From: Candidatus Sulfotelmatobacter sp.
GTDB lineage: Bacteria; Vulcanimicrobiota; Vulcanimicrobiia; Vulcanimicrobiales; Vulcanimicrobiaceae
Assembly (NCBI GenBank): GCA_035504415.1
Contig: DATJRY010000017.1
Span: 461,263-525,262, forward strand
Reading direction: 5' to 3'
Length of the DNA: 64,000 bases
Part shown: positions 1-64,000 of the stretch, piece by piece
How the letters are laid out: the number at the start of each line of letters is the position of its first letter
How positions within the stretch are numbered: position 1 is the stretch's first letter
Translations under genes and position numbers: made by a program
The notes under the pieces: model-generated
The model's database searches: none
What the model was told of the DNA's origin: nothing
The model's input: only the letters and a program-made list of their open reading frames with translations

Positions 1-209
1 GTCTGCACGAGGCTGCCGCGTGTGACCGGGGCGGTGAAGTAGCCGACGGCGCGGCCGCCGCGCAGCCGCAGGACCAGCGCCAGCGCCGCCAGCGCCAGCA
101 ACAGCGCGAGCCCGGCCCACAGCAGCAACGGGCGCCGGCGCGAGCGCGGCGGCGGTGGCGGCGGAAGCGGTGAGAGCCCGGGCTGCGCGGGCGCGACGGT
201 CAGGTGCAT
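1..209 (-). CDS. Efflux RND/ABC transporter periplasmic adaptor (membrane fusion protein), N-terminal part; runs off the window edge
   Basis: Manual translation from ATG at 209: MHLTVAPAQPGLSPLPPPPPRSRRRPLLLWAGLALLLALAALALVLRLRGGRAVGYFTAPVTRGSLVQ. Single TM anchor followed by a 'Y.TAPVTRG.L.Q' start typical of MacA/HlyD adaptors. Confidence 0.6.
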   Translation of the reverse strand, partial: MHLTVAPAQPGLSPLPPPPPPRSRRRPLLLWAGLALLLALAALALVLRLRGGRAVGYFTAPVTRGSLVQ

Positions 210-327
210 GGCCGCAGCGTAGAGCCTGCGGATGGCGAAGCCGTGAACGTCGTACGAAGGCGCGCGGACCGCGCGTTCACGCGCTCTTCGCGCCGGTGGC
301 CGAACGGCCGCGCGTGCGGGTGAGCGG

Positions 328-1275
328 CTAGCCGGCGCGCAGGGAGGGCATCAGCCTCTCGGCGTTGCCGCGGCCGATCTGCGCCAGCGCCGCAGCATCG
401 AAGCCGCAGCGCTCGAGCGCACCGACGTATTCGCCCGCGCTGCGGAACGGATAGTCCGTCCCGAACAGGATCTGCGCCGGCGGCACGAGCTGGCGCAGCG
501 AGGACATCGCGCCCAAGTTCGACGACTGCGCGGTGTCGTAGAAGAAGCGCACCAGCTCGTGCTGCGCGCCGAACGGCAGCGCGCCGTGCATCGCCGGACT
601 GGCGCCCAGCATCGCGAAGCGCTCGATCATGAACGGCATCGAGCCGCCGGCGTGGCAGAAGATGAAGCGAATGCGGCGGTATCGCGCGGCAGCCCCCCCG
701 AAGAGCAAGCTCGCGATCGTGCGGCTGGTGTCGGTCCCGTACTCGACGACGCTGTCGGGGACGCCCGGCACGAGTCCCGTACAGCACGCGTTGCCGATCG
801 GGTGCACGAACGCCACGACTCCGCGCCGGTCCAGTTCCGCCAGCACCGGTGCGAAGGACGCATCGCCGAGCCAGCGCCGCCCGTAGCTGGTGAACAGCGC
901 GATCCCGTCGGCATGGAGCGCGTCGAGCGCGTAGGCGATCTCGGCCAGCGTTCCCTCGACGTCGGGCATCGGAACGGCGGCGAACAGCCCCAGCACGCCC
1001 GGGTGCGAGCGGGTCAGCGCGGCACCGGCCTCGTTGCAGGTGCGGACCAGCGCGCCCGCCGCGGATGCGTCGCCGAAGAAGAAGCCGGGTGCCGTGATCG
1101 AGAGGACCGCCGACGTGACGCCGCCGCGCGCCATGTCGGCGAGCGAGCGGTCCACGGTCCAGTTCCGCAGCACCGGCTGGAGCGGCACGTTGCGTCGCTC
1201 CATCTCCTCGACGTACGGAGGCGGAGCGAAATGATGGTGAACGTCGAGCCGCCCGCTCGGACCGCCGACCGGCAT
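328..1275 (-). CDS. Amidohydrolase family protein (amidohydro_2, ACMSD/decarboxylase-like)
   Basis: DVHHH metal motif, FVHP, CHAGG, YDTA and FGTDYPF motifs. Confidence 0.9.
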   Translation of the reverse strand: MPVGGPSGRLDVHHHFAPPPYVEEMERRNVPLQPVLRNWTVDRSLADMARGGVTSAVLSITAPGFFFGDASAAGALVRTCNEAGAALTRSHPGVLGLFAAVPMPDVEGTLAEIAYALDALHADGIALFTSYGRRWLGDASFAPVLAELDRRGVVAFVHPIGNACCTGLVPGVPDSVVEYGTDTSRTIASLLFGGAAARYRRIRFIFCHAGGSMPFMIERFAMLGASPAMHGALPFGAQHELVRFFYDTAQSSNLGAMSSLRQLVPPAQILFGTDYPFRSAGEYVGALERCGFDAAALAQIGRGNAERLMPSLRAG

Positions 1276-1332
1276 GTCCGCGAGACTCCGTGGCTGCGTC
1301 GATGAACTCCTGGCCCGAGCGGGGAAGCGGCG

Positions 1333-2217
1333 CTACCGCGTGCGCGTCACCTCGCCGGTCGCGCCGCCCGCGTGGACGCCGAGCGGCGCCCGCACCACCA
1401 CCACCGGGACGTGCGCGCGCTGGAGCAGATCGGCCGCCACACTGCCCAAGAAAAAGCGCGGCATCGCCGCCCGTCCGTTGGTGCCGGTGACGATCAGCGA
1501 CGCATCGCAGCTCCGGCTCTCGGCGACGATCTGCTCACCCGGATCGCCGCTGCGCACGATGGTCGTGCACGGGACGCCGTCGTCGTAGACGTGGCGCTTC
1601 GCGACGGCCAGGGTCTCGCTGCCGATGCCGGGCGGCAGCCCCGGTTCGACGACCATGATCAGTCGCAGCGCGACGTTCCGTGCGCGCGCAATCGCGATCG
1701 CGGTTTCGAGTGCCGCGCGCGCCGGCAGTGAGCCGTCGATCGCGACGACGACCGGTCCGCGTCCCGACGCATCGCCGACGTGGCAGGCGATGACGGGGAC
1801 GTCGCTGCGCCGCATCAGCCCTTCGGCAAAGCTGCCCAGCAGCGTGTGCGCGAGACCCGTGCGCGCGTGCGTCCCGATGACGATCGCCTCGCTCCGCGTG
1901 CCGCGCACGACGTCCTCGACCACGCGTTCGCGCGATCCGACCACGACGTATGCCTCGGCGCCGATACCGCGCTTGCGCGCCATCGCGCAAGCGGCGTCGC
2001 AGTAGAATTGCCCCTCCTCGCGCAGCGTTTCGACCAGCGGGTCGAAGCCGGCGCCGGCGCCCTCGGCGAGCGGCAACAGGCTCTCGGACGGGTCGACGGC
2101 GTGACAGAAGGTCACCGAACCGCCGCCTGCGGCAAGCTCGAGAGCGAAGCGCACTCCTTCGCCCGACGAGGCCGTCCCGTCGACGGGGACGGTGAGGCGC
2201 GAAAATGCAGGCCTCAT
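1333..2217 (-). CDS. Universal stress protein with two USP domains
   Basis: Two USP repeats: VPVDG...IVIGTHARTG...GSFAE and VAIDGS...IVTGTNGR...GSVAADLL. ATG overlaps the stop of the upstream BON gene. Confidence 0.9.
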   Translation of the reverse strand: MRPAFSRLTVPVDGTASSGEGVRFALELAAGGGSVTFCHAVDPSESLLPLAEGAGAGFDPLVETLREEGQFYCDAACAMARKRGIGAEAYVVVGSRERVVEDVVRGTRSEAIVIGTHARTGLAHTLLGSFAEGLMRRSDVPVIACHVGDASGRGPVVVAIDGSLPARAALETAIAIARARNVALRLIMVVEPGLPPGIGSETLAVAKRHVYDDGVPCTTIVRSGDPGEQIVAESRSCDASLIVTGTNGRAAMPRFFLGSVAADLLQRAHVPVVVVRAPLGVHAGGATGEVTRTR

Positions 2218-2735
2218 GGCGTCACGCGAGACCCGGCGCCGGAACGGTTCGCGAAGGCGCCTCGAAGGTCGTCACGCAGCCGCGGGGTGGACCGGTCTTC
2301 CTGGACCAGAATCTCGTTGGCGACGCCGCGCACGCCCACCATCCGCCGCACGTCGTGCGCGGCGTTGTCCTTCTGGTAGTGCCAGTCGACCACGCCCGAG
2401 AGCGTCAGCCAGCCATTGGTAACGGTGACGACGACGCTGTCGGCGGGGATCGTGACGTCGTAGGCCAGCGCGTCGGCGGCGCTGCGCGCGATGTCGGCGT
2501 CGGAGCGCCGGTGCAGTACGGGAAGGTCGACCGTCAGCTCATCGGCGATGCCGTCCAGGCCGCTGACGCGCCGGCACGCCGCCTCCGCGGCGAGCTTTTG
2601 CGCGTAGCTGGCGACGGTCCCGGTCAGGGTCACGATCCCGTTCTTGGCGATGACGCCGATACGGGCGGCGTCGATGCTGGGATCGAGCGCCAGCGCGTCG
2701 ATCACGTCTCGCTGCAACGTGGTGTCGCTGTCCAT
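2214..2735 (-). CDS. BON-domain (OsmY-like) protein
   Basis: Start MDSDTTLQRDV follows an AGGAGG RBS. Two BON domains (GIVTLTGTV..YAQK.AAE; GWLTLSGVVDWHYQK). Confidence 0.85.
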   Translation of the reverse strand: MDSDTTLQRDVIDALALDPSIDAARIGVIAKNGIVTLTGTVASYAQKLAAEAACRRVSGLDGIADELTVDLPVLHRRSDADIARSAADALAYDVTIPADSVVVTVTNGWLTLSGVVDWHYQKDNAAHDVRRMVGVRGVANEILVQEDRSTPRLRDDLRGAFANRSGAGSRVTP

Positions 2736-2937
2736 CGTCGAAACATCCTCCTCGTCGAGAGCTCGAGCTGTGCCACGATGCTCTCGCTCCGCTTGGAAGA
2801 GCCGATGAACGCGGCGTGAAGGCCGGTGCGCGGGCGGGCGGACGAAACGGAACGACGACCTTCGCGCGGCCTTCACGCCGGCTTCTCGTCGATCGGCTTC
2901 GCTGTGTCCAAGCACCCGTCAGGAGGGAGCGTCGTCG

Positions 2938-3447
2938 ATGGCCAGCAGCGCGCGCATTCGTACCGTGATCCGCGATTGGGTCGCCGCCTCCGGCGGCGTC
3001 CTCGCGCGGCTGCTCCCGGCCGCTGCACCGACGCGGGACGGCGTGCCGCACATGCTGCGCGACCCGTCGGCGAGCGCCGTCGTGGTGAGCTGCGAGCTCC
3101 CGCTCACCGCGCCCGCCGTGGTGGCGCTGGTCGAACGCGAAGCCGGACGGCTGCAAGCCGAGGTGAGCCCGAACCGCGTCGTGCTGACGTGTACGCGGAC
3201 CGGCCCGGACAGCTTCGCCGTCGCCCTGGACGGGCAGCACGAAGGCCGCTGCGAGCCGATGTTCGAGGGAACGATTCGCGCCGACGGGATCGACGCCGGG
3301 CGGACGCGCCTGGTCATCAGTGGGCGCGCCGTGCGCAACGCGTCCGCCGCGGTTGAGCTCGACCTCGCCTACGTCGAAGGGCGGCTCCGCCGCATTCTCG
3401 AGCTGCTGGTTCGCCGCGCGGAACCGCGGCTCACGAGCCGCGCTTGA
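2938..3447 (+). CDS. Hypothetical protein
   Basis: 169-aa ORF with AGGAGG RBS and GC3-biased codons; no recognised motif. Confidence 0.5.
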   Translation: MASSARIRTVIRDWVAASGGVLARLLPAAAPTRDGVPHMLRDPSASAVVVSCELPLTAPAVVALVEREAGRLQAEVSPNRVVLTCTRTGPDSFAVALDGQHEGRCEPMFEGTIRADGIDAGRTRLVISGRAVRNASAAVELDLAYVEGRLRRILELLVRRAEPRLTSRA

Positions 3448-4333
3448 CCGTCTCGAGCTCGTCCAGCGTGCGCGGCCAGTCGCGGCCGAGCAGACGCGAG
3501 AGGCTGCGATCGGCCAGCACGCGCCGGCCGGTCTGGCAGTTGGCACAGTAGTTGGTCTCGTTGTCCGCGTAGCGGATGCGCTGGATCGGCTCGCCGCAAA
3601 CCGGGCACGGCCGGCCGTAGCGGCCGTGCACGGCCATGTCGTCGCGAAACGCCGTCACCTTCTCGGGGAAACCGTCCCGCGCTTCGGCCTTGAACTTCTC
3701 GGTCCACGCGCGCAGCGTCGCGCGCGTCGCGTCGTAGAGGCGCTGCCACTCCGGATCGCTCAACGCGCGCGTGAGCGCGATCGGCGAGAGGCGCGCGGCG
3801 TGCAGGATCTCGTCGGAGTACGCGTTGCCGATCCCGCTCAGGAAGCGCGGATCGGTGAGCGCGCGCTTGAGGGTGCGGTTCTCGCGTGTGAGCGCGGCGC
3901 GAAAGGCGGGCAAGTCGGCGGCGAAGACGTCGATCCCGCCCGGATCGAGCGCTTCGAGCGCCTCCACGCCGCGCACCAGGTACAGCGAGGCGCGGCGCTT
4001 CGTCCCGGCTTCGGTCAGCACCAGCGAGCCGTCGGGAAAGTCGAACGCCGCCAACGCGTTGCGGCCGGCCAGCTTCGCGCCCGCCGCGCGCCAGTGCAGC
4101 CGGCCTGCGATCATGAGGTGGAGCACCAGCCACAGGTCGCCCTCCAAACCGATCGCGATGCGCTTGCCGACCCGGCGCAGCGCGCGCACGGTGCGGCCGT
4201 CGACGGCGCCGATCGGCGGATCGGCGGTGCGCAGCAGAAACGGGTTGGCCAGCCGGACGCGCTCGAGCGGCCGGCCGACGATGCGCGGCTCCAGCGCGCT
4301 GATGTACGCCTCGACGTCGGGCAGCTCCGGCAT
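3431..4333 (-). CDS. Fpg/Nei family DNA glycosylase/AP lyase
   Basis: N-terminal MPELPDV, RRVGKR (catalytic Lys), H2TH 'GIGNAYSDEIL', zinc finger CPVC...CANCQ. Confidence 0.92.
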   Translation of the reverse strand: MPELPDVEAYISALEPRIVGRPLERVRLANPFLLRTADPPIGAVDGRTVRALRRVGKRIAIGLEGDLWLVLHLMIAGRLHWRAAGAKLAGRNALAAFDFPDGSLVLTEAGTKRRASLYLVRGVEALEALDPGGIDVFAADLPAFRAALTRENRTLKRALTDPRFLSGIGNAYSDEILHAARLSPIALTRALSDPEWQRLYDATRATLRAWTEKFKAEARDGFPEKVTAFRDDMAVHGRYGRPCPVCGEPIQRIRYADNETNYCANCQTGRRVLADRSLSRLLGRDWPRTLDELETVKRGS

Positions 4334-4404
4334 CGCTCGACGACCTTGGCAGGCGAAACGCGCGGCTCCTGGGGGCCGGCGCGGTCGACGGGGAAGGAGG
4401 CGGC

Positions 4405-4626
4405 ATGGACGAGGACGCGCGCGACGAGGCCACCTCGACGCTGCCGAAGTACCGGCAGCCCGGCTTCATGGAGAAAGAGCTCTCGCTCTACCAGGCCGCG
4501 CGGGCGGCGACGATCTCGGTTCGGCGCTATGGCGACAACACGATTCCCATCACGGCGGTGACGCCGGTCGACGCTCCGAACGCGATCGCGCCGGTCGAAG
4601 ACTTCAACGACCCGAACGACCGTTGA
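4405..4626 (+). CDS. Small hypothetical protein (73 aa)
   Basis: Strong AAGGAGG RBS; its stop overlaps the TTG start of the helicase (TTGA). Confidence 0.6.
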   Translation: MDEDARDEATSTLPKYRQPGFMEKELSLYQAARAATISVRRYGDNTIPITAVTPVDAPNAIAPVEDFNDPNDR

Positions 4627-6569
4627 GCGTCGACGAGCACGATCCGCATCGCGCGGCCGCTGCGGCGCGCGCGTCGCTCAAGCGCGCCGTCAAACGGTTG
4701 GGCTGGGTGCTGGTCGACGCGGCGACGGTCGAGGTGCGCGTCGAGCGCGCGGTCACGGTCGGCTCGCGCACGATCGTCGTTCGCGGCCGCGTGCCGATCG
4801 ACGTCCCGGCCGAGTTGACGCCGGAGGCCGCCGCGGCCGCCGTCGCACCCCTGGTCGACCCGACGGTCGCGCAGTTCGCGCACGCGATGCGGCGTGCGGT
4901 CGGTACGATCCTCACCGACCCCGACGACGTTACGCAGACGCGCACGTTCGATCGGCCCTCGTTCTTCTCGGCGCTCGAAGAGGCGCGGCGTTTTCTGCTC
5001 GACGCCTGGCGCGCGCTCGAGAACCGGCGCGTCGACGAGCGCGTCGAGGCCGAGCTCGGGCTGCGCTTCTACCTCGAGGGCCTGGGCGGCGCGGAACGCA
5101 CGCTCGAGTATTTCGTCGGCCCGACCAACTCGGGCAAGACGCACGCCGCGCTCGAGCTGCTGGCGGCCGCTGAGAGCGGGATGTATCTGGCTCCCTTGCG
5201 ACTGTTGGCACTCGAGGTCTACGAGCGCCTGATCGAGTGGGGCGGGCGCGCGTCCCTCGTCACCGGTGAGGAGCGCATCCTCGAAGCCGGCGCGCGCCAC
5301 GTCAGCTCGACGGTCGAGATGGTCGATCTGACGCGCGAGGTCGAGGTCGCGGTCGTCGACGAGGTCCAGCTGCTGGCGGACGAGCAGCGCGGCTGGGCTT
5401 GGACGCTCGCGATCGCCGCGGTCCGCGCCAAGCACGTCATCCTGTGCGGCTCGGAAGACGGGCTGCGCGCCGCGACGCGTTTGGCCGAGCGGCTCGGTAC
5501 GACGATCGCGGTGCGGCGCTTCGAACGCAAGAACCCGCTACGCGTCGTGCCGGCGGCGGGGGTGAGCGGCTTGCAGCCGGGCGACGCCGTGATCGCGTTC
5601 TCGCGGCGCGCCGTCATCGAGTATCAGCAGCAGGTCGTGCGCGCGGGCCTGGGGTCGGCGGTGATCTACGGCTCGCTCTCGCCCGGTGTGCGCCGTCGCG
5701 AAGCGGAGCGGTTTCGCACCGGCGCAGCGCAGGTCGTCGTCGCGACCGATGCGATCGGCCTGGGCCTGAACCTGCCGATTCGGCGCGTCGTCTTCGCGGC
5801 GGTGCGCAAGTTCGACGGCGTCGCGACGCGGAACCTCACCGCCGCCGAGATCCGCCAGATCGCCGGCCGCGCCGGCCGCTACGGGTTGCACGAGGAAGGG
5901 CTGGTGACCGCGCTCGACGCGCGCGACGTCGGCCTGATTCGCCGCGCGGTCGAAGGACGTGCGCCGGAGGCGCCGGACGGTCCGCTCTGGATCTCGCCGA
6001 CCGACGAGCACCTGCGGCGACTCGGAGCGATCATCGGCACGACGCGGGTCAGCCGCCTGCTGGACTTCTTTCGCACCCGCGTCCTCGCGAACGATGCGCA
6101 GCTGCGGATCGCCGACGTGAGCGCGCAGATCGACGTGGCGCTGGCGCTCGAGCTCGCTGACGGCTTCCTCGCGCTGCCGTTTGAGACGCGCGCGGTGTAC
6201 AGCCGGGCGCCGGTGTCGACGCGCGGCCCGAGCCTGGACGTGCTGGCCCGCTGGGGCGCGGCGCACGCGCGCGAGGGCGTCGTGGCCGGCGACGAGCTGG
6301 CGCGCTTGGGCGGACGCGACCGGCTCATGATCGACGAGGACCGCTCGCGCTTGGCGACGTTGTATCTCTGGTTAGCGCAGCGCTTCCCCGACGTGTACGT
6401 GAACGCCCACTTCATCGCGGAGCTGCGGGACGAAGCCGACGCGGGGATTCAAGCGACGCTGCGCGCACGGGGCTCGCACGCGCCGCACGCGACGGTTCCA
6501 CCGCCGCGCCGCACAATCGTGCGCCGGCCGCCACGCCCGTCGTATCCGAAGCCGCGTCGCCGGCACTGA
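4623..6569 (+). CDS. SUV3-like ATP-dependent RNA/DNA helicase (SF2)
   Basis: GPTNSGKT, YLAPLRLLA, VDEVQ, ATDAIGLGLNLP and QIAGRAGR motifs are characteristic of Suv3. Start inferred at TTG 4623, not 3771. Confidence 0.9.
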   Translation: MSVDEHDPHRAAAAARASLKRAVKRLGWVLVDAATVEVRVERAVTVGSRTIVVRGRVPIDVPAELTPEAAAAAVAPLVDPTVAQFAHAMRRAVGTILTDPDDVTQTRTFDRPSFFSALEEARRFLLDAWRALENRRVDERVEAELGLRFYLEGLGGAERTLEYFVGPTNSGKTHAALELLAAAESGMYLAPLRLLALEVYERLIEWGGRASLVTGEERILEAGARHVSSTVEMVDLTREVEVAVVDEVQLLADEQRGWAWTLAIAAVRAKHVILCGSEDGLRAATRLAERLGTTIAVRRFERKNPLRVVPAAGVSGLQPGDAVIAFSRRAVIEYQQQVVRAGLGSAVIYGSLSPGVRRREAERFRTGAAQVVVATDAIGLGLNLPIRRVVFAAVRKFDGVATRNLTAAEIRQIAGRAGRYGLHEEGLVTALDARDVGLIRRAVEGRAPEAPDGPLWISPTDEHLRRLGAIIGTTRVSRLLDFFRTRVLANDAQLRIADVSAQIDVALALELADGFLALPFETRAVYSRAPVSTRGPSLDVLARWGAAHAREGVVAGDELARLGGRDRLMIDEDRSRLATLYLWLAQRFPDVYVNAHFIAELRDEADAGIQATLRARGSHAPHATVPPPRRTIVRRPPRPSYPKPRRRH

Positions 6570-6610
6570 CGGGAAGGCCGTGCTCGCGCGCGCTGCGAAT
6601 GCGCGCCGGG

Positions 6611-7525
6611 ATGAAGCTACGCGCCGCGAGTTTCGCTCTGTGCTTGAGCGTTACCGCAATCGCCGCTGCGCCCGCGCGCACGCCGGCAGTCAGGCCGGCG
6701 ACGACCACCTCGCCGTCGCCGAAGCCAAAGCCGACGCCGCATCTGAGCAAGTGGCAACAGCACGAGCTGGAGATGTATCGCGCTTCCGCGCCGGCCGACG
6801 AGTATTTCGGCCGGATGAAGATGAGCTTTCTCGGCATGAACAACACGTTTCATGACGCCGCAATCACGGCGGGCGACCACACGACCAATCCCGCGATCAT
6901 CGCCAAGGTCGCGTTCGCCGAAGAAGCGCTCGACGCGTGGGGTCGCAAATATCCGCACGATCCACAGTTGGCGCGCACGTACTTCTTGGCAACGGTCGTC
7001 GACCGCAAGATCTGGGTAAAAGCGAACCAAGATCGCGCCTGGGTCTACCTCAACCGGCTCGTGCAGCTGTTCCCGGACTCGTATTTCGGCAAGCTGGTCA
7101 AGCGCGATCTCGTCGTCGGCTTCACCGAGCATTACTACGCCGATCCCGTGCCGTGCCCGGCGCCGACCGATACGCCGACGCCGACCCCCGAACCCACCGT
7201 GTCGCCCTCGCCGACACCGGAGCCGCGTCGCGGGCATCGTGAGCCGCCGCCGACGCCCACGCCGACCCCCACCGCGACGCCGACCCTCGAGCCCACGCCG
7301 AGCCCGACGCCGACGCCGACCGTCACCACGCCGGCACCGCATCTGACGATCGTCGTGCTGCCGCAAGCCTGCGTGCCGCCCGCCACGCCGAAGCCCACGC
7401 CCTCGCCGTCCGCCATGCCGACGCTGACGGCCGCACCGGCGGCACCCGTCGAGACGCCGAGCGGCACGCCGCTACCGGCTCCCCCGGCACCGACGCCGGG
7501 GCCGACGATTTCGCCACACCCCTAG
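6611..7525 (+). CDS. Secreted protein with helical N-domain and long Pro/Thr-rich tail
   Basis: Signal peptide, APADEYFGRMKMSFLG motif, then extensive PT/PS repeats. Start could be 6599. Confidence 0.75.
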   Translation: MKLRAASFALCLSVTAIAAAPARTPAVRPATTTSPSPKPKPTPHLSKWQQHELEMYRASAPADEYFGRMKMSFLGMNNTFHDAAITAGDHTTNPAIIAKVAFAEEALDAWGRKYPHDPQLARTYFLATVVDRKIWVKANQDRAWVYLNRLVQLFPDSYFGKLVKRDLVVGFTEHYYADPVPCPAPTDTPTPTPEPTVSPSPTPEPRRGHREPPPTPTPTPTATPTLEPTPSPTPTPTVTTPAPHLTIVVLPQACVPPATPKPTPSPSAMPTLTAAPAAPVETPSGTPLPAPPAPTPGPTISPHP

Positions 7526-7557
7526 TCGGGCCGCCTCAGCGGGAGTACCATCAGCGC

Positions 7558-7995
7558 ATGCGTTGGCTTTCGATCATCGGCGTGCTCGCCGCAGTCGCGC
7601 CGCGCGCCGTGGGCGCGCAGGCGCCCGCACCAATCGCCGTCACCTCCTGCACGGTACTGCAATATCAACCAGTGCGCGCGCATCCGTTCTGGAACCCGTG
7701 GTTCGTTCCGCCGAACGGCAGCCCGTACACCGACGGCCTGCAGATTACGTACGTCAATCGCAGCAGCCAACCGGCGACCCGCGTCGCGTTCTTGGTGAAC
7801 TACCGCGGCGCCGTCGAGCACGTCGTCGACGAGGGAACGTTCTCGCCCGGCGTGTCGATCACGCACACGTTCGGCCAGTTCAACGGCTATGCATATCTCG
7901 GCCCGCGGCCCAACGTGTGCCGGCCGGTCGCGGTTCGCTTCGCGGACGGCTCGATCTGGCGCGCGCCCGGCATCACCCGCTCCTCGACGCGCTGA
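7558..7995 (+). CDS. Secreted hypothetical protein (beta-rich, two Cys)
   Basis: Signal peptide MRWLSIIGVLAAVAPRAVGA, GGAG RBS, typical codon bias. Confidence 0.75.
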   Translation: MRWLSIIGVLAAVAPRAVGAQAPAPIAVTSCTVLQYQPVRAHPFWNPWFVPPNGSPYTDGLQITYVNRSSQPATRVAFLVNYRGAVEHVVDEGTFSPGVSITHTFGQFNGYAYLGPRPNVCRPVAVRFADGSIWRAPGITRSSTR

Positions 7996-8007
7996 GCGCC
8001 GCTCGTC

Positions 8008-8859
8008 TCAGGCGCTGCTCCCCCCGAGGAGTGCGATCTTCTCGGCGGTGTCGCTGCCGGTTTGCGGAGAGAACAGAACCAGCTTGAGCCCCGGCTGCTC
8101 GACGACGTCGAATTGCTTGAACCGCAGCAGCAGCTCGCCGGCGCGGTCGTGCTCGACCGGCTGCAGCACTTCGTGGATCTCGTCGACCGCATACTCCGCC
8201 CACCACTTCACGAACAGCGGGCTGATCGCGTTGAGCTGCTCGGCCAGCGCGGCGAATGACGGCGGCGCGCCGCGCCGCGCGTACGTCATGCGAAAGTCCG
8301 CGACGCACGCGCGCGCCAGAGGTTCGAAATTCGCAAGGTGTGCCGGCCCCCATTCCTGGCGCAGCAGCCGCCAGAGGAAGTTGCGCTCGAGGGCCTGCGC
8401 ATTCGGCCGCATCCCGAAGATCGCGGCGAATTCCCGGTTCCAGACCAAGATGTCGTACCGTCCGTTGCGCACGAACGCCGGACAGCGGAACTCGTCGACG
8501 ACGTCGCGCAGCGACGGTTGCTCGCCGACGTCGTCGGCGACGTCCGGATGTTGCGGCGGGCGGCCCGCCAGCTCGAAGAGATACTGCGTCTCCACCGTGT
8601 TGAGTTGAAGGACCGCGGCGATGTTGCTGAGGACGCGCACCGACGGGCGAATGTCGCGGCCCTGTTCGAGCCAGGTGTACCAGGTCGAGCCGACGTTGGC
8701 GAGCTCGGCCACTTCCTCGCGGCGCAGGCCGACGGTGCGACGCTTCCCGTTTGCCATGAACCCGTACGTACTCGGTGTGATTTGCTTGCGTTTGGTTCGC
8801 AAGAACGTCGCCAACTCTGATCGCGCGTTACCCGTGTTCGCGTCCGTTGAGCAACTCAT
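8008..8859 (-). CDS. XRE-family HTH regulator with MmyB-like ligand-binding domain
   Basis: ELATFLRTKR...RRTVGLRREEVAELANVGSTWYTWLEQGR and PAFVRNGRYDILVWN. Confidence 0.92.
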   Translation of the reverse strand: MSCSTDANTGNARSELATFLRTKRKQITPSTYGFMANGKRRTVGLRREEVAELANVGSTWYTWLEQGRDIRPSVRVLSNIAAVLQLNTVETQYLFELAGRPPQHPDVADDVGEQPSLRDVVDEFRCPAFVRNGRYDILVWNREFAAIFGMRPNAQALERNFLWRLLRQEWGPAHLANFEPLARACVADFRMTYARRGAPPSFAALAEQLNAISPLFVKWWAEYAVDEIHEVLQPVEHDRAGELLLRFKQFDVVEQPGLKLVLFSPQTGSDTAEKIALLGGSSA

Positions 8860-9032
8860 GTCCGCTCCCCACGCTGGACATCCGACAGCTACCGTATCAG
8901 GCTACCACTAGCATTGGGTAGGGACAAGTATAGAGCGCCGGTCACCGTGCAATCGGGACACGTGTAGTGTTGCTCGACGCTACGGGACCTCGCGCCCACG
9001 CTGGTCTTGGCCCAGTGACCGAGCGCGAATGT

Positions 9033-9090
9033 ACTAAGGCCTTAGTTGACAAGTCGCGGCTGAGGCGCTAGGGTGTACTAAAGCCTTAGT
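9033..9090 (+). promoter_or_regulatory. Sigma70 promoter flanked by two BlaI/CopY-type operator palindromes
   Basis: -35 TTGACA (9046-9051), 17-bp spacer, -10 TAGGGT (9069-9074). Palindromes ACTAAGGCCTTAGT (9033-9046, perfect) and ACTAAAGCCTTAGT (9077-9090). Confidence 0.8.
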
Positions 9091-9111
9091 AGTCTCGCCG
9101 TGAGGTGTCCG

Positions 9112-9495
9112 TTGGGCCGCGAGAAGCGCAAACCCCTGACCAAAGCCGAGCTGCGCGTGATGGAGGTCCTGTGGACCCTGCGCAGCGCCACCGTCGCCGA
9201 CGTCCAGGCGGCGATTTCCGAGCCGCTCGCCTACACGACGGTGCTCACCATGCTGCGCATCCTCGAGCAGAAGGGCTTCGTGCAGCGCCAGGCCGACGCG
9301 CGTGCCCACAGCTACTTCCCGGTCGTCGAGCGCGACGACGCCGTCGGTTCGGCGGTCGGCGATTTGGTGCAGTCGTTCTTCGCCAACAGCAAGGGCGAGC
9401 TGGCGGTGCGGCTGGTCGCGGAGTCGCGGCCTTCCGACGCCGAGCTGGCCAAGCTCAAAGAGCTGATCTCGCGCTATGAAGAGGAGAACCCATGA
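9112..9495 (+). CDS. BlaI/MecI/CopY family transcriptional repressor
   Basis: LTKAELRVMEVLW...LAYTTVLTMLRILEQKGFV. Start placed at TTG 9112 after a GAGG RBS (ORF caller gives 9100). Confidence 0.93.
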   Translation: MGREKRKPLTKAELRVMEVLWTLRSATVADVQAAISEPLAYTTVLTMLRILEQKGFVQRQADARAHSYFPVVERDDAVGSAVGDLVQSFFANSKGELAVRLVAESRPSDAELAKLKELISRYEEENP

Positions 9496-11678
9496 TCGCG
9501 CCGCTCGCGCACGTCCTCTTCGTGTACTTGCTCGACGGCGTGTGGGAAGGCGCGCTGTTCGCCTTGGCGGCCGCGCTCGTGCTGCGCTCGATGCCGCGCG
9601 GCAACGCGACGACCCGCTACGCGGTGCTGGTGCTCGCGCTGTGCGCGGTGGTCGTCGTCCCGCTCTTGACCGCGTGGCTGACGCTGCGCAGCGCGCCCGC
9701 GACCGTCGCGACGACCCCGGCGACGATCGTCTTGCGCACGAACGCCGACGATCGGTTGCGCGTGCGGGTGCTGCGCGAAGACCTGCCCGCACTGGTGACG
9801 CCGCCGAGCGAGCCGCGGCTGCCGGCGTTCCAGCGCTGGAACCTGCCGATCCCGCGTCTGCTGGCGCTCGGCGTCGTCGGCGCGTGGCTGCTGGGAATGC
9901 TCTACGTCGGCCTGCGCCTGGTCATCAGCCTCGCGCACCTCGAAGGCCTCAAGCGCAACGCGCTGCCGTTGCCGCTCGCCTATCGCGACCGCCTCGTCGC
10001 GTGGACGAACGCGGTCAAGGGATCGCGCGGCGTACGCCTCTGCCGCTCGGCCGAGGTGACGATCCCGATCGCGGTCGGCCTGTTCGACGCCATGATCCTG
10101 GTCCCCGAGGCGCTGCTCGACGCGCTTTCGAGCGAGGACATCGATCGCATCATCCTGCACGAGCTCGCGCACTTGCGCCGGAACGACGACTGGCTCAACG
10201 CGTTCGAGCGCGTGGTGAGCGCGGTGCTGTTCTTCAACCCGGCCGTGCTCTGGCTGGTCGCCCGGCTCGATCTCGAGCGCGAGGTCGCGTGCGACGATTG
10301 GGTCGTGACGCAGACCGCGCAGCCGCTGCCGTACGCGCATTGCCTGGTGCGGGTGGTCGAATCGGCCAGCTGGCCGTACCGCGCGATGGCCGCGCCCGGC
10401 GTGTTCGTCACCCGGCGCAGCATGTCGATCCGCATCGAGCGGCTGCTCTCGGCGCACCGCGACGTGCGCTCGCGGGTCGCGCTCGGACCGGCCTCGCTGG
10501 CGGTGGCGTCGATCGCGGCGCTGGGCGTCCTGGCGGCCTACGTCTCGCCGTCGATCGCCGACGAACCGCCCGCGACAGCGGCGGCGCCGCCGGCGATCGC
10601 GACGCCGCACGTCGTGCATACCCTCTCGCCGGAACAACGGCTGGTCGAGTGGGCGGTCGTCCCGGCCGCCGCCGCGCCCCACGCGAGCGCGGTGGCCCTC
10701 GCGAGCGCCGTGCCCAAGCGCGCGCCGGCCGTCGCTTCGCTCGCGCCGCTGCGGCCCGTCCCCGCAGCCGCGGTGAAAGCGCGGCCCGCGGACGGAAGGC
10801 GTACGTACGGCCCGTACGCGTACGCCTACGCCGCCCGTCCCGAGCCGGTGCCGAGCCCGGCGCCGGCGCGAATCGGTGACCCGACGCAGGTCGCGAACGA
10901 CGACTACATCAGCGAGCTCGCCGCCGCCGGCTACACGCACCTCACGCTCGATCAGCTGATTCGGATGCGTAGCGTCGGCGTCACGCCGGCGCTGATCCGG
11001 GACCTATCGGCGGCCGGCTTCACGCACCTCTCGCCCGACGAGCTGGTCCATCTGGCCGCGGTGGGAGTCGACGGTCCGTACGTGCGCAGCATGCGTTCGC
11101 TGTTCGGCAATACCCTGAGCGTCGAGGACGTCGTTCAGCTGCGCGCGGTCGGCGTGACGCCGGAGTACGTGCAGACGCTCAAAGCCGACGGCCTCGCCTC
11201 GCCGAGCGTCTCCGACGCCGTCAGCGCGCGCGCCGTCGGACTCGACGGAGACTACATCCGCACGATGCGCGCGCGCTTCGGCAACGCGAGCGTGCGCGAG
11301 CTGCGCAACGCGCAGGCGGTCGGCGTGACGCCGGAGTACGCCGACCAAATGCGCGTCGCCGGACTCGGGAACCTCGATCTGCGGCAGCTGCAGCAGGTGC
11401 GCGCGCTCGGGCTCGACGCCGACTACGTGCGCTCGATGCGAACGCGGTTCGGGAACCTGAGCGCGGGACAACTCACCAACGCGCGGGCCGTCGGGCTGAC
11501 GCCCGAGTACGCCGACCAGATGCGCGCGGCCGGTCTGCCGAACCTGAGCTTCGACGACCTGCGCCGCCTGCGCGAGTTCGGCATCGATCCCGACTTCATC
11601 AAGAGCTGCAAAGCGCACGGGTTCACGAACTTGTCGGTCGATCAGCTCGTGCGGATCCGCGCCAGCGGGTTGCTGTGA
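9492..11678 (+). CDS. M56 family (BlaR1-like) membrane metallopeptidase with C-terminal helical repeat array
   Basis: Four TM segments, ILHELAH zinc motif, EREVACD, then about 9 repeats of 28-29 aa. ATGA overlap with the BlaI-family gene. Confidence 0.92.
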   Translation: MIAPLAHVLFVYLLDGVWEGALFALAAALVLRSMPRGNATTRYAVLVLALCAVVVVPLLTAWLTLRSAPATVATTPATIVLRTNADDRLRVRVLREDLPALVTPPSEPRLPAFQRWNLPIPRLLALGVVGAWLLGMLYVGLRLVISLAHLEGLKRNALPLPLAYRDRLVAWTNAVKGSRGVRLCRSAEVTIPIAVGLFDAMILVPEALLDALSSEDIDRIILHELAHLRRNDDWLNAFERVVSAVLFFNPAVLWLVARLDLEREVACDDWVVTQTAQPLPYAHCLVRVVESASWPYRAMAAPGVFVTRRSMSIRIERLLSAHRDVRSRVALGPASLAVASIAALGVLAAYVSPSIADEPPATAAAPPAIATPHVVHTLSPEQRLVEWAVVPAAAAPHASAVALASAVPKRAPAVASLAPLRPVPAAAVKARPADGRRTYGPYAYAYAARPEPVPSPAPARIGDPTQVANDDYISELAAAGYTHLTLDQLIRMRSVGVTPALIRDLSAAGFTHLSPDELVHLAAVGVDGPYVRSMRSLFGNTLSVEDVVQLRAVGVTPEYVQTLKADGLASPSVSDAVSARAVGLDGDYIRTMRARFGNASVRELRNAQAVGVTPEYADQMRVAGLGNLDLRQLQQVRALGLDADYVRSMRTRFGNLSAGQLTNARAVGLTPEYADQMRAAGLPNLSFDDLRRLREFGIDPDFIKSCKAHGFTNLSVDQLVRIRASGLL

Positions 11679-12271
11679 GGACGTTTCGATCGCTCGCGCG
11701 GCTGGGCGCGCTCGCGCTGCTGCTGCTGGCGGCGCCGCGCCCCGTGCTCGCCGCGCAGCAGGTCAGCGGCGACTGGAGCGTTCACGAGCGGCCCGGCCCG
11801 CCGGCGCGCCTCGCGCTGCGCCTGGATACCGACGACGCCGACTTCTCGAGCGATCGCTACGCGCCGGCCGATCTGGGCCTTTCGCTGCACGAGCTCGACG
11901 CGCCGGGGCATCACGTCACCTTCACCATCAACCGCGACGCCGGACGCTTCGCCTGCGACGGCTGGGTCGGCGGGGGCTCCGGCGCCGGGACGTTCACGTT
12001 CACGCCGAACCCGGGGTACCTGGACGCGTTGCGGCAACGCGGACTCGCGCCGCCGAGCGACGAGCGGCTGTTCAGCGCGGCGAGCCTCGACCTTTCGCTC
12101 GCCTACGTCGACGCGATGCGCGCGGCGCTGCCGGCGGTCGACTTTCACGACCTGATCACGCTGCGCGCGATGCGGATCGACACCGACTACATTCGTCTCG
12201 CCGAAGCGCACGGTTTCCACAACCTGAGCGCCGCAGAGTTGATCCGGGCGCGCGCGCTGCGCATCTTCTAG
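11675..12271 (+). CDS. Secreted protein carrying about 3 copies of the same repeat as the M56 C-terminus
   Basis: Signal peptide; repeats PGYLDALRQRGL / LAYVDAMRAAL / TDYIRLAEAHGFHNLS. GTGA overlap with M56. Confidence 0.85.
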   Translation: MRTFRSLARLGALALLLLAAPRPVLAAQQVSGDWSVHERPGPPARLALRLDTDDADFSSDRYAPADLGLSLHELDAPGHHVTFTINRDAGRFACDGWVGGGSGAGTFTFTPNPGYLDALRQRGLAPPSDERLFSAASLDLSLAYVDAMRAALPAVDFHDLITLRAMRIDTDYIRLAEAHGFHNLSAAELIRARALRIF

Positions 12272-12311
12272 GACCAGGTTTCTCCGGCGCCGAGCCGGTG
12301 CACAAGGGAGC

Positions 12312-13404
12312 ATGGCCTCCCGTGCCCGGTCGGTAGCGTGGCTGCTCGCGCTGAGCCTCGCGCTCGGCGACGCCCTCCGCATCCCCGCCCGGATCGCCCT
12401 CGCCAGCCGCGTCGGTGACGCCGTCGGCGACGATCACCAAGCTCGGCTCGTATCACATCGCGCCGGGGAAGATCTTCGTGGCGGGCATCTCGTCGGGCGG
12501 GTTCTTCGCCGTGCAGATGCATTTCGCGCACGCCGGCGTGGTGCGCGGCGCGGCGATCTATGCCGGCGGCGTCGACTGGTGCGCGCAGGACAACGTCGCG
12601 CTGGCGCTGGTCGACTGCGGCGGCGAGACGGTGAACGGTCAGGCGCTCTACAGCAGTACGCTCGCGCAATCGGAGTCGTACGTCGACCAGCAGTCGGCGG
12701 CGCAGACGATCGATCCGGAAGCGGACATCGCCGGTCAGCCCGTCTACCTGTGGTCGGGGACGCAAGACCAGGTCGTCAACCCGAAAGAGATGGCCGATCT
12801 GGCCGCCGAGTACGAGCATTACGGTGCTCGCGTCACGTTCGACAACGGCTATCCGGCCAACCACGGTTGGGAGTCACCCAACGGGCAGGTCGCGTGCGGC
12901 ACGGCGGCCGAGCCGTACATGATCGCCTGCGAGGGCGCGAACGGACAGCCGTACGACTCCGAGCAGACCTGGCTGACGCTGTTCCTCGGCACGCTGCAGC
13001 CTCGTAACGACGGGACGCTGCGCGGAGCGCTGTTGCGCTTCGACCAGACCGAGTTCGGCGCGTCGGCGGCGAACTCGATGGATACCAACGGCACGGTCTT
13101 CGTTCCGCAGACGTGCGCCGCCGGCGCGAGCTGCGGCCTCGTCGTCGCGCTGCACGGATGCCTGCAAGGCCACGCGCAAATCGGCGACGACTTCGTCACC
13201 GAGGGCGGCATCGATCAGTGGGCCGACGGCAACGGCATCGTCGTCCTCTATCCGTACGCCGTCGAGTCGGCCGGCCCGCAGCCGTACAACCCGCAGGGCT
13301 GCTGGGACTGGTGGGGCTACGACGACCCGAGCTATGCCCTCAAGGCCGGCACGCAGATGCAGATCATCTACGCGATGGTCCAGCGCGTCGCCGGCACCCC
13401 GTAG
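12312..13404 (+). CDS. phaZ: Extracellular PHB depolymerase family esterase; frameshift near 12369 separates the signal peptide from the catalytic domain
   Basis: Catalytic part (12415-13404): GISSGG lipase box, VALHGC, NPQGCWDWWGY. ATG 12312 has an AAGGGAG RBS and encodes a signal peptide in a different frame. Confidence 0.8.
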
Positions 13405-13410
13405 AACGCA

Positions 13411-13617
13411 CTAGAAGTGCATCAGGCTCATGACGATTGCGGTGAGCGAAACCTCCAGACCGCTCAGTGCGAGCAGATCCTGCCGCATGCGCGCGCTACG
13501 CGGCCGTGATGTGAACCATTGCCGCCATTTGATCGCGAGAATGACGCCGAAGCAAATCGTTGGAAGAAAGTAGGCGACGCCTACCCACGCGTTCGGCACT
13601 GGAAGGATCTTGAACAT
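13411..13617 (-). CDS. Small membrane protein (68 aa, two hydrophobic segments)
   Basis: ORF in an AT-richer patch with two predicted TM stretches; no homolog recognised. Confidence 0.4.
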   Translation of the reverse strand: MFKILPVPNAWVGVAYFLPTICFGVILAIKWRQWFTSRPRSARMRQDLLALSGLEVSLTAIVMSLMHF

Positions 13618-13746
13618 GATGAATGTTGCGCGAGACGACAGTCATCCCCGTCTTCGCAATCGTTCGGTCCCACTCGGCTATGATTATACCAGTCAGTAGT
13701 GGAGCCCGCTATAGCGTACTACAGGGCATGGCTAGATTGTCAAGAC

Positions 13747-15204
13747 TCAGGCGAAGCGGAGGGTGCCGTCGTCGAGGCGGCCGGTGTGCAGGGCCAGGAA
13801 GTCGAGGATGTAGTTGTCGCCGGTGCGCCACGGGAACGGGCCGCGTTGCGGAAGCCGGCCGCGGGCGCGCTGGACGTAGCCCGAGGTGAGCGTGAGCAAC
13901 GGTTCGCGCGCGAGGTCCTCGCGCAGCGGGCGCGGCGTCGCGGTCGTGAAACGGCGGCGGCGCATGTAGCGGATCAACCGGGCGACGTAGCGCGCGTTCA
14001 AGTCGACTTTGAGCGTCCACGACGAGTGCGTGTAGCCGAACGCGAAGGCCAGGTTGGGCACGCCCTCGAGCATCGTGCCTTTGTAGACCAGGCGTTGCGA
14101 GACGTCGACCGGCTCGCCGTCGACGCGCAGCGCGACGCCGCCGAAGAACTGCATCGTCAGCCCGGTCGCGCTGACGATCACGTCGGCCGGCAGCTCGTCG
14201 CCCGACTCCAGCCGCACGCCGTGTTCGGTGAGCTCGGCGATCCGTCCGGTGACGACCGAGGCGTCGCCGCTGCGCAGCGCCTTGAAGAGATCGGCGTCCG
14301 CGGCCAGGCAAAGCCGCTGGTCCCACGGCTGATACGAGGGGTTGAAGTGCACGTCGACGTCGTGTCGTGCCGGATCGTAGGACGCGCCGAACGCGCGCAG
14401 CACGCCGCGCCGGATCAGCTGCCGGAAGCGGTCGGGCCGCTTGCGCGCCAAGCCGTAGACGAACGAGCTGTAGGCGACGTTCTTCCACCGCACGACCGCG
14501 TCGGCCAGCGGGCGCGGCAGCCAGCGGCGGATGCGGTGCGCGAGCTCGTCGCGCGAGGGGAGCGCCGCGATGTACGAGGGCGAGCGCTGCAGCATCGTGA
14601 CGTGCGCGGCGGTTCCGGCCAGCGCCGGCACCAGCGTGACCGCCGTCGCGCCGCTGCCGACGACGACGACGCGCTTGCCGCGCACGTCGAGATCGGCGGG
14701 CCAGAACTGCGGGTAGACGACCGGCCCCGCGAAGCGCGCCATGCCGGGCCACTCCGGCGCGTATCCGCCCGCGTAGTCGTAATAGCCCGCGCACGCCAAC
14801 AGAAAGCCGCAGGTCAACGTCGCGGTCGCGCCGTTCACCGAACAGGTCACGGTCCAGTGCGCTTGCGCGCTCGACCACTCGGCGGCCACGACCGTATGGC
14901 GGTAGCGAATGCGGCGATCGATCCCGTAGTGCGCGGCGGTCTCGGCGACGTAGGCGCGGATCGTCGCGCCGTCGACGATCGACTTCTCACCGCGGTACGG
15001 CCGGAACGGGAAGCCGAGCGTGACGATGTCGGAGTCCGAGCGAATGCCGGGATAGCGGAAGACGTCCCAGGTGCCGCCGAGGGCGGAGCGGCTCTCGAGG
15101 ATCGTATAGGTCAGTTCGGGGTTGCGCTCGTGGAGACGGTACGCGGCGTCGATGCCGGAGATCCCCGCTCCGACGATGACGACGTCATAGTCCACTTGTG
15201 CCAT
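13747..15204 (-). CDS. EthA-like flavin-containing (Baeyer-Villiger type) monooxygenase
   Basis: GAGISG, GGTWDVFRYPGIRSDSD, GSGATAVT and YQPWDQRLC motifs. Confidence 0.92.
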   Translation of the reverse strand: MAQVDYDVVIVGAGISGIDAAYRLHERNPELTYTILESRSALGGTWDVFRYPGIRSDSDIVTLGFPFRPYRGEKSIVDGATIRAYVAETAAHYGIDRRIRYRHTVVAAEWSSAQAHWTVTCSVNGATATLTCGFLLACAGYYDYAGGYAPEWPGMARFAGPVVYPQFWPADLDVRGKRVVVVGSGATAVTLVPALAGTAAHVTMLQRSPSYIAALPSRDELAHRIRRWLPRPLADAVVRWKNVAYSSFVYGLARKRPDRFRQLIRRGVLRAFGASYDPARHDVDVHFNPSYQPWDQRLCLAADADLFKALRSGDASVVTGRIAELTEHGVRLESGDELPADVIVSATGLTMQFFGGVALRVDGEPVDVSQRLVYKGTMLEGVPNLAFAFGYTHSSWTLKVDLNARYVARLIRYMRRRRFTTATPRPLREDLAREPLLTLTSGYVQRARGRLPQRGPFPWRTGDNYILDFLALHTGRLDDGTLRFA

Positions 15205-15316
15205 CGCAGAGGACCTCTCGTCGGCGAATCGTGCGGTCCCTGCGCACCGCCGTAGGAGCTCGCCGACGCCGCACCAAAGGGCGCCCGCGACTCCTCAGCT
15301 CCGTTCGGAGGCCGGC

Positions 15317-15952
15317 GTGCGTTTCCAATCCTTCGGTGCGGTGTTCTTCCTCGCGCTCGCCGTCGGCTGTTCCGGCGGCGGCTCGGGGACACCGGCCGCG
15401 CCGTCCGCGCCGTCGGGATCGCAGTCGGCTCCGAGCGCGACCGCGACGCCGAGCGCGACACCGTCGGCGCGACCGAGCGCGTCGCCGACGCCGACGGCAT
15501 CCCCGACGCCGACCGCCGCGCCGTCATCCACCCCCGGCTCGACGCCGTTCGCCTGCAACGACGCGCAGTTCCTGACCGATCAGAGCGAGTTCGGCGCGGG
15601 CACGCTCAGCGGCGATCAGCTGGTCGACGTGTGCGGCAACGTCACCTCCGTGCTGGCCGAGCAAGACACCAGCAGCGGTCACCACGGCTACTTCTACGTC
15701 ACGATGCCGTCGGGGTATCAGATCGAGATCGTCTCGAACCTCGATGCGATGGCCGAGGCGTCGACCGATCAGCCGCCGGCGTGGCCGTGGGTCGCGACCG
15801 GCCAGTACGTCTACGTGCAGGGCCGGTACTACTACGACAACGCGTCGAGCCAGGGGATCGACTGGACCGAAGACGACACCGGTTCGTGGCCGTACGTCGG
15901 CTGGGTCGCGGTATGCGACGCGAACGGCAACAACTGCGTGAAGTACTGGTAG
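15317..15952 (+). CDS. Lipoprotein with Ser/Pro/Thr linker and DUF3465-like domain
   Basis: Lipobox LAVGC; C-terminal 'G.V..VL....SSGHH..F...P.G..I.I..NLD...G.Y.Y....IDWT' resembles DUF3465. Confidence 0.65.
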   Translation: MRFQSFGAVFFLALAVGCSGGGSGTPAAPSAPSGSQSAPSATATPSATPSARPSASPTPTASPTPTAAPSSTPGSTPFACNDAQFLTDQSEFGAGTLSGDQLVDVCGNVTSVLAEQDTSSGHHGYFYVTMPSGYQIEIVSNLDAMAEASTDQPPAWPWVATGQYVYVQGRYYYDNASSQGIDWTEDDTGSWPYVGWVAVCDANGNNCVKYW

Positions 15953-15964
15953 CGGCGCGGAATC

Positions 15965-17020
15965 TCAGCGCAGGGCGGCCACGATCGCGTCGCCCATCGC
16001 GCTCGTCGTGGCGGTGCCGCCCAGATCCGGCGTGAGCGTCGTTCGCGCGGTCATCACCGCCTCGACCGCGTCGGCGATGCGCTGCGCGGCGTCGCTCGCC
16101 GCGGCGTCGCCGTGCTTGCGGCCCAGCCACGCCAGCAGCATTTGGCCGGAGACGATCATGGCGTAGGGGTTGGCGACGTTGCGGCCTGCGATGTCGGGCG
16201 CCGAGCCGTGCGTCGCTTGCGCCATCGCCTTGTGCGGCCCGGCCGAGAGGCCCGGCGCCAAACCCAATCCGCCGACCAGGCCGGCCGCCTCGTCGGAGAG
16301 GATGTCGCCGAACATGTTGGTGGTGACGACGACGTCGTACCGCTGCGGCGTCATCACCAGGCGCATCGCGAAGGTGTCGACGATCGCCTCGTCGAGCATG
16401 ACGTCGGGAAACTCCCGGCCGACGCGCTTGACCTCCTCGACGAACATCCCGCAGCCGAGCTTGAAGACGGTGTCCTTGTGAACGACGGTGAGGTGCTTGC
16501 CCCGCGTGCGCGCCAGCTCGAACGCCTCGCGCGCGACCTTGGCCGAGCCATTGCGGGTGATGACGCGCACCGAGATGGTGACGTCGTGCGTGGGCCGGAA
16601 CTCGCCGCTGCCGGCCACGACGTTGCGGTCGGGTTGAAAGCCTTCGTTGTTCTCGCGCACGATCACCAGGTCGACGTCCTGGTGGACGGACGGGATGCCG
16701 GGATACGACTTGACCGGCCGGATGTTGGCGAACAGGTCGAAGTGCTTGCGCAAGATCGGGTGCGGGTTGGGCGCTTCGGCGACCTTCGGATAGGCCATGT
16801 GCCCGATCGGGCCCAGCACCCAGCCGTCGAGCTGCGCGAGTCGCTCGAGCGTATCGGCCGGCATCGTCGTGCCGAGCGTCTCGTACGCCCGGCGGCCGAT
16901 CGGAACGTCTTGCCATGCGATCTGCAAGCCGCTCAGCCGCGCCGCGGCCCGCATCACCTTGACGGTCTCGGGCACGACCTCGTGTCCGATGTCGTCGCCT
17001 TCGAGGACACCGATCTTCAT
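15965..17020 (-). CDS. Isocitrate/isopropylmalate/tartrate dehydrogenase family protein
   Basis: GDDIGHEV, IVRENNEG, NMFGDILSDEAAGLVGGLG and HGSAPDIAG motifs. Confidence 0.92.
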   Translation of the reverse strand: MKIGVLEGDDIGHEVVPETVKVMRAAARLSGLQIAWQDVPIGRRAYETLGTTMPADTLERLAQLDGWVLGPIGHMAYPKVAEAPNPHPILRKHFDLFANIRPVKSYPGIPSVHQDVDLVIVRENNEGFQPDRNVVAGSGEFRPTHDVTISVRVITRNGSAKVAREAFELARTRGKHLTVVHKDTVFKLGCGMFVEEVKRVGREFPDVMLDEAIVDTFAMRLVMTPQRYDVVVTTNMFGDILSDEAAGLVGGLGLAPGLSAGPHKAMAQATHGSAPDIAGRNVANPYAMIVSGQMLLAWLGRKHGDAAASDAAQRIADAVEAVMTARTTLTPDLGGTATTSAMGDAIVAALR

Positions 17021-17045
17021 GTCGCGTTTCCCCTCCGCGGGAGGT

Positions 17046-18437
17046 TCAGGGCGAGAGCGCTTCGAGGGCGCGGCCGTTGGTGACCGGGCCGAAGACGCCG
17101 ATACCGATGATGATGGCCAGCATCGCCGCGTCGATCATGGTGAAGACGCCGACCGTGCCGTACGCGGCCAACAGATTCCCGACCCAGTAGCCGACGAAGA
17201 TCGAGCTGATCCGGCTCCACGAGAAGGTGAAGCCGATCGCGCGAGCGCGGATGCGGGTCGGGAACAGCTCGGCCGCGTAGGGGTGAAAGACGCTGATCAT
17301 CCAGTTGTTGCCGAGCGCGATCAAGCCGCCGCAGACCAGGATCAGCGGCACGTTCCGCGCCCCGGCGAAGATCGTCCCGGCGACGCCGATGAGGATCGCG
17401 GTCAGCACCAGCTGCCACTTGCGCTCGACGCGTTCGGCGAAGTAGCTGCCGACCAGCGCGCCGACCGGTGCCAGCAGCACGATGATCGCCGTGTACGTCA
17501 GCGTGTGGATGATCGGGAAGCCCTGTTTGGTCAAGAGCACCGGCACGAACGAGGTGAAGCCGAAGACCGCAATCGTCTGGCAGAACTGGAACACCGAGAT
17601 CATCAGCGTGCGCGGCAGGTAGAAGCGGCTGAACATCTCTTGCCAATGACCTTGCTGCATCCCCAGCTCCGGCGAGCTCGGATCGGGCGGCGGCAGCGAA
17701 CCGCCGCGTTCGGCGATCACGCCCTGCTCGATGCGGGTGACGACGGCGTCGGCCTCGGCGGCACGCCCATGCGCCTCGAGCCAGCGCGGCGATTCCGGCA
17801 GCCCGCGCTGGACGAAGAAGACGACGATTCCGCTGAGCGCGCCGATCAGCACCACCCAGCGCCAGCCTGAGAACCCGAGCGGGTCGTGTGGCACGAGCCA
17901 GGCGGCCAGGAACGCGGCGACCGGGATCGCCGAGAGCACGAAGACGAACGAGGTCGTCATGTACTTGCCGCGTAGGCTGCGCGGCGTCAGCTCGGCCATG
18001 TAGCTGTCGTTGTTCACCAGCTGCATGCCGACCGCGAAGCCCGCGATCAGCCGCGCGGTGTCGATGAGGAGCGGGTCGCTCAGGAACACGATCGCGAGCT
18101 GCGCGAGCGAGTAGACGACCATCGAGGAGACGAAGACGGCGCGCCGGCCGACGCGGTCGGAGACGAACCCGAATACCGCGGTGCTCAGGAACATCCCCAC
18201 GAAGAACGAGGCCAGGAAGCTGGCGAAGCTGTGGTAGTCGAACAGCCCCTTGTTCTCGATGGTGTAGATTCCCGAGCGCACGAAGCCGGGGGCGATGAAG
18301 CCCGGCATGAACAGCTCGTAGAACTCGAACCAGCCGCCGCTCGCGATGCGAGCGATGACGCCGAGCAGATAGCGCGAGGGCGGCAGCCGATCGATGCGCC
18401 CCAGCACGGAGACGCGCGGCGCGGCCGCGGCGGTCAA
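17046..18437 (-). CDS. MFS transporter (aromatic acid/sugar porter-like)
   Basis: SDRVGRR motif A, ELTPRSLRG, ELFPTRIRARA, about 12 TM. Start inferred at TTG 18437 overlapping the PrpD-family stop. Confidence 0.9.
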   Translation of the reverse strand: MTAAAAPRVSVLGRIDRLPPSRYLLGVIARIASGGWFEFYELFMPGFIAPGFVRSGIYTIENKGLFDYHSFASFLASFFVGMFLSTAVFGFVSDRVGRRAVFVSSMVVYSLAQLAIVFLSDPLLIDTARLIAGFAVGMQLVNNDSYMAELTPRSLRGKYMTTSFVFVLSAIPVAAFLAAWLVPHDPLGFSGWRWVVLIGALSGIVVFFVQRGLPESPRWLEAHGRAAEADAVVTRIEQGVIAERGGSLPPPDPSSPELGMQQGHWQEMFSRFYLPRTLMISVFQFCQTIAVFGFTSFVPVLLTKQGFPIIHTLTYTAIIVLLAPVGALVGSYFAERVERKWQLVLTAILIGVAGTIFAGARNVPLILVCGGLIALGNNWMISVFHPYAAELFPTRIRARAIGFTFSWSRISSIFVGYWVGNLLAAYGTVGVFTMIDAAMLAIIIGIGVFGPVTNGRALEALSP

Positions 18438-19819
18438 CGCGTCACCGCCATGGCGGCGTGTCCGTTGGCCACCGGTGCCTCGCGCCGCGCGGCCTGCGCG
18501 AGCTGGGCGACGTCGCCGAGCCCGGCGACGTCCCAGCAGAGCGCGAGCACGCGCCGCGCTTGTTCCGGGCCGAGAATCGGATCGGCCAGGCCGTGGAACT
18601 TCGCCTCGAGGTCGGCATCGGTCATCGGGCGTGCCAGCGAGCCGATCGCGTGCTCGACGTGCAGCTCGTACATGGTGCCGTCGGTGAGCGTGATCGCGAC
18701 GTGGGCTTGGTCCGCGGCCAGCGCCGGATCGATCTCCGCGCGGATGCGATCGCGCAGCGCGACGACCGCCGGATCGGCGACCACCGCGTCGGAGAACTGC
18801 GGCTCGCCGGCGGCACCGGCGATCAGCGCGACGGCGGCCGCGTGATAGACGCTGAACTTCCCTTCGAGCCCCGTCTGCGGCGTTTTCTTGCCGGTCAGCT
18901 CGAGCACCAGCGGGTGCACGCGCAGCGCGACCGACGCGATGTCGCCGGGCACGAGCTGCTCGGCGTTGCGCAACTGGATGCAGCCGTCGATGGTGGGGTG
19001 GATGACGATGCCGCACGCGAACGGCTTGTAGGTATTCGCCAACAGCTCGTAGCGCTCGCCGAGTCCCTGCGTGATCTCGTCGTAGTCGCGCGCCACGCTG
19101 AGCACGTTGGCCCAGCCGCGCGGCGCTTCGATCGCCTGCTCCGAGCAGGTGAAACCGCGCTCCGCGAGGAGCGCCGCGGCCAGACCGTTCTGCGCGGAGC
19201 GGCCGGGATGGAAGCTCTTGGTCATCGTGCCGAACATCTCGCGCAGGCCGACCGGCTGCGTCGCCGCCAGCCCGAGCGCCCACGCCATGTGCTGTTCGTC
19301 CAATCCGAGGACCTTGCCGATCGCCGCGGCGGCGCCGAAGACACCGGTCGTCCCGGTGATGTGCCAGCCGACGTCGTAGTGCTCCGGGTAGACGGCGTTG
19401 CCGATCCGGCACTCGACCTCGACCCCGAGCACGAACGCGTTGACGAAGTCGGTGCCCCTCATCGGCCGCTGCTCCGCCCAGGCCAGGAGCGCGCTCGCGA
19501 CCGGGCCGGCGGGGTGGATGACCGTACGCAAGTGCGTGTCGTCGAAGTCGAACACGTGCGAGCTGATGCCGTTCATCAGCGCCGCGTGGAGCGGGTCGAG
19601 CCGTTCGGAACGCCCGAGGACGCTCGCGGTCGCCGGCCCCGAGAACGGTCCGAGCGCGGCGATCGCGACGTCCAGCGTCTCGTGGTGCGACCCGCCGATC
19701 GCACAGCCGGCCCAGTTGACGACGGCACGGGCGGCTTCTTTGCGGACCGGCGCGGGCAGCGCGTCGGGGCGCGCCTCGACGACGTAGCGGGCCAGCGTGC
19801 GCGTCACTCCACTCGACAT
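18434..19819 (-). CDS. MmgE/PrpD family protein
   Basis: NGISSHVFDFDDTH, HPAGPV, GWHITGT, TKSFHPG, YKPFACG, GKFS. Start MSSGVT at 19819. Confidence 0.92.
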   Translation of the reverse strand: MSSGVTRTLARYVVEARPDALPAPVRKEAARAVVNWAGCAIGGSHHETLDVAIAALGPFSGPATASVLGRSERLDPLHAALMNGISSHVFDFDDTHLRTVIHPAGPVASALLAWAEQRPMRGTDFVNAFVLGVEVECRIGNAVYPEHYDVGWHITGTTGVFGAAAAIGKVLGLDEQHMAWALGLAATQPVGLREMFGTMTKSFHPGRSAQNGLAAALLAERGFTCSEQAIEAPRGWANVLSVARDYDEITQGLGERYELLANTYKPFACGIVIHPTIDGCIQLRNAEQLVPGDIASVALRVHPLVLELTGKKTPQTGLEGKFSVYHAAAVALIAGAAGEPQFSDAVVADPAVVALRDRIRAEIDPALAADQAHVAITLTDGTMYELHVEHAIGSLARPMTDADLEAKFHGLADPILGPEQARRVLALCWDVAGLGDVAQLAQAARREAPVANGHAAMAVTR

Positions 19820-19908
19820 GGCGCGGTCTACGGTCACGGCGCCAAGGCGACCTTCCACGCCGTTCCGGTCAGCGGAACAGACCGGCGTCGAGCTGAAAGC
19901 GGGGGCCG

Positions 19909-20331
19909 ATGAAGCTCGCACCGGGACTGCGCGTCGGGCCGTCGGCGATTCACGGCCGCGGCTGCTTCGCCACCGCGCGTTTCGCGCGGCGGCGCAAGAT
20001 CGCCGAGTACACCGGCGAGCGGATCACCAACGCCGAGGCCGCGCGCCGCAGCGCCGGCCGGCCGGTGCTGCGCATCAGCGGCCTGGACCAGCGCTGGTCG
20101 ATCGACGGCGGCCGGGGCGGCAACGGCACCCATTACATCAACCACTCGTGCCGACCCAACGCGTTCTTGCAGACGTTCGGAAAACGACTGCTCGTCCTCG
20201 CGCTGCGCGACATCCGGCCCGGCGAGGAGATCACCGTCGACTACGTCGACACGTACCACTCCGACCGCAAGCGCTGCGGCTGCCGCGTTCCGGGCTGTCG
20301 CGGAACGATCAACAAGCCGAAGCGCGCGTAG
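19909..20331 (+). CDS. SET domain protein-lysine methyltransferase with post-SET Cys cluster
   Basis: SAIHGRGCFA, YINHSCRPN, GEEITVDY and CGCRVPGC motifs. Confidence 0.9.
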   Translation: MKLAPGLRVGPSAIHGRGCFATARFARRRKIAEYTGERITNAEAARRSAGRPVLRISGLDQRWSIDGGRGGNGTHYINHSCRPNAFLQTFGKRLLVLALRDIRPGEEITVDYVDTYHSDRKRCGCRVPGCRGTINKPKRA

Positions 20332-20349
20332 CCGGAAGCGGTCGCCGGA

Positions 20350-20688
20350 TCAGGTGCCCCCCGACTTGCAGATCAGACGCTGGATGCGCTCGAGCGTGAC
20401 CAGGCCGTCGGTCAAGACCTCGTCGATCGTGCTCAAGAACCCGCGCAGCCGTTCGATGTCGTCCGTCGCGACCTCGATCAGCATGGGCAGGTCCCCCGGC
20501 GCGTCGGGGTTCCAGTCGACCGAGAGCCGCCGATGGCTTCCGAAACCTTCGATCCCCCGAAAAACGGTCGCGCCACGGAAGCCGTGCTCGAGCAGCCGTT
20601 CGACCAACGCCTGCGTCGTCGAACGTTTGCCGGTGCGCGCGCTCTCCGAGACGTAGATCCGCATGAGCACGGCGTTGTGAGCGATCAT
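20350..20688 (-). CDS. DUF190 (PII-like, COG1993) protein
   Basis: MRIYVSE...GATVFRGIEGFGSH...DLPMLIEV...GLVTLE. Confidence 0.88.
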   Translation of the reverse strand: MIAHNAVLMRIYVSESARTGKRSTTQALVERLLEHGFRGATVFRGIEGFGSHRRLSVDWNPDAPGDLPMLIEVATDDIERLRGFLSTIDEVLTDGLVTLERIQRLICKSGGT

Positions 20689-20759
20689 GGTCCGGTCATC
20701 TCCTCGTCGAAACGGCCCGTCCGACAGGCCCGCCGCCCGCGGTAGCGTATCACTCGGCC

Positions 20760-21104
20760 ATGATCGCTGACCCGTCCTTCGTCCAGGGGCAGCTGCTGCG
20801 GATCTTCGTCGGCGAGGATGCCCACTACCATGGGCAGCCGCTCCACCTCGCGATCATCGAACTGCTCAAGCGCGAAGGGGTCGCCGGCGCCAGCGCCTTT
20901 CGGGGCATCGAAGGCTTCGGCTCGCATCACGAGATCCACCTCAACCGCGTCTTCGCGATCGGCGGGAAACTGCCGATCTTGATCGAGGTCGTCGACTCCG
21001 AGGAGCGCATCGCGGCGCTGCTGCCGCAGATCGAGCAGATGATCGACGAAGGCGCGGTGACGCTCGAGCGGGTCGAGTACCGGCGCTTTCTCAACGCGCG
21101 CTGA
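20760..21104 (+). CDS. DUF190 (PII-like, COG1993) protein, second paralog
   Basis: LLRIFVGE...GASAFRGIEGFGSH...KLPILIEVVDS...GAVTLERV. Confidence 0.9.
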   Translation: MIADPSFVQGQLLRIFVGEDAHYHGQPLHLAIIELLKREGVAGASAFRGIEGFGSHHEIHLNRVFAIGGKLPILIEVVDSEERIAALLPQIEQMIDEGAVTLERVEYRRFLNAR

Positions 21105-21110
21105 CACCGG

Positions 21111-21539
21111 TCAGCCCCGCAGCTCGTCGCTCACGACGAGGACCGGTGTTTGCGCCAGCCGGAGGACCGTGTCCGACACGCTGCCCAGGAGCTTGCGCTC
21201 GAGGCTGCCGCTGTGACGGCGCCCGACCACGATGAGGTCGGCGCCGATGCGGTGCGCCGCGTCGACGAGCGCGTGTGCTGCGTCGCCGTCCTCGATCAAT
21301 GCGAACGACGCGGTGACGCCGTGCCGCGCGGCACGCGCCACGGCTTCCTCGCCGTGCAGCCGATGTCCGCGCAGCTCCGCTTGACGCTCGCGTTCGTCCG
21401 GACCGCCGTGCGGGACCGGTTGGACGACGTCGACGATGGCGAGGCGGGCGTCGAACCGGCGCGCGACCTCCGCGGCGACGTCGACCGCGCGATCGGCGAT
21501 CGCGGTCTCGTCCCAACCGACCAGCACGTGCGAGAACAT
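21111..21539 (-). CDS. Universal stress protein, last gene of the riboswitch-led operon
   Basis: FSHVLVGWD...ADLIVVGRR...LLGSVSDTVL; starts 7 bp after the hyfB-like stop. Confidence 0.9.
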   Translation of the reverse strand: MFSHVLVGWDETAIADRAVDVAAEVARRFDARLAIVDVVQPVPHGGPDERERQAELRGHRLHGEEAVARAARHGVTASFALIEDGDAAHALVDAAHRIGADLIVVGRRHSGSLERKLLGSVSDTVLRLAQTPVLVVSDELRG

Positions 21540-21546
21540 AGACTGC

Positions 21547-23478
21547 CTACCAGTGGCGAACGGCCGGGAAAAGGAGCAGCATGACGATCGTGAACACCAG
21601 AATGTACGAGAGATAGAGCGCGATCACGCCCGACTGCGTCTCGCGCACGACGTCGGCGGCGCGCAAGAAGGCCGCGCCGATCCGGTTCCAGACGGCGACG
21701 CCGACCCAGGCGCGCGCGCGGACCGCGAGGTCGAGGATGACGCGGGTCGGGTTCGCGTAGCCGACGCCGGTGTATTGCGTCCACGGCCGGTACGCTTCGC
21801 CGGACGTCCACACCGGCACACGCGCGGAGCGCGGGCGGCGGATCAGCGCCACCAGCACGGCGAACGCCGCGGCGAAGCCGCCCACCACCAAGCCGAGTCC
21901 GAGCGGCCACGCCGACGAGAAGCCGGCGAAGGCCGGCTCGATGACCGGCGCGTCGGCCAGGATGCGCGCCGTCGCCGGGACGCCGGCCAAGCCGTCGATC
22001 GTGGGCCCCAGGGCGCTGATGAGCTGCGGCGCGAGGATGCCGACGCCGAGCGCACCGACCGCGCCCAGGACCAGCGCGGCGCCGCGAAAGGGATCGCGGC
22101 CGGCGCTCGCGCGTTCGGCCGCGGGCGTGCGCGGGGCCCCCAAGAAACCGATCCCGACGAGCTTCACGAACGCGACGATCGCGACGCCGGCGGCGATGCC
22201 GATCGTGGCGCCGCTCAACGCGAAGGTGATCGTCGCCGTGACGTTGCCGGTGCGGAACGCCTGCAGCAACGCTTCGAGCGTCATCCATTCGCCGGCGAAG
22301 CCGCCGCTCGGCGGCAGCGCGACGAGCGAGCCGGCTGCCGCCAGCACGACGACCGTCACCAGCGGGAGCGAACGCCACAGGCCGCCGAGCTCTTGGAACG
22401 AGGTCGTGCCGGCGTCGGCGCGCACTGCGGCGCAGGCCAGAAAGAGCGTGCACTTCGCGAGCGCATGCGCGGTCGCGTGCGCGAGCGCCGCGGCCACCCC
22501 GATGCCGCACAGGAACGGCAAGTCCAACGCGCGCGCCGCGATCGCGACGCCGAGCCCGACCAGCACGATCCCGGCGTTCTCGACGCTCGAGTAGGCCGCC
22601 AGCGTGCGCGCGTCGCGTTGCACCGCGGCCCAGGCGATGCCGAAGAACGCCGCCAGCGCGCCGCACGCCATCACCAGCAACCCCCACCACAGCGGCGTCG
22701 CTCCGCTCATCCCCAGGCCGACGCGGGCGATGCCGTAGAAGCCGACGTTGAGCGCGCCGCCCGCCATCATCGCGGCGACCAGCGAGGGTGCGGCGGTGTA
22801 GCCGCGCGCCATCCAGATCGGAAACGGCAAGATGCCGACCTTGGCGCCGAACGCGCACAGGAACAGCGCGAACGCGACACCGCGCACCAGCGGCGTCGCG
22901 CTCGCGCCGGCCGCCAAGAGCGTCGGCAATCCGAACGTGCCGTGGCCGACGACGACGAACGCGGCCAGCAGGCCCGCCGCGGCGCCGTGGGTGAGCAGCA
23001 GCGTGAGGTAGGCGGCGGACGGCCCGCGCGGGTCGGTGCCGGCGTAGGCGATGGCCTGATAGAAGGCCAGCGCCAGCAGCTCCCAGCCGAACACGAAGAG
23101 CAGCGCGTCGTCGGCCGTGCAGACGAGCAGCGAGGCGAACAGGACGCCGGCGGTGGCGCACGCGGCGGCGCGGCCGTCGCCGCGTTCGTCGGCGGTGCGC
23201 GCGCCCAGACCGTAGATGCCGACGACGACGCCGACCGCGCCGACGATGCCGAGGAACGCGGCGGCGAGCGGGTCGACGCGCAGCGCGAGATGCAAGGCGG
23301 GAGCCGCACGCCAACTGCGCGCGCCGTGCGCGAGCACGTCGCCCGCGGCGAGGAGTGCCGCGGCTCCGCCCAGCGCCGTGGCGAGAAAACCGGCCGCGCG
23401 GCCGACCGGCCCCTGCACCAGCGCCGCCAGCGCGAAGCCCGCGACGAGCAGCGCGAAGGCGATCAGCAGCGCGCTCAT
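21547..23478 (-). CDS. hyfB: HyfB-like (NuoL/M/N, Mrp-type) proton-translocating membrane subunit
   Basis: LRVDPLAAAF, FGWELL, GAKVGILPFPIW, AYSSVEN, AHALAKCTLF, LPPSGGFAGEW. Start 23478 by ATGA overlap. Confidence 0.88.
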   Translation of the reverse strand: MSALLIAFALLVAGFALAALVQGPVGRAAGFLATALGGAAALLAAGDVLAHGARSWRAAPALHLALRVDPLAAAFLGIVGAVGVVVGIYGLGARTADERGDGRAAACATAGVLFASLLVCTADDALLFVFGWELLALAFYQAIAYAGTDPRGPSAAYLTLLLTHGAAAGLLAAFVVVGHGTFGLPTLLAAGASATPLVRGVAFALFLCAFGAKVGILPFPIWMARGYTAAPSLVAAMMAGGALNVGFYGIARVGLGMSGATPLWWGLLVMACGALAAFFGIAWAAVQRDARTLAAYSSVENAGIVLVGLGVAIAARALDLPFLCGIGVAAALAHATAHALAKCTLFLACAAVRADAGTTSFQELGGLWRSLPLVTVVVLAAAGSLVALPPSGGFAGEWMTLEALLQAFRTGNVTATITFALSGATIGIAAGVAIVAFVKLVGIGFLGAPRTPAAERASAGRDPFRGAALVLGAVGALGVGILAPQLISALGPTIDGLAGVPATARILADAPVIEPAFAGFSSAWPLGLGLVVGGFAAAFAVLVALIRRPRSARVPVWTSGEAYRPWTQYTGVGYANPTRVILDLAVRARAWVGVAVWNRIGAAFLRAADVVRETQSGVIALYLSYILVFTIVMLLLFPAVRHW

Positions 23479-24224
23479 TCGGGTGCCTCGCGGGCGTGCG
23501 CGGCGACGCGGCCCAGTGCGACCCACAAGCCGTGCAGGATGCTCAGCGGCGCCGGCGGCGCGCCCGGGACCTTGACGTCGACCGGCACGACGCGGTCGAC
23601 CGGGCCGAGCACGTCCTGCGGAGCGTAGATGCTGCCCGAGCTGGCCGCACTGCCCACCGCGACCACCAGCTTGGGATCGGGCATCGCCTCGTACGTCCGG
23701 CGCAACGGCTCGGCCATGGCGCGGGTGACCACTCCGGTGACGACCAGCAGGTCGGCATGGCGCGGCGTCGCGGTGAGAAAGATCCCTAGCCGGTTGAGAT
23801 CGTAGAACGGGTTGAAGAGCGCTTGCACCTCCTGATCGCACGACGCGTCGCTGCCGCCGTCGACGTGCCGCACGAAGACCGAGCGCCCGAGCGACGAAGC
23901 GCGGCGCGCCAGGCGCGCCTGCGTGGTGGCGAGATCGGTCGGGATGAGCGAGAGTTCGTACTCGTTGCGCATCGCGTACGCATCGGGCGCGACACGCGCG
24001 CACCAGCCGCACTGGAAACAGCGTTGGCGCAGCACGACCGGCGGCGCGTGCGTGAGATCGATCGCGTTCGACAGACAAGCGCGTGCGCCGCGTTCGTAGG
24101 CCTCCGGCGGAGCGCCGGGCAGAACGGCGGCCGTTCCCCGCCAGTCGGCCGGCATCTCTTCGCGACCGCCGGGATAGCGGGTTGTCAGAATGCCGCGTGA
24201 GAGGCCGCGCAGAAACCAATTCAT
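23475..24224 (-). CDS. Fused ferredoxin-like (HyfH/HycF) plus NuoB-like small subunit (HyfI/HycG) with degenerate Fe-S ligands
   Basis: TTRYP, CFQCGWC, RHVDGGSDASC.QE, FYDLNRLGI..TATPRHADLLVVTG, DPKLVVAVG, DVKVPGAPP. Start 24224 by ATGA overlap. Confidence 0.9.
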   Translation of the reverse strand: MNWFLRGLSRGILTTRYPGGREEMPADWRGTAAVLPGAPPEAYERGARACLSNAIDLTHAPPVVLRQRCFQCGWCARVAPDAYAMRNEYELSLIPTDLATTQARLARRASSLGRSVFVRHVDGGSDASCDQEVQALFNPFYDLNRLGIFLTATPRHADLLVVTGVVTRAMAEPLRRTYEAMPDPKLVVAVGSAASSGSIYAPQDVLGPVDRVVPVDVKVPGAPPAPLSILHGLWVALGRVAAHAREAPE

Positions 24225-25615
24225 CGGTCGGTCTCCGCCACGATCAGCCCGAACGAGTGCTCGATGAACGAGAAGTCGGTGAAGATGTTGCCCGGTAATG
24301 CGGGGACGAACAACGGCCAGTTCTGGAACGACGCGCTGCGGATCGCGACCCGTCGCAGCTGTCCGTCGAAGCGGACCGCGTAGAGCAGCTCGCCCTGCGG
24401 TGATTCCACCCGCGCCATCCCCTCGGCGGCGCCGAACGACGGTACGGCGGCGCACGACGGACCGGGTGGCGCGGCGTCGAGCGCGTTGCGTACCAGCAAG
24501 AACGAGCGATGGATCTCTTCGCGTCGCACCTGCGCGCGGGCGAGCGCGTCGCCGCCGGCGGCCAACGCCTCGTCGGCCTCCTGCGACGTGAAGTTCCAGC
24601 CGTCGCGCGTTCGCGCGTCGCACGGCACGCCGCTGCCGCGTGCGACCGGGCCAACCGCGCCGAACGCGCCGATCGTCGCCGCGTCGAGGTGTCCGGTGCC
24701 GACCAGCCGGTCGATCAGCGAGGGCGTCGCGAAAAGCGCTTCGAGGGCGGCCAGCGTCTCGTGCTCGACCAGCTCGAGGTCGGTGCGGCAGGCCGCGTGC
24801 AGTGCCTCGAAGGCGTCGAATCGCGTCCCGCCGACGCACACGACGCCGCGACCGAAGCGGTTCTCGACCGCGCGCGCCAGCAGCCGGTGAACACGTTCCT
24901 TCGCGGCGTAGGTGTGCGCGGCACCGACGCTCAGCGAGCCGTCGTCGGCCAGTTTGGCCAGCGCGTCCAGGTGTTGGTGGATGCGTTCCAGCTCGCTCAG
25001 GATCGCGCGAGCGGCGCGCGCGCGCGGTGGGACCTCGACGTTCAGCGCTGCTTCGGCGGCGCGCGCAAAAGCCGTCGCGTGGCTGACCGCGGTGGCACCG
25101 GAAACGTGCTCCGCGACGAACGGCGCCTGGTCGAGCGGAACGCCCGCGAAACGCGCTTCCAGCCCACGGTACTTGAATCCGAACGAGGGCGTGACGTGCG
25201 CGAAGTCCTCGCCGCGCGTCTCGATGATCCAGCGGGCCGATTCGCCGATCCCCGAGCGCACGGGGCCGTACAAGACCGTCGACGCGTCAGGCGAGTCGAC
25301 GTGACGATAGCCTTCGGCGGCGGAAGGAATCAGCGGTGAGGGTTCGCCCGGCGCGGCATCGAGCTGCACGCCCCAGCGCTCGACCAGCTCGCGCTCGTGC
25401 CAGCCTGCCGCCGGCAGGCCGAGCGACTCGAGCGCGTTCTGCAGATAGCCGTCGAACGAGCGCAGCGCGCCGTTCTCGTCGACGACATAACGCACGAACG
25501 TGCCGTGCTCGTCGCGATCGGCGTAGCACCATACGAAGCGCGCGCCGCCGTCCACTCGTGCGCGCGCCGCCGCCCGCGCTTGCCGCGCCGTGGCATCGGC
25601 GCGTTGCACGATCAC
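24221..25615 (-). CDS. HyfG/HycE-like (NuoC+NuoD) large subunit lacking NiFe-binding motifs (Ehr type)
   Basis: WHEREL, YGPVRSGIGES, FKYRGLE, ELERIHQHL, GPVARGSG, ARAQVRREE, VESPQGE, RSASFQNW. RxCGxC and DPCxxC are absent. Start GTG 25615 by GTGA overlap. Confidence 0.9.
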   Translation of the reverse strand: MIVQRADATARQARAAARARVDGGARFVWCYADRDEHGTFVRYVVDENGALRSFDGYLQNALESLGLPAAGWHERELVERWGVQLDAAPGEPSPLIPSAAEGYRHVDSPDASTVLYGPVRSGIGESARWIIETRGEDFAHVTPSFGFKYRGLEARFAGVPLDQAPFVAEHVSGATAVSHATAFARAAEAALNVEVPPRARAARAILSELERIHQHLDALAKLADDGSLSVGAAHTYAAKERVHRLLARAVENRFGRGVVCVGGTRFDAFEALHAACRTDLELVEHETLAALEALFATPSLIDRLVGTGHLDAATIGAFGAVGPVARGSGVPCDARTRDGWNFTSQEADEALAAGGDALARAQVRREEIHRSFLLVRNALDAAPPGPSCAAVPSFGAAEGMARVESPQGELLYAVRFDGQLRRVAIRSASFQNWPLFVPALPGNIFTDFSFIEHSFGLIVAETDR

Positions 25616-27048
25616 GGCGAGCCCTCGAACAGCGCTTGCGCGCGGGCGATCAGCGCGACCAGCGGCTCCGGTACGACCAGGCCCAGGCCGATCACGACGA
25701 TCAGCCCGATGCACATCCCGGCGATCGGCACGAGCGCGCGCTCGCCGCGCCGCGTGTGCTCCGGCGGGTCGCCGGTCGTGGTCGCGGTGACCCAGCGCAG
25801 CAGTCCGGCGAACGCGATCGTCAGCAGGACGGCGACGATCGCGGCGAACCAGGGCGTGCGCCCGAAGCCGCCGGCGAGGATCATCAGCTCGCTGCGGAAG
25901 ACGCCGAACGGCGGCAAGCCGGCCAGCGAGAGACCCGCCAACGCGAACAGCACGCCCGAAACCGGCAGGCTGCGGATGCCGCCCCGGATGCCGGCGATCT
26001 CGCGCGTCTCGTAGCGCTCGGCGAGGCGTCCCGCGGAGAGGAAGGCCAGCGACTTGGAGGCGGCGTGGTTGATGGTGTGCAGCAGCGCGCCGGCGATCGC
26101 CAGCGGCGCGCCGAAGGCCAGCCCGACCGCGACGACGCCCATGTGCTCGATGCTCGAGTACGCCAGCATGCGTTTGATGTCGCGCTGCTGCAGCAAGAAA
26201 AAGGCCGCGAGCGCGAGCGAGATGATGCCGACGATGCCGAACAGCCGGTGGGTCATGGTGTCGCCGACGCTGGCATTGGTGATGCCGGCGAAGCGGAGGA
26301 TGACGTAGAGCGCGTCGGAGAGCAAGACGCCGGAGAGCATTGCGCTGGTCGGCGTGGGGCCCGCGCCGTGCGCGTCGGGCAGCCAGGTGTGCATCGGCGC
26401 GAGGCCCATCTTGGTGCCGAAGCCGATCAACGCCAACAAGAACGCCAGCCGCACGGCGTTCGGGTCGAGACCCTTGGCGGCGTGCACGTACGCGCTCCAC
26501 TCCGGCGCGTAGTGCGCGCCGAGCACGCTGGTGCCGGCGTCGTAGAGCACGACCACGCCGACCAGGCCGATCGCCAGACCGCAGGAGGCGATCAGGATGT
26601 ACTTCCAGGCCGCCTCCAACGCGCCGTCGGTGCCCTGCAGGCGAACGAGCAGCGCCGCCAGGATCGTGGTGACCTCCATCGCGACCCACAAGCCGGCCAT
26701 GTTCGAGAGCAGCGGCACGACGGCTTCGGCGCAGGCGAAGGCGTTGGTGAGCGCGAGGAATTGCCGCCGGTAGCGCTCGCCGGCCGCGTCGTCGCGGCTC
26801 TCGGCCGCGACGTACCAGGCCGCGTAGAGGCCGACCCCGCCGTACACCACCGCGACCGGGATCAGGAAGAGCCCGGAGAGCGCGTCGAGCGCCGGACGTC
26901 CGGCGCCGAACGCGTCGAGCAGCATCAGCGCGGCGGCGACCAGGCCGCCGGCGGCCGTCAGCGGCCGCCCGGCGCGCGAGGGAAGCAGCGCCGTCGCGAC
27001 GGCCAGCGCCCCGGGCACGATGACGACGAGCCACGAGAGCGTGCTCAT
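25612..27048 (-). CDS. hyfF: HyfF-like proton-translocating membrane subunit
   Basis: WVAMEVTT, LEAAWKY, GFGTKMGLAPMHTWLPDAH, KRMLAYSSIEH, NHAASKSLAF, GLPPFGVFRSE. Confidence 0.92.
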   Translation of the reverse strand: MSTLSWLVVIVPGALAVATALLPSRAGRPLTAAGGLVAAALMLLDAFGAGRPALDALSGLFLIPVAVVYGGVGLYAAWYVAAESRDDAAGERYRRQFLALTNAFACAEAVVPLLSNMAGLWVAMEVTTILAALLVRLQGTDGALEAAWKYILIASCGLAIGLVGVVVLYDAGTSVLGAHYAPEWSAYVHAAKGLDPNAVRLAFLLALIGFGTKMGLAPMHTWLPDAHGAGPTPTSAMLSGVLLSDALYVILRFAGITNASVGDTMTHRLFGIVGIISLALAAFFLLQQRDIKRMLAYSSIEHMGVVAVGLAFGAPLAIAGALLHTINHAASKSLAFLSAGRLAERYETREIAGIRGGIRSLPVSGVLFALAGLSLAGLPPFGVFRSELMILAGGFGRTPWFAAIVAVLLTIAFAGLLRWVTATTTGDPPEHTRRGERALVPIAGMCIGLIVVIGLGLVVPEPLVALIARAQALFEGSP

Positions 27049-27719
27049 CCGCGCAGCTCCGAGAGGCTGCGGATCGAAGCCGAGTTGCGGCGCGCGATCA
27101 TGATGCGGGCGAGCACCGCGAAGACGACGACCGCCACCAGGACGTCGATCAGCAGCAGGACGCCGACGACGAACGGCAGCCCCGGCGCGAGCGTCACCGT
27201 GCCGAAGAACAGCCCGTTTTCGAGGGTCAGGAACGCGATCAGCTGCGCGAGAGCATTCGGCCGCAGTATGGCGAGCAGGAAGCCGATGAAGACGATCGCC
27301 ATCGTCGCGGCCAGGTCCGCGCGCGGCAGCAGCGCGCCGAACGGCAGCGGCAGGCGCGCGGCGGTCAGCAGCGCGAGGGCGGTCAACGCGGCGGCCAGCA
27401 GGATCGAGAGCGTGACGTTGACGTGAATCGGCAGCTCGATGCGCACCGCGATCGAACGCGCCAAGCCGCGCATGTATGCCGGCAGGACGACGACCTTGAA
27501 GACCAGCGTGAGGACGGCCAGCACGATCAGGTCCCAGCCGTGCTCTTCGATGCCGACGATGAGCGCGACCGCCGCGACGAACAGCGATTGCACCGCGTAG
27601 AGCGAGATCAGCTCGCCGAGGATGACCGAGCGGAACATGGCCAGTTGGGTCAGGATGAGCGCGACGACGATCGTGCCCGCGAGCGCGTCGGCCGCGGTGA
27701 GCGGGTGGGGCGTCATCAT
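27045..27719 (-). CDS. hyfE: HyfE-like membrane subunit
   Basis: YAVQS, FKVVVLP, QLIAFLTLENGLFF, LLIDV; overlaps both neighbours. Confidence 0.88.
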   Translation of the reverse strand: MMTPHPLTAADALAGTIVVALILTQLAMFRSVILGELISLYAVQSLFVAAVALIVGIEEHGWDLIVLAVLTLVFKVVVLPAYMRGLARSIAVRIELPIHVNVTLSILLAAALTALALLTAARLPLPFGALLPRADLAATMAIVFIGFLLAILRPNALAQLIAFLTLENGLFFGTVTLAPGLPFVVGVLLLIDVLVAVVVFAVLARIMIARRNSASIRSLSELRG

Positions 27720-28672
27720 CCCACCCGCGCCGCCCAGGTGACGACGGCCAGCACCGCCAGCAGCAGGCCGGTCGCGATGAACTCGGTGATCTTGTAGAGG
27801 CGCAGCTTAGCGAACGACGTGTCGATGACGACGACGACCGCCCCGACGATCAGCATCTTGCCGAAGACGGTGACGAGCGCCAGCGCGACGGCGCCCACGC
27901 TGCCGGTCGCGGCCAGGCCGGGCGGCAAGAAGAGCACGTTGCAGAAGATCGTGTAGAGCACGAACTGCTTCATCGAGGCGCCCCACTTGAACAGGCCCAT
28001 CTCGGGGCCGGCGTGCTCGAACAGCCGCGCGTCGTCGATCATGCCGAACTCGATCGTCGCGCTCGAGCTTTCGATCGGGATGCGGCCCGTGTCGACCAGG
28101 AGCATCAAGAAGAAGGCCGCCATCGCGAACAGGTGCGCCGGGCGCACGACCGCCGCGACCGAGTGGCTGAGCAGCGCGTTCATCGCGTACGGGAGGTCGG
28201 TTCCGGTGATGAACGCGACCGAGAAGAAGACGAAGATCAGCGTCGGCTCGACCAGGATGCCGACCATCGTCGCGCGGCTGGCGCCGATCGAGGTGTACTG
28301 CGAGCCGCCGTCGAGAGCGGCGAGCGCGGTGACGAAGCCCGCCAGCGCGAGGACGAACGCGCCGCCGAGGATGTCGCCATAGGTGGCGCCGGGCAACGGA
28401 TACGTCGTCAGGACCGGGATCAGCGTCGCGACGGTCGCGTAGCAGCCGCATGCCACGTAGGGCGCGATGCGAAAGACGGGCGAGGCGACGTCGGGCGTGA
28501 CGCGCTGCTTGCGCAGCAGCTTCACGATGTCGCGATAGACCTGCCAGATCGACGGCCCGCGTTTGCCCTGCACGATCGCGGAGGCGCGGGCGATGAGTCC
28601 GGTGAGCAGCGGAGAGACGAACAGCGTCGCTCCGACCTGACACGCCTGGACGGCCAAGGGCGTCAAGGTCAC
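27716..28672 (-). CDS. hyfC: HyfC/HycD-like (NuoH family) membrane subunit, first gene after the riboswitch
   Basis: GKRGPSIWQVYRDIVKLLRK, GASR...LVEP, DTGRIPIE, AKLRL. Confidence 0.9.
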   Translation of the reverse strand: MTLTPLAVQACQVGATLFVSPLLTGLIARASAIVQGKRGPSIWQVYRDIVKLLRKQRVTPDVASPVFRIAPYVACGCYATVATLIPVLTTYPLPGATYGDILGGAFVLALAGFVTALAALDGGSQYTSIGASRATMVGILVEPTLIFVFFSVAFITGTDLPYAMNALLSHSVAAVVRPAHLFAMAAFFLMLLVDTGRIPIESSSATIEFGMIDDARLFEHAGPEMGLFKWGASMKQFVLYTIFCNVLFLPPGLAATGSVGAVALALVTVFGKMLIVGAVVVVIDTSFAKLRLYKITEFIATGLLLAVLAVVTWAARVG

Positions 28673-28742
28673 CGTTGCCTACCCCGGGAATCACCATTGC
28701 GCAGCACTGAACTTCCTCCGACGCGTCGAGTGGAGACGGGTC

Positions 28743-28804
28743 GTAGGAGTCATTGGCCACGCGGGCGGTTTGCGGCGACTGCCGACGGGCGGACCCCACC
28801 GCCC
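28743..28804 (-). ncRNA. Fluoride riboswitch (crcB RNA motif)
   Basis: Minus strand reads GGGCGG-UGGGGU-CCGCCC...AAACC-GCC-CGCGU-GGC-CAAUGACUCCUAC. P1 is 6 bp, P2 is present, and the pseudoknot GGGGU/ACUCC can form. Matches the GGCGAUGGNGUUCGCC...AAAC...UAAUGACNCCUAC consensus with a compensatory A-U to G-C change. Confidence 0.87.
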
Positions 28805-28854
28805 GGGGACGTTGCGACTCGGGTTCGGCCAGAGCCCGGAGGCGGCCTTCCGCG

Positions 28855-30534
28855 TTACGCGAGCGCCGGGGCAGCGGGTTCGACGCGGTCGCGGCCGCCG
28901 TGCTTGGCGGCGTACAGCGCCGCGTCGGCGCGTTCGAGCAGCGCTTCACCGGGCTCGTCACCCAGCGCGCAGGCGGCGCCGATGCTGACCGTCAGCACGC
29001 CGTCCACCCCGTCGGCGTGCGGGATCGCCTTCGCCCGAACCGCACGGCGGACGCGTTCGCCGAGTGCCACGGCGCCCTCGATGTCGGTCCCCGGCAAGAG
29101 CGCGACGAACTCTTCGCCGCCGAAGCGCGCGGCGCAATCGACCGCACGCAGCGCTCCGCCGAACGCGGTTGCCACCGCGCTCAGCGCTTGGTCGCCGGCG
29201 AGGTGTCCGTAGCGGTCGTTGTAGCTCTTGAACTTGTCGACGTCGAGGACCAGCACGGAATACGGAGCGTGCGTGCGCTGCGCGTGCGCGCGTTCCTCGG
29301 CCATCGCACGCTCCAGGCCGCGGCGGTTCGTCAGCCGGGTCAAGGGATCGAAGAACGCGTCGTGCTCGAAGGTGCGCAGGCGCTCCGCCAGCGCGATCGA
29401 GAGGAGCAGCGCCTCCCAGGCGAAGCCGAGCGTCGGCGCGACGTGCAGCAGCGCCGTGTACTGCACCAGCAGGTTGATGCCCGCGCCCCCGATCACGTTG
29501 CCCAGCATCACGCCGACGACCGCCAACGCGTAGAGCACCGCTTCACGGTCGCCGCGCGACGCGGCGACGATCCCGCACAGCGCGAGCGGCGCGAGAACGA
29601 GCGCGGTGGTGACGATCTCCGCCCAATCCCAGACGCCTGCGCCGATCAGCAGCTCCGGGGCGACGACGAGCAGCACGTTCGTGAGCACGAAGAGCCCGAG
29701 CAGCGCGAGGATCAGCGCGTCGGTGCGCGGGAACGTCGAGCGCGTGCGCAGGAACGCGCGGCCGAAGACGACGGCGGAGCCGATCGCGAGCGCGTAGGTC
29801 GTGTTGTCGGCCAGATCGTAGTCGATCCCGACACCGGGCCACAGCCAGCGCCACGCGTCGCCGCTGAGCACGAGCACGTGGAGCGCCGCCGCGACGACGG
29901 CGGCGGCGTAGTAGGCGTACGTCGACCGTCGCAGGCGCAGCGCCAGCAGGACGTTGAGCACGCCGAAGGCGGCGACGAACCCGGCGGAGAGGAGCTGCAG
30001 TCCGCGCGTCCCCGCGCCTTCGACCAGCCAGCCGAACCACGCGCGCTCGCTCATCAGGCGGAAGACGGAGGCGTGCGCGAAGGACGAGCGGACGCGCAGA
30101 TAGATCGGCCGGCCGTCGAGCGCGTCGCGCGGCAGCGGGATCAAATTTTGGGCGTGCGGGAACGGCTTGTCGGCCGTCGGGACGTCGCCGCCGGTGTGCA
30201 CGGTCTCCACGCCGCCGTCGGCGCGCGGGACGAACAGCTCGGCGTCGAGCGTGTGCCAGGAGACGAGCAGATCGTAGGCGCCGGGCTCGCGCGGTCGGAT
30301 GCGCAGCCGAAACCAGGTGATCGCGGGATGCGCTCGCGTCGCCGTGTGGCGGTCGACGAGCGTGGGAGCCGAACGCCACGGCGCGTCGGGCGCGCGCACC
30401 TCGGCGAGCGTGAGGCGGCCGCCGTCGTCCGCGATCGCATCGGCGCGCGTCCAGAGATCGACGTCCGTATCGGCGGCGGGTCGCAGCGGAGCGACCACGG
30501 CTAGCACTAGCGCCGCCAGAACCGCCTGGTACAC
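28855..30534 (-). CDS. Diguanylate cyclase with 7TM-DISM extracellular and 7TM sensor domains
   Basis: Signal peptide, 'WFRLRI' DISM-ED, 7 TM segments, DPLTRLTNRR, DVDKFKSYNDRYGHLAGD, RAVD I-site, GGEEF. Confidence 0.92.
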   Translation of the reverse strand: MYQAVLAALVLAVVAPLRPAADTDVDLWTRADAIADDGGRLTLAEVRAPDAPWRSAPTLVDRHTATRAHPAITWFRLRIRPREPGAYDLLVSWHTLDAELFVPRADGGVETVHTGGDVPTADKPFPHAQNLIPLPRDALDGRPIYLRVRSSFAHASVFRLMSERAWFGWLVEGAGTRGLQLLSAGFVAAFGVLNVLLALRLRRSTYAYYAAAVVAAALHVLVLSGDAWRWLWPGVGIDYDLADNTTYALAIGSAVVFGRAFLRTRSTFPRTDALILALLGLFVLTNVLLVVAPELLIGAGVWDWAEIVTTALVLAPLALCGIVAASRGDREAVLYALAVVGVMLGNVIGGAGINLLVQYTALLHVAPTLGFAWEALLLSIALAERLRTFEHDAFFDPLTRLTNRRGLERAMAEERAHAQRTHAPYSVLVLDVDKFKSYNDRYGHLAGDQALSAVATAFGGALRAVDCAARFGGEEFVALLPGTDIEGAVALGERVRRAVRAKAIPHADGVDGVLTVSIGAACALGDEPGEALLERADAALYAAKHGGRDRVEPAAPALA

Positions 30535-30620
30535 GCAGTCCTGATTTGACGAGCGAGCGCTTGCGTCCCGGGCCGCCGCCCAGCGGGTCAGCGCGTCCCG
30601 GCCGGCGCCGCCCTCCGGAC

Positions 30621-30649
30621 AAAGAAAAGCCCCCGCGCGGGCGGGGGCT
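30621..30649 (-). terminator. Rho-independent terminator
   Basis: 9-bp stem AGCCCCCGC/GCGGGGGCT (30628-30649), 4-nt loop, followed by TTTCTTT on the minus strand just after the 30662 stop. Confidence 0.8.
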
Positions 30650-30661
30650 CGACGGTGCCTC

Positions 30662-30952
30662 TCAGGAGCGCGGCGGCTCCCAGCACGTCACGTTTTTCTT
30701 GTCGCACTGCGAGACGCCGTACGTGTTGACGGAGCGGCGCGCGGGAATGCTGAAGTGCTCGACCGCCTTCGCGACCCAGTCTGCCTGTGCCACGTGGCCG
30801 TTCTTTTTCTTCTCGCTGCAGTAGTTGTGGCGTGTGTCGAGGTTTTGCACGCACGTGAAGAGGTTGTCGGCCTTCGCCGGCAACGGCAAGCTGATGAGAA
30901 CGCCCAGTGCTCCGAGCACGGCGATCCCCTTGATTGACATATGCATATACAC
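30662..30952 (-). CDS. Small secreted protein with four Cys
   Basis: Signal peptide ending AKA-D, AAAAGGG RBS, own terminator. Confidence 0.65.
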   Translation of the reverse strand: MYMHMSIKGIAVLGALGVLISLPLPAKADNLFTCVQNLDTRHNYCSEKKKNGHVAQADWVAKAVEHFSIPARRSVNTYGVSQCDKKNVTCWEPPRS

Positions 30953-31044
30953 CCTTTTCGCAATGACGGCCGCAAGAGGAGCGGCGAGGTCTGGAGTTGC
31001 AGACCGAGTGCTCGACCCCCTTGCCGGGGGGCGTCGAGGGACTG

Positions 31045-31236
31045 ATGCCGATCGAGAACGACGCCGAGTACACCTGTCCGAGCTGTGGCGAGACCAACGC
31101 GGTCGGGGTCGATCCGACGCAAGGACGGCGCCAGCAGTTCGTCGAGGATTGTCCCGTCTGTTGCCGTCCGCTGGTGTTCACCGTGGTCGTCGATCGCGAC
31201 GGCGACGCGCTGATCGAGCGTGTCGAGCGCGAGTAG
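31045..31236 (+). CDS. CPXCG-motif cysteine-rich protein
   Basis: CPSCGE...QQFVEDCPVCCRP; GAGG RBS before ATG 31045. Confidence 0.88.
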   Translation: MPIENDAEYTCPSCGETNAVGVDPTQGRRQQFVEDCPVCCRPLVFTVVVDRDGDALIERVERE

Positions 31237-31257
31237 CACGAATGGAAAGCGCCGCGA

Positions 31258-33471
31258 TCAGGTGTCGAAATCCGGCAGCTGGTCGAGGAATTTGTCCAAC
31301 GTGATCGGATAGTCGCGCACGCGGACGCCGGTCGCGTTGTAGACGGCGTTCGCGACCGCGGCGCCCACGCCGCAGATGCCGAGCTCGCCGACGCCCTTCG
31401 CCTTCATCGGCGACGAGATCGGGTCGACCTCGTCGAGAAAGATCACGTCTTGGTGCGGGATGTCGGCATGGACCGGCACCTCGTAGCCGGCCAGGTCGTG
31501 GTTGACGAAGAAGCCGCGCCGCTTGTCGACCGCCAGCGCCTCCATCAGTGCGGCGCCCACGCCCATCGTCATCGCGCCGATGAGCTGGCTGCGGGCCGTC
31601 TTCGGATTCAGAATGCGGCCGGCGGAGCACACCGCCAGCATGCGGCGAACGCGGATCTCGCCGGTCGCGGCGTCGACGCCCACCTCGACGAAGTGTGCGG
31701 CGAACGTCGACTGTTGGTAGCGCTCGTCGAGGTCGCCGTATTCGATGCTGTCCTCGGCCCACAGACCTGCGTCGCCGGCCGCGGTTCCGAGCGGGACGCT
31801 CCGGCCGGCGCCGTGCACGCTGCCGCCGGCGAACTCGGCCTGCTCCGCGTCGAGTCCGAGCTTCTGCGCGATGAGCGATCGCAGCTTCATGCAAGCCGCG
31901 TACACCCCTGAGGTGGAGTTGTTGGCGCCGAACTGCCCGCCGGACCCGGCCGCGGCGGGTGAGTTGGAATCGCCCAGCAGCACGACCACCCGGTCCAAGT
32001 CGACCCCCATCGTCTCCGCTGCGGTCTGTGCGATGATCGTGTAGCTGCCCGTGCCGATGTCGGTCATGTCGGTCGCCACGGTCACGACACCGTGCTTGTC
32101 GACGCTCACCCGCGCGCCGGATTTCATCAACAGACTGTTGCGGATGCCGGCGGCGACACCCATTCCGACCAGCCACCGGCCGTCGCGCACCTGGGCCGGC
32201 TTCGGGTTCCGTGCGCTCCAGCCGAACTTCTCCGCGCCCAGGCGCAGGCACCCGTTCAGATTCCGGTACGAGAAGCGGCGCTCCGGTTTTGCCGGATCGA
32301 CCTGCGTGTCGTTGCGGACGCGGAAGTCGACCGGATCGATGCCGAGCTTCTCGGCCGTCTCGTCCATCGCGATCTCGAGTGCCAAGTGCCCCGGCGCATC
32401 GCCCGGCGCGCGCATCGAGTTCCCCTCGGGCAGATCCAGGGTCGCGAGGCGCATCTCGGTGAGACGGTTCGCCCCGGCATACAGCAGTCGTGTCGGCGCG
32501 ACGGCGCCCTCGGGAAATCCGTCGGGCACATTGCCGGAGGTGCTCGCGTGAGCGATCGCCGTGATCGTTCCGTCGCGGTCGGCCCCGATCCGGATACGCT
32601 GGATGGTTGCCGCGCGATGGGTGGTATTGTTCATGACGAAGGGGCGGGTGAAGGCGACTTTCACCGGCCTGCCGGCGGCTTTCGCCCCGAGCGCGGCTAA
32701 CACGGCGTCGGCTCGCACCCACAGCTTTGCGCCGAAGCCTCCGCCGATGTACGGCGACTCCAGCCGCACCTCGTCGGCGGCGATGCCGAGGATCTTGGCC
32801 AGATCTTCGTGGCTCCAGTTGATCATCTGGTTCGACGTCCAGACCGTGAGGTGGCCGTCGTCCCACGCCGCGATCGAGGCGTGCGGCTCCATCATGGCGT
32901 GGCTCTGATCCGGTGTCGTGTAGACTTCGTCGATCGTGACCGGCGCGGCCGCGAAGGCGCTCGCGAAGTCGCCGACGCGCTGAAACGCCAGCACGTGCTC
33001 GGCGACGTTGTCCACCAGCGGCGCATCCGGTGCCCCGGCGGCGAGATCGAAGCGTCCGGCATCTTCGAGATACTCGACGCGCACCAAGTGCGCCGCGGCC
33101 CGCGCCTGTTCGAACGTCTCGGCAACGACGATGGCGATGGCTTGATGATAGTGCTGAATCTCTGGCCCGCCGAACAGGGAGGCGTAATTGGAACGCCCGC
33201 GGGGCAGGCGGGGCACGTCCAGCGTGGTCACGATGGCTAGGACGCCCGGCGCCGCGTTGGCCGCGGCGAGGTCCATCGAGGCGATTCGTCCCTTCCCGAT
33301 GGCTGCGCCGACGATGAATCCGTAGGCTTGATTCGCGACCACGTCGTGCCGCTCGTAGGCGTACGGCGCGGTCCCGGTGGTCTTGAGTTTGCCGTCGATG
33401 CGGTCGGTCGGCTTCCCGATCACCTTCATCTGGTCGATCGGATTGATCGTCGCCGGCGTGTCGAACTTCAT
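31258..33471 (-). CDS. paoC: Aldehyde oxidoreductase molybdenum-binding subunit (xanthine dehydrogenase family)
   Basis: [59 protein letters not shown] overlap with paoB. Confidence 0.93.
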
Positions 33472-34422
33472 ACGGACGCCTTGGCCTGGGCGATGACCGC
33501 GGCCAGCGTGCGCTGCACGAGCCGAAGCTTGAACGCGTTCTCGCTGGTCGGCTTCGCGCCGGCCAGCAGTTGCGTCGCGACGGCTTGCGAGCCGCGCGGC
33601 AGCTCCGCGTCCGCCGCCGCCACCCGCCACGGCTTCGGCGCGATGCCGCCGACCGCGACGCGGCCGGAGCCGTCGGGCTGAACGATCGCCGCGATCGAGA
33701 CGAGCGCGAACGCGTACGACGCCCGATCGCGCACCTTGTGGTAGAGGTGCTTTCCGCCGACGGGCTTGGGCAGCGTCACATGGGTGATCAGCTCGCCCGG
33801 ATCCAGGCTCGTCTCGACGTGGGGTGTCGCACCCGGCAGACGGTGGAAGTCGGCGATCGGGATGGCTCGCGTCGAGCCGTCGGGCCGGACGGTCTCCACC
33901 GTCGCGTCGAGCGCGCGCATGGCGACGGCCATGTCACTCGGGTGCGTGGCGATGCAGGCGTCGCTGCCGCCGATGACGGCCAGCTGGCGGCTCACGCCGC
34001 CGATCGCCGCGCAGCCCGTGCCGGGCCGGCGCTTGTTGCACGGCTGATTGGTATCGGAAGTAGGGGCAACGCGTGCGTTGCAGCAGGTTCCCGCCCGTCG
34101 TCGCCTTGTTCCGCAGCTGCCCGCTCGCGCCGGCGACGATCGCGCGCGAGAGGACCCCGTACTCCCGCCGCACGCGCCCGTTCGCGGCCAGGGCCGTGTT
34201 CGTGACCAGCGCGCCGACCCGTATACCGCCGTCGGGCGTGTCGTCGATGCGGTCGAGATCGAGCCGAGTCAGGTCGATGAGGTGGGCCGGCGTTTCGACT
34301 TGCAGCTTCATGAGATCGAGCAAGTTCGTGCCGCCCGCGATGAACTTCGCGTTCGGCGTGCCCGCGGCGGTCGCGGCAGCCGCGGCCGGCGTCGCGGCAC
34401 GCTCGTAGGTGAAGGGTTTCAT
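33468..34422 (-). pseudogene. paoB: Aldehyde oxidoreductase FAD-binding subunit, frameshifted at 34056/34057 (real lesion or sequencing error)
   Basis: N-half ([11 protein letters not shown]...[12 protein letters not shown]) and C-half ([15 protein letters not shown]...HPSDMAVAM...[12 protein letters not shown]) lie in different frames. Inserting TA restores ...[13 protein letters not shown]. Confidence 0.88.
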
Positions 34423-34967
34423 ACGCGCTCCTCGACGACGTCGCGCATCGCCGCGAGGATGTTCGCATACGCGCCGCAGCGGCAAATGTTGCCGCTCATG
34501 CGCTCGCGCAGCTCGGCGTCGGTCGCGGACGGCCGAACCGTGAGGTCGGGCGTCACGTGACTCGGAACGTCGGCCTCGATCTCGCGCAGCACCGCCGCCG
34601 CCGAGCAGATCTGGCCGGGCGTGCAATATCCGCACTGGAAGCCGTCGTGCGCGATGAAGGCGGCCTGCATCGGATGCAGGGCGGCCGGGGTACCGAGCCC
34701 CTCGACGGTGGTGATCTCGTCGTCTGCGTGCATGACGGCGAGACTCAGGCACGAATTGATGCGCACGCCGTTGACCAGCACGGTGCACGCGCCGCACTGG
34801 CCGTGATCGCAGCCCTTCTTCGTGCCCGTCAACCGCAGATGTTCCCGCAGGGCGTCGAGCAGCGTCGTGCGCGTGTCCAGCACGAGCTCGGCGCGCTCGC
34901 CGTTCACGTTGAACGATACGTTCGCCGTGCGGGGTAGGTTGGACGCATCGATTGTTTGCATATCCAT
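34419..34967 (-). CDS. paoA: Aldehyde oxidoreductase 2Fe-2S subunit
   Basis: [27 protein letters not shown] and GNICRCGAY motifs. Confidence 0.93.
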
Positions 34968-35017
34968 CGATCGCCTTCGCCCTATTCCCGACGCCGAGCG
35001 AAATTACCGCACGAGGA

Positions 35018-35042
35018 GCCGCAGGCCGGCTAGGCCTGCGGC
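35018..35042 (-). terminator. GC-rich hairpin after the epoxide hydrolase stop; possible terminator
   Basis: 10-bp stem GCCGCAGGCC/GGCCTGCGGC with 5-nt loop; U-tail weak. Confidence 0.45.
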
Positions 35043-35058
35043 CAAGAGCCCACAGCGC

Positions 35059-36411
35059 TCAGGATCGCAGCGATCGGAACGTCGCGCGAACGTCTTCACT
35101 GAAGAGTTGCGGCTGTTCCCAGGCGGCGAAGTGGCCGCCCACCTCGTGCTTCTTGTAGTAGACGAGCTTGGGAAAAGCTTGCTGCGACCAGCTCAGCGGC
35201 GCGGTATAGATCTCGTGCGGAAACGCACTCACGCCGGTCGGAATGGTGACGCCTTTGACGTCGAAGAAGCCGGCCTTGTTCTCCCAGTAAAGGCGTGCCG
35301 ACGATACACCGGTATTGGTGAACCAGTACATCGTGATGTTGTCGAGGATGTCGTCGCGCGTCAGGCCGCCGGGGTGCCCGAAGAACGCCGGCGCGATGAG
35401 CTCGTAGCTGTCCTTGTCGTGATCGAGGATCCAGGACGCCAGCCCGATCGGTGAATCGGCCAGGCCGTAGAGCGTCTGCGGCCGGTTCGACATTTCGACC
35501 GCGTAGCCCAGATGCTTGGTGTAGAAGTCGCTCAGCTGCTGGTACGCGTGGAGCTCATCGCCCGCGAGACCGGCCGGCGGCGGCGCGCCGGTGGTCGCGC
35601 CGACGTAGAGAGAAGGCGGAACCGTGCCCGGCATGTTCGAGTGGATGCCCACCAGGTGCACCTGATCGAGCAGCGCCAACTCTTGCGTGATGGCCGCACC
35701 CCAGTCGCCGCCCTGCGCCCCGAATCGGTCGTAGCCGAGCCGTTGCATCAACACGAGCCACGCCTTCGCGATGCGCGTCGGGTCCCAGCCGAGCGTGGTC
35801 GGTTCGGGCGAGAAGCCGTAGCCCGGGATCGACGGAATCACGACGTGAAACGCATCCGATGCGCTCGCTCCGTGCGCCGTCGGATCGGTCAGCGGCGCGA
35901 TGATCTTCAGCTGCTCGATGTAGGAGCCGGGCCAGCCGTGCGTGACGATGAGCGGCAGGGCGTTCTCGTGCTTCGACCGCACGTGGATGAAGTGGATGTC
36001 CTGCCCGTCGATCTGGGTCAGGAACTGCGGAATCGCGTTGAGTTGCGCCTCGCATCGGCGCCAGTCGTAGTCGCTCCCCCAGTATTTTGCCAGCGCCTGT
36101 GTCGTCGCCAGCTGTACGCCCTGGGTGTCGTCCGGGACCAACTCGCGCGTCGGCCACCGCGTCGCGGTGACGCGCCGGCGCAAGTCGGCAAGGTCCGCAT
36201 CGGGAACGTGCAGTTGCGGAAACGGTCGAACGGCACTCGCACCGCTGCCCGTCTGTTCGAGGACCTGAGTCATGGCTGACCTTCCTCCCGAGAAGTTTTC
36301 CGTCGTTCTGTTGCCTCGCGCGGTGCCGAGCAAGCCGAATGGGGCGGCGGCGATCGTCAAACCGGCGCCGAGAACGAAGCGTCGATGATCGAGCTCGAGC
36401 TTTTCCGACAT
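35059..36411 (-). CDS. Epoxide hydrolase (EHN domain plus alpha/beta hydrolase)
   Basis: DLRRRVTATRWP, HGWPGS, QGGDWG (nucleophile Asp), GGHFAAWEQP. Confidence 0.93.
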   Translation of the reverse strand: MSEKLELDHRRFVLGAGLTIAAAPFGLLGTARGNRTTENFSGGRSAMTQVLEQTGSGASAVRPFPQLHVPDADLADLRRRVTATRWPTRELVPDDTQGVQLATTQALAKYWGSDYDWRRCEAQLNAIPQFLTQIDGQDIHFIHVRSKHENALPLIVTHGWPGSYIEQLKIIAPLTDPTAHGASASDAFHVVIPSIPGYGFSPEPTTLGWDPTRIAKAWLVLMQRLGYDRFGAQGGDWGAAITQELALLDQVHLVGIHSNMPGTVPPSLYVGATTGAPPPAGLAGDELHAYQQLSDFYTKHLGYAVEMSNRPQTLYGLADSPIGLASWILDHDKDSYELIAPAFFGHPGGLTRDDILDNITMYWFTNTGVSSARLYWENKAGFFDVKGVTIPTGVSAFPHEIYTAPLSWSQQAFPKLVYYKKHEVGGHFAAWEQPQLFSEDVRATFRSLRS

Positions 36412-36514
36412 GAGTACACGGTACGAGCAGACGCCTCACCGGTGGAGGTAGCGCGTCTTCCTCCCTAACCATACGTGAAGCAGCGTCTCGGGCGCCACGC
36501 AGGCTCGAGCTACG

Positions 36515-38116
36515 CTAGTGCGCGGTGGTCGTCGCGTGCAGCGGCCGCAGTTGCGGGCGGTACTTGTCCGTGAGCGTCTTGAGCGCGGTGTTGAGGCGCT
36601 GCTTGGCGGGATCGGGTGCCGCCTTCGCGGGCGTGAGCTGTTCGTTGCTGGCGGCCGTTCGGGACGGTCGCGGTTCGATCGCGCTCGCCAACCGCTGGGC
36701 CGTCACCGTCTTGGACGTCGGCCGCGCGACCAGAGGCCCCAGTGCCGCCTTCGCGTCCGCCTGGAACGCGCTGCGCGTGGCCGCGTCCGGGATCCACGAG
36801 TCGATGTCGGTGACCTTGAACTCGTCCTCGCGGAACTTTTCGGGTTCGGTCTTCGGCGCCGGCGCGTGCGGCGTCGCCTTCTTCTGGGAGGACGTGGACG
36901 ACACCGTGTATTCCAGCGTTACCTGACCGTCGAGGCCGCCGACGTAGTTTTGCGCCTTGTCGTAGAAGACGACGTCGACTTCGGTCCAGCCTTTCTTGCC
37001 CGACGCGCCGACCCAGGAGCCGGCCACGGGCTGTTCACCCTGCCAGCTGAATCCGTTGCTCTGCAGCACCTTGACGGCGGTCGCATTTTGCGGCCACGGC
37101 AGGCCGATGAAGAACCGCGCGTCGCGAGAATCGTCGAATTGCGGAGCTTCCCAATAGAGGGTGCTCGAGCTGCATCCACCGCCGCTCCCCGAGTCGCGCA
37201 AGAAGTAGCTCCAGGTCTCGGTGACTTTGCCCTTGGACGAGCTCGAGCTGGTCCGTACGGCGAGCGCGAAGACGGGATGCACCTCGGCGTAGTCGCCGTG
37301 AACGCCGTCGATGCCGACGACGCCGGTGACGACGGCCGACAACGCGCCGAGCGGGTCATCCGAAGACCGAGGGCCGGACATGAACAGCTGCCCAGGACTG
37401 GGCTGCCCGCCGTTCTCGACGCTGTTGACCAGCTGCTTCCACCACGCGCTGCCGGCGTTGTCGACCGTCTCGCCGTCGTTGAACTCCAAGCCGATGCCGT
37501 ATTCGCCGCTCTTGGAGTCGTTCAAGGACGTGAAGCCGGCGTTGTCGTCGGGCGGGTACTGGCTCGGGAACAAGTCGAGGTTGTAGTCGCCGTCGGCCAG
37601 ATCGAAATTCGAAAAGAAGCTCGGGTTGCCCGACCAATCGCTCCACAGCACCGTGCCGGTGTACGTCGCGACCGTCCACGTGAGATGGCCATTGAACCCG
37701 CCCGCTCCGCTCGTGCAGTAGGCGGACGACATCCCGCCCAGGTGCGCCAACGCCCAATCACCGACGTACGACGACGTGCTGACGTCGAGGGACGTGTGCT
37801 GCGAGGTGCAGGTTCTGGCAAGGATCGCATTATTGACGGCGTTGTTGCCGCTGCCGGACGTCGACGACGCCGGCATTCCTTGCGCGTTGTAAAACGCACC
37901 GCCGCAGATCGACTGGAAATTCGGCAGCTTGCCGGGATTGTCGAGCTGATATCCCCACTGCGGGTTCAAAGGCAGACCGTTCAGATCTTCGTTGTTGCGA
38001 TCCCAAACCAGATCGAACGGCTTGGAATGATGCGACCAATTGGGCTTGCCCAACGCGGAGCCGCCGAGTGCGACAAGCATCGACAACACCAGAACGGACG
38101 TGAAGCAAAAGCGCAT
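36515..38116 (-). CDS. Large secreted hypothetical protein
   Basis: Signal peptide, Gly/Ser/Trp-rich beta-type sequence, strong GC3 bias, AAAGGAG RBS. Confidence 0.8.
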   Translation of the reverse strand: MRFCFTSVLVLSMLVALGGSALGKPNWSHHSKPFDLVWDRNNEDLNGLPLNPQWGYQLDNPGKLPNFQSICGGAFYNAQGMPASSTSGSGNNAVNNAILARTCTSQHTSLDVSTSSYVGDWALAHLGGMSSAYCTSGAGGFNGHLTWTVATYTGTVLWSDWSGNPSFFSNFDLADGDYNLDLFPSQYPPDDNAGFTSLNDSKSGEYGIGLEFNDGETVDNAGSAWWKQLVNSVENGGQPSPGQLFMSGPRSSDDPLGALSAVVTGVVGIDGVHGDYAEVHPVFALAVRTSSSSSKGKVTETWSYFLRDSGSGGGCSSSTLYWEAPQFDDSRDARFFIGLPWPQNATAVKVLQSNGFSWQGEQPVAGSWVGASGKKGWTEVDVVFYDKAQNYVGGLDGQVTLEYTVSSTSSQKKATPHAPAPKTEPEKFREDEFKVTDIDSWIPDAATRSAFQADAKAALGPLVARPTSKTVTAQRLASAIEPRPSRTAASNEQLTPAKAAPDPAKQRLNTALKTLTDKYRPQLRPLHATTTAH

Positions 38117-38177
38117 CTGGCCGGCGCGCTCCTTTTACCTATTCGTCGAGGATCTCACGGATCGGCGCTCGCCGAGC

Positions 38178-39203
38178 TCACGCGAGGACGAGGTACGGAA
38201 ATGTGCTGGACCGCTGCTTCGCGGCAATGGAGGGATTCAGGCCTGACGGCACGGCCATCCCGGAGACGAGCGATAGCATTACTTCCGGAGCGTTGTCCGT
38301 CAGCGTTCTGCCGTTGCGGCCCGCGAAGCCGTACAAGGCGGGTGTCCCGACCACGTAGTTGAGGTAGTCGGGGAAGAGTTCGTGCATCACGGCTTGACCG
38401 TAGGCCTGCGGCGCGCCCGAGGTGCCGTTGGCCGCGACGACGGCGGATATCTTGTCGGCAAGCTGCTTGCCTTCTTGCGGATAGTCTTGGGAGGGGTGCC
38501 GGGTATCCGCCGGGATGTTGAAATGGACGTCGTCCGGCCAAAAGATCGGCCACATCATCGGATGCCCGGCGCGGTTGATCTGTCGCCAGCCGCCGCTATC
38601 CGTGGCAAGTTTGGTGGCAGCCCAGACACCGATGCGGGCGCCGGGTTTCAGCTGCGCGTCGGTGTGCGGAATCTCCAGCACGATCGATTCGACCGTCGTA
38701 CCGGCGAAGCTGTCCTTCGCATCTTTCGGGTGCCATGCGGAAAGGTCGACCGCAGTGCCGTTCTTTATCGCGCTGTTGACGCGGCCGAGGAGCGACAGGT
38801 CGATGTAGAAGGGATCCTGGATGCGTCCGCCGGCCCACAGTCGGATACCACCCGCGCTCGCCGGCTGGCCCGTCTGTCCTTGCAGCACCACTTGGCCGGT
38901 CGCGGAGTCCTCGCGCGCCTCGCTGCCGGTGAGAAGATGCAGCGTCACAGCCTGGCGACCGGCCGTGTCCGCGTGATCGAAGGACACGCGGTACGTCAGT
39001 CCTTCGTAATCGGCCCCGTCGAAATGCACCTTGAACTCGTAGCGCGCCTCCGGATGAAAGCCCCCTTCTTGGTACACGCCGGTAATGCTCGAGTTGACGT
39101 CCAGGATGAATACCGTTCCACCCTCGCTCGGGAATACGTACAGGTCGTCGATGAACAGCTGCCCATTCATCGCAGCCTCCGGCGTATCGAGATGGTGCGA
39201 CAT
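38178..39203 (-). CDS. DUF4331 family protein
   Basis: MSHHLDTP...IDDLYVF...EARYEFKV...DPFYIDL...RQINRAGHP...FPYL. AGGAAGG RBS. An in-frame signal-like extension from 39317 is possible. Confidence 0.82.
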   Translation of the reverse strand: MSHHLDTPEAAMNGQLFIDDLYVFPSEGGTVFILDVNSSITGVYQEGGFHPEARYEFKVHFDGADYEGLTYRVSFDHADTAGRQAVTLHLLTGSEAREDSATGQVVLQGQTGQPASAGGIRLWAGGRIQDPFYIDLSLLGRVNSAIKNGTAVDLSAWHPKDAKDSFAGTTVESIVLEIPHTDAQLKPGARIGVWAATKLATDSGGWRQINRAGHPMMWPIFWPDDVHFNIPADTRHPSQDYPQEGKQLADKISAVVAANGTSGAPQAYGQAVMHELFPDYLNYVVGTPALYGFAGRNGRTLTDNAPEVMLSLVSGMAVPSGLNPSIAAKQRSSTFPYLVLA

Positions 39204-39587
39204 TGCACTTCCTTCCTGACGATGATGGAGAAGGCCGGCGCGCGCGGCCGACGGACTGAACACAGAAAGGGCGGTACCGAGCCCGACTCTTAGGGCTGCA
39301 AGGCGTGTCACGTTCATAGGAGTCTGCTCCCGACGTCGTCTCGTCCGCACATGATAAGCCATCGCGCCGTCCGCGAGAACAGTCGAGCGTACGAAATCGC
39401 AGGCGCCGATCGCGCTGAAATCGGCTATTTTGCATGCTTTTGGTGACGGAAGAAGTTGTAGCGGCAGACGCCTTTCGCTTTCGCCGCGTTGTTGCGACGT
39501 TGCGGTACTGCTGAACCGATGACGTGGGGAGAGCGGCCTCGCGAGCGCGAAGACAGCACGCAACGCGAAAGCGGGGAGGGTGCCGCG

Positions 39588-41408
39588 ATGTCGACTGTGC
39601 CACGTCCGAACGTGCTGTTCATCCACGTAGACGAGCTGCGTTATCCCGTCCATTTCCCGGACGGCATCGACTCAGCCGACGCGTTCGTCGCGCGCTTCAT
39701 GCCGCACACGTATCAGCACCTGTGGCAACCCGGTGTCCGATTCTCGCGCTACTACACCGCGGCGGCGGACTGCTCGCCGGCCCGCGGGACGTTCGTGACC
39801 GGGCTCTACGCCCAGCAGACGAACATGCTGCTGGTGCGCGGCGGGCAGCAAACGCCGCCGCTCGATCCCGACTTTCCGACCTACGGCAAGCTCCTGCGCG
39901 AGAGCGGCTACGACACGCCGTACATCGGCAAGTGGCATCTGTCGAATCCGCCGCCGATGCCGGGGCAGCCGGGCTATCTCGACGACTACGGCTTCGTCGG
40001 GCTCACGAATCCGGATCCCAACGGCGTGGTCGGTCAAGGAGTCGGCGCGGCGCATGGATTGATCGACGACGCCGGCATCGCGGGACAGGCGCTGGAATGG
40101 CTTCGAAACCGCGCGGCGAGCGACGCTCGCACGCCGTTTTGCCTGACCGTCGGATTCATCAACCCGCACGACAAGCAGTGGTTCTGGAGCGGCCCGGAGG
40201 CGGTGCGCTTCAGCCGAGCTTTCACGGACGCGGGCACGACCCGCTTCGCCGGTTTGTTGGAGCGCCTCATTTCGTCGCGGCAGCCGGCGCCGCAGGACGT
40301 TCCCGGTGAGGACGATCCGCCGACGTACGGCTACACGCTGCCGGCGAATTGGCAATCCAAAAGCGTCATGCTGCAGCCCGGCATGCCGACCGTCGCCCCG
40401 GTTTTCTCCGCCCTGACCGACTTCACGTGCGGCGGCATCAACGACGAGCCGCGCCTCGGGTTCGCGGTGCAGGCCTCGCCGCTCTGCGCGTCGTGGCGGA
40501 CGGCGGAGGCGGTGTGGAGCTCCGTTTTCGCGCCGCACGGCTATTGGACGCGCGCGCTGGACATGTACACGCAGGCGATGACGAACGTGGACCGTGAGAT
40601 CGGGAGGCTGCTCGCCGGTATCCCTGACGCGATGCGGGAGAATCTGGTGATCGTCTTCACCTCCGATCACGGCGAGTACGCCAGCTCGCACGGCCTGCAG
40701 GGGAAAGGCGTCACCGCCTACGAGGAGACGATGCGCGTCCCGCTCATCGTGCGCGACCACACCGGGCGCTACACGGCGTCGACCGACGTCGAACGCTCAC
40801 AGATCGCCTCGCACGTCGACCTGCTGCGCCTGCTCTTGGATATCGCCCACGATGGCAGCTCGTGGATGGTCGGCGAGTACCGCGAGCTGTACGGCCGTCG
40901 TCTCGACCTGCTCGCCGTGCTGCGCGATCCCCAAGCCCGCGGGCGCGCGTTTGCGGCGTATACCTGCGATGAGCACTTCCTACCGCCCGTGCTGAACGCC
41001 ACGCAGGCGCCGGAACACGTCACCGCGCTGATGTTCCCCCACGGAAAGCAGACCGCGTACTCGCACTGGATCCCGGGGACGGCGACGCCGGTCCCGACGG
41101 AGTTCTTCTACTACGATCGCGAGACGAAAGAAGGAGCGCTCGAGCTGGAGAGCTCGCCGTCGCCGTTCAGTGCCCCCGAGATCATGAAGATGATGTTGGA
41201 CGAAGTCCGCGCGCCGTTACCCGCCCGCTACCGCGGAGCGCAAGCGAAGGCGCTTCACGCCTATTGGAAGGCCGTCATCGGAATCGACCTGGCGGCGGCG
41301 CTCTCCGTCGTCTTGACGAAAATACCGGCCTCGGCTGCGTCCGCGTATCCGGCCGGGCTGCCGGTCTACGAGCCGTACGTCAATGCCCCTTTGTCGTCGA
41401 CAGGGTGA
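39588..41408 (+). CDS. Cys-type sulfatase-like hydrolase
   Basis: RPNVLFIHVDELR, CSPAR (CxPxR), YIGKWHL, FINPHD, FTSDHGE. GGGGAGG RBS. Confidence 0.92.
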   Translation: MSTVPRPNVLFIHVDELRYPVHFPDGIDSADAFVARFMPHTYQHLWQPGVRFSRYYTAAADCSPARGTFVTGLYAQQTNMLLVRGGQQTPPLDPDFPTYGKLLRESGYDTPYIGKWHLSNPPPMPGQPGYLDDYGFVGLTNPDPNGVVGQGVGAAHGLIDDAGIAGQALEWLRNRAASDARTPFCLTVGFINPHDKQWFWSGPEAVRFSRAFTDAGTTRFAGLLERLISSRQPAPQDVPGEDDPPTYGYTLPANWQSKSVMLQPGMPTVAPVFSALTDFTCGGINDEPRLGFAVQASPLCASWRTAEAVWSSVFAPHGYWTRALDMYTQAMTNVDREIGRLLAGIPDAMRENLVIVFTSDHGEYASSHGLQGKGVTAYEETMRVPLIVRDHTGRYTASTDVERSQIASHVDLLRLLLDIAHDGSSWMVGEYRELYGRRLDLLAVLRDPQARGRAFAAYTCDEHFLPPVLNATQAPEHVTALMFPHGKQTAYSHWIPGTATPVPTEFFYYDRETKEGALELESSPSPFSAPEIMKMMLDEVRAPLPARYRGAQAKALHAYWKAVIGIDLAAALSVVLTKIPASAASAYPAGLPVYEPYVNAPLSSTG

Positions 41409-41454
41409 ACCGGCCGCAGGGCGTTGCCGGAGCACCAACGATGACCGAAGGCGT

Positions 41455-41892
41455 CTACCGGGTGGCGCCGACGGCGCGCCTGGATTTTCGGTTCGGCACC
41501 GGGGCATCCGCGCGGCAGGTCGCGCACGATCCGTAGAGCGTCACGTCATGCCCCGTGACGCGGAAGCCGCGCGGAATCTTCGCTCGGATATCCGTTTCAC
41601 AACCCTCGAGCTCGAAAGCCCGCTCGCAGCTGGTGCAGATGAAATGGTGGTGATGTCCCTTGCCGGCACGCTCGTATAGAGGAGCGTAGCCGGGAAGCTC
41701 CACCGGCGTGACAAAGCCGTCCGCGATCAGCGCTCGGATCCCGCGGTACACCGTCGCGATGCCGATCGACCCGATGAGCCGCTCCGCCTCGGCCATGACT
41801 TCCTCTGTCGCGAGGGGGCGTTCGCTTTGCTCGAAGACTTCGCGGATGGCACGCTGCTGGCGGGTGCTACGCTCGGGCAAGCTCTTTCGCAT
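41455..41892 (-). CDS. Fur/Zur family transcriptional regulator
   Basis: STRQQRAI, IGIATVYR, HHHHFICTSC and YGSCATC motifs. Confidence 0.9.
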   Translation of the reverse strand: MRKSLPERSTRQQRAIREVFEQSERPLATEEVMAEAERLIGSIGIATVYRGIRALIADGFVTPVELPGYAPLYERAGKGHHHHFICTSCERAFELEGCETDIRAKIPRGFRVTGHDVTLYGSCATCRADAPVPNRKSRRAVGATR

Positions 41893-41997
41893 CGGGGGAT
41901 CGTTCGACACAGGCGTGGTTCTCCCATCCGCTAATGATAATGAGAGGAGTTTATCAATATCCGGAGTAGCCCTCTGCAACACTCCTGGAGGGATCCC

Positions 41998-42264
41998 ATG
42001 TCCGTCTCGCTTTTCGTCGGCAATCTAAACTATTCGGTCAAGGAAGACGATCTCGTCGAGCTCTTCCGCCCGTACGGAACCGTCGTCCGCGTCCGTATCC
42101 CAACCGACCACCAAACGCACCGCCCGCGCGGCTTCGGCTTCGTAGAGATGGACGGCGCCGATGCCGACCGTGCGGTGCGGGAGCTCAACGGCGCCCATTT
42201 CTTCGGTCGGTCACTCGCAGTGAATCCGGCGCGGCCGCGTGAAGAGCCGGCGAGGCGGGCGTGA
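41998..42264 (+). CDS. RRM (RNP-1) RNA-binding protein
   Basis: LFVGNLNY (RNP2), RGFGFVEM (RNP1), GRSLAVN.AR. Confidence 0.95.
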   Translation: MSVSLFVGNLNYSVKEDDLVELFRPYGTVVRVRIPTDHQTHRPRGFGFVEMDGADADRAVRELNGAHFFGRSLAVNPARPREEPARRA

Positions 42265-42605
42265 GAGAATTCCGCCTCCTCATCGGTCTGCGGCTCGATA
42301 GGCCGGAGTACTACCTGGGATTCGATCCGGTGTCCGTCGAGAGTCCGGACTACCGCAGTGTCCGCGGCATGTTGACGGACCACTTAGACGAGTTGGAAGG
42401 TCACGTTTCGGCATTACGTGCGGTGCTTGCCACGCGAGATCCGGAAGATGCCGAGCACCTCTTGCAAGACGGCGTACGTATGCAAGTCTCGGAAGTCATC
42501 CTGCGCCCGAAAGTCTCTGCAGCCGAATATCTGCCCCGCCTACGCGAAGCGAGCCCCGACGCATTGTTGGAGGACTTTCACCGATTGGTTGACGGCGCAT
42601 CTTGA
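42261..42605 (+). CDS. Hypothetical protein (114 aa)
   Basis: GTGA overlap with the RRM gene; no recognised motif. Confidence 0.55.
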   Translation: MREFRLLIGLRLDRPEYYLGFDPVSVESPDYRSVRGMLTDHLDELEGHVSALRAVLATRDPEDAEHLLQDGVRMQVSEVILRPKVSAAEYLPRLREASPDALLEDFHRLVDGAS

Positions 42606-42618
42606 GCATCCGGTGGCA

Positions 42619-43875
42619 ATGGGCCGCCGTGGTCGCGATTCACGCCATGAACTCACCTTGACAACGTGGATAGCCACCGTGTGCCGCTCCGTCGGCAGCT
42701 CGCGGCGCGCGGCGCTGATCGTGGCGCTCGGCACCTTGCTGGCGCCGGCGCCGGTGGGTGCGAGCAGCTTCGCCGACGCGATCAATCGGCAACGCGCCCA
42801 GATCTCCGCGAACCGGCATCGCCTCGAGCTGAAACGGCAACAGTTGAATTTCGAAGAACTCCGGGAGCGTGATCTGCAGCGTCAACTTGGCGAGACGGCG
42901 GCGTCGATCGCGCTCGTCCAAGGGCGCATCGGGACATTGGACCAGCAAATTGCGAACACGACCGATGCAGAAGAACAGGCGCGTCGCCGACTGGACGCGG
43001 CTCAGGATGCGCTTCGCCGTCAACGACGCGCATCGGATCACCGGCTCGTGCAAATGTACGAGCGTCCGTCCGACCGGCTGCTGGCCGTCCTCTTCGGCGC
43101 GACGTCGTTCATCGACCTGACGGAGCGTTGGCACGATCTCGCACTCGTCGCACACGAGGACCAGCGAGAAATCGTCGATCGAACGGCGGCGGTTCGTCGC
43201 GTCACGCGCGCGCAAGAAGTGCTCCTCGCGACTAGTCAACGTTTGCAGTCGGAGCGCGCTGCAAAATCGCAAGAGCAAAGTCAGCTCAGTGCGCTCGGGC
43301 GGCAGCGCTCCGATCTCGTCTCACTGGCTGATGCGCACCGCATGTCTGTCGCGCGGGAGGTGCACGTGCTCGAGGACCTCACCGCGCAAGAAGAAGCGCA
43401 GCTCGAGGCGCTCATTCGCGAACAAGAAGCGGAGATTGCTCGGCAGCGACGTGCTGGTCGGATCCCGACGCCGCCGGCGCCGCGGATCGGCGGCATGCAG
43501 TGGCCGCTGCGAGGACCGATTACCTCGCCATTCGGTATGCGGCTCAATCCGTTCACGCACGCGAACACCGAATTCCATCCGGGCATCGACATCGCGGTTG
43601 ACGTAGGTACGACGGTCGCCGCGGCGGCAGCTGGACGCGTCATCATCGCCGGATGGGTCAGCGGCTATGGAAACTACATCGCGATCGACCACGGGAACGG
43701 TCTCTCGACGGGCTACGGTCATCTGTCGACGTTCTATGTGACCGTCGGCCAAGACGTGCAAGCTGGGCAGGCCATCGGCGCCTCGGGGAACACGGGCCGA
43801 TCGACCGGCCCCCATCTCATTTTCGAGGTGCGTCGTGGCGGAATGCCGATCGACCCGACGCCATATTTACCCTAG
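42619..43875 (+). CDS. M23 family peptidase with coiled-coil (EnvC/MepM-like)
   Basis: Signal-like segment, long coiled coil, WPLRGPITSPFG, HPGIDI, YGHLS, STGPHLIFEVR. Start uncertain. Confidence 0.88.
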   Translation: MGRRGRDSRHELTLTTWIATVCRSVGSSRRAALIVALGTLLAPAPVGASSFADAINRQRAQISANRHRLELKRQQLNFEELRERDLQRQLGETAASIALVQGRIGTLDQQIANTTDAEEQARRRLDAAQDALRRQRRASDHRLVQMYERPSDRLLAVLFGATSFIDLTERWHDLALVAHEDQREIVDRTAAVRRVTRAQEVLLATSQRLQSERAAKSQEQSQLSALGRQRSDLVSLADAHRMSVAREVHVLEDLTAQEEAQLEALIREQEAEIARQRRAGRIPTPPAPRIGGMQWPLRGPITSPFGMRLNPFTHANTEFHPGIDIAVDVGTTVAAAAAGRVIIAGWVSGYGNYIAIDHGNGLSTGYGHLSTFYVTVGQDVQAGQAIGASGNTGRSTGPHLIFEVRRGGMPIDPTPYLP

Positions 43876-43925
43876 CGCTGCAGCTCGTTGTGCCAGGGCC
43901 GACGCTTTCTTCGAACGACGAAAGA

Positions 43926-43965
43926 GAAGAGCCAGAATCCACTTTATACGGATGTCTGGCTCTTC
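43926..43965 (-). terminator. Hairpin terminator of the original tRNA operon, now distal to the island
   Basis: 11-bp stem GAAGAGCCAGA/TCTGGCTCTTC plus an inner ATCC/GGAT stem, followed by TCTTT on minus, 4 bp after the displaced tRNA 3' end. Confidence 0.7.
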
Positions 43966-43969
43966 ATTA

Positions 43970-43992
43970 TGGTAGCCCCAACGGGATTCGAA
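43970..43992 (-). repeat. att site: displaced 3' fragment of tRNA-Glu including CCA
   Basis: TAGCCCCAACGGGATTCGAA at 43973-43992 is identical to 50730-50749; this copy continues into CCA. Confidence 0.92.
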
Positions 43993-44223
43993 ACTGTTGG
44001 CTCTGTCCGCTTGAAACCGCTGGAGTCGAAAAACCGGCATTTTCCCGCGTGCGACGCCGACTGAGACCGCGGGAAAACGGCAGGCACCGGCAGAGTCGGT
44101 GACAACACGCGACCGACGACATCGCCGTCATTGTATCGGCTACCCGAGGCTTGCGACCTACGCGATGGTGCCGGCCAATGCCCTTCCCTTCGCCGATCCG
44201 CCACTCCGTGTGTCGTTCAGTGC

Positions 44224-44549
44224 ATGCTGCGCGAGATCGTCTTTACGCTCAGCGTCACCGGCCGCATCGTCCGCGAGGCCGAAGTCCAGACCGCAGGCAA
44301 CGTCACGCTCGCGCGAACGACCATCGCCAGCGACCGCTCGCGCAAGAAGACCGCCAAGGCCGATTTACTCGACGCCGTCGGCTTCGGCAACGTGGCGGGG
44401 CAACTCACCGCCCTTGCGAAGGGCGAGTTCGTCCGCATCACCAGAACGGTCCGTACCTGGTCGTATGACGACACGTCGGGCACCCGGCGCAAGAGTGCGC
44501 AAATCGTTCCCGCAAGGTCGAGCGCTACGCGCAGGAGGCAGCCGCGTAA
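44224..44549 (+). pseudogene. ssb: Single-stranded DNA-binding protein (OB fold), probably frameshifted near 44509
   Basis: TGRIVREAE...ADLLDAVGFG..A..L..LAKGEFV.I...V.TWSYDD.SG.RR...QIV. A one-base shift gives ..RKVERYAQEAAA* ending at 44549. Confidence 0.6.
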
Positions 44550-44696
44550 GCAGCGCCTCCGGCCCGTGGATTCGCGAAGTGTTCGTGTCGCTGGTTCGCT
44601 ACCTCGTCATCCGCACTGTCGCGCGGATGCTGCTCCGCCGGCGCCGCGATGATCACCGCGTGGCGGAGGTCCGGATTCGCTCGTCGCCGAGTTTGT

Positions 44697-45359
44697 CTAA
44701 GGTCGCTGCGTCCTCGGTACACTTCTGCGGAGAACGCTAAGGTTTGCCCGGATGCTCACGGCTCGAAGCCGGGCGCGCTCTCGGTGGAAGGTCCGCCACC
44801 GCTCCGCAATCGCCTCGTCTACGAACCGCCGTCCGATGCCACCGTCGTCGGACACCGTCTCGATTTTGTCGTAGCCGCCCACGGACCGGGCAAAGGCGTC
44901 CGCGATCTCGATGAACGTCGGTTCGTCGTGGTCCATGTGGCAGCCTTGGCGTCCTATGACTTCGCCCGTGACCGGGCAGATCAACGTTTCTGCGTCACCG
45001 AAGGCGCGATCACGAGCGGCAAGTTTCTGATCGAGCACGGCGTATCGCATGGCGCTTTGCACCTTTGCGCTTTGCGACGTCCCATAGAGGCACTGCATAA
45101 ACGAGAAGTCCGTCTCGCTTCCGTCGCTCCGCACGATCCAGAATCCGTCATTGTTGATGTTCCGGCGGACGTCGAAGTGATCAACCCCGTTCCCGACCTT
45201 CGTCTCGGCTTGCGGATGGAGAGCTAGAAGGTCTCGAAGAAACTCGTCGTCGCCGCCTAACGCTCGGCCCGCGACTTTGGTGCGCTCACGAACTTCGTAG
45301 ATCGTGGCCAGCGCCTCTTTCTTTGTGCGGAAGGCCCGTCCGCCGATTATGATCTCCAC
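44697..45359 (-). CDS. DUF3223 (DCL-like) domain protein with C-terminal HNH-like region
   Basis: FRTKKEA...DEFLRDLLALHP...KVGNGVDHF...FWIVRSDGSETDFSFMQCL, then CPVTG...HMDH..P...RANLS. Confidence 0.7.
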   Translation of the reverse strand: MEIIIGGRAFRTKKEALATIYEVRERTKVAGRALGGDDEFLRDLLALHPQAETKVGNGVDHFDVRRNINNDGFWIVRSDGSETDFSFMQCLYGTSQSAKVQSAMRYAVLDQKLAARDRAFGDAETLICPVTGEVIGRQGCHMDHDEPTFIEIADAFARSVGGYDKIETVSDDGGIGRRFVDEAIAERWRTFHRERARLRAVSIRANLSVLRRSVPRTQRP

Positions 45360-45365
45360 CGTTGG

Positions 45366-45929
45366 CTACCGCAAATTCGCATCGAGGTAGTGCGGGAGTG
45401 TTCTGACGGAGTTGATGACGAGCATCGCCTCCGCCGGTGCAAGAAGTGACACGTTGGGATGCGCCATACTCTGCTGGTTCCGGAGGGGATTCAGCGCGTC
45501 GACGATGGTAGCGAACGCCCGTCCGATCTTGTTCGTCTGCTCGCTGCTCTGCGCGACCGCGGGATGCCCTTTCAGTAGAACTTTCATGAGCGCGGTGATG
45601 TCGGCATCCGGCGCATACGCCAGATTGTGCTTGTCGGCTGCGACGCGCAGGTATGCATGCAGCGCGGTGTGGACGCGGTCGACGCCGCTCGTGGCGCAGG
45701 TGCAGGCAATCAGCGCCTCTGCGTCGGCGAGGGCGCGTTCGACCACGTCGCTGGTGATCGCAAGGTTCGGGGACTGGACATTCGTGAGGCCTTCGCTCGG
45801 ATCGAGTCCAATGGCGACGAAGCGCACGTAGCCGTCAGGAACGATTTCCGACACGGCCTTGGCGATCTGCTCGTACACCGCGAGCCGCGAAGGATTAACC
45901 TGCTCGCCCAGTTCGACGTACGTGTCCAT
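45366..45929 (-). CDS. Abortive-infection family protein (Abi_C domain), probably 5'-truncated
   Basis: SGVDRVHTALHAYL...LNPLRNQQSMAHPN..LL...EAMLVINSVRT (HEPN-like RxxxxxxH). In-frame DEFNVLYWRAP precedes the ATG, then the reading degenerates. Confidence 0.75.
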   Translation of the reverse strand: MDTYVELGEQVNPSRLAVYEQIAKAVSEIVPDGYVRFVAIGLDPSEGLTNVQSPNLAITSDVVERALADAEALIACTCATSGVDRVHTALHAYLRVAADKHNLAYAPDADITALMKVLLKGHPAVAQSSEQTNKIGRAFATIVDALNPLRNQQSMAHPNVSLLAPAEAMLVINSVRTLPHYLDANLR

Positions 45930-45960
45930 TGGCGCTCGCCAATACAGAACGTTGAACTCG

Positions 45961-46257
45961 TCACCTGACGTCGCCGGCCCTTCTCGAAGCCGTTTTCGTT
46001 CGCAGCAACGATCTCGTGCCGCGCGATGGCGCTTTCCAGTACGGCGCCGTCACGCCCGCTGCGAAAGTATGCCACACGATCTCCTTCGCGGGTTCGGGAA
46101 GGATCTTCCGGGCCTTGTCTTCTTTCGGGAAGGCGTAGCCCTCGACGACCTTGCGAGCGGCGTACGGTGAGGCGAGCATGAACTTGACCACGCCGCGAGC
46201 GCTCATCGAGAACGGTTTCGGGTCGCGCGCGCCGGGAAGGACCGTGAGGGTTGCCAT
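45961..46257 (-). pseudogene. Remnant of a hypothetical gene with an apparent 2-bp insertion
   Basis: GAGGG RBS plus MATLTVLPG...SARGVVKFM..SP.AARKVV..Y.FP. Protein-like reading continues in another frame after a GTGTG duplication. Confidence 0.35.
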
Positions 46258-46758
46258 CGCGCTCGCCCTCAGCGTTTCTAGGTCTGCCGGTCCGAGAGGA
46301 CCGATGCGGCGACCGCACTGCCGGGCTCTTGCCGGTGGCCAGCAACGACCCGGCGGTCGAAGCGACCTTGGCGCTCGTGTGAGCCACGGGGTTAAGCGCT
46401 CGCGGGCTCGTCCGGGTGTCTGACAGGGCTGCCCCGGCGATGCTGCGGACGTCGGGGTTCTTGCTCGTTTGGAGCAGCCGGCTCGCGATGCGGTCGATTC
46501 CCTGGTGGGTGTCCCCTCGGCAGCGCCTCTTGCCACGATAGCCTCCGGGAATAGACGTTCGGGGGAACGTGTGTTCAATAAACTAGCCGGTATGGCACGC
46601 CGTACAGCCGGTCAACAGGACCCGCCTAGAATATGGGCGGGCTGAGCGCCACCGTCCTGACACTCCTTCGCGGAAGTCAAGCGTGGGCGCTTTGGCGAAC
46701 GGCGCTGTGATGCGGGTGGCTCTGGCCTCGAGGCAGCGGCGCGGGAGGCGGCGACCGA

Positions 46759-48048
46759 ATGCTAATTACGCCGTTCTCTGATCAGCCGACCGATGCGCTG
46801 CGTACCGCGGTGAACAGCCTTCGTGCGGACCGCGAGAACGTGCAGCGCATTTGGATCTTCGATCCGGAACAGCGCCGGGACGACGATCCGTCGCCGCCTG
46901 CGATCTCGTTCGGCTCTGACTCCGGCCTGCGCTTCGTCGCGCCATTTGCGCCGGGCCGGCTGATGTATTTCGACGCGGTGACGCAAAAATATCGGCCTGC
47001 GAAGCGTCGTACTATCCTCGGGCTCGACTCGAACCTGTGTTCATTGCTCCGTGAAGTCTTCGTTCACGGTTCCGATGATCCGACGCGGACGCGGAGGGTC
47101 ATCGACCTTGCAAAGCACGCGCGCATTTGGCGCGCGGAAGTTCAGCCCATGCTATATCTGCGTGAACTCGTCCTCCGCCTACCCATAGCCGACCTGCGAA
47201 ACGACGCCGAAAAGGCAGTCGTGTCGATGTTCAAGATGCAGGCATTGCGGCCGCAATCGAGCGAGGGGGCGGGGCGGCTGATCTTCGATGAAGCCATACT
47301 CGACCACTTCGAAGAGCGCTTTGGTGTACGAACGTTCGAAGAGGCTGCGTCCAAGCAGGTCGACCTTATGCTGCAAAAAGGGGACGTCGGACACGCGCAC
47401 GATCACATCGTGATATATGCAGCGTTGCTCAAGATGATCGACGTCGGCCTTGCTATGAAACAGCGGCCGCTGGATGAGAGGCTCGCTGAAGTCGATGCGT
47501 TTATCGTGCGCGACTTGGCTTCTGTTCAACCGCGTCTCCATGTGCTGGCGCGTCTGTTCTTTTCTGGAACGCTGGCACGGCTATTAAAAATCACCGCGGG
47601 TAACCCGAATTTCGGCCGCAAGCACCTAATCGGCTCCTCGTACGACCTTTACTTGACGATCATTCATGAGAACTTCTTGGGTACTAGCGATGAACCGCCC
47701 GAGGCGTGGCTCTCGATCCTCTGCACGCTGGACGAAGGGCTGTCCAACTACGCAGGCCGCTTTCCGCTGGTGAGTCTCGCGGTCATGAACGATTACTCGT
47801 TCCGGATTGCCCATCAGTGGGATGATGCGTGGCTGAAGAATACGCTCGGCGTCGGGCGCTACGACGAGCTTGTGCGCTCAGTGAATGAACGCGTGCCATC
47901 GGTCAAGACCAGTTGGCTGACGGAGCGGACGATAGCAATGATTCGTGATATCGAAGCGCGGCTTGGCGTTACGGCTGAGCAGTCGCTTCTCGGCGACGCC
48001 ACGGCGCAATATATTATCGCCGGGACATCGTTCGGACGTCCAGCATAG
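46759..48048 (+). CDS. Hypothetical island protein (429 aa), weak PIN-like LDSN motif
   Basis: GGGAGG RBS, atypical codon usage, ILGLDSNLCS...YLRE...D acidic pattern. Confidence 0.75.
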   Translation: MLITPFSDQPTDALRTAVNSLRADRENVQRIWIFDPEQRRDDDPSPPAISFGSDSGLRFVAPFAPGRLMYFDAVTQKYRPAKRRTILGLDSNLCSLLREVFVHGSDDPTRTRRVIDLAKHARIWRAEVQPMLYLRELVLRLPIADLRNDAEKAVVSMFKMQALRPQSSEGAGRLIFDEAILDHFEERFGVRTFEEAASKQVDLMLQKGDVGHAHDHIVIYAALLKMIDVGLAMKQRPLDERLAEVDAFIVRDLASVQPRLHVLARLFFSGTLARLLKITAGNPNFGRKHLIGSSYDLYLTIIHENFLGTSDEPPEAWLSILCTLDEGLSNYAGRFPLVSLAVMNDYSFRIAHQWDDAWLKNTLGVGRYDELVRSVNERVPSVKTSWLTERTIAMIRDIEARLGVTAEQSLLGDATAQYIIAGTSFGRPA

Positions 48049-48078
48049 TAACCGCAGTACGACAGAGAGTACGAGCAT

Positions 48079-48246
48079 ATGCCCGAAAGCGAACAATCGA
48101 CAGAAGAAGCCCGGCTCAAATGCCCGGCACACTTATCGGATCCCCCGACCGTTCATTTCGAAAAACGCGGTGGGAAGTTGTACTGGGTTTGTGATGCGTT
48201 CGGCATGGTGCCGAAGCACCATGGGATTGTGAATCCAAAGGAGTAG
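48079..48246 (+). CDS. Small ORF (55 aa) with a zinc-ribbon-like CPAH...WVC...HH pattern
   Basis: Manual translation MPESEQSTEEARLKCPAHLSDPPTVHFEKRGGKLYWVCDAFGMVPKHHGIVNPKE*; below the ORF-track cutoff. Confidence 0.4.
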   Translation: MPESEQSTEEARLKCPAHLSDPPTVHFEKRGGKLYWVCDAFGMVPKHHGIVNPKE

Positions 48247-48285
48247 AAGTCCACGGCTTGCCCGCCACTTTAGACACGCATCAGC

Positions 48286-50241
48286 ATGACTGAGCCGAAC
48301 GCTGAAATTCCAGACGGTGTCGCGGTCGCCTTCGAAATATCGGGTGACCGCTCCCGGATAGGAATCACTAAGACGGAGAACGGGCGCTCGTACTGCGTAC
48401 CGATGGCGAAGCATCTCCTACGTGACGTTGCTGTCGAAGTTGATAGGGCGTCTGTCGTCGCGCTTGAAAGACTACAACCGGAGATAGAACCGCGTCAGAG
48501 CACAGCCAGTGATCCCGTGCGGGCCGCATTCGAACCGATCATTGAAGTTGCCGCAGGAACGGTGCTCGCCGAAGCCCTCAAGGATGACCCGACGCGGTAC
48601 CGCTTTTACCAGGTCGTGGAGGACGTCCTCCGCGCGTACAACGACCTCGAACGCGACAAGTCAGCGATAGTCCGCAGGTTCGACGTCCGGCACGGACCCT
48701 ATGGCGACCAGATTTCTCGTCGACATCGTGGGGGACGGCCGGTTCGGTCACTCGCCGGCTTGGCACAGCTCCAATACCGTGCGGTGCCGGACCGTTTTCT
48801 CAGCGTTCTTCGCATACCGATCATCACTGAATGGCAAGTCGAAGATATACCGGCAACCGCCGCCTTTCCGACGAAACGCATGGCGGGACTGGCTTCACTA
48901 GCGATCAGGGACGGGCGTGCGGAAGCGACCGTCAAAGCGCCGGAGCATCCGCTTTTTGTAGACGAGCCGTCAGGAATCGACGTGGCAGTCGTCTACCGCA
49001 AATTGGAGCACGGGGCCATTGCGCCGAGTACTCCTTCGACGCCTCTGTGGTCAGCGACAGATGCGCGCTATGTTGGCGGCTCTTTCGGGGGAAGTGACGC
49101 GGTCTTCCGTTTTATGGTACCCCGTGTCTCGTTAGCGTTTGGGGACGGAGATATTGCCGCAACGCGTGAAACTTTCCGCGGACTCACGCTGAAGGGGTTC
49201 GGGCACCGGATCATGCCCGAATACCCGACCGGGTTTGACCTTATGACGGCCCGGGATGCGTACATCGTGAATATCTACGGACGAGACGCCCGCATCGTTC
49301 AGTCAGGCGCGAACCACGTGTCGCTGATCCACGAAGGTGAGCCGCTGCAAGACAGCCAGGTTGACGATGTCCAGACCCTGATCCAATATCTATGCGGCAA
49401 TCGCGGGCAGCACATCACGACGGAAACGTTCGATGCGACTGGCCGCCTCACATATGAATTTAACGAGCGTAGCGGACCAACGGAGCGTGGACAGCCGCCG
49501 ATCCAACTCGACCACTGGACGACGACAACAAATTTAGTGGCGCCGCAATTCGAGGCGATGCTTTCCGCGATCAGGAGGCTGCGCGATAAGGCTCCCGTTA
49601 AGTTGGATGCAGCGTTTCATCATTATTTCGAAGGCGTGAACTCGTCGTATCCGGTCACGCGCATCTTGATGCTTGCAGTGGCGATTGATACGCTTGTGGC
49701 GCTTCAAATCGGAAATCAACGCCAGGCGAGCATTATTGATAATCGCATCTTCCAGCGGGCGATTAAGCCCATTCGTGCGGCCGTCGAGAGATCGCTCGCG
49801 GCCGAGTCCGTTCCGTCGGACAAAGCAACGAAGATCCTGAACAAGCTACAGTCGTTGAACAACGCGTCCGCAGCGCAGCGACAGAGGGACTTCTGGACGG
49901 ACCTTGGGATCAATCTCACGACGGAGGAAGCCGAGGTCCTGGAATCGCGGCACGAAGTTGTCCATGAAGGGCACGTCGGCTCGGAACGTACATCGGACGC
50001 TCTCTGGGACAACTATCGCCGAAGTGGTGTGCTCGCAAACCTCTTCAATCGCGCTATGCTCGCGCTGCTCGGGTGGAACGGGCCTTATCTGGATGCGACG
50101 GTGACGGACCGGCATGTCGAACTGCCGCTGCACGCGCCGCGTTCTGGCGAAAGCGCCGAGGCCGCGATACCGAGTGCCGATGTAAGCGAGCCTGCACAGT
50201 CCTCCTCCGATTCGAGGTCGCTGCCGGATCTCTGGCGGTGA
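48286..50241 (+). CDS. ApeA-like/HEPN domain protein, putative defence RNase
   Basis: C-terminal helical domain: AAFHHYFEG...RILMLAVAIDTL...SRHEVVHEG (Rx4H)...LFNRAMLALLG. Confidence 0.7.
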   Translation: MTEPNAEIPDGVAVAFEISGDRSRIGITKTENGRSYCVPMAKHLLRDVAVEVDRASVVALERLQPEIEPRQSTASDPVRAAFEPIIEVAAGTVLAEALKDDPTRYRFYQVVEDVLRAYNDLERDKSAIVRRFDVRHGPYGDQISRRHRGGRPVRSLAGLAQLQYRAVPDRFLSVLRIPIITEWQVEDIPATAAFPTKRMAGLASLAIRDGRAEATVKAPEHPLFVDEPSGIDVAVVYRKLEHGAIAPSTPSTPLWSATDARYVGGSFGGSDAVFRFMVPRVSLAFGDGDIAATRETFRGLTLKGFGHRIMPEYPTGFDLMTARDAYIVNIYGRDARIVQSGANHVSLIHEGEPLQDSQVDDVQTLIQYLCGNRGQHITTETFDATGRLTYEFNERSGPTERGQPPIQLDHWTTTTNLVAPQFEAMLSAIRRLRDKAPVKLDAAFHHYFEGVNSSYPVTRILMLAVAIDTLVALQIGNQRQASIIDNRIFQRAIKPIRAAVERSLAAESVPSDKATKILNKLQSLNNASAAQRQRDFWTDLGINLTTEEAEVLESRHEVVHEGHVGSERTSDALWDNYRRSGVLANLFNRAMLALLGWNGPYLDATVTDRHVELPLHAPRSGESAEAAIPSADVSEPAQSSSDSRSLPDLWR

Positions 50242-50638
50242 AGGCTGCTTCGTACGGATTATTGCCGTCGGTCCGATTTGTCGCCAGCAGATTGTTGCTG
50301 CCGTCGTACAGGTCGACGTAAGCGTTGTCGTTCCCGATGGGAGCGACAACCGGCCACGTGCATTCCGTGTCCGCGCCGACGACCGCGCACGGCGGATTCG
50401 TGCCGGTCGTGGTCACCGGGAGCGTGTCGGTTGCGTAGGGCGTCAGCGAGCCGTCGCCGTTGACGACCGAGATGGTCGCGACCGCGTACGAAGTCCAGGG
50501 TGAAATCCACTGCGGGCGACGACTGTGGGCGTTCGCCGCCGTCGCGCGGGGCGGGATGATGACCTGGAGTTTGCCGGCCACGACGGGGCCCGGAAGCGAA
50601 GACGGTTCGGCTTGCCGAGACGCGCCGAGGAGCGTCAA
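50242..50638 (-). pseudogene. Truncated fragment of a secreted/lipoprotein family gene
   Basis: RRPQWISPWTS...PPC....TECTWPVVAPIGNDN.YVDLYDGSNNLLAT. The protein-like reading stops at the HEPN gene's 3' end, and no signal peptide or start is evident. Confidence 0.5.
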
Positions 50639-50661
50639 AATCGCGTAGACCTGCGGGATAG

Positions 50662-50720
50662 GTGACTAAAATGTGACTAAATCGGACCCTGGAAATGGAA
50701 AAACCCTTGTAAAACAAGGA
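50662..50720. repeat. Candidate integrase arm-type sites next to the att site
   Basis: GTGACTAAA direct repeat (50662-50670, 50673-50681) and CCTTGT-AAA-ACAAGG inverted repeat (50705-50719). Confidence 0.5.
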
Positions 50721-50729
50721 TTTCCCAAA

Positions 50730-50802
50730 TAGCCCCAACGGGATTCGAACCCGTGTTACCGCCGTGAGAGGGCGGCGTCCTAGGCCTCTAGACGATAGGG
50801 CC
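50730..50802 (-). tRNA. tRNA-Glu (anticodon CTC), no encoded CCA
   Basis: GGCCCTA acceptor stem, anticodon arm CCGCC-CT-CTC-AC-GGCGG, GGTTCGAATCC T-loop. Confidence 0.96.
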
Positions 50803-50804
50803 GT

Positions 50805-50878
50805 TGGCTCCCGGTCATGGATTCGAACCACGATGACCTCGTCCAGAGCGAGGCATGCTACCGTTGCATCAACCGGGA
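50805..50878 (-). tRNA. tRNA-Gln (anticodon CTG), CCA encoded
   Basis: TCCCGGT/ACCGGGA acceptor stem, CCTCG-CT-CTG-GA-CGAGG anticodon arm, GTTCGAATC T-loop, GCCA end. Confidence 0.96.
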
Positions 50879-51433
50879 TTGCTCGATTGTCGATTTGCGT
50901 CGGCGCGGGTTCCTGCCCGCGAAGGTCTCCGTTTGGATGTGGCAGTTCGGGCAGAGCATCCGGAGATTTTCCAACCGGTGGTCGTCCCGAACGCCGTTTC
51001 GATGATCGATTTGGATGGCCAGGGGCTTCCCCCTCCAGCTGTCCAGGCCGCATTCATCGCAGACGTTCCTGAGTATACCAGCCTGGATCAAGCGCCTTTT
51101 GATGGAGCCCCGGTAGCGGCTCCGGGCCAGGACCTCCTCGACGGTCCAGCTCCGGGGACGCGGCCGCACGCTCCCCCGGCGGACCGCCTTGGTCCAGGCC
51201 ATCAGCGTGAAGCCGAACCGCTGGCAGCAGTCACGGACCGAGTGGCCGGCATCGTAGTACTGCTGCACGGCAGACCAATCGTAGCGTGTCGGCACCGTCG
51301 CGGCGCGAAGGCGCCCCCGCCGGATCGCCTTGTACCAAGCTGCCAGTTGGAATCCGAAGCGCTCGCGGCACGCGTCCCGATCGTGGCCGGCATCGTAGTA
51401 TGCTTGCACGGCAGCCCAATCGTGTGTGCGCAT
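50858..51433 (-). CDS. HNH endonuclease with two N-terminal 47-aa repeats
   Basis: CDECG...IQIDHRNG...RLENLRMLCPNCH; repeat DW.AVQ.YYDAGH...C..RFGF...AW.KA.RRG occurs twice. Start MRTHDW at 51433. Confidence 0.9.
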   Translation of the reverse strand: MRTHDWAAVQAYYDAGHDRDACRERFGFQLAAWYKAIRRGRLRAATVPTRYDWSAVQQYYDAGHSVRDCCQRFGFTLMAWTKAVRRGSVRPRPRSWTVEEVLARSRYRGSIKRRLIQAGILRNVCDECGLDSWRGKPLAIQIDHRNGVRDDHRLENLRMLCPNCHIQTETFAGRNPRRRKSTIEQSRLMQR

Positions 51434-51485
51434 GTTGCCAATGTAGCGGAGGGACGTGCCACCGGGGTGGCACGAACCTAACGTC

Positions 51486-52553
51486 GTGCAAGCAATCGTC
51501 CTCGTCGGCGGTGAGGGAACGCGGCTCCGCCCGCTCACGCTCGAGACCCCGAAGCCCATGGTCCCGGTCATGAACATGCCCTTCCTCGAACGTACGCTGC
51601 GGCGGTTGAAGGACGCGGGCATCGAGGACGTCATCTTGCCGGCCGGCTATCTCCCGGACGCGATCACCTCATTTTTCGGCGACGGCTCGGCGCTCGGACT
51701 GCGCGTCCGCTACGTGATCGAAGAAACGCCGCTCGGCACCGCCGGCGCCCTCAAGAACGTCGCGCAATACATCGACGGCCCGTTCTTCGTCCTCAACGGC
51801 GACGTGCTCACCTCGCTCGACCTGCGCGCGATGATGCAGTATCACCGGCAGAAGGGCGGCGTCGCGACGCTGCATCTGATCCGCGTCGAGGATCCCAGCG
51901 CCTTCGGCTGCGTCGTTCATGACGATCAGGGCCGCATCTCGGCCTTCGTCGAGAAGCCGCCGCGCGACGAAGCGCCGACGAACGAGGTCAACGCCGGCAC
52001 CTACTTGCTCGAACCCGAGGTCCTCGACCGCATCCCCGCCGGTCGCCCGGTCTCGATCGAGCGCGAGACCTTCCCGGCGCTGATCGCCGCCGGTCGCCCC
52101 CTCTACGCCTATACGACCGACGACTATTGGATCGATCTCGGCCGCCCCGAGGCGTATCTCGCGGCCCATCGCCACGTCTTCGACGGGGCGATGCCGCTGG
52201 GCTTGGCGCCCGACGTCGACGGGCCGGGCCGCGAGACCGTTCCCCGCTCGGCGCTGCGCCCGCCGGTCTTCGTCGGCCGCGACTGCCGGGTCGCCGCCGA
52301 CGCGGTGGTCGGGCCCTACGCGGTGCTCGGCGACCGCTGCCAGGTCGGCTCGGGTGCGACGGTCGCCGACTCGCTGTTATGGGACGACGTCATCGTCGAA
52401 GCGGGCGCGCAGATCGATTGGTCGATCGTCGCCAGTCGCGCGCGCATCGGTGCGGGCGCGCGCGTGGAGCGTGGTGCCGTGATCGGCCATGGTGCAACCA
52501 TTGCACCCGGTTCCTTGGTAGAGACGAACGCCCGGGTCGCCGTCGAGCCCTGA
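51486..52553 (+). CDS. NDP-sugar synthase (mannose-1-phosphate guanylyltransferase-like)
   Basis: QAIVLVGGEGTRLRPLT..TPKPM, PLGTAGA, LNGD, FVEKP, C-terminal left-handed beta-helix repeats. Confidence 0.92.
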   Translation: MQAIVLVGGEGTRLRPLTLETPKPMVPVMNMPFLERTLRRLKDAGIEDVILPAGYLPDAITSFFGDGSALGLRVRYVIEETPLGTAGALKNVAQYIDGPFFVLNGDVLTSLDLRAMMQYHRQKGGVATLHLIRVEDPSAFGCVVHDDQGRISAFVEKPPRDEAPTNEVNAGTYLLEPEVLDRIPAGRPVSIERETFPALIAAGRPLYAYTTDDYWIDLGRPEAYLAAHRHVFDGAMPLGLAPDVDGPGRETVPRSALRPPVFVGRDCRVAADAVVGPYAVLGDRCQVGSGATVADSLLWDDVIVEAGAQIDWSIVASRARIGAGARVERGAVIGHGATIAPGSLVETNARVAVEP

Positions 52554-52721
52554 CGTCGAGCCCGCGACCCGCACGGCGTCGCGGTTTGTAGCGCTCCTCG
52601 ACGGGGTACGTCATTGACGGCCCAAGCGAGCGCGTTCGCAGGGGTGGACCTTGGTGTCTGCCGCCGCGCCCCGTGGGCTTTGCCGGATCACCGTTCGGCC
52701 GCCAAAAGGGGAACCCAATAC

Positions 52722-53894
52722 GTGACTGCCGCGCCCCGGATGCTCTTCCTCGGTTCGTTTCCGCCGCGTGAATGCGGCATCGCCACCTTCATGAAGGACG
52801 TGGTCACCAGCTACGATCGCGCCTTCGGGACCCGCAGCGACGTGATCGCGATCGACGAGCCGGGCGGAGAGGGTCGCGTCTATCCGCCGGAAGTGATTGC
52901 TCGGTTGGTGCAGCACGATCGCGGTTCGGCCTTGCGAGTCGCGGACGTGGTCAACGATCATCCGTGCGACGCGCTGAACATCCAACACGAGTACGGTCTC
53001 TTCGGCGGCGAAGAAGGCGAGTGGGTCCTGGATCTGATCGCGCGCGTCCGCAAACCCGTCATCACCTCGCTGCACACCGTCGTGCCGGATCCCTCGCCGC
53101 AGCACTTGCGGGTCGCGCGCGCGCTCTGCGCGTCGTCGGCCGGCATCGTCGTCCTCTCGGAGACCGGTCGCGAGCTGTTGATCGAACGCTACGGCGTCGA
53201 CGCGCGCAAGGTGCGCGTGATCCCGCACGGCGTTCCCGACGTGCCGCTCAGCGACACCGCTGAAGCCAAGGGACATTTCGGCTACGCCGGGCGCACGACG
53301 ATCTCGACGTTCGGTCTCATCAACCGCGGCAAAGGCCTCGAGTACGCGATCGACGCGATGCAGGCCGTCGTCGCCTCGCACCCCGAGACGCTCTACCTGA
53401 TCCTCGGCCAGACCCATCCGGTCGTGCGCCGTCACGAAGGCGAGTCGTATCGCCACGAGCTCGAAGCGAAGATCGCCGACCTCGGCCTGTCCGAGAACGT
53501 CGTGCTCGTCGACAAATACCTGGACTTCGACGAGCTGCTCGACTACCTCGCCGCCAGCGACCTCTACCTGACGCCCTACCTGAACCCGACGCAGATCGTC
53601 AGCGGGACGCTGGCGTACGCGGTCGGCTGCGGCAAGGCCGTCATCTCGACGCCCTATCTCTACGCGCAGGAGCTGCTGGCGCACGGCCGCGGCTTCGTCG
53701 TCCCCTTCCGCGACGCGTCGGCGATCGCGACGACGCTGCTCGCGCTGCTCGACGACCCCGCGCTGCGCGAGAGCACGCAGCGGCGCGCATATCGCTTCGG
53801 CCGCAACATGACCTGGCCGAACGTGGCGCACGCCTACGGTGAGTACTTCGACGCGCTGTTGCCGCGACGCGCGGCATTGGCGACGCCGGCCTGA
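52722..53894 (+). CDS. Glycosyltransferase family 4
   Basis: FPPRECGIATF, IQHEYGLFGG, FGLINRGKGLEY, SGTLAYAVGCGKAVISTPY. Confidence 0.92.
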   Translation: MTAAPRMLFLGSFPPRECGIATFMKDVVTSYDRAFGTRSDVIAIDEPGGEGRVYPPEVIARLVQHDRGSALRVADVVNDHPCDALNIQHEYGLFGGEEGEWVLDLIARVRKPVITSLHTVVPDPSPQHLRVARALCASSAGIVVLSETGRELLIERYGVDARKVRVIPHGVPDVPLSDTAEAKGHFGYAGRTTISTFGLINRGKGLEYAIDAMQAVVASHPETLYLILGQTHPVVRRHEGESYRHELEAKIADLGLSENVVLVDKYLDFDELLDYLAASDLYLTPYLNPTQIVSGTLAYAVGCGKAVISTPYLYAQELLAHGRGFVVPFRDASAIATTLLALLDDPALRESTQRRAYRFGRNMTWPNVAHAYGEYFDALLPRRAALATPA

Positions 53895-53908
53895 AGGCGT
53901 CACGCGCG

Positions 53909-54964
53909 ATGCCCGCGCACCGCTGGCCCGAGCTCGATCACGTGCTGGCGATGACCGACGACGTGGGCATCTTGCAGCACGCCACGCTCGACGTCCCCAA
54001 CCGATCGTTCGGCTATTGCACGGACGACGTCGGACGCGCGCTGATCGTCGCCTGCGACGCCGCCGAGCACGACCCCGAGGATCGCGCCGCGGCCAAGCTC
54101 GTGCGGACCTACCTCTCGTTCTTGCACGACGCGCGCTTGCCCGGCGGCGGATTCCACGGCTTCATGGGCTACGATCGCCGCTGGCAGGACCGGGGCGGGA
54201 CGGGCGACCAGATCGGCCGCGCGCTCTGGGGCCTGGGCTACGCCGAAGGGCGCGCGCCGCGTTCGAGCTGGCGCGCCTTGGCCGCCGCGCTGCGGCGCCA
54301 CGCGAGCGACGCGCTGCCGGGTCTGGTACACCTGCGCTCGCGTGCGTACGCGGTGCTCGGCCTGGCCGCCGCCTTGGCGTCGCGCCCGAGCGACGAGCTG
54401 GCTGTTCGCACCCAGCTCGACGCGCTGGCATCCGCGATCGCCGACGACTACGACCGTCATCGCGCCGACGACTGGATCTGGTGCGAGGACATGATGACCT
54501 ACGACAACGCGCGCATCCCCGAAGCGCTGCTGCGGGCCGGCACGGCGCTGGGCAACGCGCGCTATCGCGAGGCTGGCCTGTCGATGCTCCGCTTCTATGC
54601 CGACGCCGTCATCGTCGACGCGGTGTTCGAGCCGGTCGGGAGCGACGGCTGGTATCCGCGCGGCGGCCCCAAGGCGCGGTTCGCCCAGCAGCCGCTCGAA
54701 GCGGCGGCGCTGGTCGAGGCGGCCTTCGTCGCGCTCGACGCGACCGGCGACGAGCGCTGGCACGAGGTCGCCGCGATCGCGCACGCCTGGTTCTTGGGCG
54801 GAAACGTCCACGGGTTGGTGCTGGCGTCGGACGGCAGCTGCGCCGACGGCCTGGACGCCTTCGGGCTCAACGCCAACCGCGGCGCGGAGTCGACCCTGAG
54901 CTGGATGACCAGCGCGATGACGATGGCCAGACGCTCGGCGATCCCGCTGCGCGCCGTGCGCTGA
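53909..54964 (+). CDS. GT4-associated (alpha/alpha)6 toroid, glycoside-hydrolase-like protein
   Basis: MTDDVGILQHA...GYCTDDVGRAL, YDNARIPEAL, FAQQPLEA, C.DGL..N.N.GAESTLSW. Confidence 0.8.
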   Translation: MPAHRWPELDHVLAMTDDVGILQHATLDVPNRSFGYCTDDVGRALIVACDAAEHDPEDRAAAKLVRTYLSFLHDARLPGGGFHGFMGYDRRWQDRGGTGDQIGRALWGLGYAEGRAPRSSWRALAAALRRHASDALPGLVHLRSRAYAVLGLAAALASRPSDELAVRTQLDALASAIADDYDRHRADDWIWCEDMMTYDNARIPEALLRAGTALGNARYREAGLSMLRFYADAVIVDAVFEPVGSDGWYPRGGPKARFAQQPLEAAALVEAAFVALDATGDERWHEVAAIAHAWFLGGNVHGLVLASDGSCADGLDAFGLNANRGAESTLSWMTSAMTMARRSAIPLRAVR

Positions 54965-55660
54965 TCAGCGCGCGAACGCGACCGGTTGCGCGCTCGGTGC
55001 GGCCAGTCGCGCCGCGATCGCCAGATGCGTGAGCAGCAAGAACGGAACCAGCGCGGTCGGGATCAGCATCCACGGCAGCGCGGTAATCGCCGACGCCGAC
55101 GCACCGAACAGCTGGATCGGCAATCCCGGTTGTGAGACCACCCCGAGCGTCATCGCGACCACCAGGTCGAGTGCGCCGAACGCGTTCCACGCCGCGAGCA
55201 GCCGCGGCGATACGGTGCCCCCACGGCTCGCGTACGCGACGAGCGCGAGCGCGCCGAGCCCGGTGACGATGTCGCCGATGCCGGCCGACTGCGCGAACGG
55301 CGCCGGTAGCCGGTGCTGCGCATAGAGCACGAGGAAGAAGACGCCCGCGACCCGCACCCCGTTGGCCCCGACCAGGGCGACGAGCGGCACGCTGCGCAGC
55401 GCGGCGCGGAAGCGCGGTCCGGTCGTCCACGCGAGCGCGCCGGCGACGACGGCGAGGACGAACGCGAGCGGAACGAACGGGACCGGACCGATCCGCGTCA
55501 CCCCGGCCGAGCCGACCGCGGCGAGGATCGCGAACCACGCCGCGGCGAGCGCGAAGGCGACCAGTTTCGCTTGCCGGCTGATGGCGGCCGAACCGACGAC
55601 GACGGCGACGGCGACGACCATGGCCGCGCTCAACGCGAGCGCACCGACGAGATCCAGCAT
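54965..55660 (-). CDS. Multi-pass membrane hypothetical protein
   Basis: About 7 TM segments; AGIGDIVTG and WNAFGALDLVVA; divergent from TetR. Confidence 0.8.
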   Translation of the reverse strand: MLDLVGALALSAAMVVAVAVVVGSAAISRQAKLVAFALAAAWFAILAAVGSAGVTRIGPVPFVPLAFVLAVVAGALAWTTGPRFRAALRSVPLVALVGANGVRVAGVFFLVLYAQHRLPAPFAQSAGIGDIVTGLGALALVAYASRGGTVSPRLLAAWNAFGALDLVVAMTLGVVSQPGLPIQLFGASASAITALPWMLIPTALVPFLLLTHLAIAARLAAPSAQPVAFAR

Positions 55661-55707
55661 GGTTTGCTCCGCCCTCGCGGCAGGTGCGAGGGTCTCGCGA
55701 ACACAAT

Positions 55708-55721
55708 ATGACGATCATCAT
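55708..55721. promoter_or_regulatory. Candidate TetR operator
   Basis: Near-perfect palindrome ATGACGATCATCAT between the divergent membrane gene and tetR. Confidence 0.6.
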
Positions 55722-55736
55722 GAGGTGTCAAGCCTG

Positions 55737-56321
55737 ATGCCCTGGGCTCCCGAACACAAACCCGAGACGCGCGCGCGCATCCTCGAGGCCGCCGCGGCCG
55801 CCCTGCGCGAGCGCGGCGTCGACGCGGTCGGCGTGGCCGAGATCATGCGCCGGGCGGGGCTGACGCATGGCGGCTTCTACGGCCACTTCCGCTCCAAGGA
55901 CGAGCTGGTCGCCGCCGCCATCCCGGTGGCCGGCGCCGACAGCGAGGCCTCCCTCGAACGCCTGCATGGCGGCACGCCGGCGACCGCGTTGCTCGAGGCC
56001 GTCACGAGCTATCTGAGCCCCGAGCACCTCGCGCACCCCGAGCGCGGCTGTCCGCTGGCGGCGCTCGGAAGCGAGCTCGTGCGCGGTGCGCGTCCGGTGC
56101 GGCAGTCCCTCGCGGCCCAGGTGCGCCGCCGCCTGAGCCGGTTGGCCGAGCTGGCGACGGGGGCGGCGACACCGGCGCGGCGCGAGCAGCGGGCGGCCGG
56201 TGTCCTTGCTTGCATGGTAGGCGGGATGATCCTGGCCCGTGCGCTGCCCGAGGCGGACGGTCGGGCCCTCCTCCAGGACGTGCGCGAGTTCGTCGCAGGC
56301 GCGCTGGCGGAAAGCGGCTGA
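55737..56321 (+). CDS. TetR/AcrR family transcriptional regulator
   Basis: TRARILEAAA..LRERG...GVAEIMRRAGLTHGGFYGHF.SKDEL; GCPLAALGSE. Confidence 0.93.
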   Translation: MPWAPEHKPETRARILEAAAAALRERGVDAVGVAEIMRRAGLTHGGFYGHFRSKDELVAAAIPVAGADSEASLERLHGGTPATALLEAVTSYLSPEHLAHPERGCPLAALGSELVRGARPVRQSLAAQVRRRLSRLAELATGAATPARREQRAAGVLACMVGGMILARALPEADGRALLQDVREFVAGALAESG

Positions 56322-56433
56322 CCTTGCGCGCGCGAACGGAACCCGCGCGCAGCCACCGTGGTTGCATTCGGAGCGTTCTTTCCGCTCCCGCACGCCGTAC
56401 TAGGCTGTAGAGGCCTGCGCGTCGAACGTTATC

Positions 56434-58599
56434 GTGATGCTCGCGCAGACCGAACTTCTCAACGATGTCCAGCGCGCGGCCGTCGAGCATACCGACGGTC
56501 CCGTGCTGATCTTCGCAGGGGCGGGTTCCGGAAAGACCCGTGTCCTGACGAACCGGATTGCTCACCTCCTCGAAGAGAAGCAGGTCTTCCCGGACCGCAT
56601 CCTCGCCGTTACCTTCACCAACAAGGCCGCGGGTGAGATGAAGGCGCGGCTCGAGCGAATGGTCGGGGCGCCGGCCCGCGACCTGTGGGTCGGGACGTTC
56701 CACTCGATGTGCGTGCGCATGCTGCGCCGCGACGGCCGCAAGATCGGGGTCGCCCCGAACTTCGCCATCATGGATGACGCCGACCAGCGCGCGATCGTGC
56801 GCGAGGTGATCGCCGACCTGGACTTCGACGAGCGGCAGATCGCGCCCGGCGCGGCGCTGGCCGAGATCTCGAAGGCCAAGAACAACCTGTGGTCGCCCGA
56901 CCAGTACGAGGAGAAGAACCCCTCGTTCGCCGGTGAGAAGTACGCGCAGGTCTACCGTGAGTACGACCGCCGTCTGGCCGAGTCGAACGGGCTGGATTTC
57001 GACGACCTGATCGGCCGCGCGATCCACCTGCTCGACAGCGACGAAGAAGCGCGCACGCGCTACCAGACGAAGTTCAAGTACGTCCTGGTCGACGAGTACC
57101 AGGACGTCAACTACGCGCAGTACCGGCTCGTCGCGACGCTGGCCAAGGAGCACGGCAACATCACGGTCGTCGGCGACGACGACCAGTCGATCTACTCCTG
57201 GCGCGGCAGCGACTACCGCATGATCCTGCGCTTCGAGGAAGACTTCCCGGGCGCCAAGGTCTTCAAGCTCGAAGAGAACTACCGCTCGACGCAGACCATC
57301 CTCGAGGCCGCCAACGAGCTGGTCGCGCACAACGAGGGCCGCAGCCCCAAGAAGCTGTTCACCCGCCGCGCCGAGGGCGAGAAGGTCACGGCCTTCCAGG
57401 CCGAGTCGGAGCGCGCCGAAGTTCGCTACGTGATGGAGAAGATCAAGGAGCACGTGCGCGGCGGTGCCGCCTACCGTGACTTCCTGGTCCTCTACCGCAC
57501 CAACGCGCAGTCGCGCTACTTCGAAGAGGGCTTCCTCGCCGACGGCATCCCCTACCGGGTCGTCGGCGGCGTCGGCTTCTACGCGCGCACGGAGGTCAAG
57601 GACATGCTGTCCTACCTCCGCTACATCGTCAACCCGTCCGACGCGGTCGCGTTCCGCCGCATCGTCAACGTGCCGCGCCGCTCGATCGGCCAACAGACGC
57701 TGGCCTCGCTGCTCGAGGCGGCGAATCAGGCCAACGTCTCGGTCGGCCAAGCGGTGTTCGACTCGAACCTGCTCAAGCGCGCGGTGCCCAAGAAGCAGCG
57801 CGAGCTCGAGCGCTTCGCCGAGCTGATCGCCGACCTGCGCGAGCGCGCGCAGACGTTCTCGATCTCCGAGCTGCTGATCGCGGTGATGGAGGAGTCGGGC
57901 TACCTGCGCGAGCTGCAGGCCGACGAGACGGCCGAAGGCCGCGCCCGCATCGAGAACCTGCAAGAGCTGGTCGGGGTCGCCCGCGAGTTCGAGCAGAACC
58001 CGGAGACGGGCTCGACGCTCGACGACTTCCTCTCCAACATCGCGCTGATCAGCGACGTCGACTCGCTCGACGCCGACGCCTCGTTCGTCACCTTGATGAC
58101 GATGCACGCGGCCAAGGGCCTCGAGTTCCCGATCGTCTTCCTCACCGGTTTGGAAGAGGGCGTCTTCCCGCACACGCGGGCGCTCACCGACATGACCGAG
58201 CTCGAGGAAGAGCGGCGCCTCGCGTACGTCGGCGTCACCCGCGCGATGGACCGGCTCTACCTATCCTTCGCCGCGCGGCGCACGCTGTTCGGCAACACCT
58301 TCTCGCACCCGCGCTCGCGCTTCATCGAGGAGATGCCCTCGATCGAGGTGATCGGCGGGATCGGGCTCGGACAGCGTCCGGGCGGCGGCCGCTGGCGCGA
58401 GGTCTCGATCCACGAGAACGCCGGTGCCGGCGTCGGCATGGACCTCTCGCCGGGCGACAAGGTCCGTCACCCCAAGTGGGGCGAGGGCGTCGTGGCCGAG
58501 GTCGTCGGTGCGGGCGGCGACGGTTTGCTCACCATCAACTTCCCGAACGTCGGCCAGAAGATGGTCATGCTCAAATACGCGCCGCTGGAGAAGGTATAG
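56434..58599 (+). CDS. pcrA: ATP-dependent DNA helicase PcrA/UvrD
   Basis: AGAGSGKT, TFTNKAA, VDEYQD, GDDDQSIY, ENYRST, HAAKGLEF, EERRLAYVGVTRA, C-terminal KVRHPKWGEG domain. Confidence 0.96.
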   Translation: MMLAQTELLNDVQRAAVEHTDGPVLIFAGAGSGKTRVLTNRIAHLLEEKQVFPDRILAVTFTNKAAGEMKARLERMVGAPARDLWVGTFHSMCVRMLRRDGRKIGVAPNFAIMDDADQRAIVREVIADLDFDERQIAPGAALAEISKAKNNLWSPDQYEEKNPSFAGEKYAQVYREYDRRLAESNGLDFDDLIGRAIHLLDSDEEARTRYQTKFKYVLVDEYQDVNYAQYRLVATLAKEHGNITVVGDDDQSIYSWRGSDYRMILRFEEDFPGAKVFKLEENYRSTQTILEAANELVAHNEGRSPKKLFTRRAEGEKVTAFQAESERAEVRYVMEKIKEHVRGGAAYRDFLVLYRTNAQSRYFEEGFLADGIPYRVVGGVGFYARTEVKDMLSYLRYIVNPSDAVAFRRIVNVPRRSIGQQTLASLLEAANQANVSVGQAVFDSNLLKRAVPKKQRELERFAELIADLRERAQTFSISELLIAVMEESGYLRELQADETAEGRARIENLQELVGVAREFEQNPETGSTLDDFLSNIALISDVDSLDADASFVTLMTMHAAKGLEFPIVFLTGLEEGVFPHTRALTDMTELEEERRLAYVGVTRAMDRLYLSFAARRTLFGNTFSHPRSRFIEEMPSIEVIGGIGLGQRPGGGRWREVSIHENAGAGVGMDLSPGDKVRHPKWGEGVVAEVVGAGGDGLLTINFPNVGQKMVMLKYAPLEKV

Positions 58600-58608
58600 C
58601 CCGACGCC

Positions 58609-59337
58609 ATGCTGCGCGTCGGGGTAGCCGGCGCGCTCGGACGACTAGGGCGCGTCGCGTGTGAGGCAGTGCGGGCTGCGGACGACTTGGAGTTGTCGGC
58701 GGTGCTCGTGCGTTCCGGCGGCGGCGAACCGGCGCTCGCGGCGTGCGGCGACGCGCGCGTCGCCCACACGCTGGCCGATTTTCTCGCCGGGCTCGACGTC
58801 GTCGTCGACTGCACCGTCCATCCGGCGACGGTCGGCGTCGCGCTGGGCGCGGTCGACGCCGGGATCCCGGTCGTCGTCGGCGCGACCGGCTGGACCGACA
58901 CCGAGATCCTGACCCTCTCCGAACGCGCGCAGGCGGCGGGCGTCGGCGCGATGCTGGTGCCGAACTTCTCGCTGGGAGCGAACCTGATGATGCGCTTCGC
59001 CGAACAGGCCGCGCGCGTCTTCGGCCGGGCCGAGATCATCGAGCTGCACCACGATCGCAAGCGCGACGCGCCCAGCGGGACGGCGAAGCTGACCGCGCGC
59101 CGCATCGCCGCCACCGGTGCCCCGGAACCGCCGATCCACAGCGTGCGGTTACCGGGTCTAGTGGCGCACCAAGAAGTGATCTTCGGCGGGATCGGCGAGA
59201 CGTTGAGCGTCCGCCACGACTCGCTCGCGCACACCTCGTTCGCCGCCGGCATCGTCGCCGCGGTGCGTGGCGTGCGTTCGTCCACCGCGCTCGTCGTCGG
59301 CCTCGACGCGCTGCTCGACCGGATGCTGGCACCGTGA
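58609..59337 (+). CDS. dapB: 4-hydroxy-tetrahydrodipicolinate reductase
   Basis: GALGRLG, PNFSLG, EIIELHHDRKRDAPSGTA, IHSVRLPG. Confidence 0.95.
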   Translation: MLRVGVAGALGRLGRVACEAVRAADDLELSAVLVRSGGGEPALAACGDARVAHTLADFLAGLDVVVDCTVHPATVGVALGAVDAGIPVVVGATGWTDTEILTLSERAQAAGVGAMLVPNFSLGANLMMRFAEQAARVFGRAEIIELHHDRKRDAPSGTAKLTARRIAATGAPEPPIHSVRLPGLVAHQEVIFGGIGETLSVRHDSLAHTSFAAGIVAAVRGVRSSTALVVGLDALLDRMLAP

Positions 59338-60335
59338 AGATCGCGGTGATCGGTGCGACCGGGGTGGTCGGCGCGACCATCCTGCGCGTGCTCGACGAAC
59401 GCGCCGTCCCCGTCGACACGCTGCTGGCGTACGCGTCGCGCGACCGCGCGGACGGCGTCGCCTTCCGCGGCGCGACGGTCCCGGTGTACGCGGCGACGCC
59501 GGAGCGCCTCGCCGCCGACCGTCCCGACGTCGCGTTCTTCGCCTCGAGCGACGACGCCAGCGCCGAGCTGGCCCGCAGCTTGGCCGGCGCCGGGACGCTG
59601 GTTATCGACAACACCTCGACCTTCCGGCTCGACCCGCAGGTGCCGCTGGTGATCCCCGAGGTCAACCCGCACGCGATCCACGCGCACCACCGCATCTTCC
59701 CGGTCGCCAACTGCACCGCCATCGTGCTGTGCGTCGCGCTTGCGCCGATCGAGCGCGCGGTCGGATTGCGCTCGGTGCGGGTGGCGACGTATCAGGCGGT
59801 CAGCGGCGCCGGCCGCGCCGGCCTGGAGGCGTTGGCCGCCGAGGAGGACGGGGGCGCGCCCAACGGGACCTTCGCAGCGCCGATCTTCCGCAACGTCGTC
59901 CCGCTGGTCGGCAGCGGCAACGGCGACGGCGACACCGGGGAAGAACAGAAAGTGGCCGCCGAGACCAAGAAGATGCTCGACCGCCCGGACCTCTACGTCG
60001 CCGCGACGACGGTGCGGGTGCCGGTGATGCGCGCGCACAGCGAGGCGGTCTTCTTCGAGACGGAGACGCCGACCGACGCGCGCGAGCTGGCCGACGCCCT
60101 GCGCGGCGCACCCGGCCTGGTCTTCCACGAGCACGGCATCGTGACGCCGCGCGACGTCGAAGACACCGATCTCGTGCACGTCGCGCGGCTGCGCCCCGAA
60201 GCCGACGACGACACCGACACGCGCTTCCAGATGTGGATCGTCGGCGACCAGCTCCGCAAAGGCGCCGCCACCAACGGCGTCCAGATCCTCGAACTGCTGT
60301 TGCAACTAGGGCGTCTGGCCGGAGTAAACGCGTGA
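59334..60335 (+). CDS. asd: Aspartate-semialdehyde dehydrogenase
   Basis: GATGVVG, IDNTSTFR, PEVN, ANCT (catalytic Cys), TYQAVSGAG, RVPVMRAHSE, DQLRKGAATN. Confidence 0.95.
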   Translation: MKIAVIGATGVVGATILRVLDERAVPVDTLLAYASRDRADGVAFRGATVPVYAATPERLAADRPDVAFFASSDDASAELARSLAGAGTLVIDNTSTFRLDPQVPLVIPEVNPHAIHAHHRIFPVANCTAIVLCVALAPIERAVGLRSVRVATYQAVSGAGRAGLEALAAEEDGGAPNGTFAAPIFRNVVPLVGSGNGDGDTGEEQKVAAETKKMLDRPDLYVAATTVRVPVMRAHSEAVFFETETPTDARELADALRGAPGLVFHEHGIVTPRDVEDTDLVHVARLRPEADDDTDTRFQMWIVGDQLRKGAATNGVQILELLLQLGRLAGVNA

Positions 60336-61561
60336 TTAGTCAGACCGCGCAGGTCATCGTGCTCAAGTTCGGCGGCAGTTCGCTGGCGACGAGCGAATTG
60401 CGCGAGATCGCCGCCTCGCGCGTGCTCGACGTCATGCGGCGCGGCGACGCGCCGGTCGTGGTGTGCTCGGCGATCGGACGCGCGCCCGACCCGTATGCGA
60501 CCGATACGCTGGCCGAGCTGGTCGCGCCGGTGCGTGACGGTCCTAACCGCGATCTGCTGATCGCGTGCGGTGAGGCGATCTCGTGCGCGGTCTTCGCCGA
60601 GCTGCTGTGCTCGCTGGGCGCGCTGGCGCAGGCGATGACCGGGTTGCAGGCCGGGATCATCACCGACGACGCCTACTCCGATGCCGAGATCCTCGAGATC
60701 GACCCGGCTCCGATTCGTGCCGTGCTGGCGCGCGGCATCATCCCCGTCGTGACCGGCTTCCAGGGCGGGACGCGCGCGCTGGCGACGACGACGCTCGGCC
60801 GCGGCGGCAGCGACCTGACCGCCGTCGCGCTGGGCGAAGCGCTGGACGCGAAGGACGTCGAGATCTACACCGACGTCTCGGGCGTGATGACGGCCGATCC
60901 ACGGCGGGTCGCCGGCGCGCACCCGATCCCCGAGGTCACCCAGGCCGAGATGGTCGAGCTGGCCGGCAACGGCGCGAAGGTGATGCACCACAAAGCCGCC
61001 GAGTTGGCCCACACGACCCGCACGCCGTACGGCATCAAGGGCTTGCGCAGCGGGGTCGGCACGATCGTCGACGAGGACGCGCCGGTCGATCCGGAACGTC
61101 CCGTCACCGGTCTGGCGGTGCTGCGCGACGTGACGTTCTGCCGCATCATCCAAGGCCTGACCGACGAAGCCGCCCGCTCGGAGCTCGACCGCGACGTGCT
61201 GGCGCGCATCGCCGAACGCGGTATCTCGATCGACATGGTCAACGTCAACGACGCCGGCGTGTTCTTCCTGGTCGACGACGAGCACGCCGATCAGGTGCGT
61301 CCCGCGCTCGCCGACCTGAACCTGGCGCTGCGGATGCGGCCGCACTGCGCGAAGATCTCGATCGTCGGCGCCGGCATGCGGGGGACCTCGGGCGTCATCT
61401 ACCGCGTCGTCAAGGCGATCAGCGACGCGGGGATCGAGATCATCCACTCGACCGACTCGAACATCACCATCTCGATCCTGGTCTCGACCGACCAGGCCGA
61501 CGCCGCGGAGCAGGCACTCCACGACGCCTTCCGGCTGGGCCGGGGAGCAGTAGCACGATGA
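60332..61561 (+). CDS. dapG: Aspartate kinase (DapG/aspartokinase I type)
   Basis: KFGGSS, SAIGRAPDPYATDTL, TTLGRGGSD, YTDVSGVMTADP, two ACT domains. Confidence 0.88.
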   Translation: MISQTAQVIVLKFGGSSLATSELREIAASRVLDVMRRGDAPVVVCSAIGRAPDPYATDTLAELVAPVRDGPNRDLLIACGEAISCAVFAELLCSLGALAQAMTGLQAGIITDDAYSDAEILEIDPAPIRAVLARGIIPVVTGFQGGTRALATTTLGRGGSDLTAVALGEALDAKDVEIYTDVSGVMTADPRRVAGAHPIPEVTQAEMVELAGNGAKVMHHKAAELAHTTRTPYGIKGLRSGVGTIVDEDAPVDPERPVTGLAVLRDVTFCRIIQGLTDEAARSELDRDVLARIAERGISIDMVNVNDAGVFFLVDDEHADQVRPALADLNLALRMRPHCAKISIVGAGMRGTSGVIYRVVKAISDAGIEIIHSTDSNITISILVSTDQADAAEQALHDAFRLGRGAVAR

Positions 61562-62457
61562 AGTCCTTGGGTCGTCTTCTGACCGCGATGATCACGCCGT
61601 TCGATGCGAGCGGCGCGCTCGACCTCGACGAGTCGGTCCGCATCGCCCAGTTCCTGGTCGAACGCGGCAACGACGGCGTCGTGCTGGCCGGTTCGACCGG
61701 CGAGGGCAACGCGCTCGAGAGCGACGAGAAGCTCGCGCTGTTCGACACGGTCAAGCGCGCGCTCGGAAAGCGCGGCACCGTCATCGCGGGCACCGGCGAC
61801 AACAACACGCGCCGCTCGATCGTGCTGACGAAGGCCGCCGAGCAGGTCGGCGTCGACGCCGTGCTGCTCACCGTGCCTGCCTACGTCAAGCCGACGCAAG
61901 AGGGGATGCTGACGCACTTCGGCGCGATCGCCGAGGCGACGTCGTTGCCCTGCATCGTCTACAACATCCCCGGCCGCACCGGTGCCAACATGCTGCCGGC
62001 GACGTTCGTCGAGCTGACCCGCCGTCACCCCAACATCGTGGGCATCAAGGAATCCAGCGGCGACCTCAACCAGTTCACCGCGATCCTGCGTGGCGTCACC
62101 CGCGAGGACGTCACCTTCTGGTGCGGCGATGACTACTTGTTCTTGCCCGCGCTGGCGGTCGGCGGTTACGGTTTGGTCTCGGTCGCCGCGCATCTGGCGG
62201 GCGACGAGCTGCGCACGATGGTCGACGCGTTCATCGCCGGCGACGTGGCGCGAGCCGGCGCGATCCACCGCGAGCTGGCGCCGTTGATCGCCGCGTTGTT
62301 CGCGACCAGCAGCCCGATCCCGGTGAAGTGGGCGATGGGAACGTACGGCTTCGCGGTCGGCGCGTGCCGCTCGCCGCTGAGCGCGTTGCCCGAGCCGCTG
62401 CAGGCGGCACTCGAGCCGCTGATCGCGCCGTACCGGCCGGAGTGGGCGCGATCCTGA
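61558..62457 (+). CDS. dapA: 4-hydroxy-tetrahydrodipicolinate synthase
   Basis: TAMITPF, GSTGE, YNIPGRTG, GIKESSG, SPIPVK. Confidence 0.95.
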   Translation: MKSLGRLLTAMITPFDASGALDLDESVRIAQFLVERGNDGVVLAGSTGEGNALESDEKLALFDTVKRALGKRGTVIAGTGDNNTRRSIVLTKAAEQVGVDAVLLTVPAYVKPTQEGMLTHFGAIAEATSLPCIVYNIPGRTGANMLPATFVELTRRHPNIVGIKESSGDLNQFTAILRGVTREDVTFWCGDDYLFLPALAVGGYGLVSVAAHLAGDELRTMVDAFIAGDVARAGAIHRELAPLIAALFATSSPIPVKWAMGTYGFAVGACRSPLSALPEPLQAALEPLIAPYRPEWARS

Positions 62458-63197
62458 TCCTCGGCTGCCGGGTCGATCCGGTCGGACGCGAAGCGGCGGC
62501 CGAGCGGATCGCGGCGTTGGCGAACGCCGGCGGCGCGGCGCTGGTCGTCACGCTCGGCGTCGAGATGGTGATGGCCGCGCAGCGCGACGCGCCGTTTCGC
62601 GCCGCCGTCAACGGCGCGGCGCTGGTCACCTGCGACACCGTCGGGTTGCTGCTGGCCTCGCGGCTGCGCGGCGGACCGCTGCGCGAGCGGGTGACCGGCG
62701 TCGAGTTGGTCGACGCGCTGGCGGAACGCTCGGCGAGCGCCGGCGACGTGCGCCTGTACCTGCTGGGCAGCAAGGGCGACACCGCGCAGCGTGCCGCCGA
62801 CGCGCTGCGGCGCATCCATCCGGGCGCGCTGATCGTCGGTGCGCGCGACGGGTACTTCCGCGAGGACGAGAGCGGCGCGATCGCGGCCGCGATCGAAGCC
62901 AGCGGCGCGAACGTGCTGCTCGCCGGCTTGGGCTCGCCCAAGCAAGAGCTGTGGCTCACGCAGCACCTCGCGCAGACGGGCTGCGGCGTGGGCATCGGCA
63001 TCGGCGGCTCGCTCGACGTCTACGCGGGCAACGTCGAGCGCGCGCCGCGCCTGGTCCAGCGGCTCGGGCTCGAGTGGGCGTACCGATTGGTCAAGGAGCC
63101 GCGGCGCTGGCGCCGGCAGTTGGCTCTGCCGCGCTTCGCGTTGGCGGCGCTGCACGAGACGGTAACCACGCGCGGCGAAGGGAAGATACGAACCTGA
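62442..63197 (+). CDS. WecB/TagA/CpsF family glycosyltransferase
   Basis: RERVTGVEL, RDGYF, GLGSPKQELW, GIGGSLDV, RAP...GLEW.YRL.KEPRRW. Confidence 0.92.
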   Translation: MGAILILGCRVDPVGREAAAERIAALANAGGAALVVTLGVEMVMAAQRDAPFRAAVNGAALVTCDTVGLLLASRLRGGPLRERVTGVELVDALAERSASAGDVRLYLLGSKGDTAQRAADALRRIHPGALIVGARDGYFREDESGAIAAAIEASGANVLLAGLGSPKQELWLTQHLAQTGCGVGIGIGGSLDVYAGNVERAPRLVQRLGLEWAYRLVKEPRRWRRQLALPRFALAALHETVTTRGEGKIRT

Positions 63198-63198
63198 C

Positions 63199-64000
63199 AT
63201 GCGCGCGATGATTCTCGCGGGCGGGATGAGCACGCGGCTCTACCCGCTCACCAAACAGGTCCCCAAGCCCCTCGTCCCGGTGGCCGGCGAACCGATCAGC
63301 GGGCACGTGATGCGCTGGCTCGCCTCGCACGGATACGACGAGGTCGCGATCAACACGTTCTACCTGGCCGACGCGGTCGAGGAGGCGTTCGGCGACGGCG
63401 GCGGCTACGGCACGCGGCTGCACTACCTGCGCGAGAAAGAGCTGACCGGGAGCGCCGGCGCGCTCAAACAGATGGAGGGCTGGTTCGCGGGCACCTTCGT
63501 CGTCGTCGGCTGCGACGATCTCACCGACGCCGACCTGACCGCGCTGGTGGCGTTCCACCAGCAGCGCGGCGCGTTGGCGACCATCGGCCTGGTCGAAGCG
63601 GAGGAAGTCGATCAGTACGGCGTCGTCATCCTCGACGGCGACGGCCGCATCACGGGCTTCCAGGAGAAGCCCGCGAAGGGGACGGAGCGCTCGAAGCTCG
63701 CCAACACCGGCATCTACGTCTTCGAGCCCGAGATCTTCGCGCGCATCCCCGCCGACACGTTCTACGACTTCGGCAAACAGGTGTTTCCGGAGCTGCTCGC
63801 CGACGGGCTGCCGTTTTACGGAATGCACTTGCGCGACGCATACTGGCGCGACGTCGGCACGCCGGACGAGTACCGGCGCGCCAACGACGACGTGCTCTCG
63901 GGGAAGGTCGTCGTGCGCGGCACGCGCGCGACCGGCGTGCCCGCCGACGTGCACGTGCCGGCCGATGCGCGGATCGAAGGCGACGTCCGCGTCGGCAACG
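63199..64000 (+). CDS. NDP-sugar synthase, second paralog; partial, runs off the window
   Basis: Manual translation: MRAMILAGGMSTRLYPLTKQVPKPLVPV...LTGSAGA...FQEKP...NTGIYVFEP. Confidence 0.92.
   Translation, partial: MRAMILAGGMSTRLYPLTKQVPKPLVPVAGEPISGHVMRWLASHGYDEVAINTFYLADAVEEAFGDGGGYGTRLHYLREKELTGSAGALKQMEGWFAGTFVVVGCDDLTDADLTALVAFHQQRGALATIGLVEAEEVDQYGVVILDGDGRITGFQEKPAKGTERSKLANTGIYVFEPEIFARIPADTFYDFGKQVFPELLADGLPFYGMHLRDAYWRDVGTPDEYRRANDDVLSGKVVVRGTRATGVPADVHVPADARIEGDVRVGN

Follow-up and report, generated by a model that had tools for sequence, protein, structure and literature searches.

Fluoride riboswitches have been known since 2012. The crcB motif (RF01734), exemplified by the riboswitches of Thermotoga petrophila and Bacillus cereus, is characterised by helices P1 and P2, a pseudoknot, residues A40 and U48 and a switching logic in which the ligand stabilises the pseudoknot, all of which the RNA described here shares, the last by prediction. 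Na+/H+ antiporters form the second most common riboswitch-associated class, only ~15% of Flucs are under riboswitch control, and fluoride stress has been tied to cytoplasmic acidification and loss of the proton-motive force (PMC11139923). Genes labelled 'formate hydrogen lyase' have also been linked with fluoride riboswitches since 2012 (Baker et al. 2012, as cited in PMC11139923, PMC8752731 and PMC8004769), and this class shows the same association as the locus studied here, with the aptamer ahead of hyc/hyf-like genes and with USP and COG1993/DUF190 genes nearby. The association is therefore not new, and the description of this locus in an initial annotation as a 'candidate new fluoride-resistance system' is not supported.

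To date, the presence of these genes behind fluoride riboswitches has been explained only as a metabolic shift. Those analysed here instead encode a conserved complex-I/Mrp-like machine, which always stands behind a fluoride-type aptamer in our sample and is often accompanied by USP, Fluc and DUF190 genes. This raises a testable question, namely what a complex-I scaffold contributes to fluoride defence and what drives it, and the answer would supply a first physiological context for the Ehr complexes. The matter is relevant to life in acidic, fluoride-exposed soils and to the engineering of microbes that release fluoride from organofluorines, and the locus is also found in an organism available in culture, Vulcanimicrobium alpinum.

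Ehr complexes are homologous to group-4 [NiFe] hydrogenases, have Mrp-antiporter-like subunits and lack the Ni- and Fe-coordinating residues (Marreiros et al. 2013, cited through PMC6349859), and the complex encoded here matches them in all three respects. Compared with other Ehr complexes, the present clade also lacks the NuoB-type cluster, has the fluoride riboswitch throughout the sample and has no formate dehydrogenase partner nearby.

A fluoride-type aptamer ahead of the operon

The features of interest lie within a 64-kb window (the whole stretch of DNA analysed) and are as follows:

28737..28812, minus strand: fluoride (crcB-motif) riboswitch aptamer, from Rfam RF01734, our own covariance model and covariation
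28708..28752, minus strand: predicted expression platform, from its local fold and anti-Shine-Dalgarno pairing
28669..28707, minus strand: leader ORF of 12 codons (VLRNGDSRGRQR and a stop), 6 nt downstream of the controlled Shine-Dalgarno sequence
27716..28672, minus strand: NuoH/HycD/HyfC-like membrane subunit, 318 aa (Pfam NADHdh, E 2.3e-30)
27045..27719, minus strand: HyfE-like small membrane subunit, 224 aa (NCBIfam hydrogenase-4 membrane subunit E 1.1e-18, below cut-off; no Pfam match)
25612..27048, minus strand: HyfF/NuoM/MrpD-like antiporter-type subunit, 478 aa (Pfam Proton_antipo_M, E 4e-52)
24221..25615, minus strand: NuoC-NuoD/HycE-like 'large subunit' without NiFe ligands, 464 aa (Pfam Complex1_49kDa)
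23475..24224, minus strand: fused HycF/NuoI-remnant and NuoB/HycG-like 'small subunit', 249 aa (Pfam Oxidored_q6; Fer4_13 weak)
21547..23478, minus strand: HyfB/HycC/NuoL-like antiporter-type subunit, 643 aa (Pfam Proton_antipo_M)
21111..21539, minus strand: universal stress protein gene usp, last in the operon (Pfam Usp, E 7e-28)
20760..21104, plus strand: DUF190/COG1993 (PII-like) gene, convergent with usp (Pfam DUF190, E 7.8e-36)
20350..20688, minus strand: second DUF190/COG1993 gene (Pfam DUF190, E 8.8e-25)

A comparison with the Rfam fluoride model places the aptamer at 28812..28737 (minus strand) with 35.5 bits against a gathering score of 34 (E 4e-06 for the whole window), a small margin of 1.5 bits. 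Our own covariance model scores the same RNA at 50.9 bits, and it is the sole fluoride aptamer in the 64 kb. It ends 65 nt from the GTG start of hyfC at 28672, in good agreement with the initial annotation, which had put a crcB-type aptamer at 28743–28804 on the minus strand, about 70 nt upstream of this gene.

How often Ehr operons follow this riboswitch was examined in related operons sampled from Eremiobacterota, Thermoleophilia and Chloroflexota. Using our own covariance model, an aptamer was found directly upstream of hyfC in 72/72 evaluable homologous operons, at distances of 20–216 nt but mostly 25–70 nt. Rfam's own model confirms the leaders of four related loci (L002, L039, L081 and L084, the last being that of V. 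alpinum) at gathering score; many actinobacterial leaders score below the Rfam threshold. In the related loci the same aptamer family also heads crcB, enolase, pyrophosphatase, MutS-like and NUDIX genes, that is, the classic fluoride regulon. By comparison, then, the Ehr operon does appear to stand under a genuine fluoride-type aptamer.

Further evidence comes from covariation among 127 aptamers from related loci, aligned with a model from which the pseudoknot was absent. Here 99.3% of cells were paired and compensatory changes were seen at 10 of the 13 pairs (four out of four in P1, three out of five in the pseudoknot), with the observed covariation score being reached by none of 500 shuffles. 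The tertiary pair 6/38 is AU in 98 of these sequences, GC in 23 and something else in four. Covariation supports P1, P2, the pseudoknot and the A6–U38 tertiary pair.

The long-range pairs of the fluoride riboswitch are A6–U38 and A40–U48, a geometry reportedly described in the crystal structure paper. The consensus A6–U38 pair, in T. petrophila numbering, is reportedly that of Ren et al. 2012. In the window aptamer, position 6/38 is G6–C38 instead and an extra hairpin is present between P1 and the AACCGCC segment (that is, between P1 and P2). Might this RNA, with its G6–C38, A39 and additional hairpin, have decayed, or have been retuned to some other ligand, so that it no longer senses fluoride? 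Its Rfam score is barely over the threshold, and Eremiobacterota Ehr leaders as a group deviate at otherwise highly conserved positions (21/24, compared with 1/29 for other aptamers of the same loci). Nevertheless, we think loss of sensing very unlikely: the change from A–U to G–C is compensated and falls on a known tertiary pair, strong covariation accompanies a retained fold, the actinobacterial Ehr leaders keep the canonical A6–U38, and some operons carry crcB under the same leader. In addition, the window aptamer keeps both A40 and U48, which form the linchpin pair in F- locking (PMC8752731). By class the leader RNA would be a fluoride riboswitch, and a response to F- is predicted.

The Shine-Dalgarno sequence GGAGGA (28719..28714) can be masked through pairing with the 3' strand of the pseudoknot (UGACUCCU...; CUCCU) and the flank of that strand. 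The local fold of this expression platform has an energy of -29.7 kcal/mol (z -4.15); L002 and L006 share the anti-Shine-Dalgarno design (z -4.4 and -4.6, respectively), which was also seen by eye in ~60 loci. A scan for terminators at the leader found none. Because the pseudoknot 3' strand has this alternative partner, the sequence suggests a translational ON switch. Relative to the known fluoride riboswitch, the window RNA is thus most likely translational (Shine-Dalgarno sequestration) rather than terminator-based, and differs too in its extra hairpin, its G6–C38 and a leader ORF the translation of which would be coupled to that of hyfC. This coupling is suggested by the overlap of the leader ORF TGA with the hyfC GTG (GTGA); equivalent leader ORFs are found in L081, L005, L009, L015, L019, L020 and L022.

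The encoded complex and its metal centres

The operon comprises seven genes in the order hyfC–hyfE–hyfF–large subunit–small subunit–hyfB–usp. A chain of six complex genes joined by ATGA/GTGA overlaps and followed by usp had been proposed, and all five 4-nt junctions could be located (ATGA 27716–27719, ATGA 27045–27048, GTGA 25612–25615, ATGA 24221–24224 and ATGA 23475–23478), with usp beginning after a gap of 7 nt from hyfB. In most related loci usp also comes after hyfB. Among solved structures, the top relatives of the large, small, HyfB-like and HyfF-like subunits are E. coli FHL (Hyc, 7Z0S) and the Pyrococcus furiosus Mbh and MBS complexes (6CFW, 6U8Y): the HyfB-like protein finds E. coli FHL subunit 3 (7z0s_C) as its top PDB match, nearly full length (E 1.3e-38), the PDB matches of the HyfF-like protein are to MBS, Mbh, NuoM and MrpD, and the large subunit has a NuoC-like N-terminal part, as does HycE.

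Homology of the subunits to E. coli FHL, database names that include 'Ni,Fe-hydrogenase III large subunit' and 'formate hydrogenlyase subunit 5', and reviews that call the riboswitch-associated genes formate hydrogen lyase would all fit a real formate hydrogenlyase or [NiFe] hydrogenase, consuming cytoplasmic protons or shifting metabolism to fermentation. The metal ligands tell otherwise. When the large subunit is aligned with MbhL/HycE, 'CGIC' becomes 'SGAT', and the four NiFe-ligand positions hold A/S, A/T/S, T/S/I/V/L and G/E, with no Cys in any of the 81 family members. In the small subunit, aligned with MbhJ/HycG, the first proximal-cluster Cys is Asp in 73/74 sequences and the second is Cys in only 8/74, whilst the PGCPP Cys is found in 0/74 and the third ligand is Ala in the window protein. 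Neither formate dehydrogenase nor hyp maturation genes were present among the scanned ORFs of the window. With the NiFe and proximal Fe–S ligands absent, formate hydrogenlyase or [NiFe] hydrogenase identity is refuted at the sequence level, and we regard it as extremely improbable. The 'formate hydrogen lyase' class is treated in the literature as a formate-oxidising enzyme, whereas the window family has neither the NiFe ligands nor the proximal Fe–S cluster.

The site at which complex I binds quinone appears to have gone as well. Its ligands are His38 and Tyr87 (T. thermophilus Nqo4 numbering); aligned with 2fug_4, the window protein has Gly in place of His38 (the family has Phe or Val), and the Tyr87 position falls inside 'SGAT'. 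Since the peripheral arm thus has no NiFe site, no proximal (N2-type) Fe–S cluster and no complex-I quinone ligands, the complex, judged by its sequence, is neither a hydrogenase nor a formate hydrogenlyase, and the label 'Ehr' given to it earlier was correct. It is set apart from complex I by the loss of the quinone ligands and the N2 cluster and of the NADH-oxidising module NuoE/F/G, which neither the window operon nor its counterparts in 80 related loci encode. In comparison with FHL, Mbh and MBS, the NiFe site, the chain of three Fe–S clusters and FdhF are missing, and HycF and HycG are fused, with one four-cysteine motif. With the Mrp antiporter (6Z16, 7QRU, 7D3U) the complex shares two MrpA/MrpD-type subunits, the Glu/Lys set and the lack of evident redox chemistry, but adds a NuoH-like subunit and a full redox-dead peripheral arm (NuoD- and NuoB-like); no homologues of MrpB, C, E, F or G were identified in the operon. 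Apparently, then, this is a redox-dead, complex-I/Mrp-like membrane machine.

A redox-driven ion pump, turned on by fluoride in order to replace poisoned energy-conserving steps (glycolysis at enolase, pyrophosphatases, ATPases), must also be considered. Ehr complexes are generally suspected of coupling redox reactions to charge translocation (PMC6349859), and the small subunit retains the ferredoxin-type cysteines C50, C69, C72 and C75 in 74/74 sequences. The large subunit has many invariant charged residues, and a paralogous clade (L017, L005), likewise under fluoride-type aptamers, keeps all four N2-type cysteines. The losses described above nonetheless count against such a pump: with the proximal ligands, the NiFe cysteines and the His38/Tyr87 equivalents gone, no route by which electrons could reach an active site can be seen, and neither a dehydrogenase nor a ferredoxin partner is encoded in the operon. 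On balance we think it unlikely, if far from negligible; the four-Cys motif and the N2-keeping clade leave room for redox chemistry.

Proposed ion translocation and possible fluoride export

Across 72 orthologues, the HyfC-like subunit has 79 of its 318 positions at 95% conservation or more, and many charged residues of HyfC and HyfE reach the same level. The HyfF-like subunit conserves E125, K213, K332 and E387 (75 sequences) and the HyfB-like subunit E133, K213, K342 and E397; of these, the glutamates of TM5 and TM12 (E125 and E387 in HyfF, E133 and E397 in HyfB) and the lysine of TM7 (K213 in both) are at least 95% conserved.

As had been noted initially, the window contains no Fluc/CrcB or CLC-F gene: neither tblastn searches using three CrcB queries nor Pfam scans covering the main ORFs for CrcB (PF02537) and CLC (PF00654) gave a hit in the 64 kb. 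This absence is one of several observations that would fit the complex being an active F-/HF exporter, a third kind of fluoride pump, driven by the proton-motive force through its antiporter-like subunits. Such a pump would help cells in which the passive Fluc is ineffective because the pH gradient is large and the membrane potential small, and the habitat is acidic wetland or peat. The wiring to the aptamer (72/72) is far tighter than that reported for Fluc or CLC-F, and the peripheral arm, though conserved, shows no catalytic site that can be recognised. However, all known relatives, as represented in the PDB, transport cations or protons rather than anions, and what is conserved in the membrane is the Glu/Lys set typical of proton pathways. 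Moreover, the operon runs on downstream of usp into crcB-crcB-DUF190x3 in L036 and five others (six Thermoleophilia-type loci in all), and crcB lies within a few kb in three Eremiobacterota loci, which points to the complex and Fluc being complementary, not redundant. Export by the complex itself accordingly strikes us as quite improbable. The idea of the complex as a replacement for an absent Fluc is likewise weak; since the operon in relatives continues into crcB-crcB-DUF190, the Ehr complex would seem to accompany the Fluc channel and not to substitute for it. Fluc (CrcB) and CLC-F belong to the same regulon but have no sequence relationship to the complex.

These observations lead us to a proposal to which we give an even chance: that a translational ON fluoride riboswitch drives the seven-gene Ehr operon, the product of which moves H+ or another cation and guards cytoplasmic pH and the proton-motive force beside Fluc. 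Without F-, the pseudoknot 3' strand (CUCCU) and its flank would pair with the Shine-Dalgarno GGAGGA. Once the Mg–F- complex is bound, the pseudoknot would retain its 3' strand and the Shine-Dalgarno would be freed, allowing translation of the 12-codon leader ORF and, by coupling through the GTGA overlap, of hyfC. The resulting Ehr-type complex, which shares its membrane arm with group-4 hydrogenases, complex I and Mrp, would translocate H+ (or swap a cation for H+) across the membrane and so keep up cytoplasmic pH and proton-motive force as HF enters and dissociates, acting beside the Fluc channel and not in its place. Inferred in this scheme are the F- response, the identity and direction of the transported ion and the source of energy. 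Between the two roles suggested at the outset, F- export and pH/pmf defence, the sequence favours the latter. The window comes from a wetland metagenome and its relatives are genomes assembled from peat, palsa and fen metagenomes.

The strict link to the fluoride switch hints at a more fluoride-specific job than general pH or ion homeostasis, because a general device of that kind would not be expected behind a fluoride switch every time. One rather doubtful extension is that the clade gave up redox chemistry and became a dedicated fluoride-defence device, being either an active F-/HF exporter of a new kind or an ion pump in which a vestigial peripheral arm with one Fe–S cluster senses or gates under fluoride stress. 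If true, this would be the first function assigned to any Ehr complex, and would account for the operon, with its own aptamer subtype, being behind a fluoride riboswitch in every case examined. A separate observation concerns the pH-defence reading, against which it may be said that a typical Na+/H+ antiporter imports H+ and would give no relief of acidification.

The DUF190 genes

The initial annotation had the operon continue from usp into two DUF190 genes. Both genes are indeed in the neighbourhood, but they do not form the tail of the operon: the first lies on the plus strand, convergent with usp, and is therefore excluded from the riboswitch-controlled mRNA, and the two form a divergent pair, separated by a 71-nt spacer, outside the operon. 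The closest relative shares this inverted DUF190 layout, as do L081–L083. The plus-strand protein has PDB matches to 2dcl and 1o51, both described as 'hypothetical'.

A fluoride aptamer and its operon in the window

The window is rich in G and C (68%), derives from a wetland metagenome and encodes proteins closest to those of Eremiobacterota/Vulcanimicrobiaceae. The initial annotation reported a crcB-type aptamer upstream of hyfC and proposed scoring it against Rfam; the covariance model indeed identifies a crcB-motif (fluoride) aptamer on the minus strand, at 28812..28737, whose 35.5 bits (E 4e-06) exceed the gathering score of 34. A GTG at 28672, 65 nt downstream of the aptamer, starts a chain of six genes, each overlapping the next via ATGA or GTGA, junctions that we could confirm as first described. 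The features are as follows.

28669-28707, minus strand: 12-codon leader ORF (VLRNGDSRGRQR*), starting 6 nt after the controlled Shine-Dalgarno, its TGA overlapping the hyfC GTG as GTGA
From 28672, minus strand: genes for NuoH/HyfC-like, HyfE-like, HyfF/NuoM-like, NuoC-NuoD/HycE-like (large), NuoB/HycG-like (small) and HyfB/HycC-like subunits, in that order
7 nt after the hyfB-like gene: usp
20760..21104, plus strand: DUF190 gene 1, adjoining usp
20688..20350, minus strand: DUF190 gene 2

The usp gene is where the initial annotation placed it but the two DUF190 genes cannot both form the operon's tail: they are a divergent pair separated by a 71-nt spacer, the first being antisense to the operon, so that at least one lies off the riboswitch-controlled transcript. 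The same inverted layout is found in the nearest relative (large subunit 76% identical), which argues against an assembly artefact. In a sister species (L081, 14156-14923) the divergent DUF190 layout occurs without usp. The possibility of an aptamer within the 71-nt spacer was rejected, as neither a permissive scan of 19-31 kb nor our own covariance model, run on the window, found a second fluoride aptamer. In agreement with the initial annotation, no CrcB or CLC gene was found in the window using three CrcB queries (an approximate E. coli CrcB sequence and two sequences from related loci), nor by scanning the main ORFs against Pfam; a regex motif search for CrcB was also negative.

Upstream, in the minus-strand region 28855-34967, a 7TMR-DISM GGDEF diguanylate cyclase gene ends 43 nt before the aptamer, with genes for CoxL-like (31261-33630) and CoxS-like (34422-34967) molybdenum-hydroxylase subunits further upstream on the same strand. 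The gap separating aptamer and GGDEF gene showed no sigma-70-like promoter in a scan that is uninformative for this phylum; read-through transcription into the aptamer is therefore possible. Elsewhere in the window, a BlaR1-type M56 peptidase gene behind a small ORF (9100-11678, plus strand) and a cluster encoding isocitrate/isopropylmalate dehydrogenase, an MFS transporter and MmgE/PrpD (15968-19921, minus strand) have no evident link to fluoride. The stretch 42000-50900 has a GC content of 58-63%, compared with ~70%, and adjoins two minus-strand tRNA genes (50730-50802 and 50808-50878). Neither of two large ORFs in it (46759-48048, 48286-50241) matches Pfam or PHROG, the PHROG scan of the stretch being essentially empty, and the stretch may be an acquired island.

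The riboswitch across related loci

Searching one genome per GTDB species with a large-subunit alignment yielded 324 relatives, the best 80 loci of which were kept. All 80 share the gene order hyfC-hyfE-hyfF-large-small-hyfB, mostly followed by usp, and they come from Eremiobacterota, Thermoleophilia (Solirubrobacterales, Gaiellales) and Chloroflexota, mainly as metagenome-assembled genomes from peat, fen, palsa and soil. A fixed regex reached only 38 loci and was replaced by a covariance model of our own, trained on 48 aptamers from related loci, with which ~190 aptamers were detected across the 80. Every hyfC gene with upstream DNA available (72/72) has an aptamer upstream on the correct strand, ending 20-216 nt (mostly 25-70 nt) before the hyfC start. 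The initial annotation had suggested asking how often Ehr operons (encoding energy-converting-hydrogenase-related complexes) follow this riboswitch; among the evaluable members of the best 80 loci, the answer is always.

The weakest hyfC leaders score 21-30 bits in our model. At its gathering score, the Rfam model confirms the leaders of the window, of three related loci (L002, L039, L081) and of Vulcanimicrobium alpinum (L084) but does not call those of L017, L027, L034, L036, L049, L057, L059, L063 and L065. By eye, these Rfam-negative leaders have a long insert and a different P1 sequence (CCAG/CTGG) in which covariation is visible; their 3' half is retained, as is the downstream helix that hides the Shine-Dalgarno (anti-SD). 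They were retained in the counts on the support of our own model and their position.

In an alignment of 127 aptamers, standard pairs occupy 99.3% of cells, and compensatory changes occur in every one of the four pairs of P1 and in three of the five of the pseudoknot. At the long-range pair 6-38, 98 sequences have A-U and 23 have G-C; neither this pair nor the pseudoknot was contained in the aligning model. None of 500 shuffles reached the observed covariation score and slid controls were only 32-53% paired. Such comparative evidence makes us highly confident of a functional fluoride-type aptamer in the leader; that it has decayed, or senses something other than fluoride, is very improbable. 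The genes behind other aptamers of this family in the related loci are those of the classic fluoride regulon: crcB, DUF190, enolase, inorganic pyrophosphatase, MutS-domain-V proteins, NUDIX hydrolases and metallophosphoesterases (ORFs in this high-GC DNA being called by a GC3-GC2 criterion). Loci L052, L072, L017, L065 and L066 form 'fluoride islands' with up to eight aptamers in 21 kb. These precede genes for MutS-domain-V proteins, NUDIX, metallophosphoesterase, pyrophosphatase, CrcB and DUF190, and also for enolase fused or adjacent to DUF6062, a dynamin-like GTPase and formate-tetrahydrofolate ligase.

The aptamers of Ehr operons are a subtype of their own, in which P1 and the AACCGCC segment (P2 side) are separated by an additional hairpin. 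The median linker between these elements is 16 nt in Ehr leaders of Eremiobacterota and 14 nt in those of other phyla, compared with 1 nt in aptamers of other genes. Of 39 distinct Ehr leaders, 34 have an insert that folds into a hairpin (median -8.2 kcal/mol), its sequence being unrelated from leader to leader. In addition, G6-C38 replaces A6-U38 in 21/24 Eremiobacterota Ehr leaders but in only 1/29 other aptamers of the same loci. That different phyla have the extra hairpin in common suggests that riboswitch and operon have long travelled together.

How the switch might operate can be read from the sequence that follows the aptamer. A terminator scan found no terminator-like structure in the window's leader, and a terminator-type expression platform was rejected on this basis. 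The pseudoknot's 3' strand, together with the nucleotides after it (UGACUCCUACGAC), is complementary to GUCGGAGGAAGUUCA, which includes the Shine-Dalgarno GGAGGA (28719..28714). The local fold of this platform has a predicted energy of -29.7 kcal/mol (z -4.15); equivalent anti-SD helices in loci L002 and L006 have z scores of -4.4 and -4.6, and the CUCCU...AGGAG design is seen in ~60 leaders from all three phyla. The folding predictions describe the architecture expected of a translational ON switch. The A40-U48 linchpin underlies the fluoride-locked pseudoknot (PMC8752731), and both nucleotides are present in the window aptamer; fluoride would lock the pseudoknot and so leave the Shine-Dalgarno free. 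In the window this Shine-Dalgarno serves a GTG at 28707, the start of the leader ORF, and not the hyfC GTG. L081, L005, L009, L015, L019, L020 and L022 have similar short ORFs that terminate at the hyfC start or slightly beyond it, from which we infer translational coupling of the leader ORF to hyfC; in other loci hyfC directly follows the Shine-Dalgarno.

A hydrogenase-related complex

Among solved structures, the closest are those of Pyrococcus Mbh and MBS, E. coli formate hydrogenlyase, Mrp antiporters and complex I. Where the large subunits MbhL and HycE have the motif CGIC, the window protein has SGAT. In the 81 family members compared, A/S, A/T/S, T/S/I/V/L and G/E stand at the four NiFe-ligand positions, and Cys at none. 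The complex-I quinone ligands (His38 and Tyr87 in T. thermophilus Nqo4 numbering) are not conserved in the large subunit either. The small subunit is stripped of its four proximal-cluster cysteines: Asp replaces the first in 73 of 74 sequences, no more than eight have Cys at the second position, and the PGCPP cysteine is missing from all 74. To judge from these residues, the family lacks what defines a hydrogenase or formate hydrogenlyase, and likewise what defines complex I.

Listings of fluoride riboswitches alongside USP, COG1993 (DUF190) and 'formate hydrogen lyase' genes go back to Baker et al. 2012, and reviews repeat the pairing, taking the genes as a formate-oxidising enzyme (PMC11139923, PMC8752731, PMC8004769). 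The association, put forward in the initial annotation as a candidate new fluoride-resistance system, is thus not itself new, the window being an Eremiobacterota instance of it. A true formate hydrogenlyase has, however, almost no probability given that the cysteines of both the NiFe site and the proximal cluster are gone; the alignment of SGAT with CGIC and the family-wide loss of ligands led us to reject it.

Ehr complexes are defined as akin to group-4 hydrogenases, without Ni/Fe ligands and with Mrp-like subunits (PMC6349859). The family combines these three properties and so belongs with the Ehr complexes, as the initial annotation had it. The HyfF-like subunit keeps the TM5 Glu, TM7 Lys and TM12 Glu (E125, K213, E387), as does the HyfB-like subunit (E133, K213, E397), and many charged residues are kept in the HyfC-like and HyfE-like subunits. 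The N-terminus of the small subunit is a HycF/NuoI-type ferredoxin remnant in which C50, C69, C72 and C75 are present in 74/74 sequences, a set that could suffice for one [4Fe-4S] cluster. A paralogous Ehr operon (L017 15237-20613, L005 55-4693, L028 19040-19876), its large subunit ~30% identical, has no complete NiFe site but keeps all four cysteines of the N2 type (the NuoB-type proximal Fe-S cluster); a fluoride aptamer precedes it in L017 and L028. As both the four-cysteine motif and the paralogue's N2 cysteines make redox chemistry possible, the complex might be a redox-driven ion pump with another donor and acceptor, which we regard as unlikely.

Fluc in the same operons and a possible role

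In loci L034, L036, L051, L052, L066 and L072, of Thermoleophilia type, usp is directly followed by two crcB genes, encoding the fluoride channel Fluc, and by a gene for one protein with three DUF190 repeats:

L036 13943-16226: usp-crcB-crcB-DUF190x3 operon extension

Other loci have usp followed by DUF190 repeats, and three Eremiobacterota loci (L001, L011, L016) have crcB no more than ~2 kb from the operon end. The complex is therefore found alongside Fluc and at times shares a transcript with it, which favours a complementary role and disfavours that of a substitute exporter. That the complex is a new active exporter of F- or HF (the initial annotation had raised export of F-) is accordingly improbable. 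Overall, the observations of that annotation stand once the DUF190 strand is corrected, and its interpretation is partly supported.

What the comparison brings out is a fluoride-type aptamer with an anti-SD platform and a conserved membrane ion-translocation module that has lost its redox sites and is linked to USP, Fluc and DUF190. Entry of HF acidifies the cytoplasm and drains the proton-motive force, on which fluoride export relies, and among riboswitch-associated classes Na+/H+ antiporters rank second in frequency (PMC11139923). Our leading reading, to which we give about even odds, is a complex that is induced by fluoride and moves H+, or exchanges cations for H+; pH and proton-motive force would thereby survive the cycle of HF entry and F- exit created by Fluc. 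Some features fit this H+/cation reading poorly. It is short of an evident energy source for the complex; a general homeostasis device would not need invariable fluoride wiring, riboswitch control being found in only ~15% of Flucs (PMC11139923); and the four-cysteine motif and N2-retaining paralogue sit uneasily with non-redox transport.

Several points, some of which may already be known, appear not to be stated in the literature searched, a scope outside which Baker et al. 2012 and a 2021 exporter review lie. One is that the genes cannot encode a hydrogenase. Others are the apparent fluoride-type control of the whole sampled clade, the clade's own aptamer subtype with its leader-ORF coupling device and, for some lineages, the co-operonic arrangement with Fluc. 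A part of the fluoride regulon that has been listed for years without explanation can now be posed as a precise question and put to the test.

An actinobacterial locus (L039) has a c-di-AMP riboswitch (RF00379, 81.8 bits) at 19382-19536 on the plus strand, ~5 kb downstream of the Ehr operon. In the cultured Eremiobacterota species Vulcanimicrobium alpinum (AP025523.1 3451440-3472822) the aptamer (6841-6909 of the locus), all six genes and usp are present. The same locus also contains a second aptamer before a NUDIX fragment, a DUF190 gene and several interspersed transposase genes.

Follow-up and report, generated by a model that had tools for sequence, protein, structure and literature searches.

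Ehr (energy-converting-hydrogenase-related) complexes were named in Geobacter sulfurreducens and reportedly surveyed by Marreiros et al. in 2013. Complexes of this kind have been described and their function is still called unknown (PMC10284858, PMC7894505, PMC6349859). They have the core subunit set of group 4 hydrogenases and complex I and a large subunit without the CxxC motifs of the NiFe site, and both features recur in an operon in the window (the whole 64-kb stretch of DNA analysed here). The operon differs in that its small subunit also lacks the ligands of the proximal [4Fe-4S] cluster and carries a fused ferredoxin-like domain for one cluster, and in that a fluoride riboswitch precedes it. 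The 18 further Ehr-type loci in our sample, which have a different gene order (type B), keep all four cysteines (CCCC) and have no riboswitch.

A second group of relatives has been known by its regulation. 'Formate hydrogen lyase' was listed among the genes controlled by the crcB motif (Weinberg et al., 2010, PMC2864571), and the link between the fluoride riboswitch and such genes is also made in a passage of PMC11139923 that cites Baker et al. (2012); the link has been in print since 2010. The regulatory association is the same as in the window, and the class is evidently the operon family studied here. The papers take the annotation at face value, whereas the large subunits that we examined lack NiFe ligands, so the riboswitch-linked complexes are not hydrogenlyases; in part of the family most of the Fe-S chain is gone as well.

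The best matches in sequence and fold are formate hydrogenlyase of Escherichia coli (HycG and HycF, 7z0s) and the MbhJ and MbhN subunits of Pyrococcus furiosus (6cfw). The N-terminal domain of the window small subunit corresponds to the ferredoxin domain of HycF/NuoI type and is here fused to the HycG-type domain. HycG and MbhJ have four cysteines at the proximal cluster and NiFe sites in their partner subunits, whereas the window proteins have one of four at the former and none of four at the latter. Mrp Na+/H+ antiporters share with the window complex homologous antiporter-like subunits in which one Glu/Lys pattern is conserved; they are redox-independent members of the superfamily, and the window complex may work alike. 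However, Mrp has no subunits of NuoB, NuoD or NuoH type, which the window complex has and strongly conserves.

A six-subunit complex of the Ehr type

The operon comprises six genes in the order NuoH-like, HyfE-like, HyfF-like, large subunit without NiFe cysteines, small subunit and HyfB-like. Its features, in the direction of transcription, are:

28737 to 28812, minus strand: fluoride riboswitch aptamer (RF01734), 64 nt upstream of the first operon gene
27716 to 28672, minus strand: NuoH/HycD-like membrane subunit, 318 aa (Pfam NADHdh PF00146, E 2.3e-30)
27045 to 27719, minus strand: HyfE-like small membrane subunit, 224 aa, in a position conserved in all related operons
25612 to 27048, minus strand: HyfF/NuoM/N-like antiporter-type subunit, 478 aa (Pfam Proton_antipo_M, E 4.2e-52)
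24221 to 25612, minus strand: NuoC/D-HycE-like large subunit without NiFe cysteines, 463 aa (Pfam Complex1_49kDa, E 5.6e-29)
23475 to 24224, minus strand: small subunit, 249 aa, a NuoB/HycG/MbhJ-type domain fused to an N-terminal ferredoxin-like domain
21547 to 23478, minus strand: HyfB/NuoL-like antiporter-type subunit, 643 aa (Pfam Proton_antipo_M, E 8.3e-39)
21111 to 21539, minus strand: universal stress protein gene directly downstream of the HyfB-like gene (Pfam Usp, E 7e-28)

The best PDB relatives of the large subunit are MbhL (6cfw_L) and HycE (7z0s_E). Its segment AEHVSGATAVSH aligns with AERMCGICSFSH of MbhL, and the N-terminal NiFe CxxC is absent. L070 and L071, true hydrogenases aligned alongside it, both read ERV-GICGFAH and DPCYSCTER, and opposite the latter motif the C-terminus of the large subunit reads EHSFGLIVAETDR, again without the NiFe cysteines. 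Alignments of the HyfF-like subunit to MbsH, NdhD and MbhH show that the Glu of TM5 and of TM12 and the Lys of TM7 and of TM8 are all kept. The HyfE-like subunit gave no Pfam match and scored 67.9 bits against the NCBIfam family NF008556 ('hydrogenase 4 membrane subunit'), whose cutoff is 136; the HyfB-like subunit reached 332.9 bits for 'hydrogenase 4 subunit B', below the cutoff of 667, and every NCBIfam Hyf/Hyc/Nuo match in the operon stays under its curated cutoff. The operon and its immediate neighbours contain no formate dehydrogenase and no hyp maturation genes. Large, small, NuoH-like and Mrp-type antiporter-like subunits are thus clustered and the NiFe ligands are absent, which makes the gene at 23475 to 24224 the small subunit of an Ehr-type, six-subunit complex without a NiFe site. 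A second Ehr operon was not found within the 64-kb window. The universal stress protein gene, which also follows the HyfB-like gene in the related loci L001-L006, is probably the last gene of the operon transcript.

A small subunit without its proximal-cluster ligands

The following features lie within the small-subunit gene:

23505 to 23879, minus strand: NuoB-type domain with a dismantled proximal-cluster site, from alignment to MbhJ and HycG
23847 to 23849, minus strand: codon of D126, at the first cysteine position
23838 to 23840, minus strand: codon of C129, at the second position and the only ligand cysteine left
23646 to 23648, minus strand: codon of A193, at the third position
23559 to 23561, minus strand: codon of A222, at the fourth position
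23970 to 24089, minus strand: single-cluster ferredoxin motif (C50, C69, C72, C75)
24075 to 24077, minus strand: codon of C50
24018 to 24020, minus strand: codon of C69
24009 to 24011, minus strand: codon of C72
24000 to 24002, minus strand: codon of C75

We fixed the register of the ligands by residue-level HMMER alignments to solved structures. Where MbhJ (6cfw_J, E 1.6e-36) reads GSCNGCDIE, IGACPTGG and VPGCPPRP and HycG (7z0s_G, E 1.4e-31) reads GGCNGCEIE, YGACGNSG and IPGCPPTP, the minus-strand translation of the window gene reads GGSDASCDQE, VGSAASSG and VPGAPPAP. An earlier note on this DNA had placed the substitutions GSDASC, GSAA and PGAPP at the same codons, and had described the flanking motifs as intact and the reading frame as unbroken; the translation bears this out, with TPRHAD and PDPKLVVAVG both present. 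The gene starts at an ATGA overlap with the stop of the large-subunit gene, and its own stop overlaps the ATG of the HyfB-like gene likewise in ATGA. A longer open reading frame of 454 aa at this place is an artefact of high G+C content, the gene itself encoding 249 aa. The product matches Pfam Oxidored_q6 (PF01058) with an E value of 7.5e-24 and a score of 84.3 bits, well over the cutoff of 27; its AlphaFold2 model has a pLDDT of 91.5 and a pTM of 0.87, and the top Foldseek matches of this model are HycG (7z0s_G) and MbhJ (6cfw_J), with probability 1.00 and E about 1e-14. Sequence and predicted fold together allow us to assign the protein with confidence to the NuoB/HycG/MbhJ family. The proximal, or N2, [4Fe-4S] cluster has four cysteine ligands, at whose positions the product has D126, C129, A193 and A222. 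With a single ligand cysteine here and none of the four in most relatives, it can hardly bind the canonical cluster.

The substitutions are not due to faulty sequence. A metagenome contig of 1712 nt from run X1 (depth about 19) showed 0 differences over 23400-24275, a contig from run X2 showed 0 differences over 23511-23762, and a protein identical to the window product is encoded on 2 contigs. The dN/dS check that the earlier note had proposed gave 0.114 for the small-subunit gene against an 85%-identical ortholog, the lowest value in the operon; the other five genes range from 0.118 to 0.289, with 0.118 for the NuoH-like gene against locus L081. The small-subunit gene is under strong purifying selection.

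Close homologs do not all keep the cysteines. Among the 120 nearest database proteins, 119 have Asp at the first position, far beyond chance; the second is Glu in 62, Cys in 40, Val in 14 and Thr in 4, the third is A/S/D/T and the fourth A/S/T/D. The loss of ligands recurs in over 100 homologs, with identities as low as 45%, and in most of these relatives all four positions lack cysteine. When representatives at 50% identity were compared, some 40 of the nearest 150 proved to be of the Asp type, with DEDS the most frequent pattern, and the commonest patterns of the clade (DEDS, DDDS, DVDD, DIDD) put three oxygen-donor side chains where the cysteine ligands were. In a neighbour-joining tree the Cys-less proteins are monophyletic (17/17), and their branch arises from within the Cys-keeping proteins of this operon type. 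They come from Eremiobacterota, Actinomycetes/Acidimicrobiia and at least one alphaproteobacterium, and form a large and old clade within the fluoride-regulated operon family. The full set of about 2,700 homologs holds further Cys-less patterns, NEGN, TCGN and SAES among them, which may be independent losses. The D-C-A-A pattern of the window is confined to one sub-lineage of the Eremiobacterota. The three substitutions, which the earlier note had taken to be independent events in this gene, were therefore inherited, whereas its view that they do not reflect random decay agrees both with the dN/dS value and with their spread through the clade. Since the whole lineage long ago lost the usual Fe-S site and kept another, the gene is an evolved, cofactor-poor variant and not a broken gene. 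Three of the four cysteines are lost, as the earlier note had said; judged by the alignment, the fourth, C129, is no meaningful remnant ligand because its position is not conserved in the clade and Glu is commoner there.

The site that was kept lies in the N-terminal domain. Its single-cluster ferredoxin-like arrangement, C50...C69xxC72xxC75, is invariant in 116 of 116 full-length Cys-less relatives, so that one [4Fe-4S]-type site very probably remains. The Fer4_13 match of this region (E 1.8e-4, 22.6 bits) falls under the Pfam cutoff of 24.5, and weak alignments to dicluster ferredoxins and FrhG identify C50 with the fourth cysteine of motif 1 and C69/72/75 with the CxxCxxC of motif 2. The product is thus probably still an Fe-S protein, and the 'non-redox scaffold' of the earlier note leaves this domain out of account. 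Relatives in Paraburkholderia have eight N-terminal cysteines and CCCC, those in Acidobacteriota four and CCCD, and the Cys-less clade four with the proximal site gone, which suggests a graded loss from three clusters (Paraburkholderia) through two (Acidobacteriota, with an Asp ligand) to one. This natural series lies under one regulator and bears on the function of Ehr complexes in general; culturable carriers include Paraburkholderia phenazinium LMG 2247, with the Cys-keeping form, and Caballeronia sordidicola. In some genomes a Cys-keeping operon adjoins a Cys-less one.

The fluoride riboswitch and its distribution

The window riboswitch scored 35.5 bits in an Rfam cmscan (E 4e-06), just above the gathering score of 34, and 46.5 bits with our own covariance model, R1; its positional homologs reach up to 54 bits. 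The family includes operons of cultured Paraburkholderia and Caballeronia, which have a riboswitch just upstream that scores 48-51 bits. R1 is biased toward riboswitches of the Eremiobacterota type, giving only 13-18 bits for the Paraburkholderia leaders and missing L035, where the Rfam model gives 47-51 bits, so counts from R1 alone would be too low. A riboswitch lies upstream of 13 of 13 Cys-less operons of this gene order (type A; the window and 12/12 others), of 32 of 33 Cys-keeping type-A operons and of none of the 18 type-B operons; at three Acidobacteriota loci, L028, L030 and L031, the upstream hits do not reach the Rfam gathering score and are counted on the strength of R1 (E 1e-4 to 0.014) and position only. 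As it precedes Cys-less and Cys-keeping type-A operons alike and no type-B operon, the riboswitch marks the operon family and not the loss of cysteines. The co-occurrence with fluoride riboswitches raised in the earlier note is therefore real, but a specific tie to the D/A/A pattern is ruled out, since the riboswitch follows the operon type whatever its cysteine status.

The operon is predicted to be switched on by fluoride through this riboswitch. A simple scan around the riboswitch revealed neither an intrinsic terminator nor a sigma-70 promoter. In relatives, riboswitch-controlled fluoride islands contain CrcB, DUF190, CLC, NUDIX and MutS-like genes; no fluoride exporter (CrcB, CLC-F) was found within the 64-kb window.

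Possible functions of the complex

We incline, with modest confidence, towards an Ehr-type complex of the Cys-less clade whose electron path is cut and which carries out fluoride-induced ion translocation without canonical electron transfer. The ligands indicate that the classical path, from ferredoxin-like clusters to the proximal cluster and on to the pocket of the large subunit, would be interrupted; the large and small subunits may have been retained to cap, structurally or for coupling, a membrane arm that translocates ions and in which the key charged residues appear intact, and the remaining N-terminal cluster may play a structural or regulatory role. Under fluoride stress the complex would be made and would move H+ (or Na+), countering the acidification and loss of ion balance that follow the entry of HF, possibly alongside the fluoride exporters (CrcB, CLC-F) of the riboswitch-controlled islands of its relatives. 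We infer this role as an ion pump under fluoride stress from the genes present and the way they are controlled. The difficulty is that, with no electron path, the energy that would drive a pump is unaccounted for. A passive antiporter has no obvious need of the large and small subunits, yet the small-subunit gene is the most constrained of the operon, so the peripheral module may do something that this explanation misses. A peripheral module so stripped and yet so constrained bears on how far complex-I-like coupling depends on redox chemistry. If the function is ordinary ion pumping, the result is a useful re-annotation.

It is also conceivable, though we consider it unlikely, that the former cluster pocket has become a site for a hard cation, a metal-fluoride complex or a proton relay, and that ligand binding there gates or drives the complex. 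Asp126 and the other carboxylates and hydroxyls (D-E-D-S, D-V-D-D) could bind Mg2+, Ca2+, Mn2+ or a metal-fluoride or, alternatively, lengthen the route that protons take through the membrane arm. That Asp126 is nearly invariant (119/120) and that D-E-D-S is so common suggest a specific site and not just side chains that fill a cavity, and carboxylates at former ligand positions would suit a cation or a proton better than the anion that the earlier note had named as one option. The three oxygen donors of the commonest patterns, the lowest dN/dS of the operon and the regulation by fluoride, whose biology runs via Mg2+ complexes, would fit such a site. However, conservation stops at Asp126. With two Ala and one Cys at the remaining positions of the window protein, a site of four ligands cannot hold for the whole clade, and because the Cys-keeping paralogs share the riboswitch, regulation by fluoride is no distinguishing mark of the pocket. 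The stronger version, in which redox chemistry has been abandoned altogether and binding of a cation, metal-fluoride or proton at the carboxylate pocket drives or gates ion translocation, we regard as quite improbable. A working carboxylate pocket would represent a new coupling principle, and a complex driven through it would be the first ligand-coupled, not redox-coupled, member of the complex I superfamily to keep its peripheral arm.

Asp can ligate [4Fe-4S] clusters, as in Pyrococcus furiosus ferredoxin, and a cluster might persist at the proximal site through Asp, Glu or Ser ligands and still pass electrons to the large subunit. The acidobacterial CCCD pattern is a plausible Asp-ligated cluster, and the retained N-terminal motif would be pointless as a dead end. 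Against this, at the four positions the window protein keeps one Cys and one Asp beside two Ala and most relatives have no Cys, we know of no [4Fe-4S] site built from carboxylates alone, and the large subunit has no catalytic metal site to take the electrons; we therefore hold this arrangement to be very improbable.

We give almost no credence to the view that the operon encodes a true formate hydrogenlyase or a [NiFe] hydrogenase of group 4 and that the odd residues are tolerated variation. Database names such as 'Ni,Fe-hydrogenase III small subunit', the literature name 'formate hydrogen lyase' for riboswitch-linked genes, and a subunit set and best PDB matches that are those of FHL and Mbh all point that way, but the large subunit lacks both cysteine motifs that L070 and L071 possess, the proximal ligands are gone, the NCBIfam scores are sub-threshold, and the operon carries neither formate dehydrogenase nor hyp genes. 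'Formate hydrogen lyase' genes have been listed among the commonest targets of the fluoride riboswitch since 2010-2012 and are usually read as a shift to fermentative metabolism; this reading needs revisiting, because the operons are of the Ehr type and cannot be hydrogenases.

Recent pseudogenisation or an error of sequencing or assembly, for which nothing speaks beyond the loss of the canonical ligands, is ruled out by the dN/dS of 0.114 and the identical contigs from two metagenome runs, and is equally at odds with an intact, translationally coupled reading frame, a confidently predicted fold and a pattern shared by more than 100 homologs.

Gene S and its ligand positions

Gene S, which encodes the small subunit, is joined to its upstream neighbour by an ATGA in which its ATG overlaps the neighbour's stop codon, and its own stop overlaps the start of the next gene in like manner; an independent gene call in a relative agrees in length and start. 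At 68% G+C the window abounds in long spurious open reading frames, among them a 454-aa frame at 23475-24839.

Operon of the window in minus-strand order, with Nei-Gojobori dN/dS against the syntenic ortholog (locus L081)
28737-28812, minus: fluoride riboswitch
H: NuoH/HycD-like, 0.118
E: HyfE-like, 0.228
F: HyfF-like antiporter-type, 0.197
L: NuoC/D-HycE-like large subunit, 0.283
S: ATG at 24224 to stop at 23475, minus, 249 aa, 0.114
B: HyfB/NuoL-like, 0.289
Usp

The ligand register was set by HMMER alignments to solved structures. MbhJ (6cfw_J; E 1.6e-36) reads GSCNGCDIE, IGACPTGG and VPGCPPRP, and HycG (7z0s_G; E 1.4e-31) reads GGCNGCEIE, YGACGNSG and IPGCPPTP; the translation of gene S contains VDGGSDASCDQEVQ, TATPRHADLLVVTG, PDPKLVVAVGSAASSGS and VKVPGAPPAP. 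Because these alignments fix the register, the four ligand positions of the proximal/N2 [4Fe-4S] cluster are D126, C129, A193 and A222 (D-C-A-A), confirming, at the very codons named in the earlier note, that three of the four cysteines are replaced. Sequencing error was ruled out by contigs from two metagenome runs: one from wetland run X1 (1712 nt, depth about 19) shows 0 differences over 23400-24275, and one from X2 matches 23511-23762. Gene S is under strong purifying selection, with the lowest dN/dS of the six operon genes (85% amino-acid identity to its L081 ortholog). Its AlphaFold2 model (111 homologs) has a pLDDT of 91.5 and a pTM of 0.87, and Foldseek matched it to HycG, MbhJ and the NuoB/PSST chains of complex I.

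We counted residues at these positions in the best 120 database proteins (45-100% identity), which span Eremiobacterota/Vulcanimicrobiaceae/Baltobacteraceae, Dormibacterota-labelled genomes and Actinomycetes. The first position is Asp in 119 of them (hereafter D-type).

Residues at the remaining ligand positions (n = 120)
Second: Glu 62, Cys 40, Val 14, Thr 4
Third: Ala 46, Ser 37, Asp 19, Thr 17, Cys 1
Fourth: Ala 54, Ser 25, Thr 23, Asp 13, Gly 2, Met 2, Cys 1

Cys at the second position is confined to the window's nearer relatives (roughly at least 58% identity) and Glu is the commoner residue at this position across the sample, so that C129 is not a meaningful remnant. A neighbour-joining tree built on the NuoB domains of 80 genome loci places the 17 D-type sequences in a single clade without intruder, nested among Cys-keeping sequences of identical operon type; the proximal site was therefore dismantled once, long ago. 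The pattern of the window occurs in one sub-lineage of this clade, and parsimony on this tree slightly, though not decisively, favours a regained C129 (3 changes) over a retained one (4 changes). The substitutions, previously read as three independent events in this gene, are thus real but ancient and common to the clade, which together with the low dN/dS bears out repurposing as opposed to decay.

Among the nearest 150 representatives of 50%-identity clusters, 90 keep all four cysteines (CCCC) and about 40 are D-type, most commonly D-E-D-S. Other Cys-poor patterns are scattered among individual proteins, namely NEGN/NEGD (P0225, P0261), TCGN (P0234), SAES (P0172), ECED (P0147), TDES (P0237) and GCAD (P0222), and may have arisen where NuoB-like small subunits lost the proximal cluster independently.

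Operon identity and the fluoride riboswitch

Large subunit L is devoid of both NiFe motifs: AEHVSGATAVSH aligns with AERMCGICSFSH of MbhL, and the C terminus is EHSFGLIVAETDR, as against DPCYSCTER in both true hydrogenases of the sample. All NCBIfam Hyf/Nuo matches of the operon fall under the curated cutoffs. We therefore assign the complex to the energy-converting-hydrogenase-related (Ehr) type, the same two observations ruling out a hydrogenlyase. The Glu/Lys/Lys/Glu positions typical of proton-translocating antiporter-like subunits are conserved in F, and the membrane arm is complete and complex-I-like with conserved charged residues.

The riboswitch scores 35.5 bits against an Rfam gathering score of 34. 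The 80 loci, taken from one-genome-per-species contigs, show two gene orders: type A (H-E-F-L-S-B), whose small subunit is long and ferredoxin-fused, and type B (B-H-E-F-L-S), whose small subunit is short. Counting same-strand riboswitches 7-250 nt 5' of the first gene, using Rfam and our own covariance model, we found them in 13/13 Cys-less type A operons (the window included), 32/33 Cys-keeping type A operons and 0/18 type B operons. Matches at L006, L028, L030 and L031 lie under the Rfam threshold and were counted by position and our own model only. The riboswitch thus tracks operon type, not cysteine loss; the suggested co-occurrence with the D/A/A pattern exists but is unspecific. Riboswitch-bearing type A operons occur, for example, in cultured Paraburkholderia and Caballeronia (Rfam 48-51 bits) as well as in Acidobacteriota, a Desulfobaccales MAG and a Thermoplasmata archaeon. 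In the window, the leader from aptamer to start codon (28672-28737) gave neither an intrinsic terminator nor a promoter in a simple scan; it holds a hairpin-like element bearing GGAGG (CGTCTCC...CGGAGG), which makes a translational expression platform possible.

'Genes encoding formate hydrogen lyase' were listed downstream of the crcB motif by Weinberg et al. 2010 (PMC2864571), and a 2024 review counts this enzyme among those most commonly associated with fluoride riboswitches, reading it as a metabolic shift (PMC11139923). The window operon shares the riboswitch link with that gene class, but its complex is Ehr-type. Ehr complexes are described in the literature as lacking the NiFe ligands and as being of unknown function (PMC6349859, PMC10284858, PMC7894505); the window clade additionally lacks the proximal-cluster ligands. 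In the literature searched, the first publications on Ehr and Baker et al. 2012 set aside, we found neither a description of riboswitch-linked operons as Ehr-type nor a mention of such a clade; earlier mentions are possible.

The N-terminal domain and a graded cluster series

The N-terminal 100 residues of gene S are ferredoxin-like (Pfam Fer4_13, E 1.8e-4; pLDDT >95), and C50, C69, C72 and C75 are invariant in 116/116 full-length D-type relatives. Dicluster ferredoxins and FrhG align only weakly with this domain; in these alignments C50 falls on Cys 4 of the first CxxCxxCxxxCP motif and C69/C72/C75 on the first three Cys of the second, whose own fourth Cys is Ala. In 2x[4Fe-4S] ferredoxins the fourth Cys of one motif joins three of the other on one cluster, and the four residues would accordingly bind one cluster jointly, which we take to be N6b-type in NuoI/Nqo9 terms, adjoining N2. 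The product is probably still an Fe-S protein, a point that the proposed 'non-redox scaffold' leaves out of account.

Operons of the window's type form a graded series. Three clusters follow for Paraburkholderia and Caballeronia, where eight N-terminal cysteines accompany CCCC; Acidobacteriota combine four such cysteines with CCCD, and the D-type clade, likewise with four, is left with no proximal site. The CCCD pattern (Asp at the fourth position only, PGDPP), with a one-cluster N-terminal domain, occurs at L021, L022, L028, L030-L032, L034, L039, L045, L046, L048 and L052 (small subunit at about 10000-10700), and may denote an Asp-ligated proximal cluster as an intermediate stage.

Genomic surroundings and possible role

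Five loci (L004, L006, L053, L058, L077) carry two adjacent type A operons, one Cys-less and one CCCC (in L004, 5571-12651 and 13962-20634), and in L004 and L053, where both leaders were assessable, each has its own riboswitch. This suggests division of labour over replacement.

Relatives hold whole fluoride islands in which 3-4 riboswitches are packed into each 20 kb next to the Ehr operon and control NUDIX, calcineurin-like phosphoesterase, DUF190-CrcB, CLC and MutS-domain-V genes (L003 4705-5375, minus, and 13992-14208; L016 12838-14296; L015-L041 about 2100-3900). At L003 the NUDIX gene, the metallophosphoesterase gene, the Ehr operon and DUF190-CrcB are each preceded by a riboswitch of their own; the Paraburkholderia phenazinium island groups a MutS-domain gene and a CLC gene with the Ehr operon and contains three to four riboswitches.

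We propose that the canonical route for electrons into the large-subunit pocket would be closed, the L-S cap being retained for assembly or conformational coupling, and that on rising fluoride the complex would move H+ or Na+ alongside F- exporters. At low pH, HF would enter and release H+ and F- inside the cell; the samples that yielded carriers are largely of acidic wetland and peat. The energy source is the weak point of this proposal, which also gives no reason for the strongest constraint in the operon falling on the small-subunit gene. Both leave room for a carboxylate-lined ex-cluster pocket working as a cation, metal-fluoride or proton site; that constraint speaks for it, whereas the D-C-A-A of the window argues against such a site being universal.

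No CrcB, CLC-F or second riboswitch was found across the 64-kb window. DUF190 proteins are PII-like and usually CrcB-associated. Neighbouring features are:

20350-20688 (minus) and 20760-21104 (plus): divergent DUF190 genes just downstream of the operon
28855-30534 (minus): 7TMR-DISM/GGDEF diguanylate cyclase directly upstream of the riboswitch; L081 has a PAS-GGDEF gene at the equivalent position
31258-34967 (minus): xanthine dehydrogenase/CO dehydrogenase family genes (molybdopterin-binding, FAD-binding and [2Fe-2S] subunits), the FAD-binding frame seemingly split or its start mis-set (33468-33995 and 33934-34797)
50730-50802 and 50808-50878 (minus): a pair of neighbouring tRNA genes, scoring 58.7 and 55.0 bits in Rfam

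Follow-up and report, generated by a model that had tools for sequence, protein, structure and literature searches.

A fused small subunit in an Ehr-type operon

The window, by which we mean the whole 64-kb stretch of DNA analysed here (G+C content 68%), carries six overlapping minus-strand genes that encode, in this order, a NuoH-like, a HyfE-like, a NuoN-like and a NuoCD-like protein, a fused small subunit and a NuoL-like protein. The last gene of the operon encodes a universal stress protein, and a fluoride riboswitch aptamer is predicted ahead of the first. The features of the operon are as follows.

28737..28812, minus strand: predicted fluoride riboswitch aptamer, upstream of the first gene (Rfam RF01734, full-length match)
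27716..28672, minus strand: NuoH/HycD-type membrane anchor (Pfam PF00146, 2.3e-30)
27045..27719, minus strand: HyfE-like membrane subunit, named from operon position and length (no Pfam match)
25612..27048, minus strand: NuoN/HyfF-type antiporter-like subunit (Pfam PF00361, 4.2e-52)
24221..25615, minus strand: NuoC/NuoD-type large subunit without NiFe ligands, EhrL-like (Pfam PF00346; alignment to MbhL and HycE)
23475..24224, minus strand: fused small-subunit gene, encoding P0001, 249 aa (ORF translation, Pfam, PDB alignments, N-domain profile)
21547..23478, minus strand: NuoL/HyfB-type antiporter-like subunit (Pfam PF00361, 8.3e-39)
21111..21539, minus strand: universal stress protein gene (Pfam PF00582, 7e-28)

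We fetched 80 homologous loci from distinct genomes, which belong to Eremiobacterota/Vulcanimicrobiota, to many Actinomycetota (including Streptomyces, Nocardia and Streptantibioticus) and, in one case, to Chloroflexota; together with the window's own protein they make up the family set (n = 81). The gene order H-E-N-D-B-L(-Usp) is identical in 80/80 loci, with a universal stress protein gene after the L gene in 25 of them, and in none of the 80 does an unrelated gene, such as one for a redox partner, lie between the six. In the window, two DUF190 genes come after the universal stress protein gene. The antiporter-like subunits have kept their charged pathway residues: E125, K213, K292, K332 and E387 of the NuoN-type subunit are conserved in at least 95% of 73 sequences, and E133, K213, K342 and E397 of the NuoL-type subunit in at least 95% of 69. 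Judged from these alignments, the ion-pathway Glu and Lys residues of the membrane arm are under selection. The Ehr class consists of group 4 hydrogenase-related complexes without NiFe ligands, and its function has been called unknown (PMC6349859, PMC10284858, PMC7894505). Here a group-4-hydrogenase-like gene set stands in one operon and the large subunit is devoid of the NiFe Cys pairs, and by gene content and subunit sequence the operon is that of an Ehr (energy-converting-hydrogenase-related) membrane complex.

Pfam, PDB and profile searches divide the fused protein into two halves, a HycF/NuoI-type ferredoxin domain and, behind it, a NuoB/HycG/MbhJ-type domain. Residues 128–233 matched PF01058 (Oxidored_q6) with E = 7.5e-24 (84.3 bits against a cut-off of 27), the C-terminal half aligned in the PDB to MbhJ (1.6e-36) and HycG (1.4e-31), and HycG and MbhJ were also returned as neighbours, at ~1e-15, when the full-length model was searched with Foldseek. 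For the N-terminal half (roughly the first 100 residues), a profile of 40 homologous N-terminal domains was searched against the PDB; its best match was E. coli HycF (7z0s_F, HycF residues 4–107, E = 5.5e-13), and further matches comprised dozens of NuoI/TYKY/NdhI chains, many of them at 1e-10 to 1e-8, and also MbhN. The AlphaFold2 model of this domain reached pLDDT 93–98 over residues 31–90 and had HycF, NuoI and MbsN as its top Foldseek neighbours, and the predicted fold can with confidence be called HycF/NuoI-like. An amphipathic N-terminal helix followed by a loop has been described for HycF and is shared by every member of the superfamily with a solved structure (PMC9474812); P0001 carries the corresponding extension, in which W3, G7, T14 and P18 are conserved in at least 95% of the 81 family sequences. 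An ordinary complex I NuoB with its CC...C...CPP ligands, adjoined by nuoA and nuoC, is also encoded in the same genome, so P0001 is a specialised paralogue and not the sole copy.

The ferredoxin domain retains one four-Cys site

Within the fused gene, the following elements bear on cofactor binding and on the attachment of the domain.

24170..24224, minus strand: amphipathic helix (residues 3–9) and TTRYP loop (residues 14–18), the N-terminal extension of subunit-I proteins (helix 3–9 in the AlphaFold2 model; aligns to the HycF N-terminus)
24078..24107, minus strand: degenerate motif 1, residues 40–49 (PPEAYERGAR), the former distal (N6a-type) site (modelled as a Cys-free helix 40–49, pLDDT 96–98)
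24075..24077, minus strand: C50, motif-1 Cys4, codon TGT on the raw sequence (aligns to HycF motif-1 Cys4; present in 81/81)
24000..24020, minus strand: C69-x-x-C72-G73-x-C75, motif-2 Cys 1–3 (codons read on the raw sequence; all four residues in 81/81)
23985..23990, minus strand: A79-P80, with Ala at the motif-2 Cys4 position, which would have completed the ligand set of the lost distal cluster (A79 codon GCG, 23988–23990)
23505..23897, minus strand: NuoB/HycG-type domain with a dismantled proximal (N2) site, D126, C129, A193 and A222 (residue-by-residue alignment to MbhJ and HycG)

A first-pass annotation of this DNA had described, at 23975–24224 (residues 1–83), a ferredoxin domain whose motif 1 keeps only its last Cys and whose motif 2 keeps the first three but not the fourth. 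Translation and raw codons agree with that description, C69 being encoded at 24018–24020, C72 at 24009–24011 and C75 at 24000–24002; residues 41–55 read EAYERGARACLSNAI and residues 69–80 read CFQCGWCARVAP. In the register given by the HycF profile, C50 falls on motif-1 Cys4, C69/C72/C75 on motif-2 Cys1–3 and A79 on motif-2 Cys4, and single-sequence alignments to FrhG and to clostridial-type 2x[4Fe-4S] ferredoxins gave the same register. The two complete C-x2-C-x2-C-x3-C-P motifs by which a subunit-I ferredoxin is recognised are absent from P0001, and the medial site alone remains. In MbsN the medial cluster is bound by C71, C96, C99 and C102 (PMC8165549), and in NdhI N6a is held by C65/68/71/115 and N6b by C75/105/108/111 (PMC6358722), electrons passing from N6a to N6b and on to N2 (PMC6616624). 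Since the assignments in both MbsN and NdhI combine motif-1 Cys4 with motif-2 Cys1–3, the Cys set of P0001 corresponds to a single cubane of the medial, N6b type, which bears out the further suggestion that the four surviving Cys make up one complete cluster. From sequence and predicted fold, we infer that C50, C69, C72 and C75 bind one [4Fe-4S] cluster at the medial (N6b-type) position.

The other cluster had been said to be cleanly removed, and the alignment agrees. Cys occurs at positions 40, 43 and 46 in 0/81 sequences, position 46 being a gap in 70 of them, and there is no conserved Cys at position 79 either, where A (31 sequences) and R (27) prevail over C (5); P80 is found in 71/81. Nowhere else does the domain vary as much in sequence and length as in the former distal-site segment, whose loop is shortened in most homologues. 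The residue after C50 is L in P0001 and P in 67/81 homologues. Membership of the single-cluster ferredoxin family Fer4_13 (PF13370) was considered and set aside, the match of 22.6 bits lying below the cut-off of 24.5. In P0001 the lone Cys precedes C-x2-C-x2-C, whereas in Fer4_13 the C-x2-C-x2-C comes before a distant C-P; this mirrored ligand order suggests that the resemblance is a convergence within the fold and not membership.

When conservation was checked across homologues, all 81 sequences were found to retain the four Cys: C50, C69, C72, G73 and C75 are invariant in 81/81 at a mean identity of ~46%, and in 29/81 these four are the only cysteines of the protein. Among 120 database homologues, 116 of which span the domain, C50, C69 and C75 are present in 116/116 and C72 in 115/116. 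In these alignments the Cys pattern is far beyond chance, and because the four Cys are fully conserved across three phyla, the site must be under selection, as had been proposed for a single Fe–S centre. Four apparently Cys-less homologues (P0138, P0185, P0221 and P0259) show an Arg/Pro/Gly-rich, out-of-frame-looking stretch across the motif; they were rejected as true Cys losses and are probable frameshifts or assembly errors instead.

The proximal and NiFe sites are missing

At the proximal (N2) site, on which the first-pass annotation of this domain is silent, P0001 has one of the four Cys left, against four in MbhJ and HycG, and so falls short of the full set that marks group 4; the family consensus at the four positions is D/E/D/S (81 sequences). 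The large subunit of the window has neither of the ligand motifs of group 4 [NiFe]-hydrogenases, L1 (R-x-C-G-x-C-x3-H) and L2 (C-x-x-C near the C-terminus). At L1 it reads VSGATAVSH against the C-G-x-C of MbhL and HycE, the Cys being replaced by S and T, and its C-terminus reads SFGLIVAETDR against the C-x-x-C-x-D-R of hydrogenases. A NiFe Cys pair was likewise found in the large subunit of 0/80 homologous loci by a scoring script that did recognise the ligand-bearing relatives L088, L103, L111 and L126. The absence of a catalytic metal site from the complex, as claimed in the first-pass annotation, therefore holds for the window and for 80/80 loci. As the NiFe ligands and the N2 site are absent, we rejected the readings of the complex as a working hydrogenase and as a complex-I-like quinone reductase.

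With the distal, proximal and NiFe sites all lost, the medial cluster would have no redox neighbour on either side, and the loss of both N6a and N2 argues against a relay role. Relay clusters in homologous complexes lie <12 Å apart, edge to edge (PMC8165549), and efficient electron transfer needs <14 Å (PMC9474812). Given these spacing limits and the missing N2, the substrate chamber between the large and small subunits is expected to be out of tunnelling range of the medial cluster.

Cofactor states among relatives

Relatives were taken from 50%-identity representatives and from 80 metagenome loci retrieved with an alignment of N2-containing relatives. Over 161 fused or related small subunits, the ligand sets were distributed as follows.

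Distal and medial sites, N2 present, NiFe present: 5 sequences
Medial site only, N2 present, NiFe present: 4 sequences
Distal and medial sites, N2 present, NiFe absent: 15 sequences
Medial site only, N2 present, NiFe absent: 29 sequences
Medial site only, N2 absent, NiFe absent: 81 sequences

The other 27 of the 161 had no ferredoxin domain on the called ORF, an unscored large subunit or, in one sequence, neither ferredoxin site. Every intermediate cofactor state is represented among the relatives, and a distal (N6a) site without the medial (N6b) site occurs in none of the 161 sequences. The same H-E-N-D-B gene order was found at locus L126, where the medial site is combined with both N2 and NiFe ligands.

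In a midpoint-rooted FastTree phylogeny computed from 140 columns of the NuoB-type domain, two-cluster forms turn up at scattered places between the one-cluster ones, which points to repeated loss of the distal site. A fluoride-associated clade, with 91 sequences and a support of 0.978, encloses the N2-less family as well as three- and two-cluster Ehr forms, the monophyly of the N2-less group alone being weakly supported (0.146). The one-cluster pattern is not limited to metal-free complexes and is seen also with an intact N2 and also with NiFe ligands; the one-cluster ferredoxin domain is thus older and wider than the metal-free state. On the aligned ligand sets, what is distinctive of the family described here is that N2, the last partner, is lost as well, and yet the medial cluster site is retained.

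A predicted fluoride riboswitch precedes the operon

With 35.5 bits (E = 6.8e-07), the aptamer match in the window exceeds the gathering score of 34. RF01734 was detected in 10/22 family loci examined; in 6 of these it shares the strand of the operon and lies shortly before its first gene. Three sister-clade operons with a retained N2 site (L091, L130 and L095) are likewise preceded by it, as against 0/11 loci outside that clade. All of these counts come from cmscan; a regular-expression search, which returned 0 in 80 loci, was discarded.

A proposed role for the orphan cluster

We propose that the medial cluster has a structural or assembly role, comparable to that of N7 in complex I, and that the Ehr complex around it has ceased to be a redox pump; we give this reading a probability of about 0.5. 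Small ferredoxin folds are built around their clusters, and since a relay fails on both geometry and gene content, the cofactor would be kept for the sake of the protein. The cluster would then serve as a fold- and assembly-stabilising cofactor that holds the small ferredoxin domain in shape, while the N-terminal helix and loop would clamp the peripheral module onto the NuoH-type anchor; it might also render assembly or stability dependent on redox or oxidant conditions. The predicted fluoride riboswitch would switch the operon on, and the complex so produced would be one that keeps its ion-pathway residues. From these conserved residues and the riboswitch together, we infer that the complex most likely takes part in the fluoride response as a cation/proton translocator of the Mrp kind, without redox input.

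A structural role and a sensing role are hard to distinguish at the level of sequence. More exposed once the distal cluster is lost, the medial cluster might sense redox state or oxidants: a change in its oxidation, or attack by O2, NO or ROS that destroys it, would turn the ion-translocating complex on or off or mark it for turnover. The invariance of the four Cys is stronger than mere packing would predict, and as some ferredoxin-like domains persist without clusters, absolute Cys conservation might mean more than fold stability. A universal stress protein gene ends the operon here and in the 25 other loci mentioned above, the operon could be viewed as a stress regulon under the predicted fluoride riboswitch, and in relatives that have only the medial and proximal clusters the medial one must be accessible to solution. 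However, residues typical of known Fe–S sensors were not identified in the sequence, and Cys conservation on its own fits a structural role too; we therefore regard a sensor as possible but rather unlikely. A bolder form of the same idea, in which the orphan cluster is a redox/oxidant switch that gates or licenses transport by a fluoride-induced ion translocator with a dismantled electron wire and is the sole redox-active element of a new complex-I-like machine, we consider unlikely; if true, it would tie fluoride defence to the redox state of the cell.

Complex I, NDH-1, MBH, MBS and FHL are thought to couple chemistry at the end of their distal-medial-proximal cluster chain to ion pumping. 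For Ehr complexes, too, the general assumption is that a redox reaction is coupled with the movement of ions (PMC6349859), and here an unlinked soluble donor might pass electrons through the cluster to an acceptor near the fused subunit and so drive ion translocation. The conserved membrane-arm residues are consistent with such coupling, as are the NiFe-ligand relatives, which work with one ferredoxin-domain cluster and the proximal cluster. Nevertheless, both canonical relay neighbours are missing, and without N2 the substrate chamber would, by the spacing limits given above, be well beyond tunnelling range of the medial cluster. Moreover, the six genes enclose no redox-partner gene in any of the 80 loci, and the N2 ligands have been replaced by the conserved D/E/D/S and not by other metal–thiolate ligands. 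An electron-transfer centre is on these grounds decidedly unlikely. Could the four Cys hold something other than a cubane, namely a Zn ion, or form disulfides that staple the domain? HycF does have an unexpected Cys4 mononuclear metal site elsewhere (PMC9474812), but the C-x18-C-x2-C-x2-C spacing with its invariant Gly, the C-P in 67/81 and the ferredoxin fold are those of the HycF/NuoI cubane site, and the cytoplasmic location disfavours disulfides, making this very improbable. The loss of three of four ancestral metal sites in the lineage might finally be read as decay, with the gene or the motif heading to loss and having no present role. This is hardly credible given four Cys kept in 81/81 sequences despite the ~46% identity, intact reading frames that overlap as in coupled operons, and conserved riboswitch regulation.

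Comparison with known systems

The structural role that we favour has a functional analogue, and only that, in N7 of the bacterial complex I subunit NuoG, which, in the account of Pohl 2007 given by PMC9474812, was left isolated when an ancestral electron path disappeared and has persisted because it stabilises the enzyme. Both would be off-pathway Fe–S clusters retained for stability, but N7 belongs to another subunit with another fold and has a working relay next to it; here no relay is left. The Mrp (CPA3) antiporters offer a parallel for the membrane arm, having the same Glu/Lys pathway residues in their antiporter-like subunits and no redox input (PMC7419157). They contain no homologues of NuoH, NuoB, NuoC, NuoD or NuoI, however, while the complex described here keeps the peripheral module and its anchor.

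The Ehr loci of Geobacter sulfurreducens, GSU0739-45 (EhrA-D, EhrL and EhrS), and Mycobacterium tuberculosis, Rv0082-87, resemble the present one in their group-4-type gene set, in a large subunit without NiFe cysteines and in the presence of antiporter-like subunits. Compared with both, the small subunit here is a HycF::HycG-type fusion in which the proximal and distal sites are lost and the medial site alone is kept; Rv0082 is, we presume, a protein of 159 aa without a ferredoxin domain. No description of the medial-only cofactor state was found in the literature compared, although an earlier one is possible, the Marreiros 2013 survey lying outside that literature. For the two halves of the fusion, HycF and HycG of E. 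coli FHL (7Z0S) are the best sequence and structure matches, HycF having the same amphipathic N-terminal helix, loop and ferredoxin core and HycG the same small-subunit fold. In FHL these are two proteins whose clusters F1, F2 and G1 feed a NiFe site, whereas here there is one polypeptide with one predicted cluster and no NiFe site, and the C-terminal Cys4 metal-binding extension of HycF is lacking in P0001. The same peripheral-arm module is also found in Pyrococcus furiosus MBH (MbhN/MbhJ) and MBS (MbsN/MbsJ) and in complex I/NDH-1 (NuoI/NuoB); unlike here, MBH, MBS, complex I and NDH-1 always have a full three-cluster chain that ends at the substrate chamber.

The lineage has kept the architecture and the ion-pathway residues, while the chain ends and the catalytic site have been removed and the middle cluster site has been invariably preserved. 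It offers a natural experiment for telling the structural requirements of the peripheral arm apart from those of electron transfer. The ordered series of cofactor loss, from three clusters and a NiFe site to one cluster, likewise provides a probe of the coupling module without redox input, and the existence of cultured carriers in Streptomyces, Nocardia and Streptantibioticus makes these questions testable.

For annotation, it follows that genes named 'Ni,Fe-hydrogenase III small subunit', if such listings take in this lineage, include those of complexes apparently unable to make hydrogen or conduct electrons. PMC11139923 counts 'formate hydrogen lyase' among the enzymes commonly associated with fluoride riboswitches; should the present lineage be part of that list, the name would be wrong for it and the same correction would apply. 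Some gene models in the family are themselves irregular. Three short forms of 164–165 aa (P0062, P0063 and P0069) start at the Met equivalent to M85 and may reflect miscalled starts or broken genes, and in the 50%-cluster representative P0132 the ferredoxin core is seemingly deleted, with the N-terminal helix retained.

Former proximal-cluster pocket of the small subunit

In the family of P0001, the fused small subunit of the Ehr operon (loci L001–L080 and the window's own sequence), the columns that formerly held the Cys of the proximal cluster (N2) carry a conserved D/E/D/S set instead of four Cys. The columns correspond to P0001 residues 126, 129, 193 and 222 (window 23559-23849), with D126 present in 81/81 family sequences, D193 in 73/81, S222 in 67/81 and E129 in 62/81, whereas P0001 itself reads D/C/A/A at these positions. 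The canonical third N2 ligand is lost, and a Cys occurs in the residue 195 column (window 23638-23640) in 40/81 family sequences and 72/120 database homologues, where P0001 has Ser. This column lies two residues past the canonical third ligand position.

Fluoride riboswitch and genes flanking the operon

The window carries the following features around the Ehr operon:

28737-28812 (-), fluoride riboswitch RF01734, 5' of the Ehr operon
28855-30534 (-), gene for a fusion of a 7TMR-DISM sensor with a GGDEF diguanylate cyclase, co-oriented with the riboswitch and directly 5' of it
20350-20688 (-), DUF190 (COG1993, PII-like) gene, just past the universal stress protein gene
20760-21104 (+), DUF190 (COG1993, PII-like) gene, just past the universal stress protein gene

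RF01734 also precedes the Ehr operon in many homologues, being found upstream in family loci L005, L008, L026, L053, L065 and L072, and it stands ahead of sister-clade operons that retain N2 and the distal cluster (RF01734-bearing loci L091, L095 and L130). Outside the clade of the window family and the sister operons, it was present in 0/11 loci examined. In a fluoride-induced complex, the carboxylate triad of the former N2 pocket could constitute a cation or metal-fluoride site.

Several loci contain two or three fluoride aptamers, some of them facing divergent genes. The two DUF190 genes form a back-to-back pair.

Relatives with other cluster complements

Metagenome loci L088, L103, L111 and L126 encode large subunits in which both NiFe Cys pairs are still present. 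The fused small subunits of these loci are predicted to carry the medial ferredoxin cluster and the proximal cluster only. These operons share the gene order H-E-N-D-B (checked in L126) and apparently encode hydrogenases with a two-cluster wire.

In the database homologue P0132 (190 aa, representative of a 50%-identity cluster), the N-terminal helix and T-x-R-Y-P loop run straight into the NuoB-type domain and the ferredoxin core is absent; P0132 may be a wholly cluster-free version of the subunit, or else a gene-call artefact.

One metagenome contig, L107, has group II intron domains shortly 3' of an Ehr small-subunit gene:

L107 6253-9464 (+), group II intron domains (RF02001 x2, RF00029)
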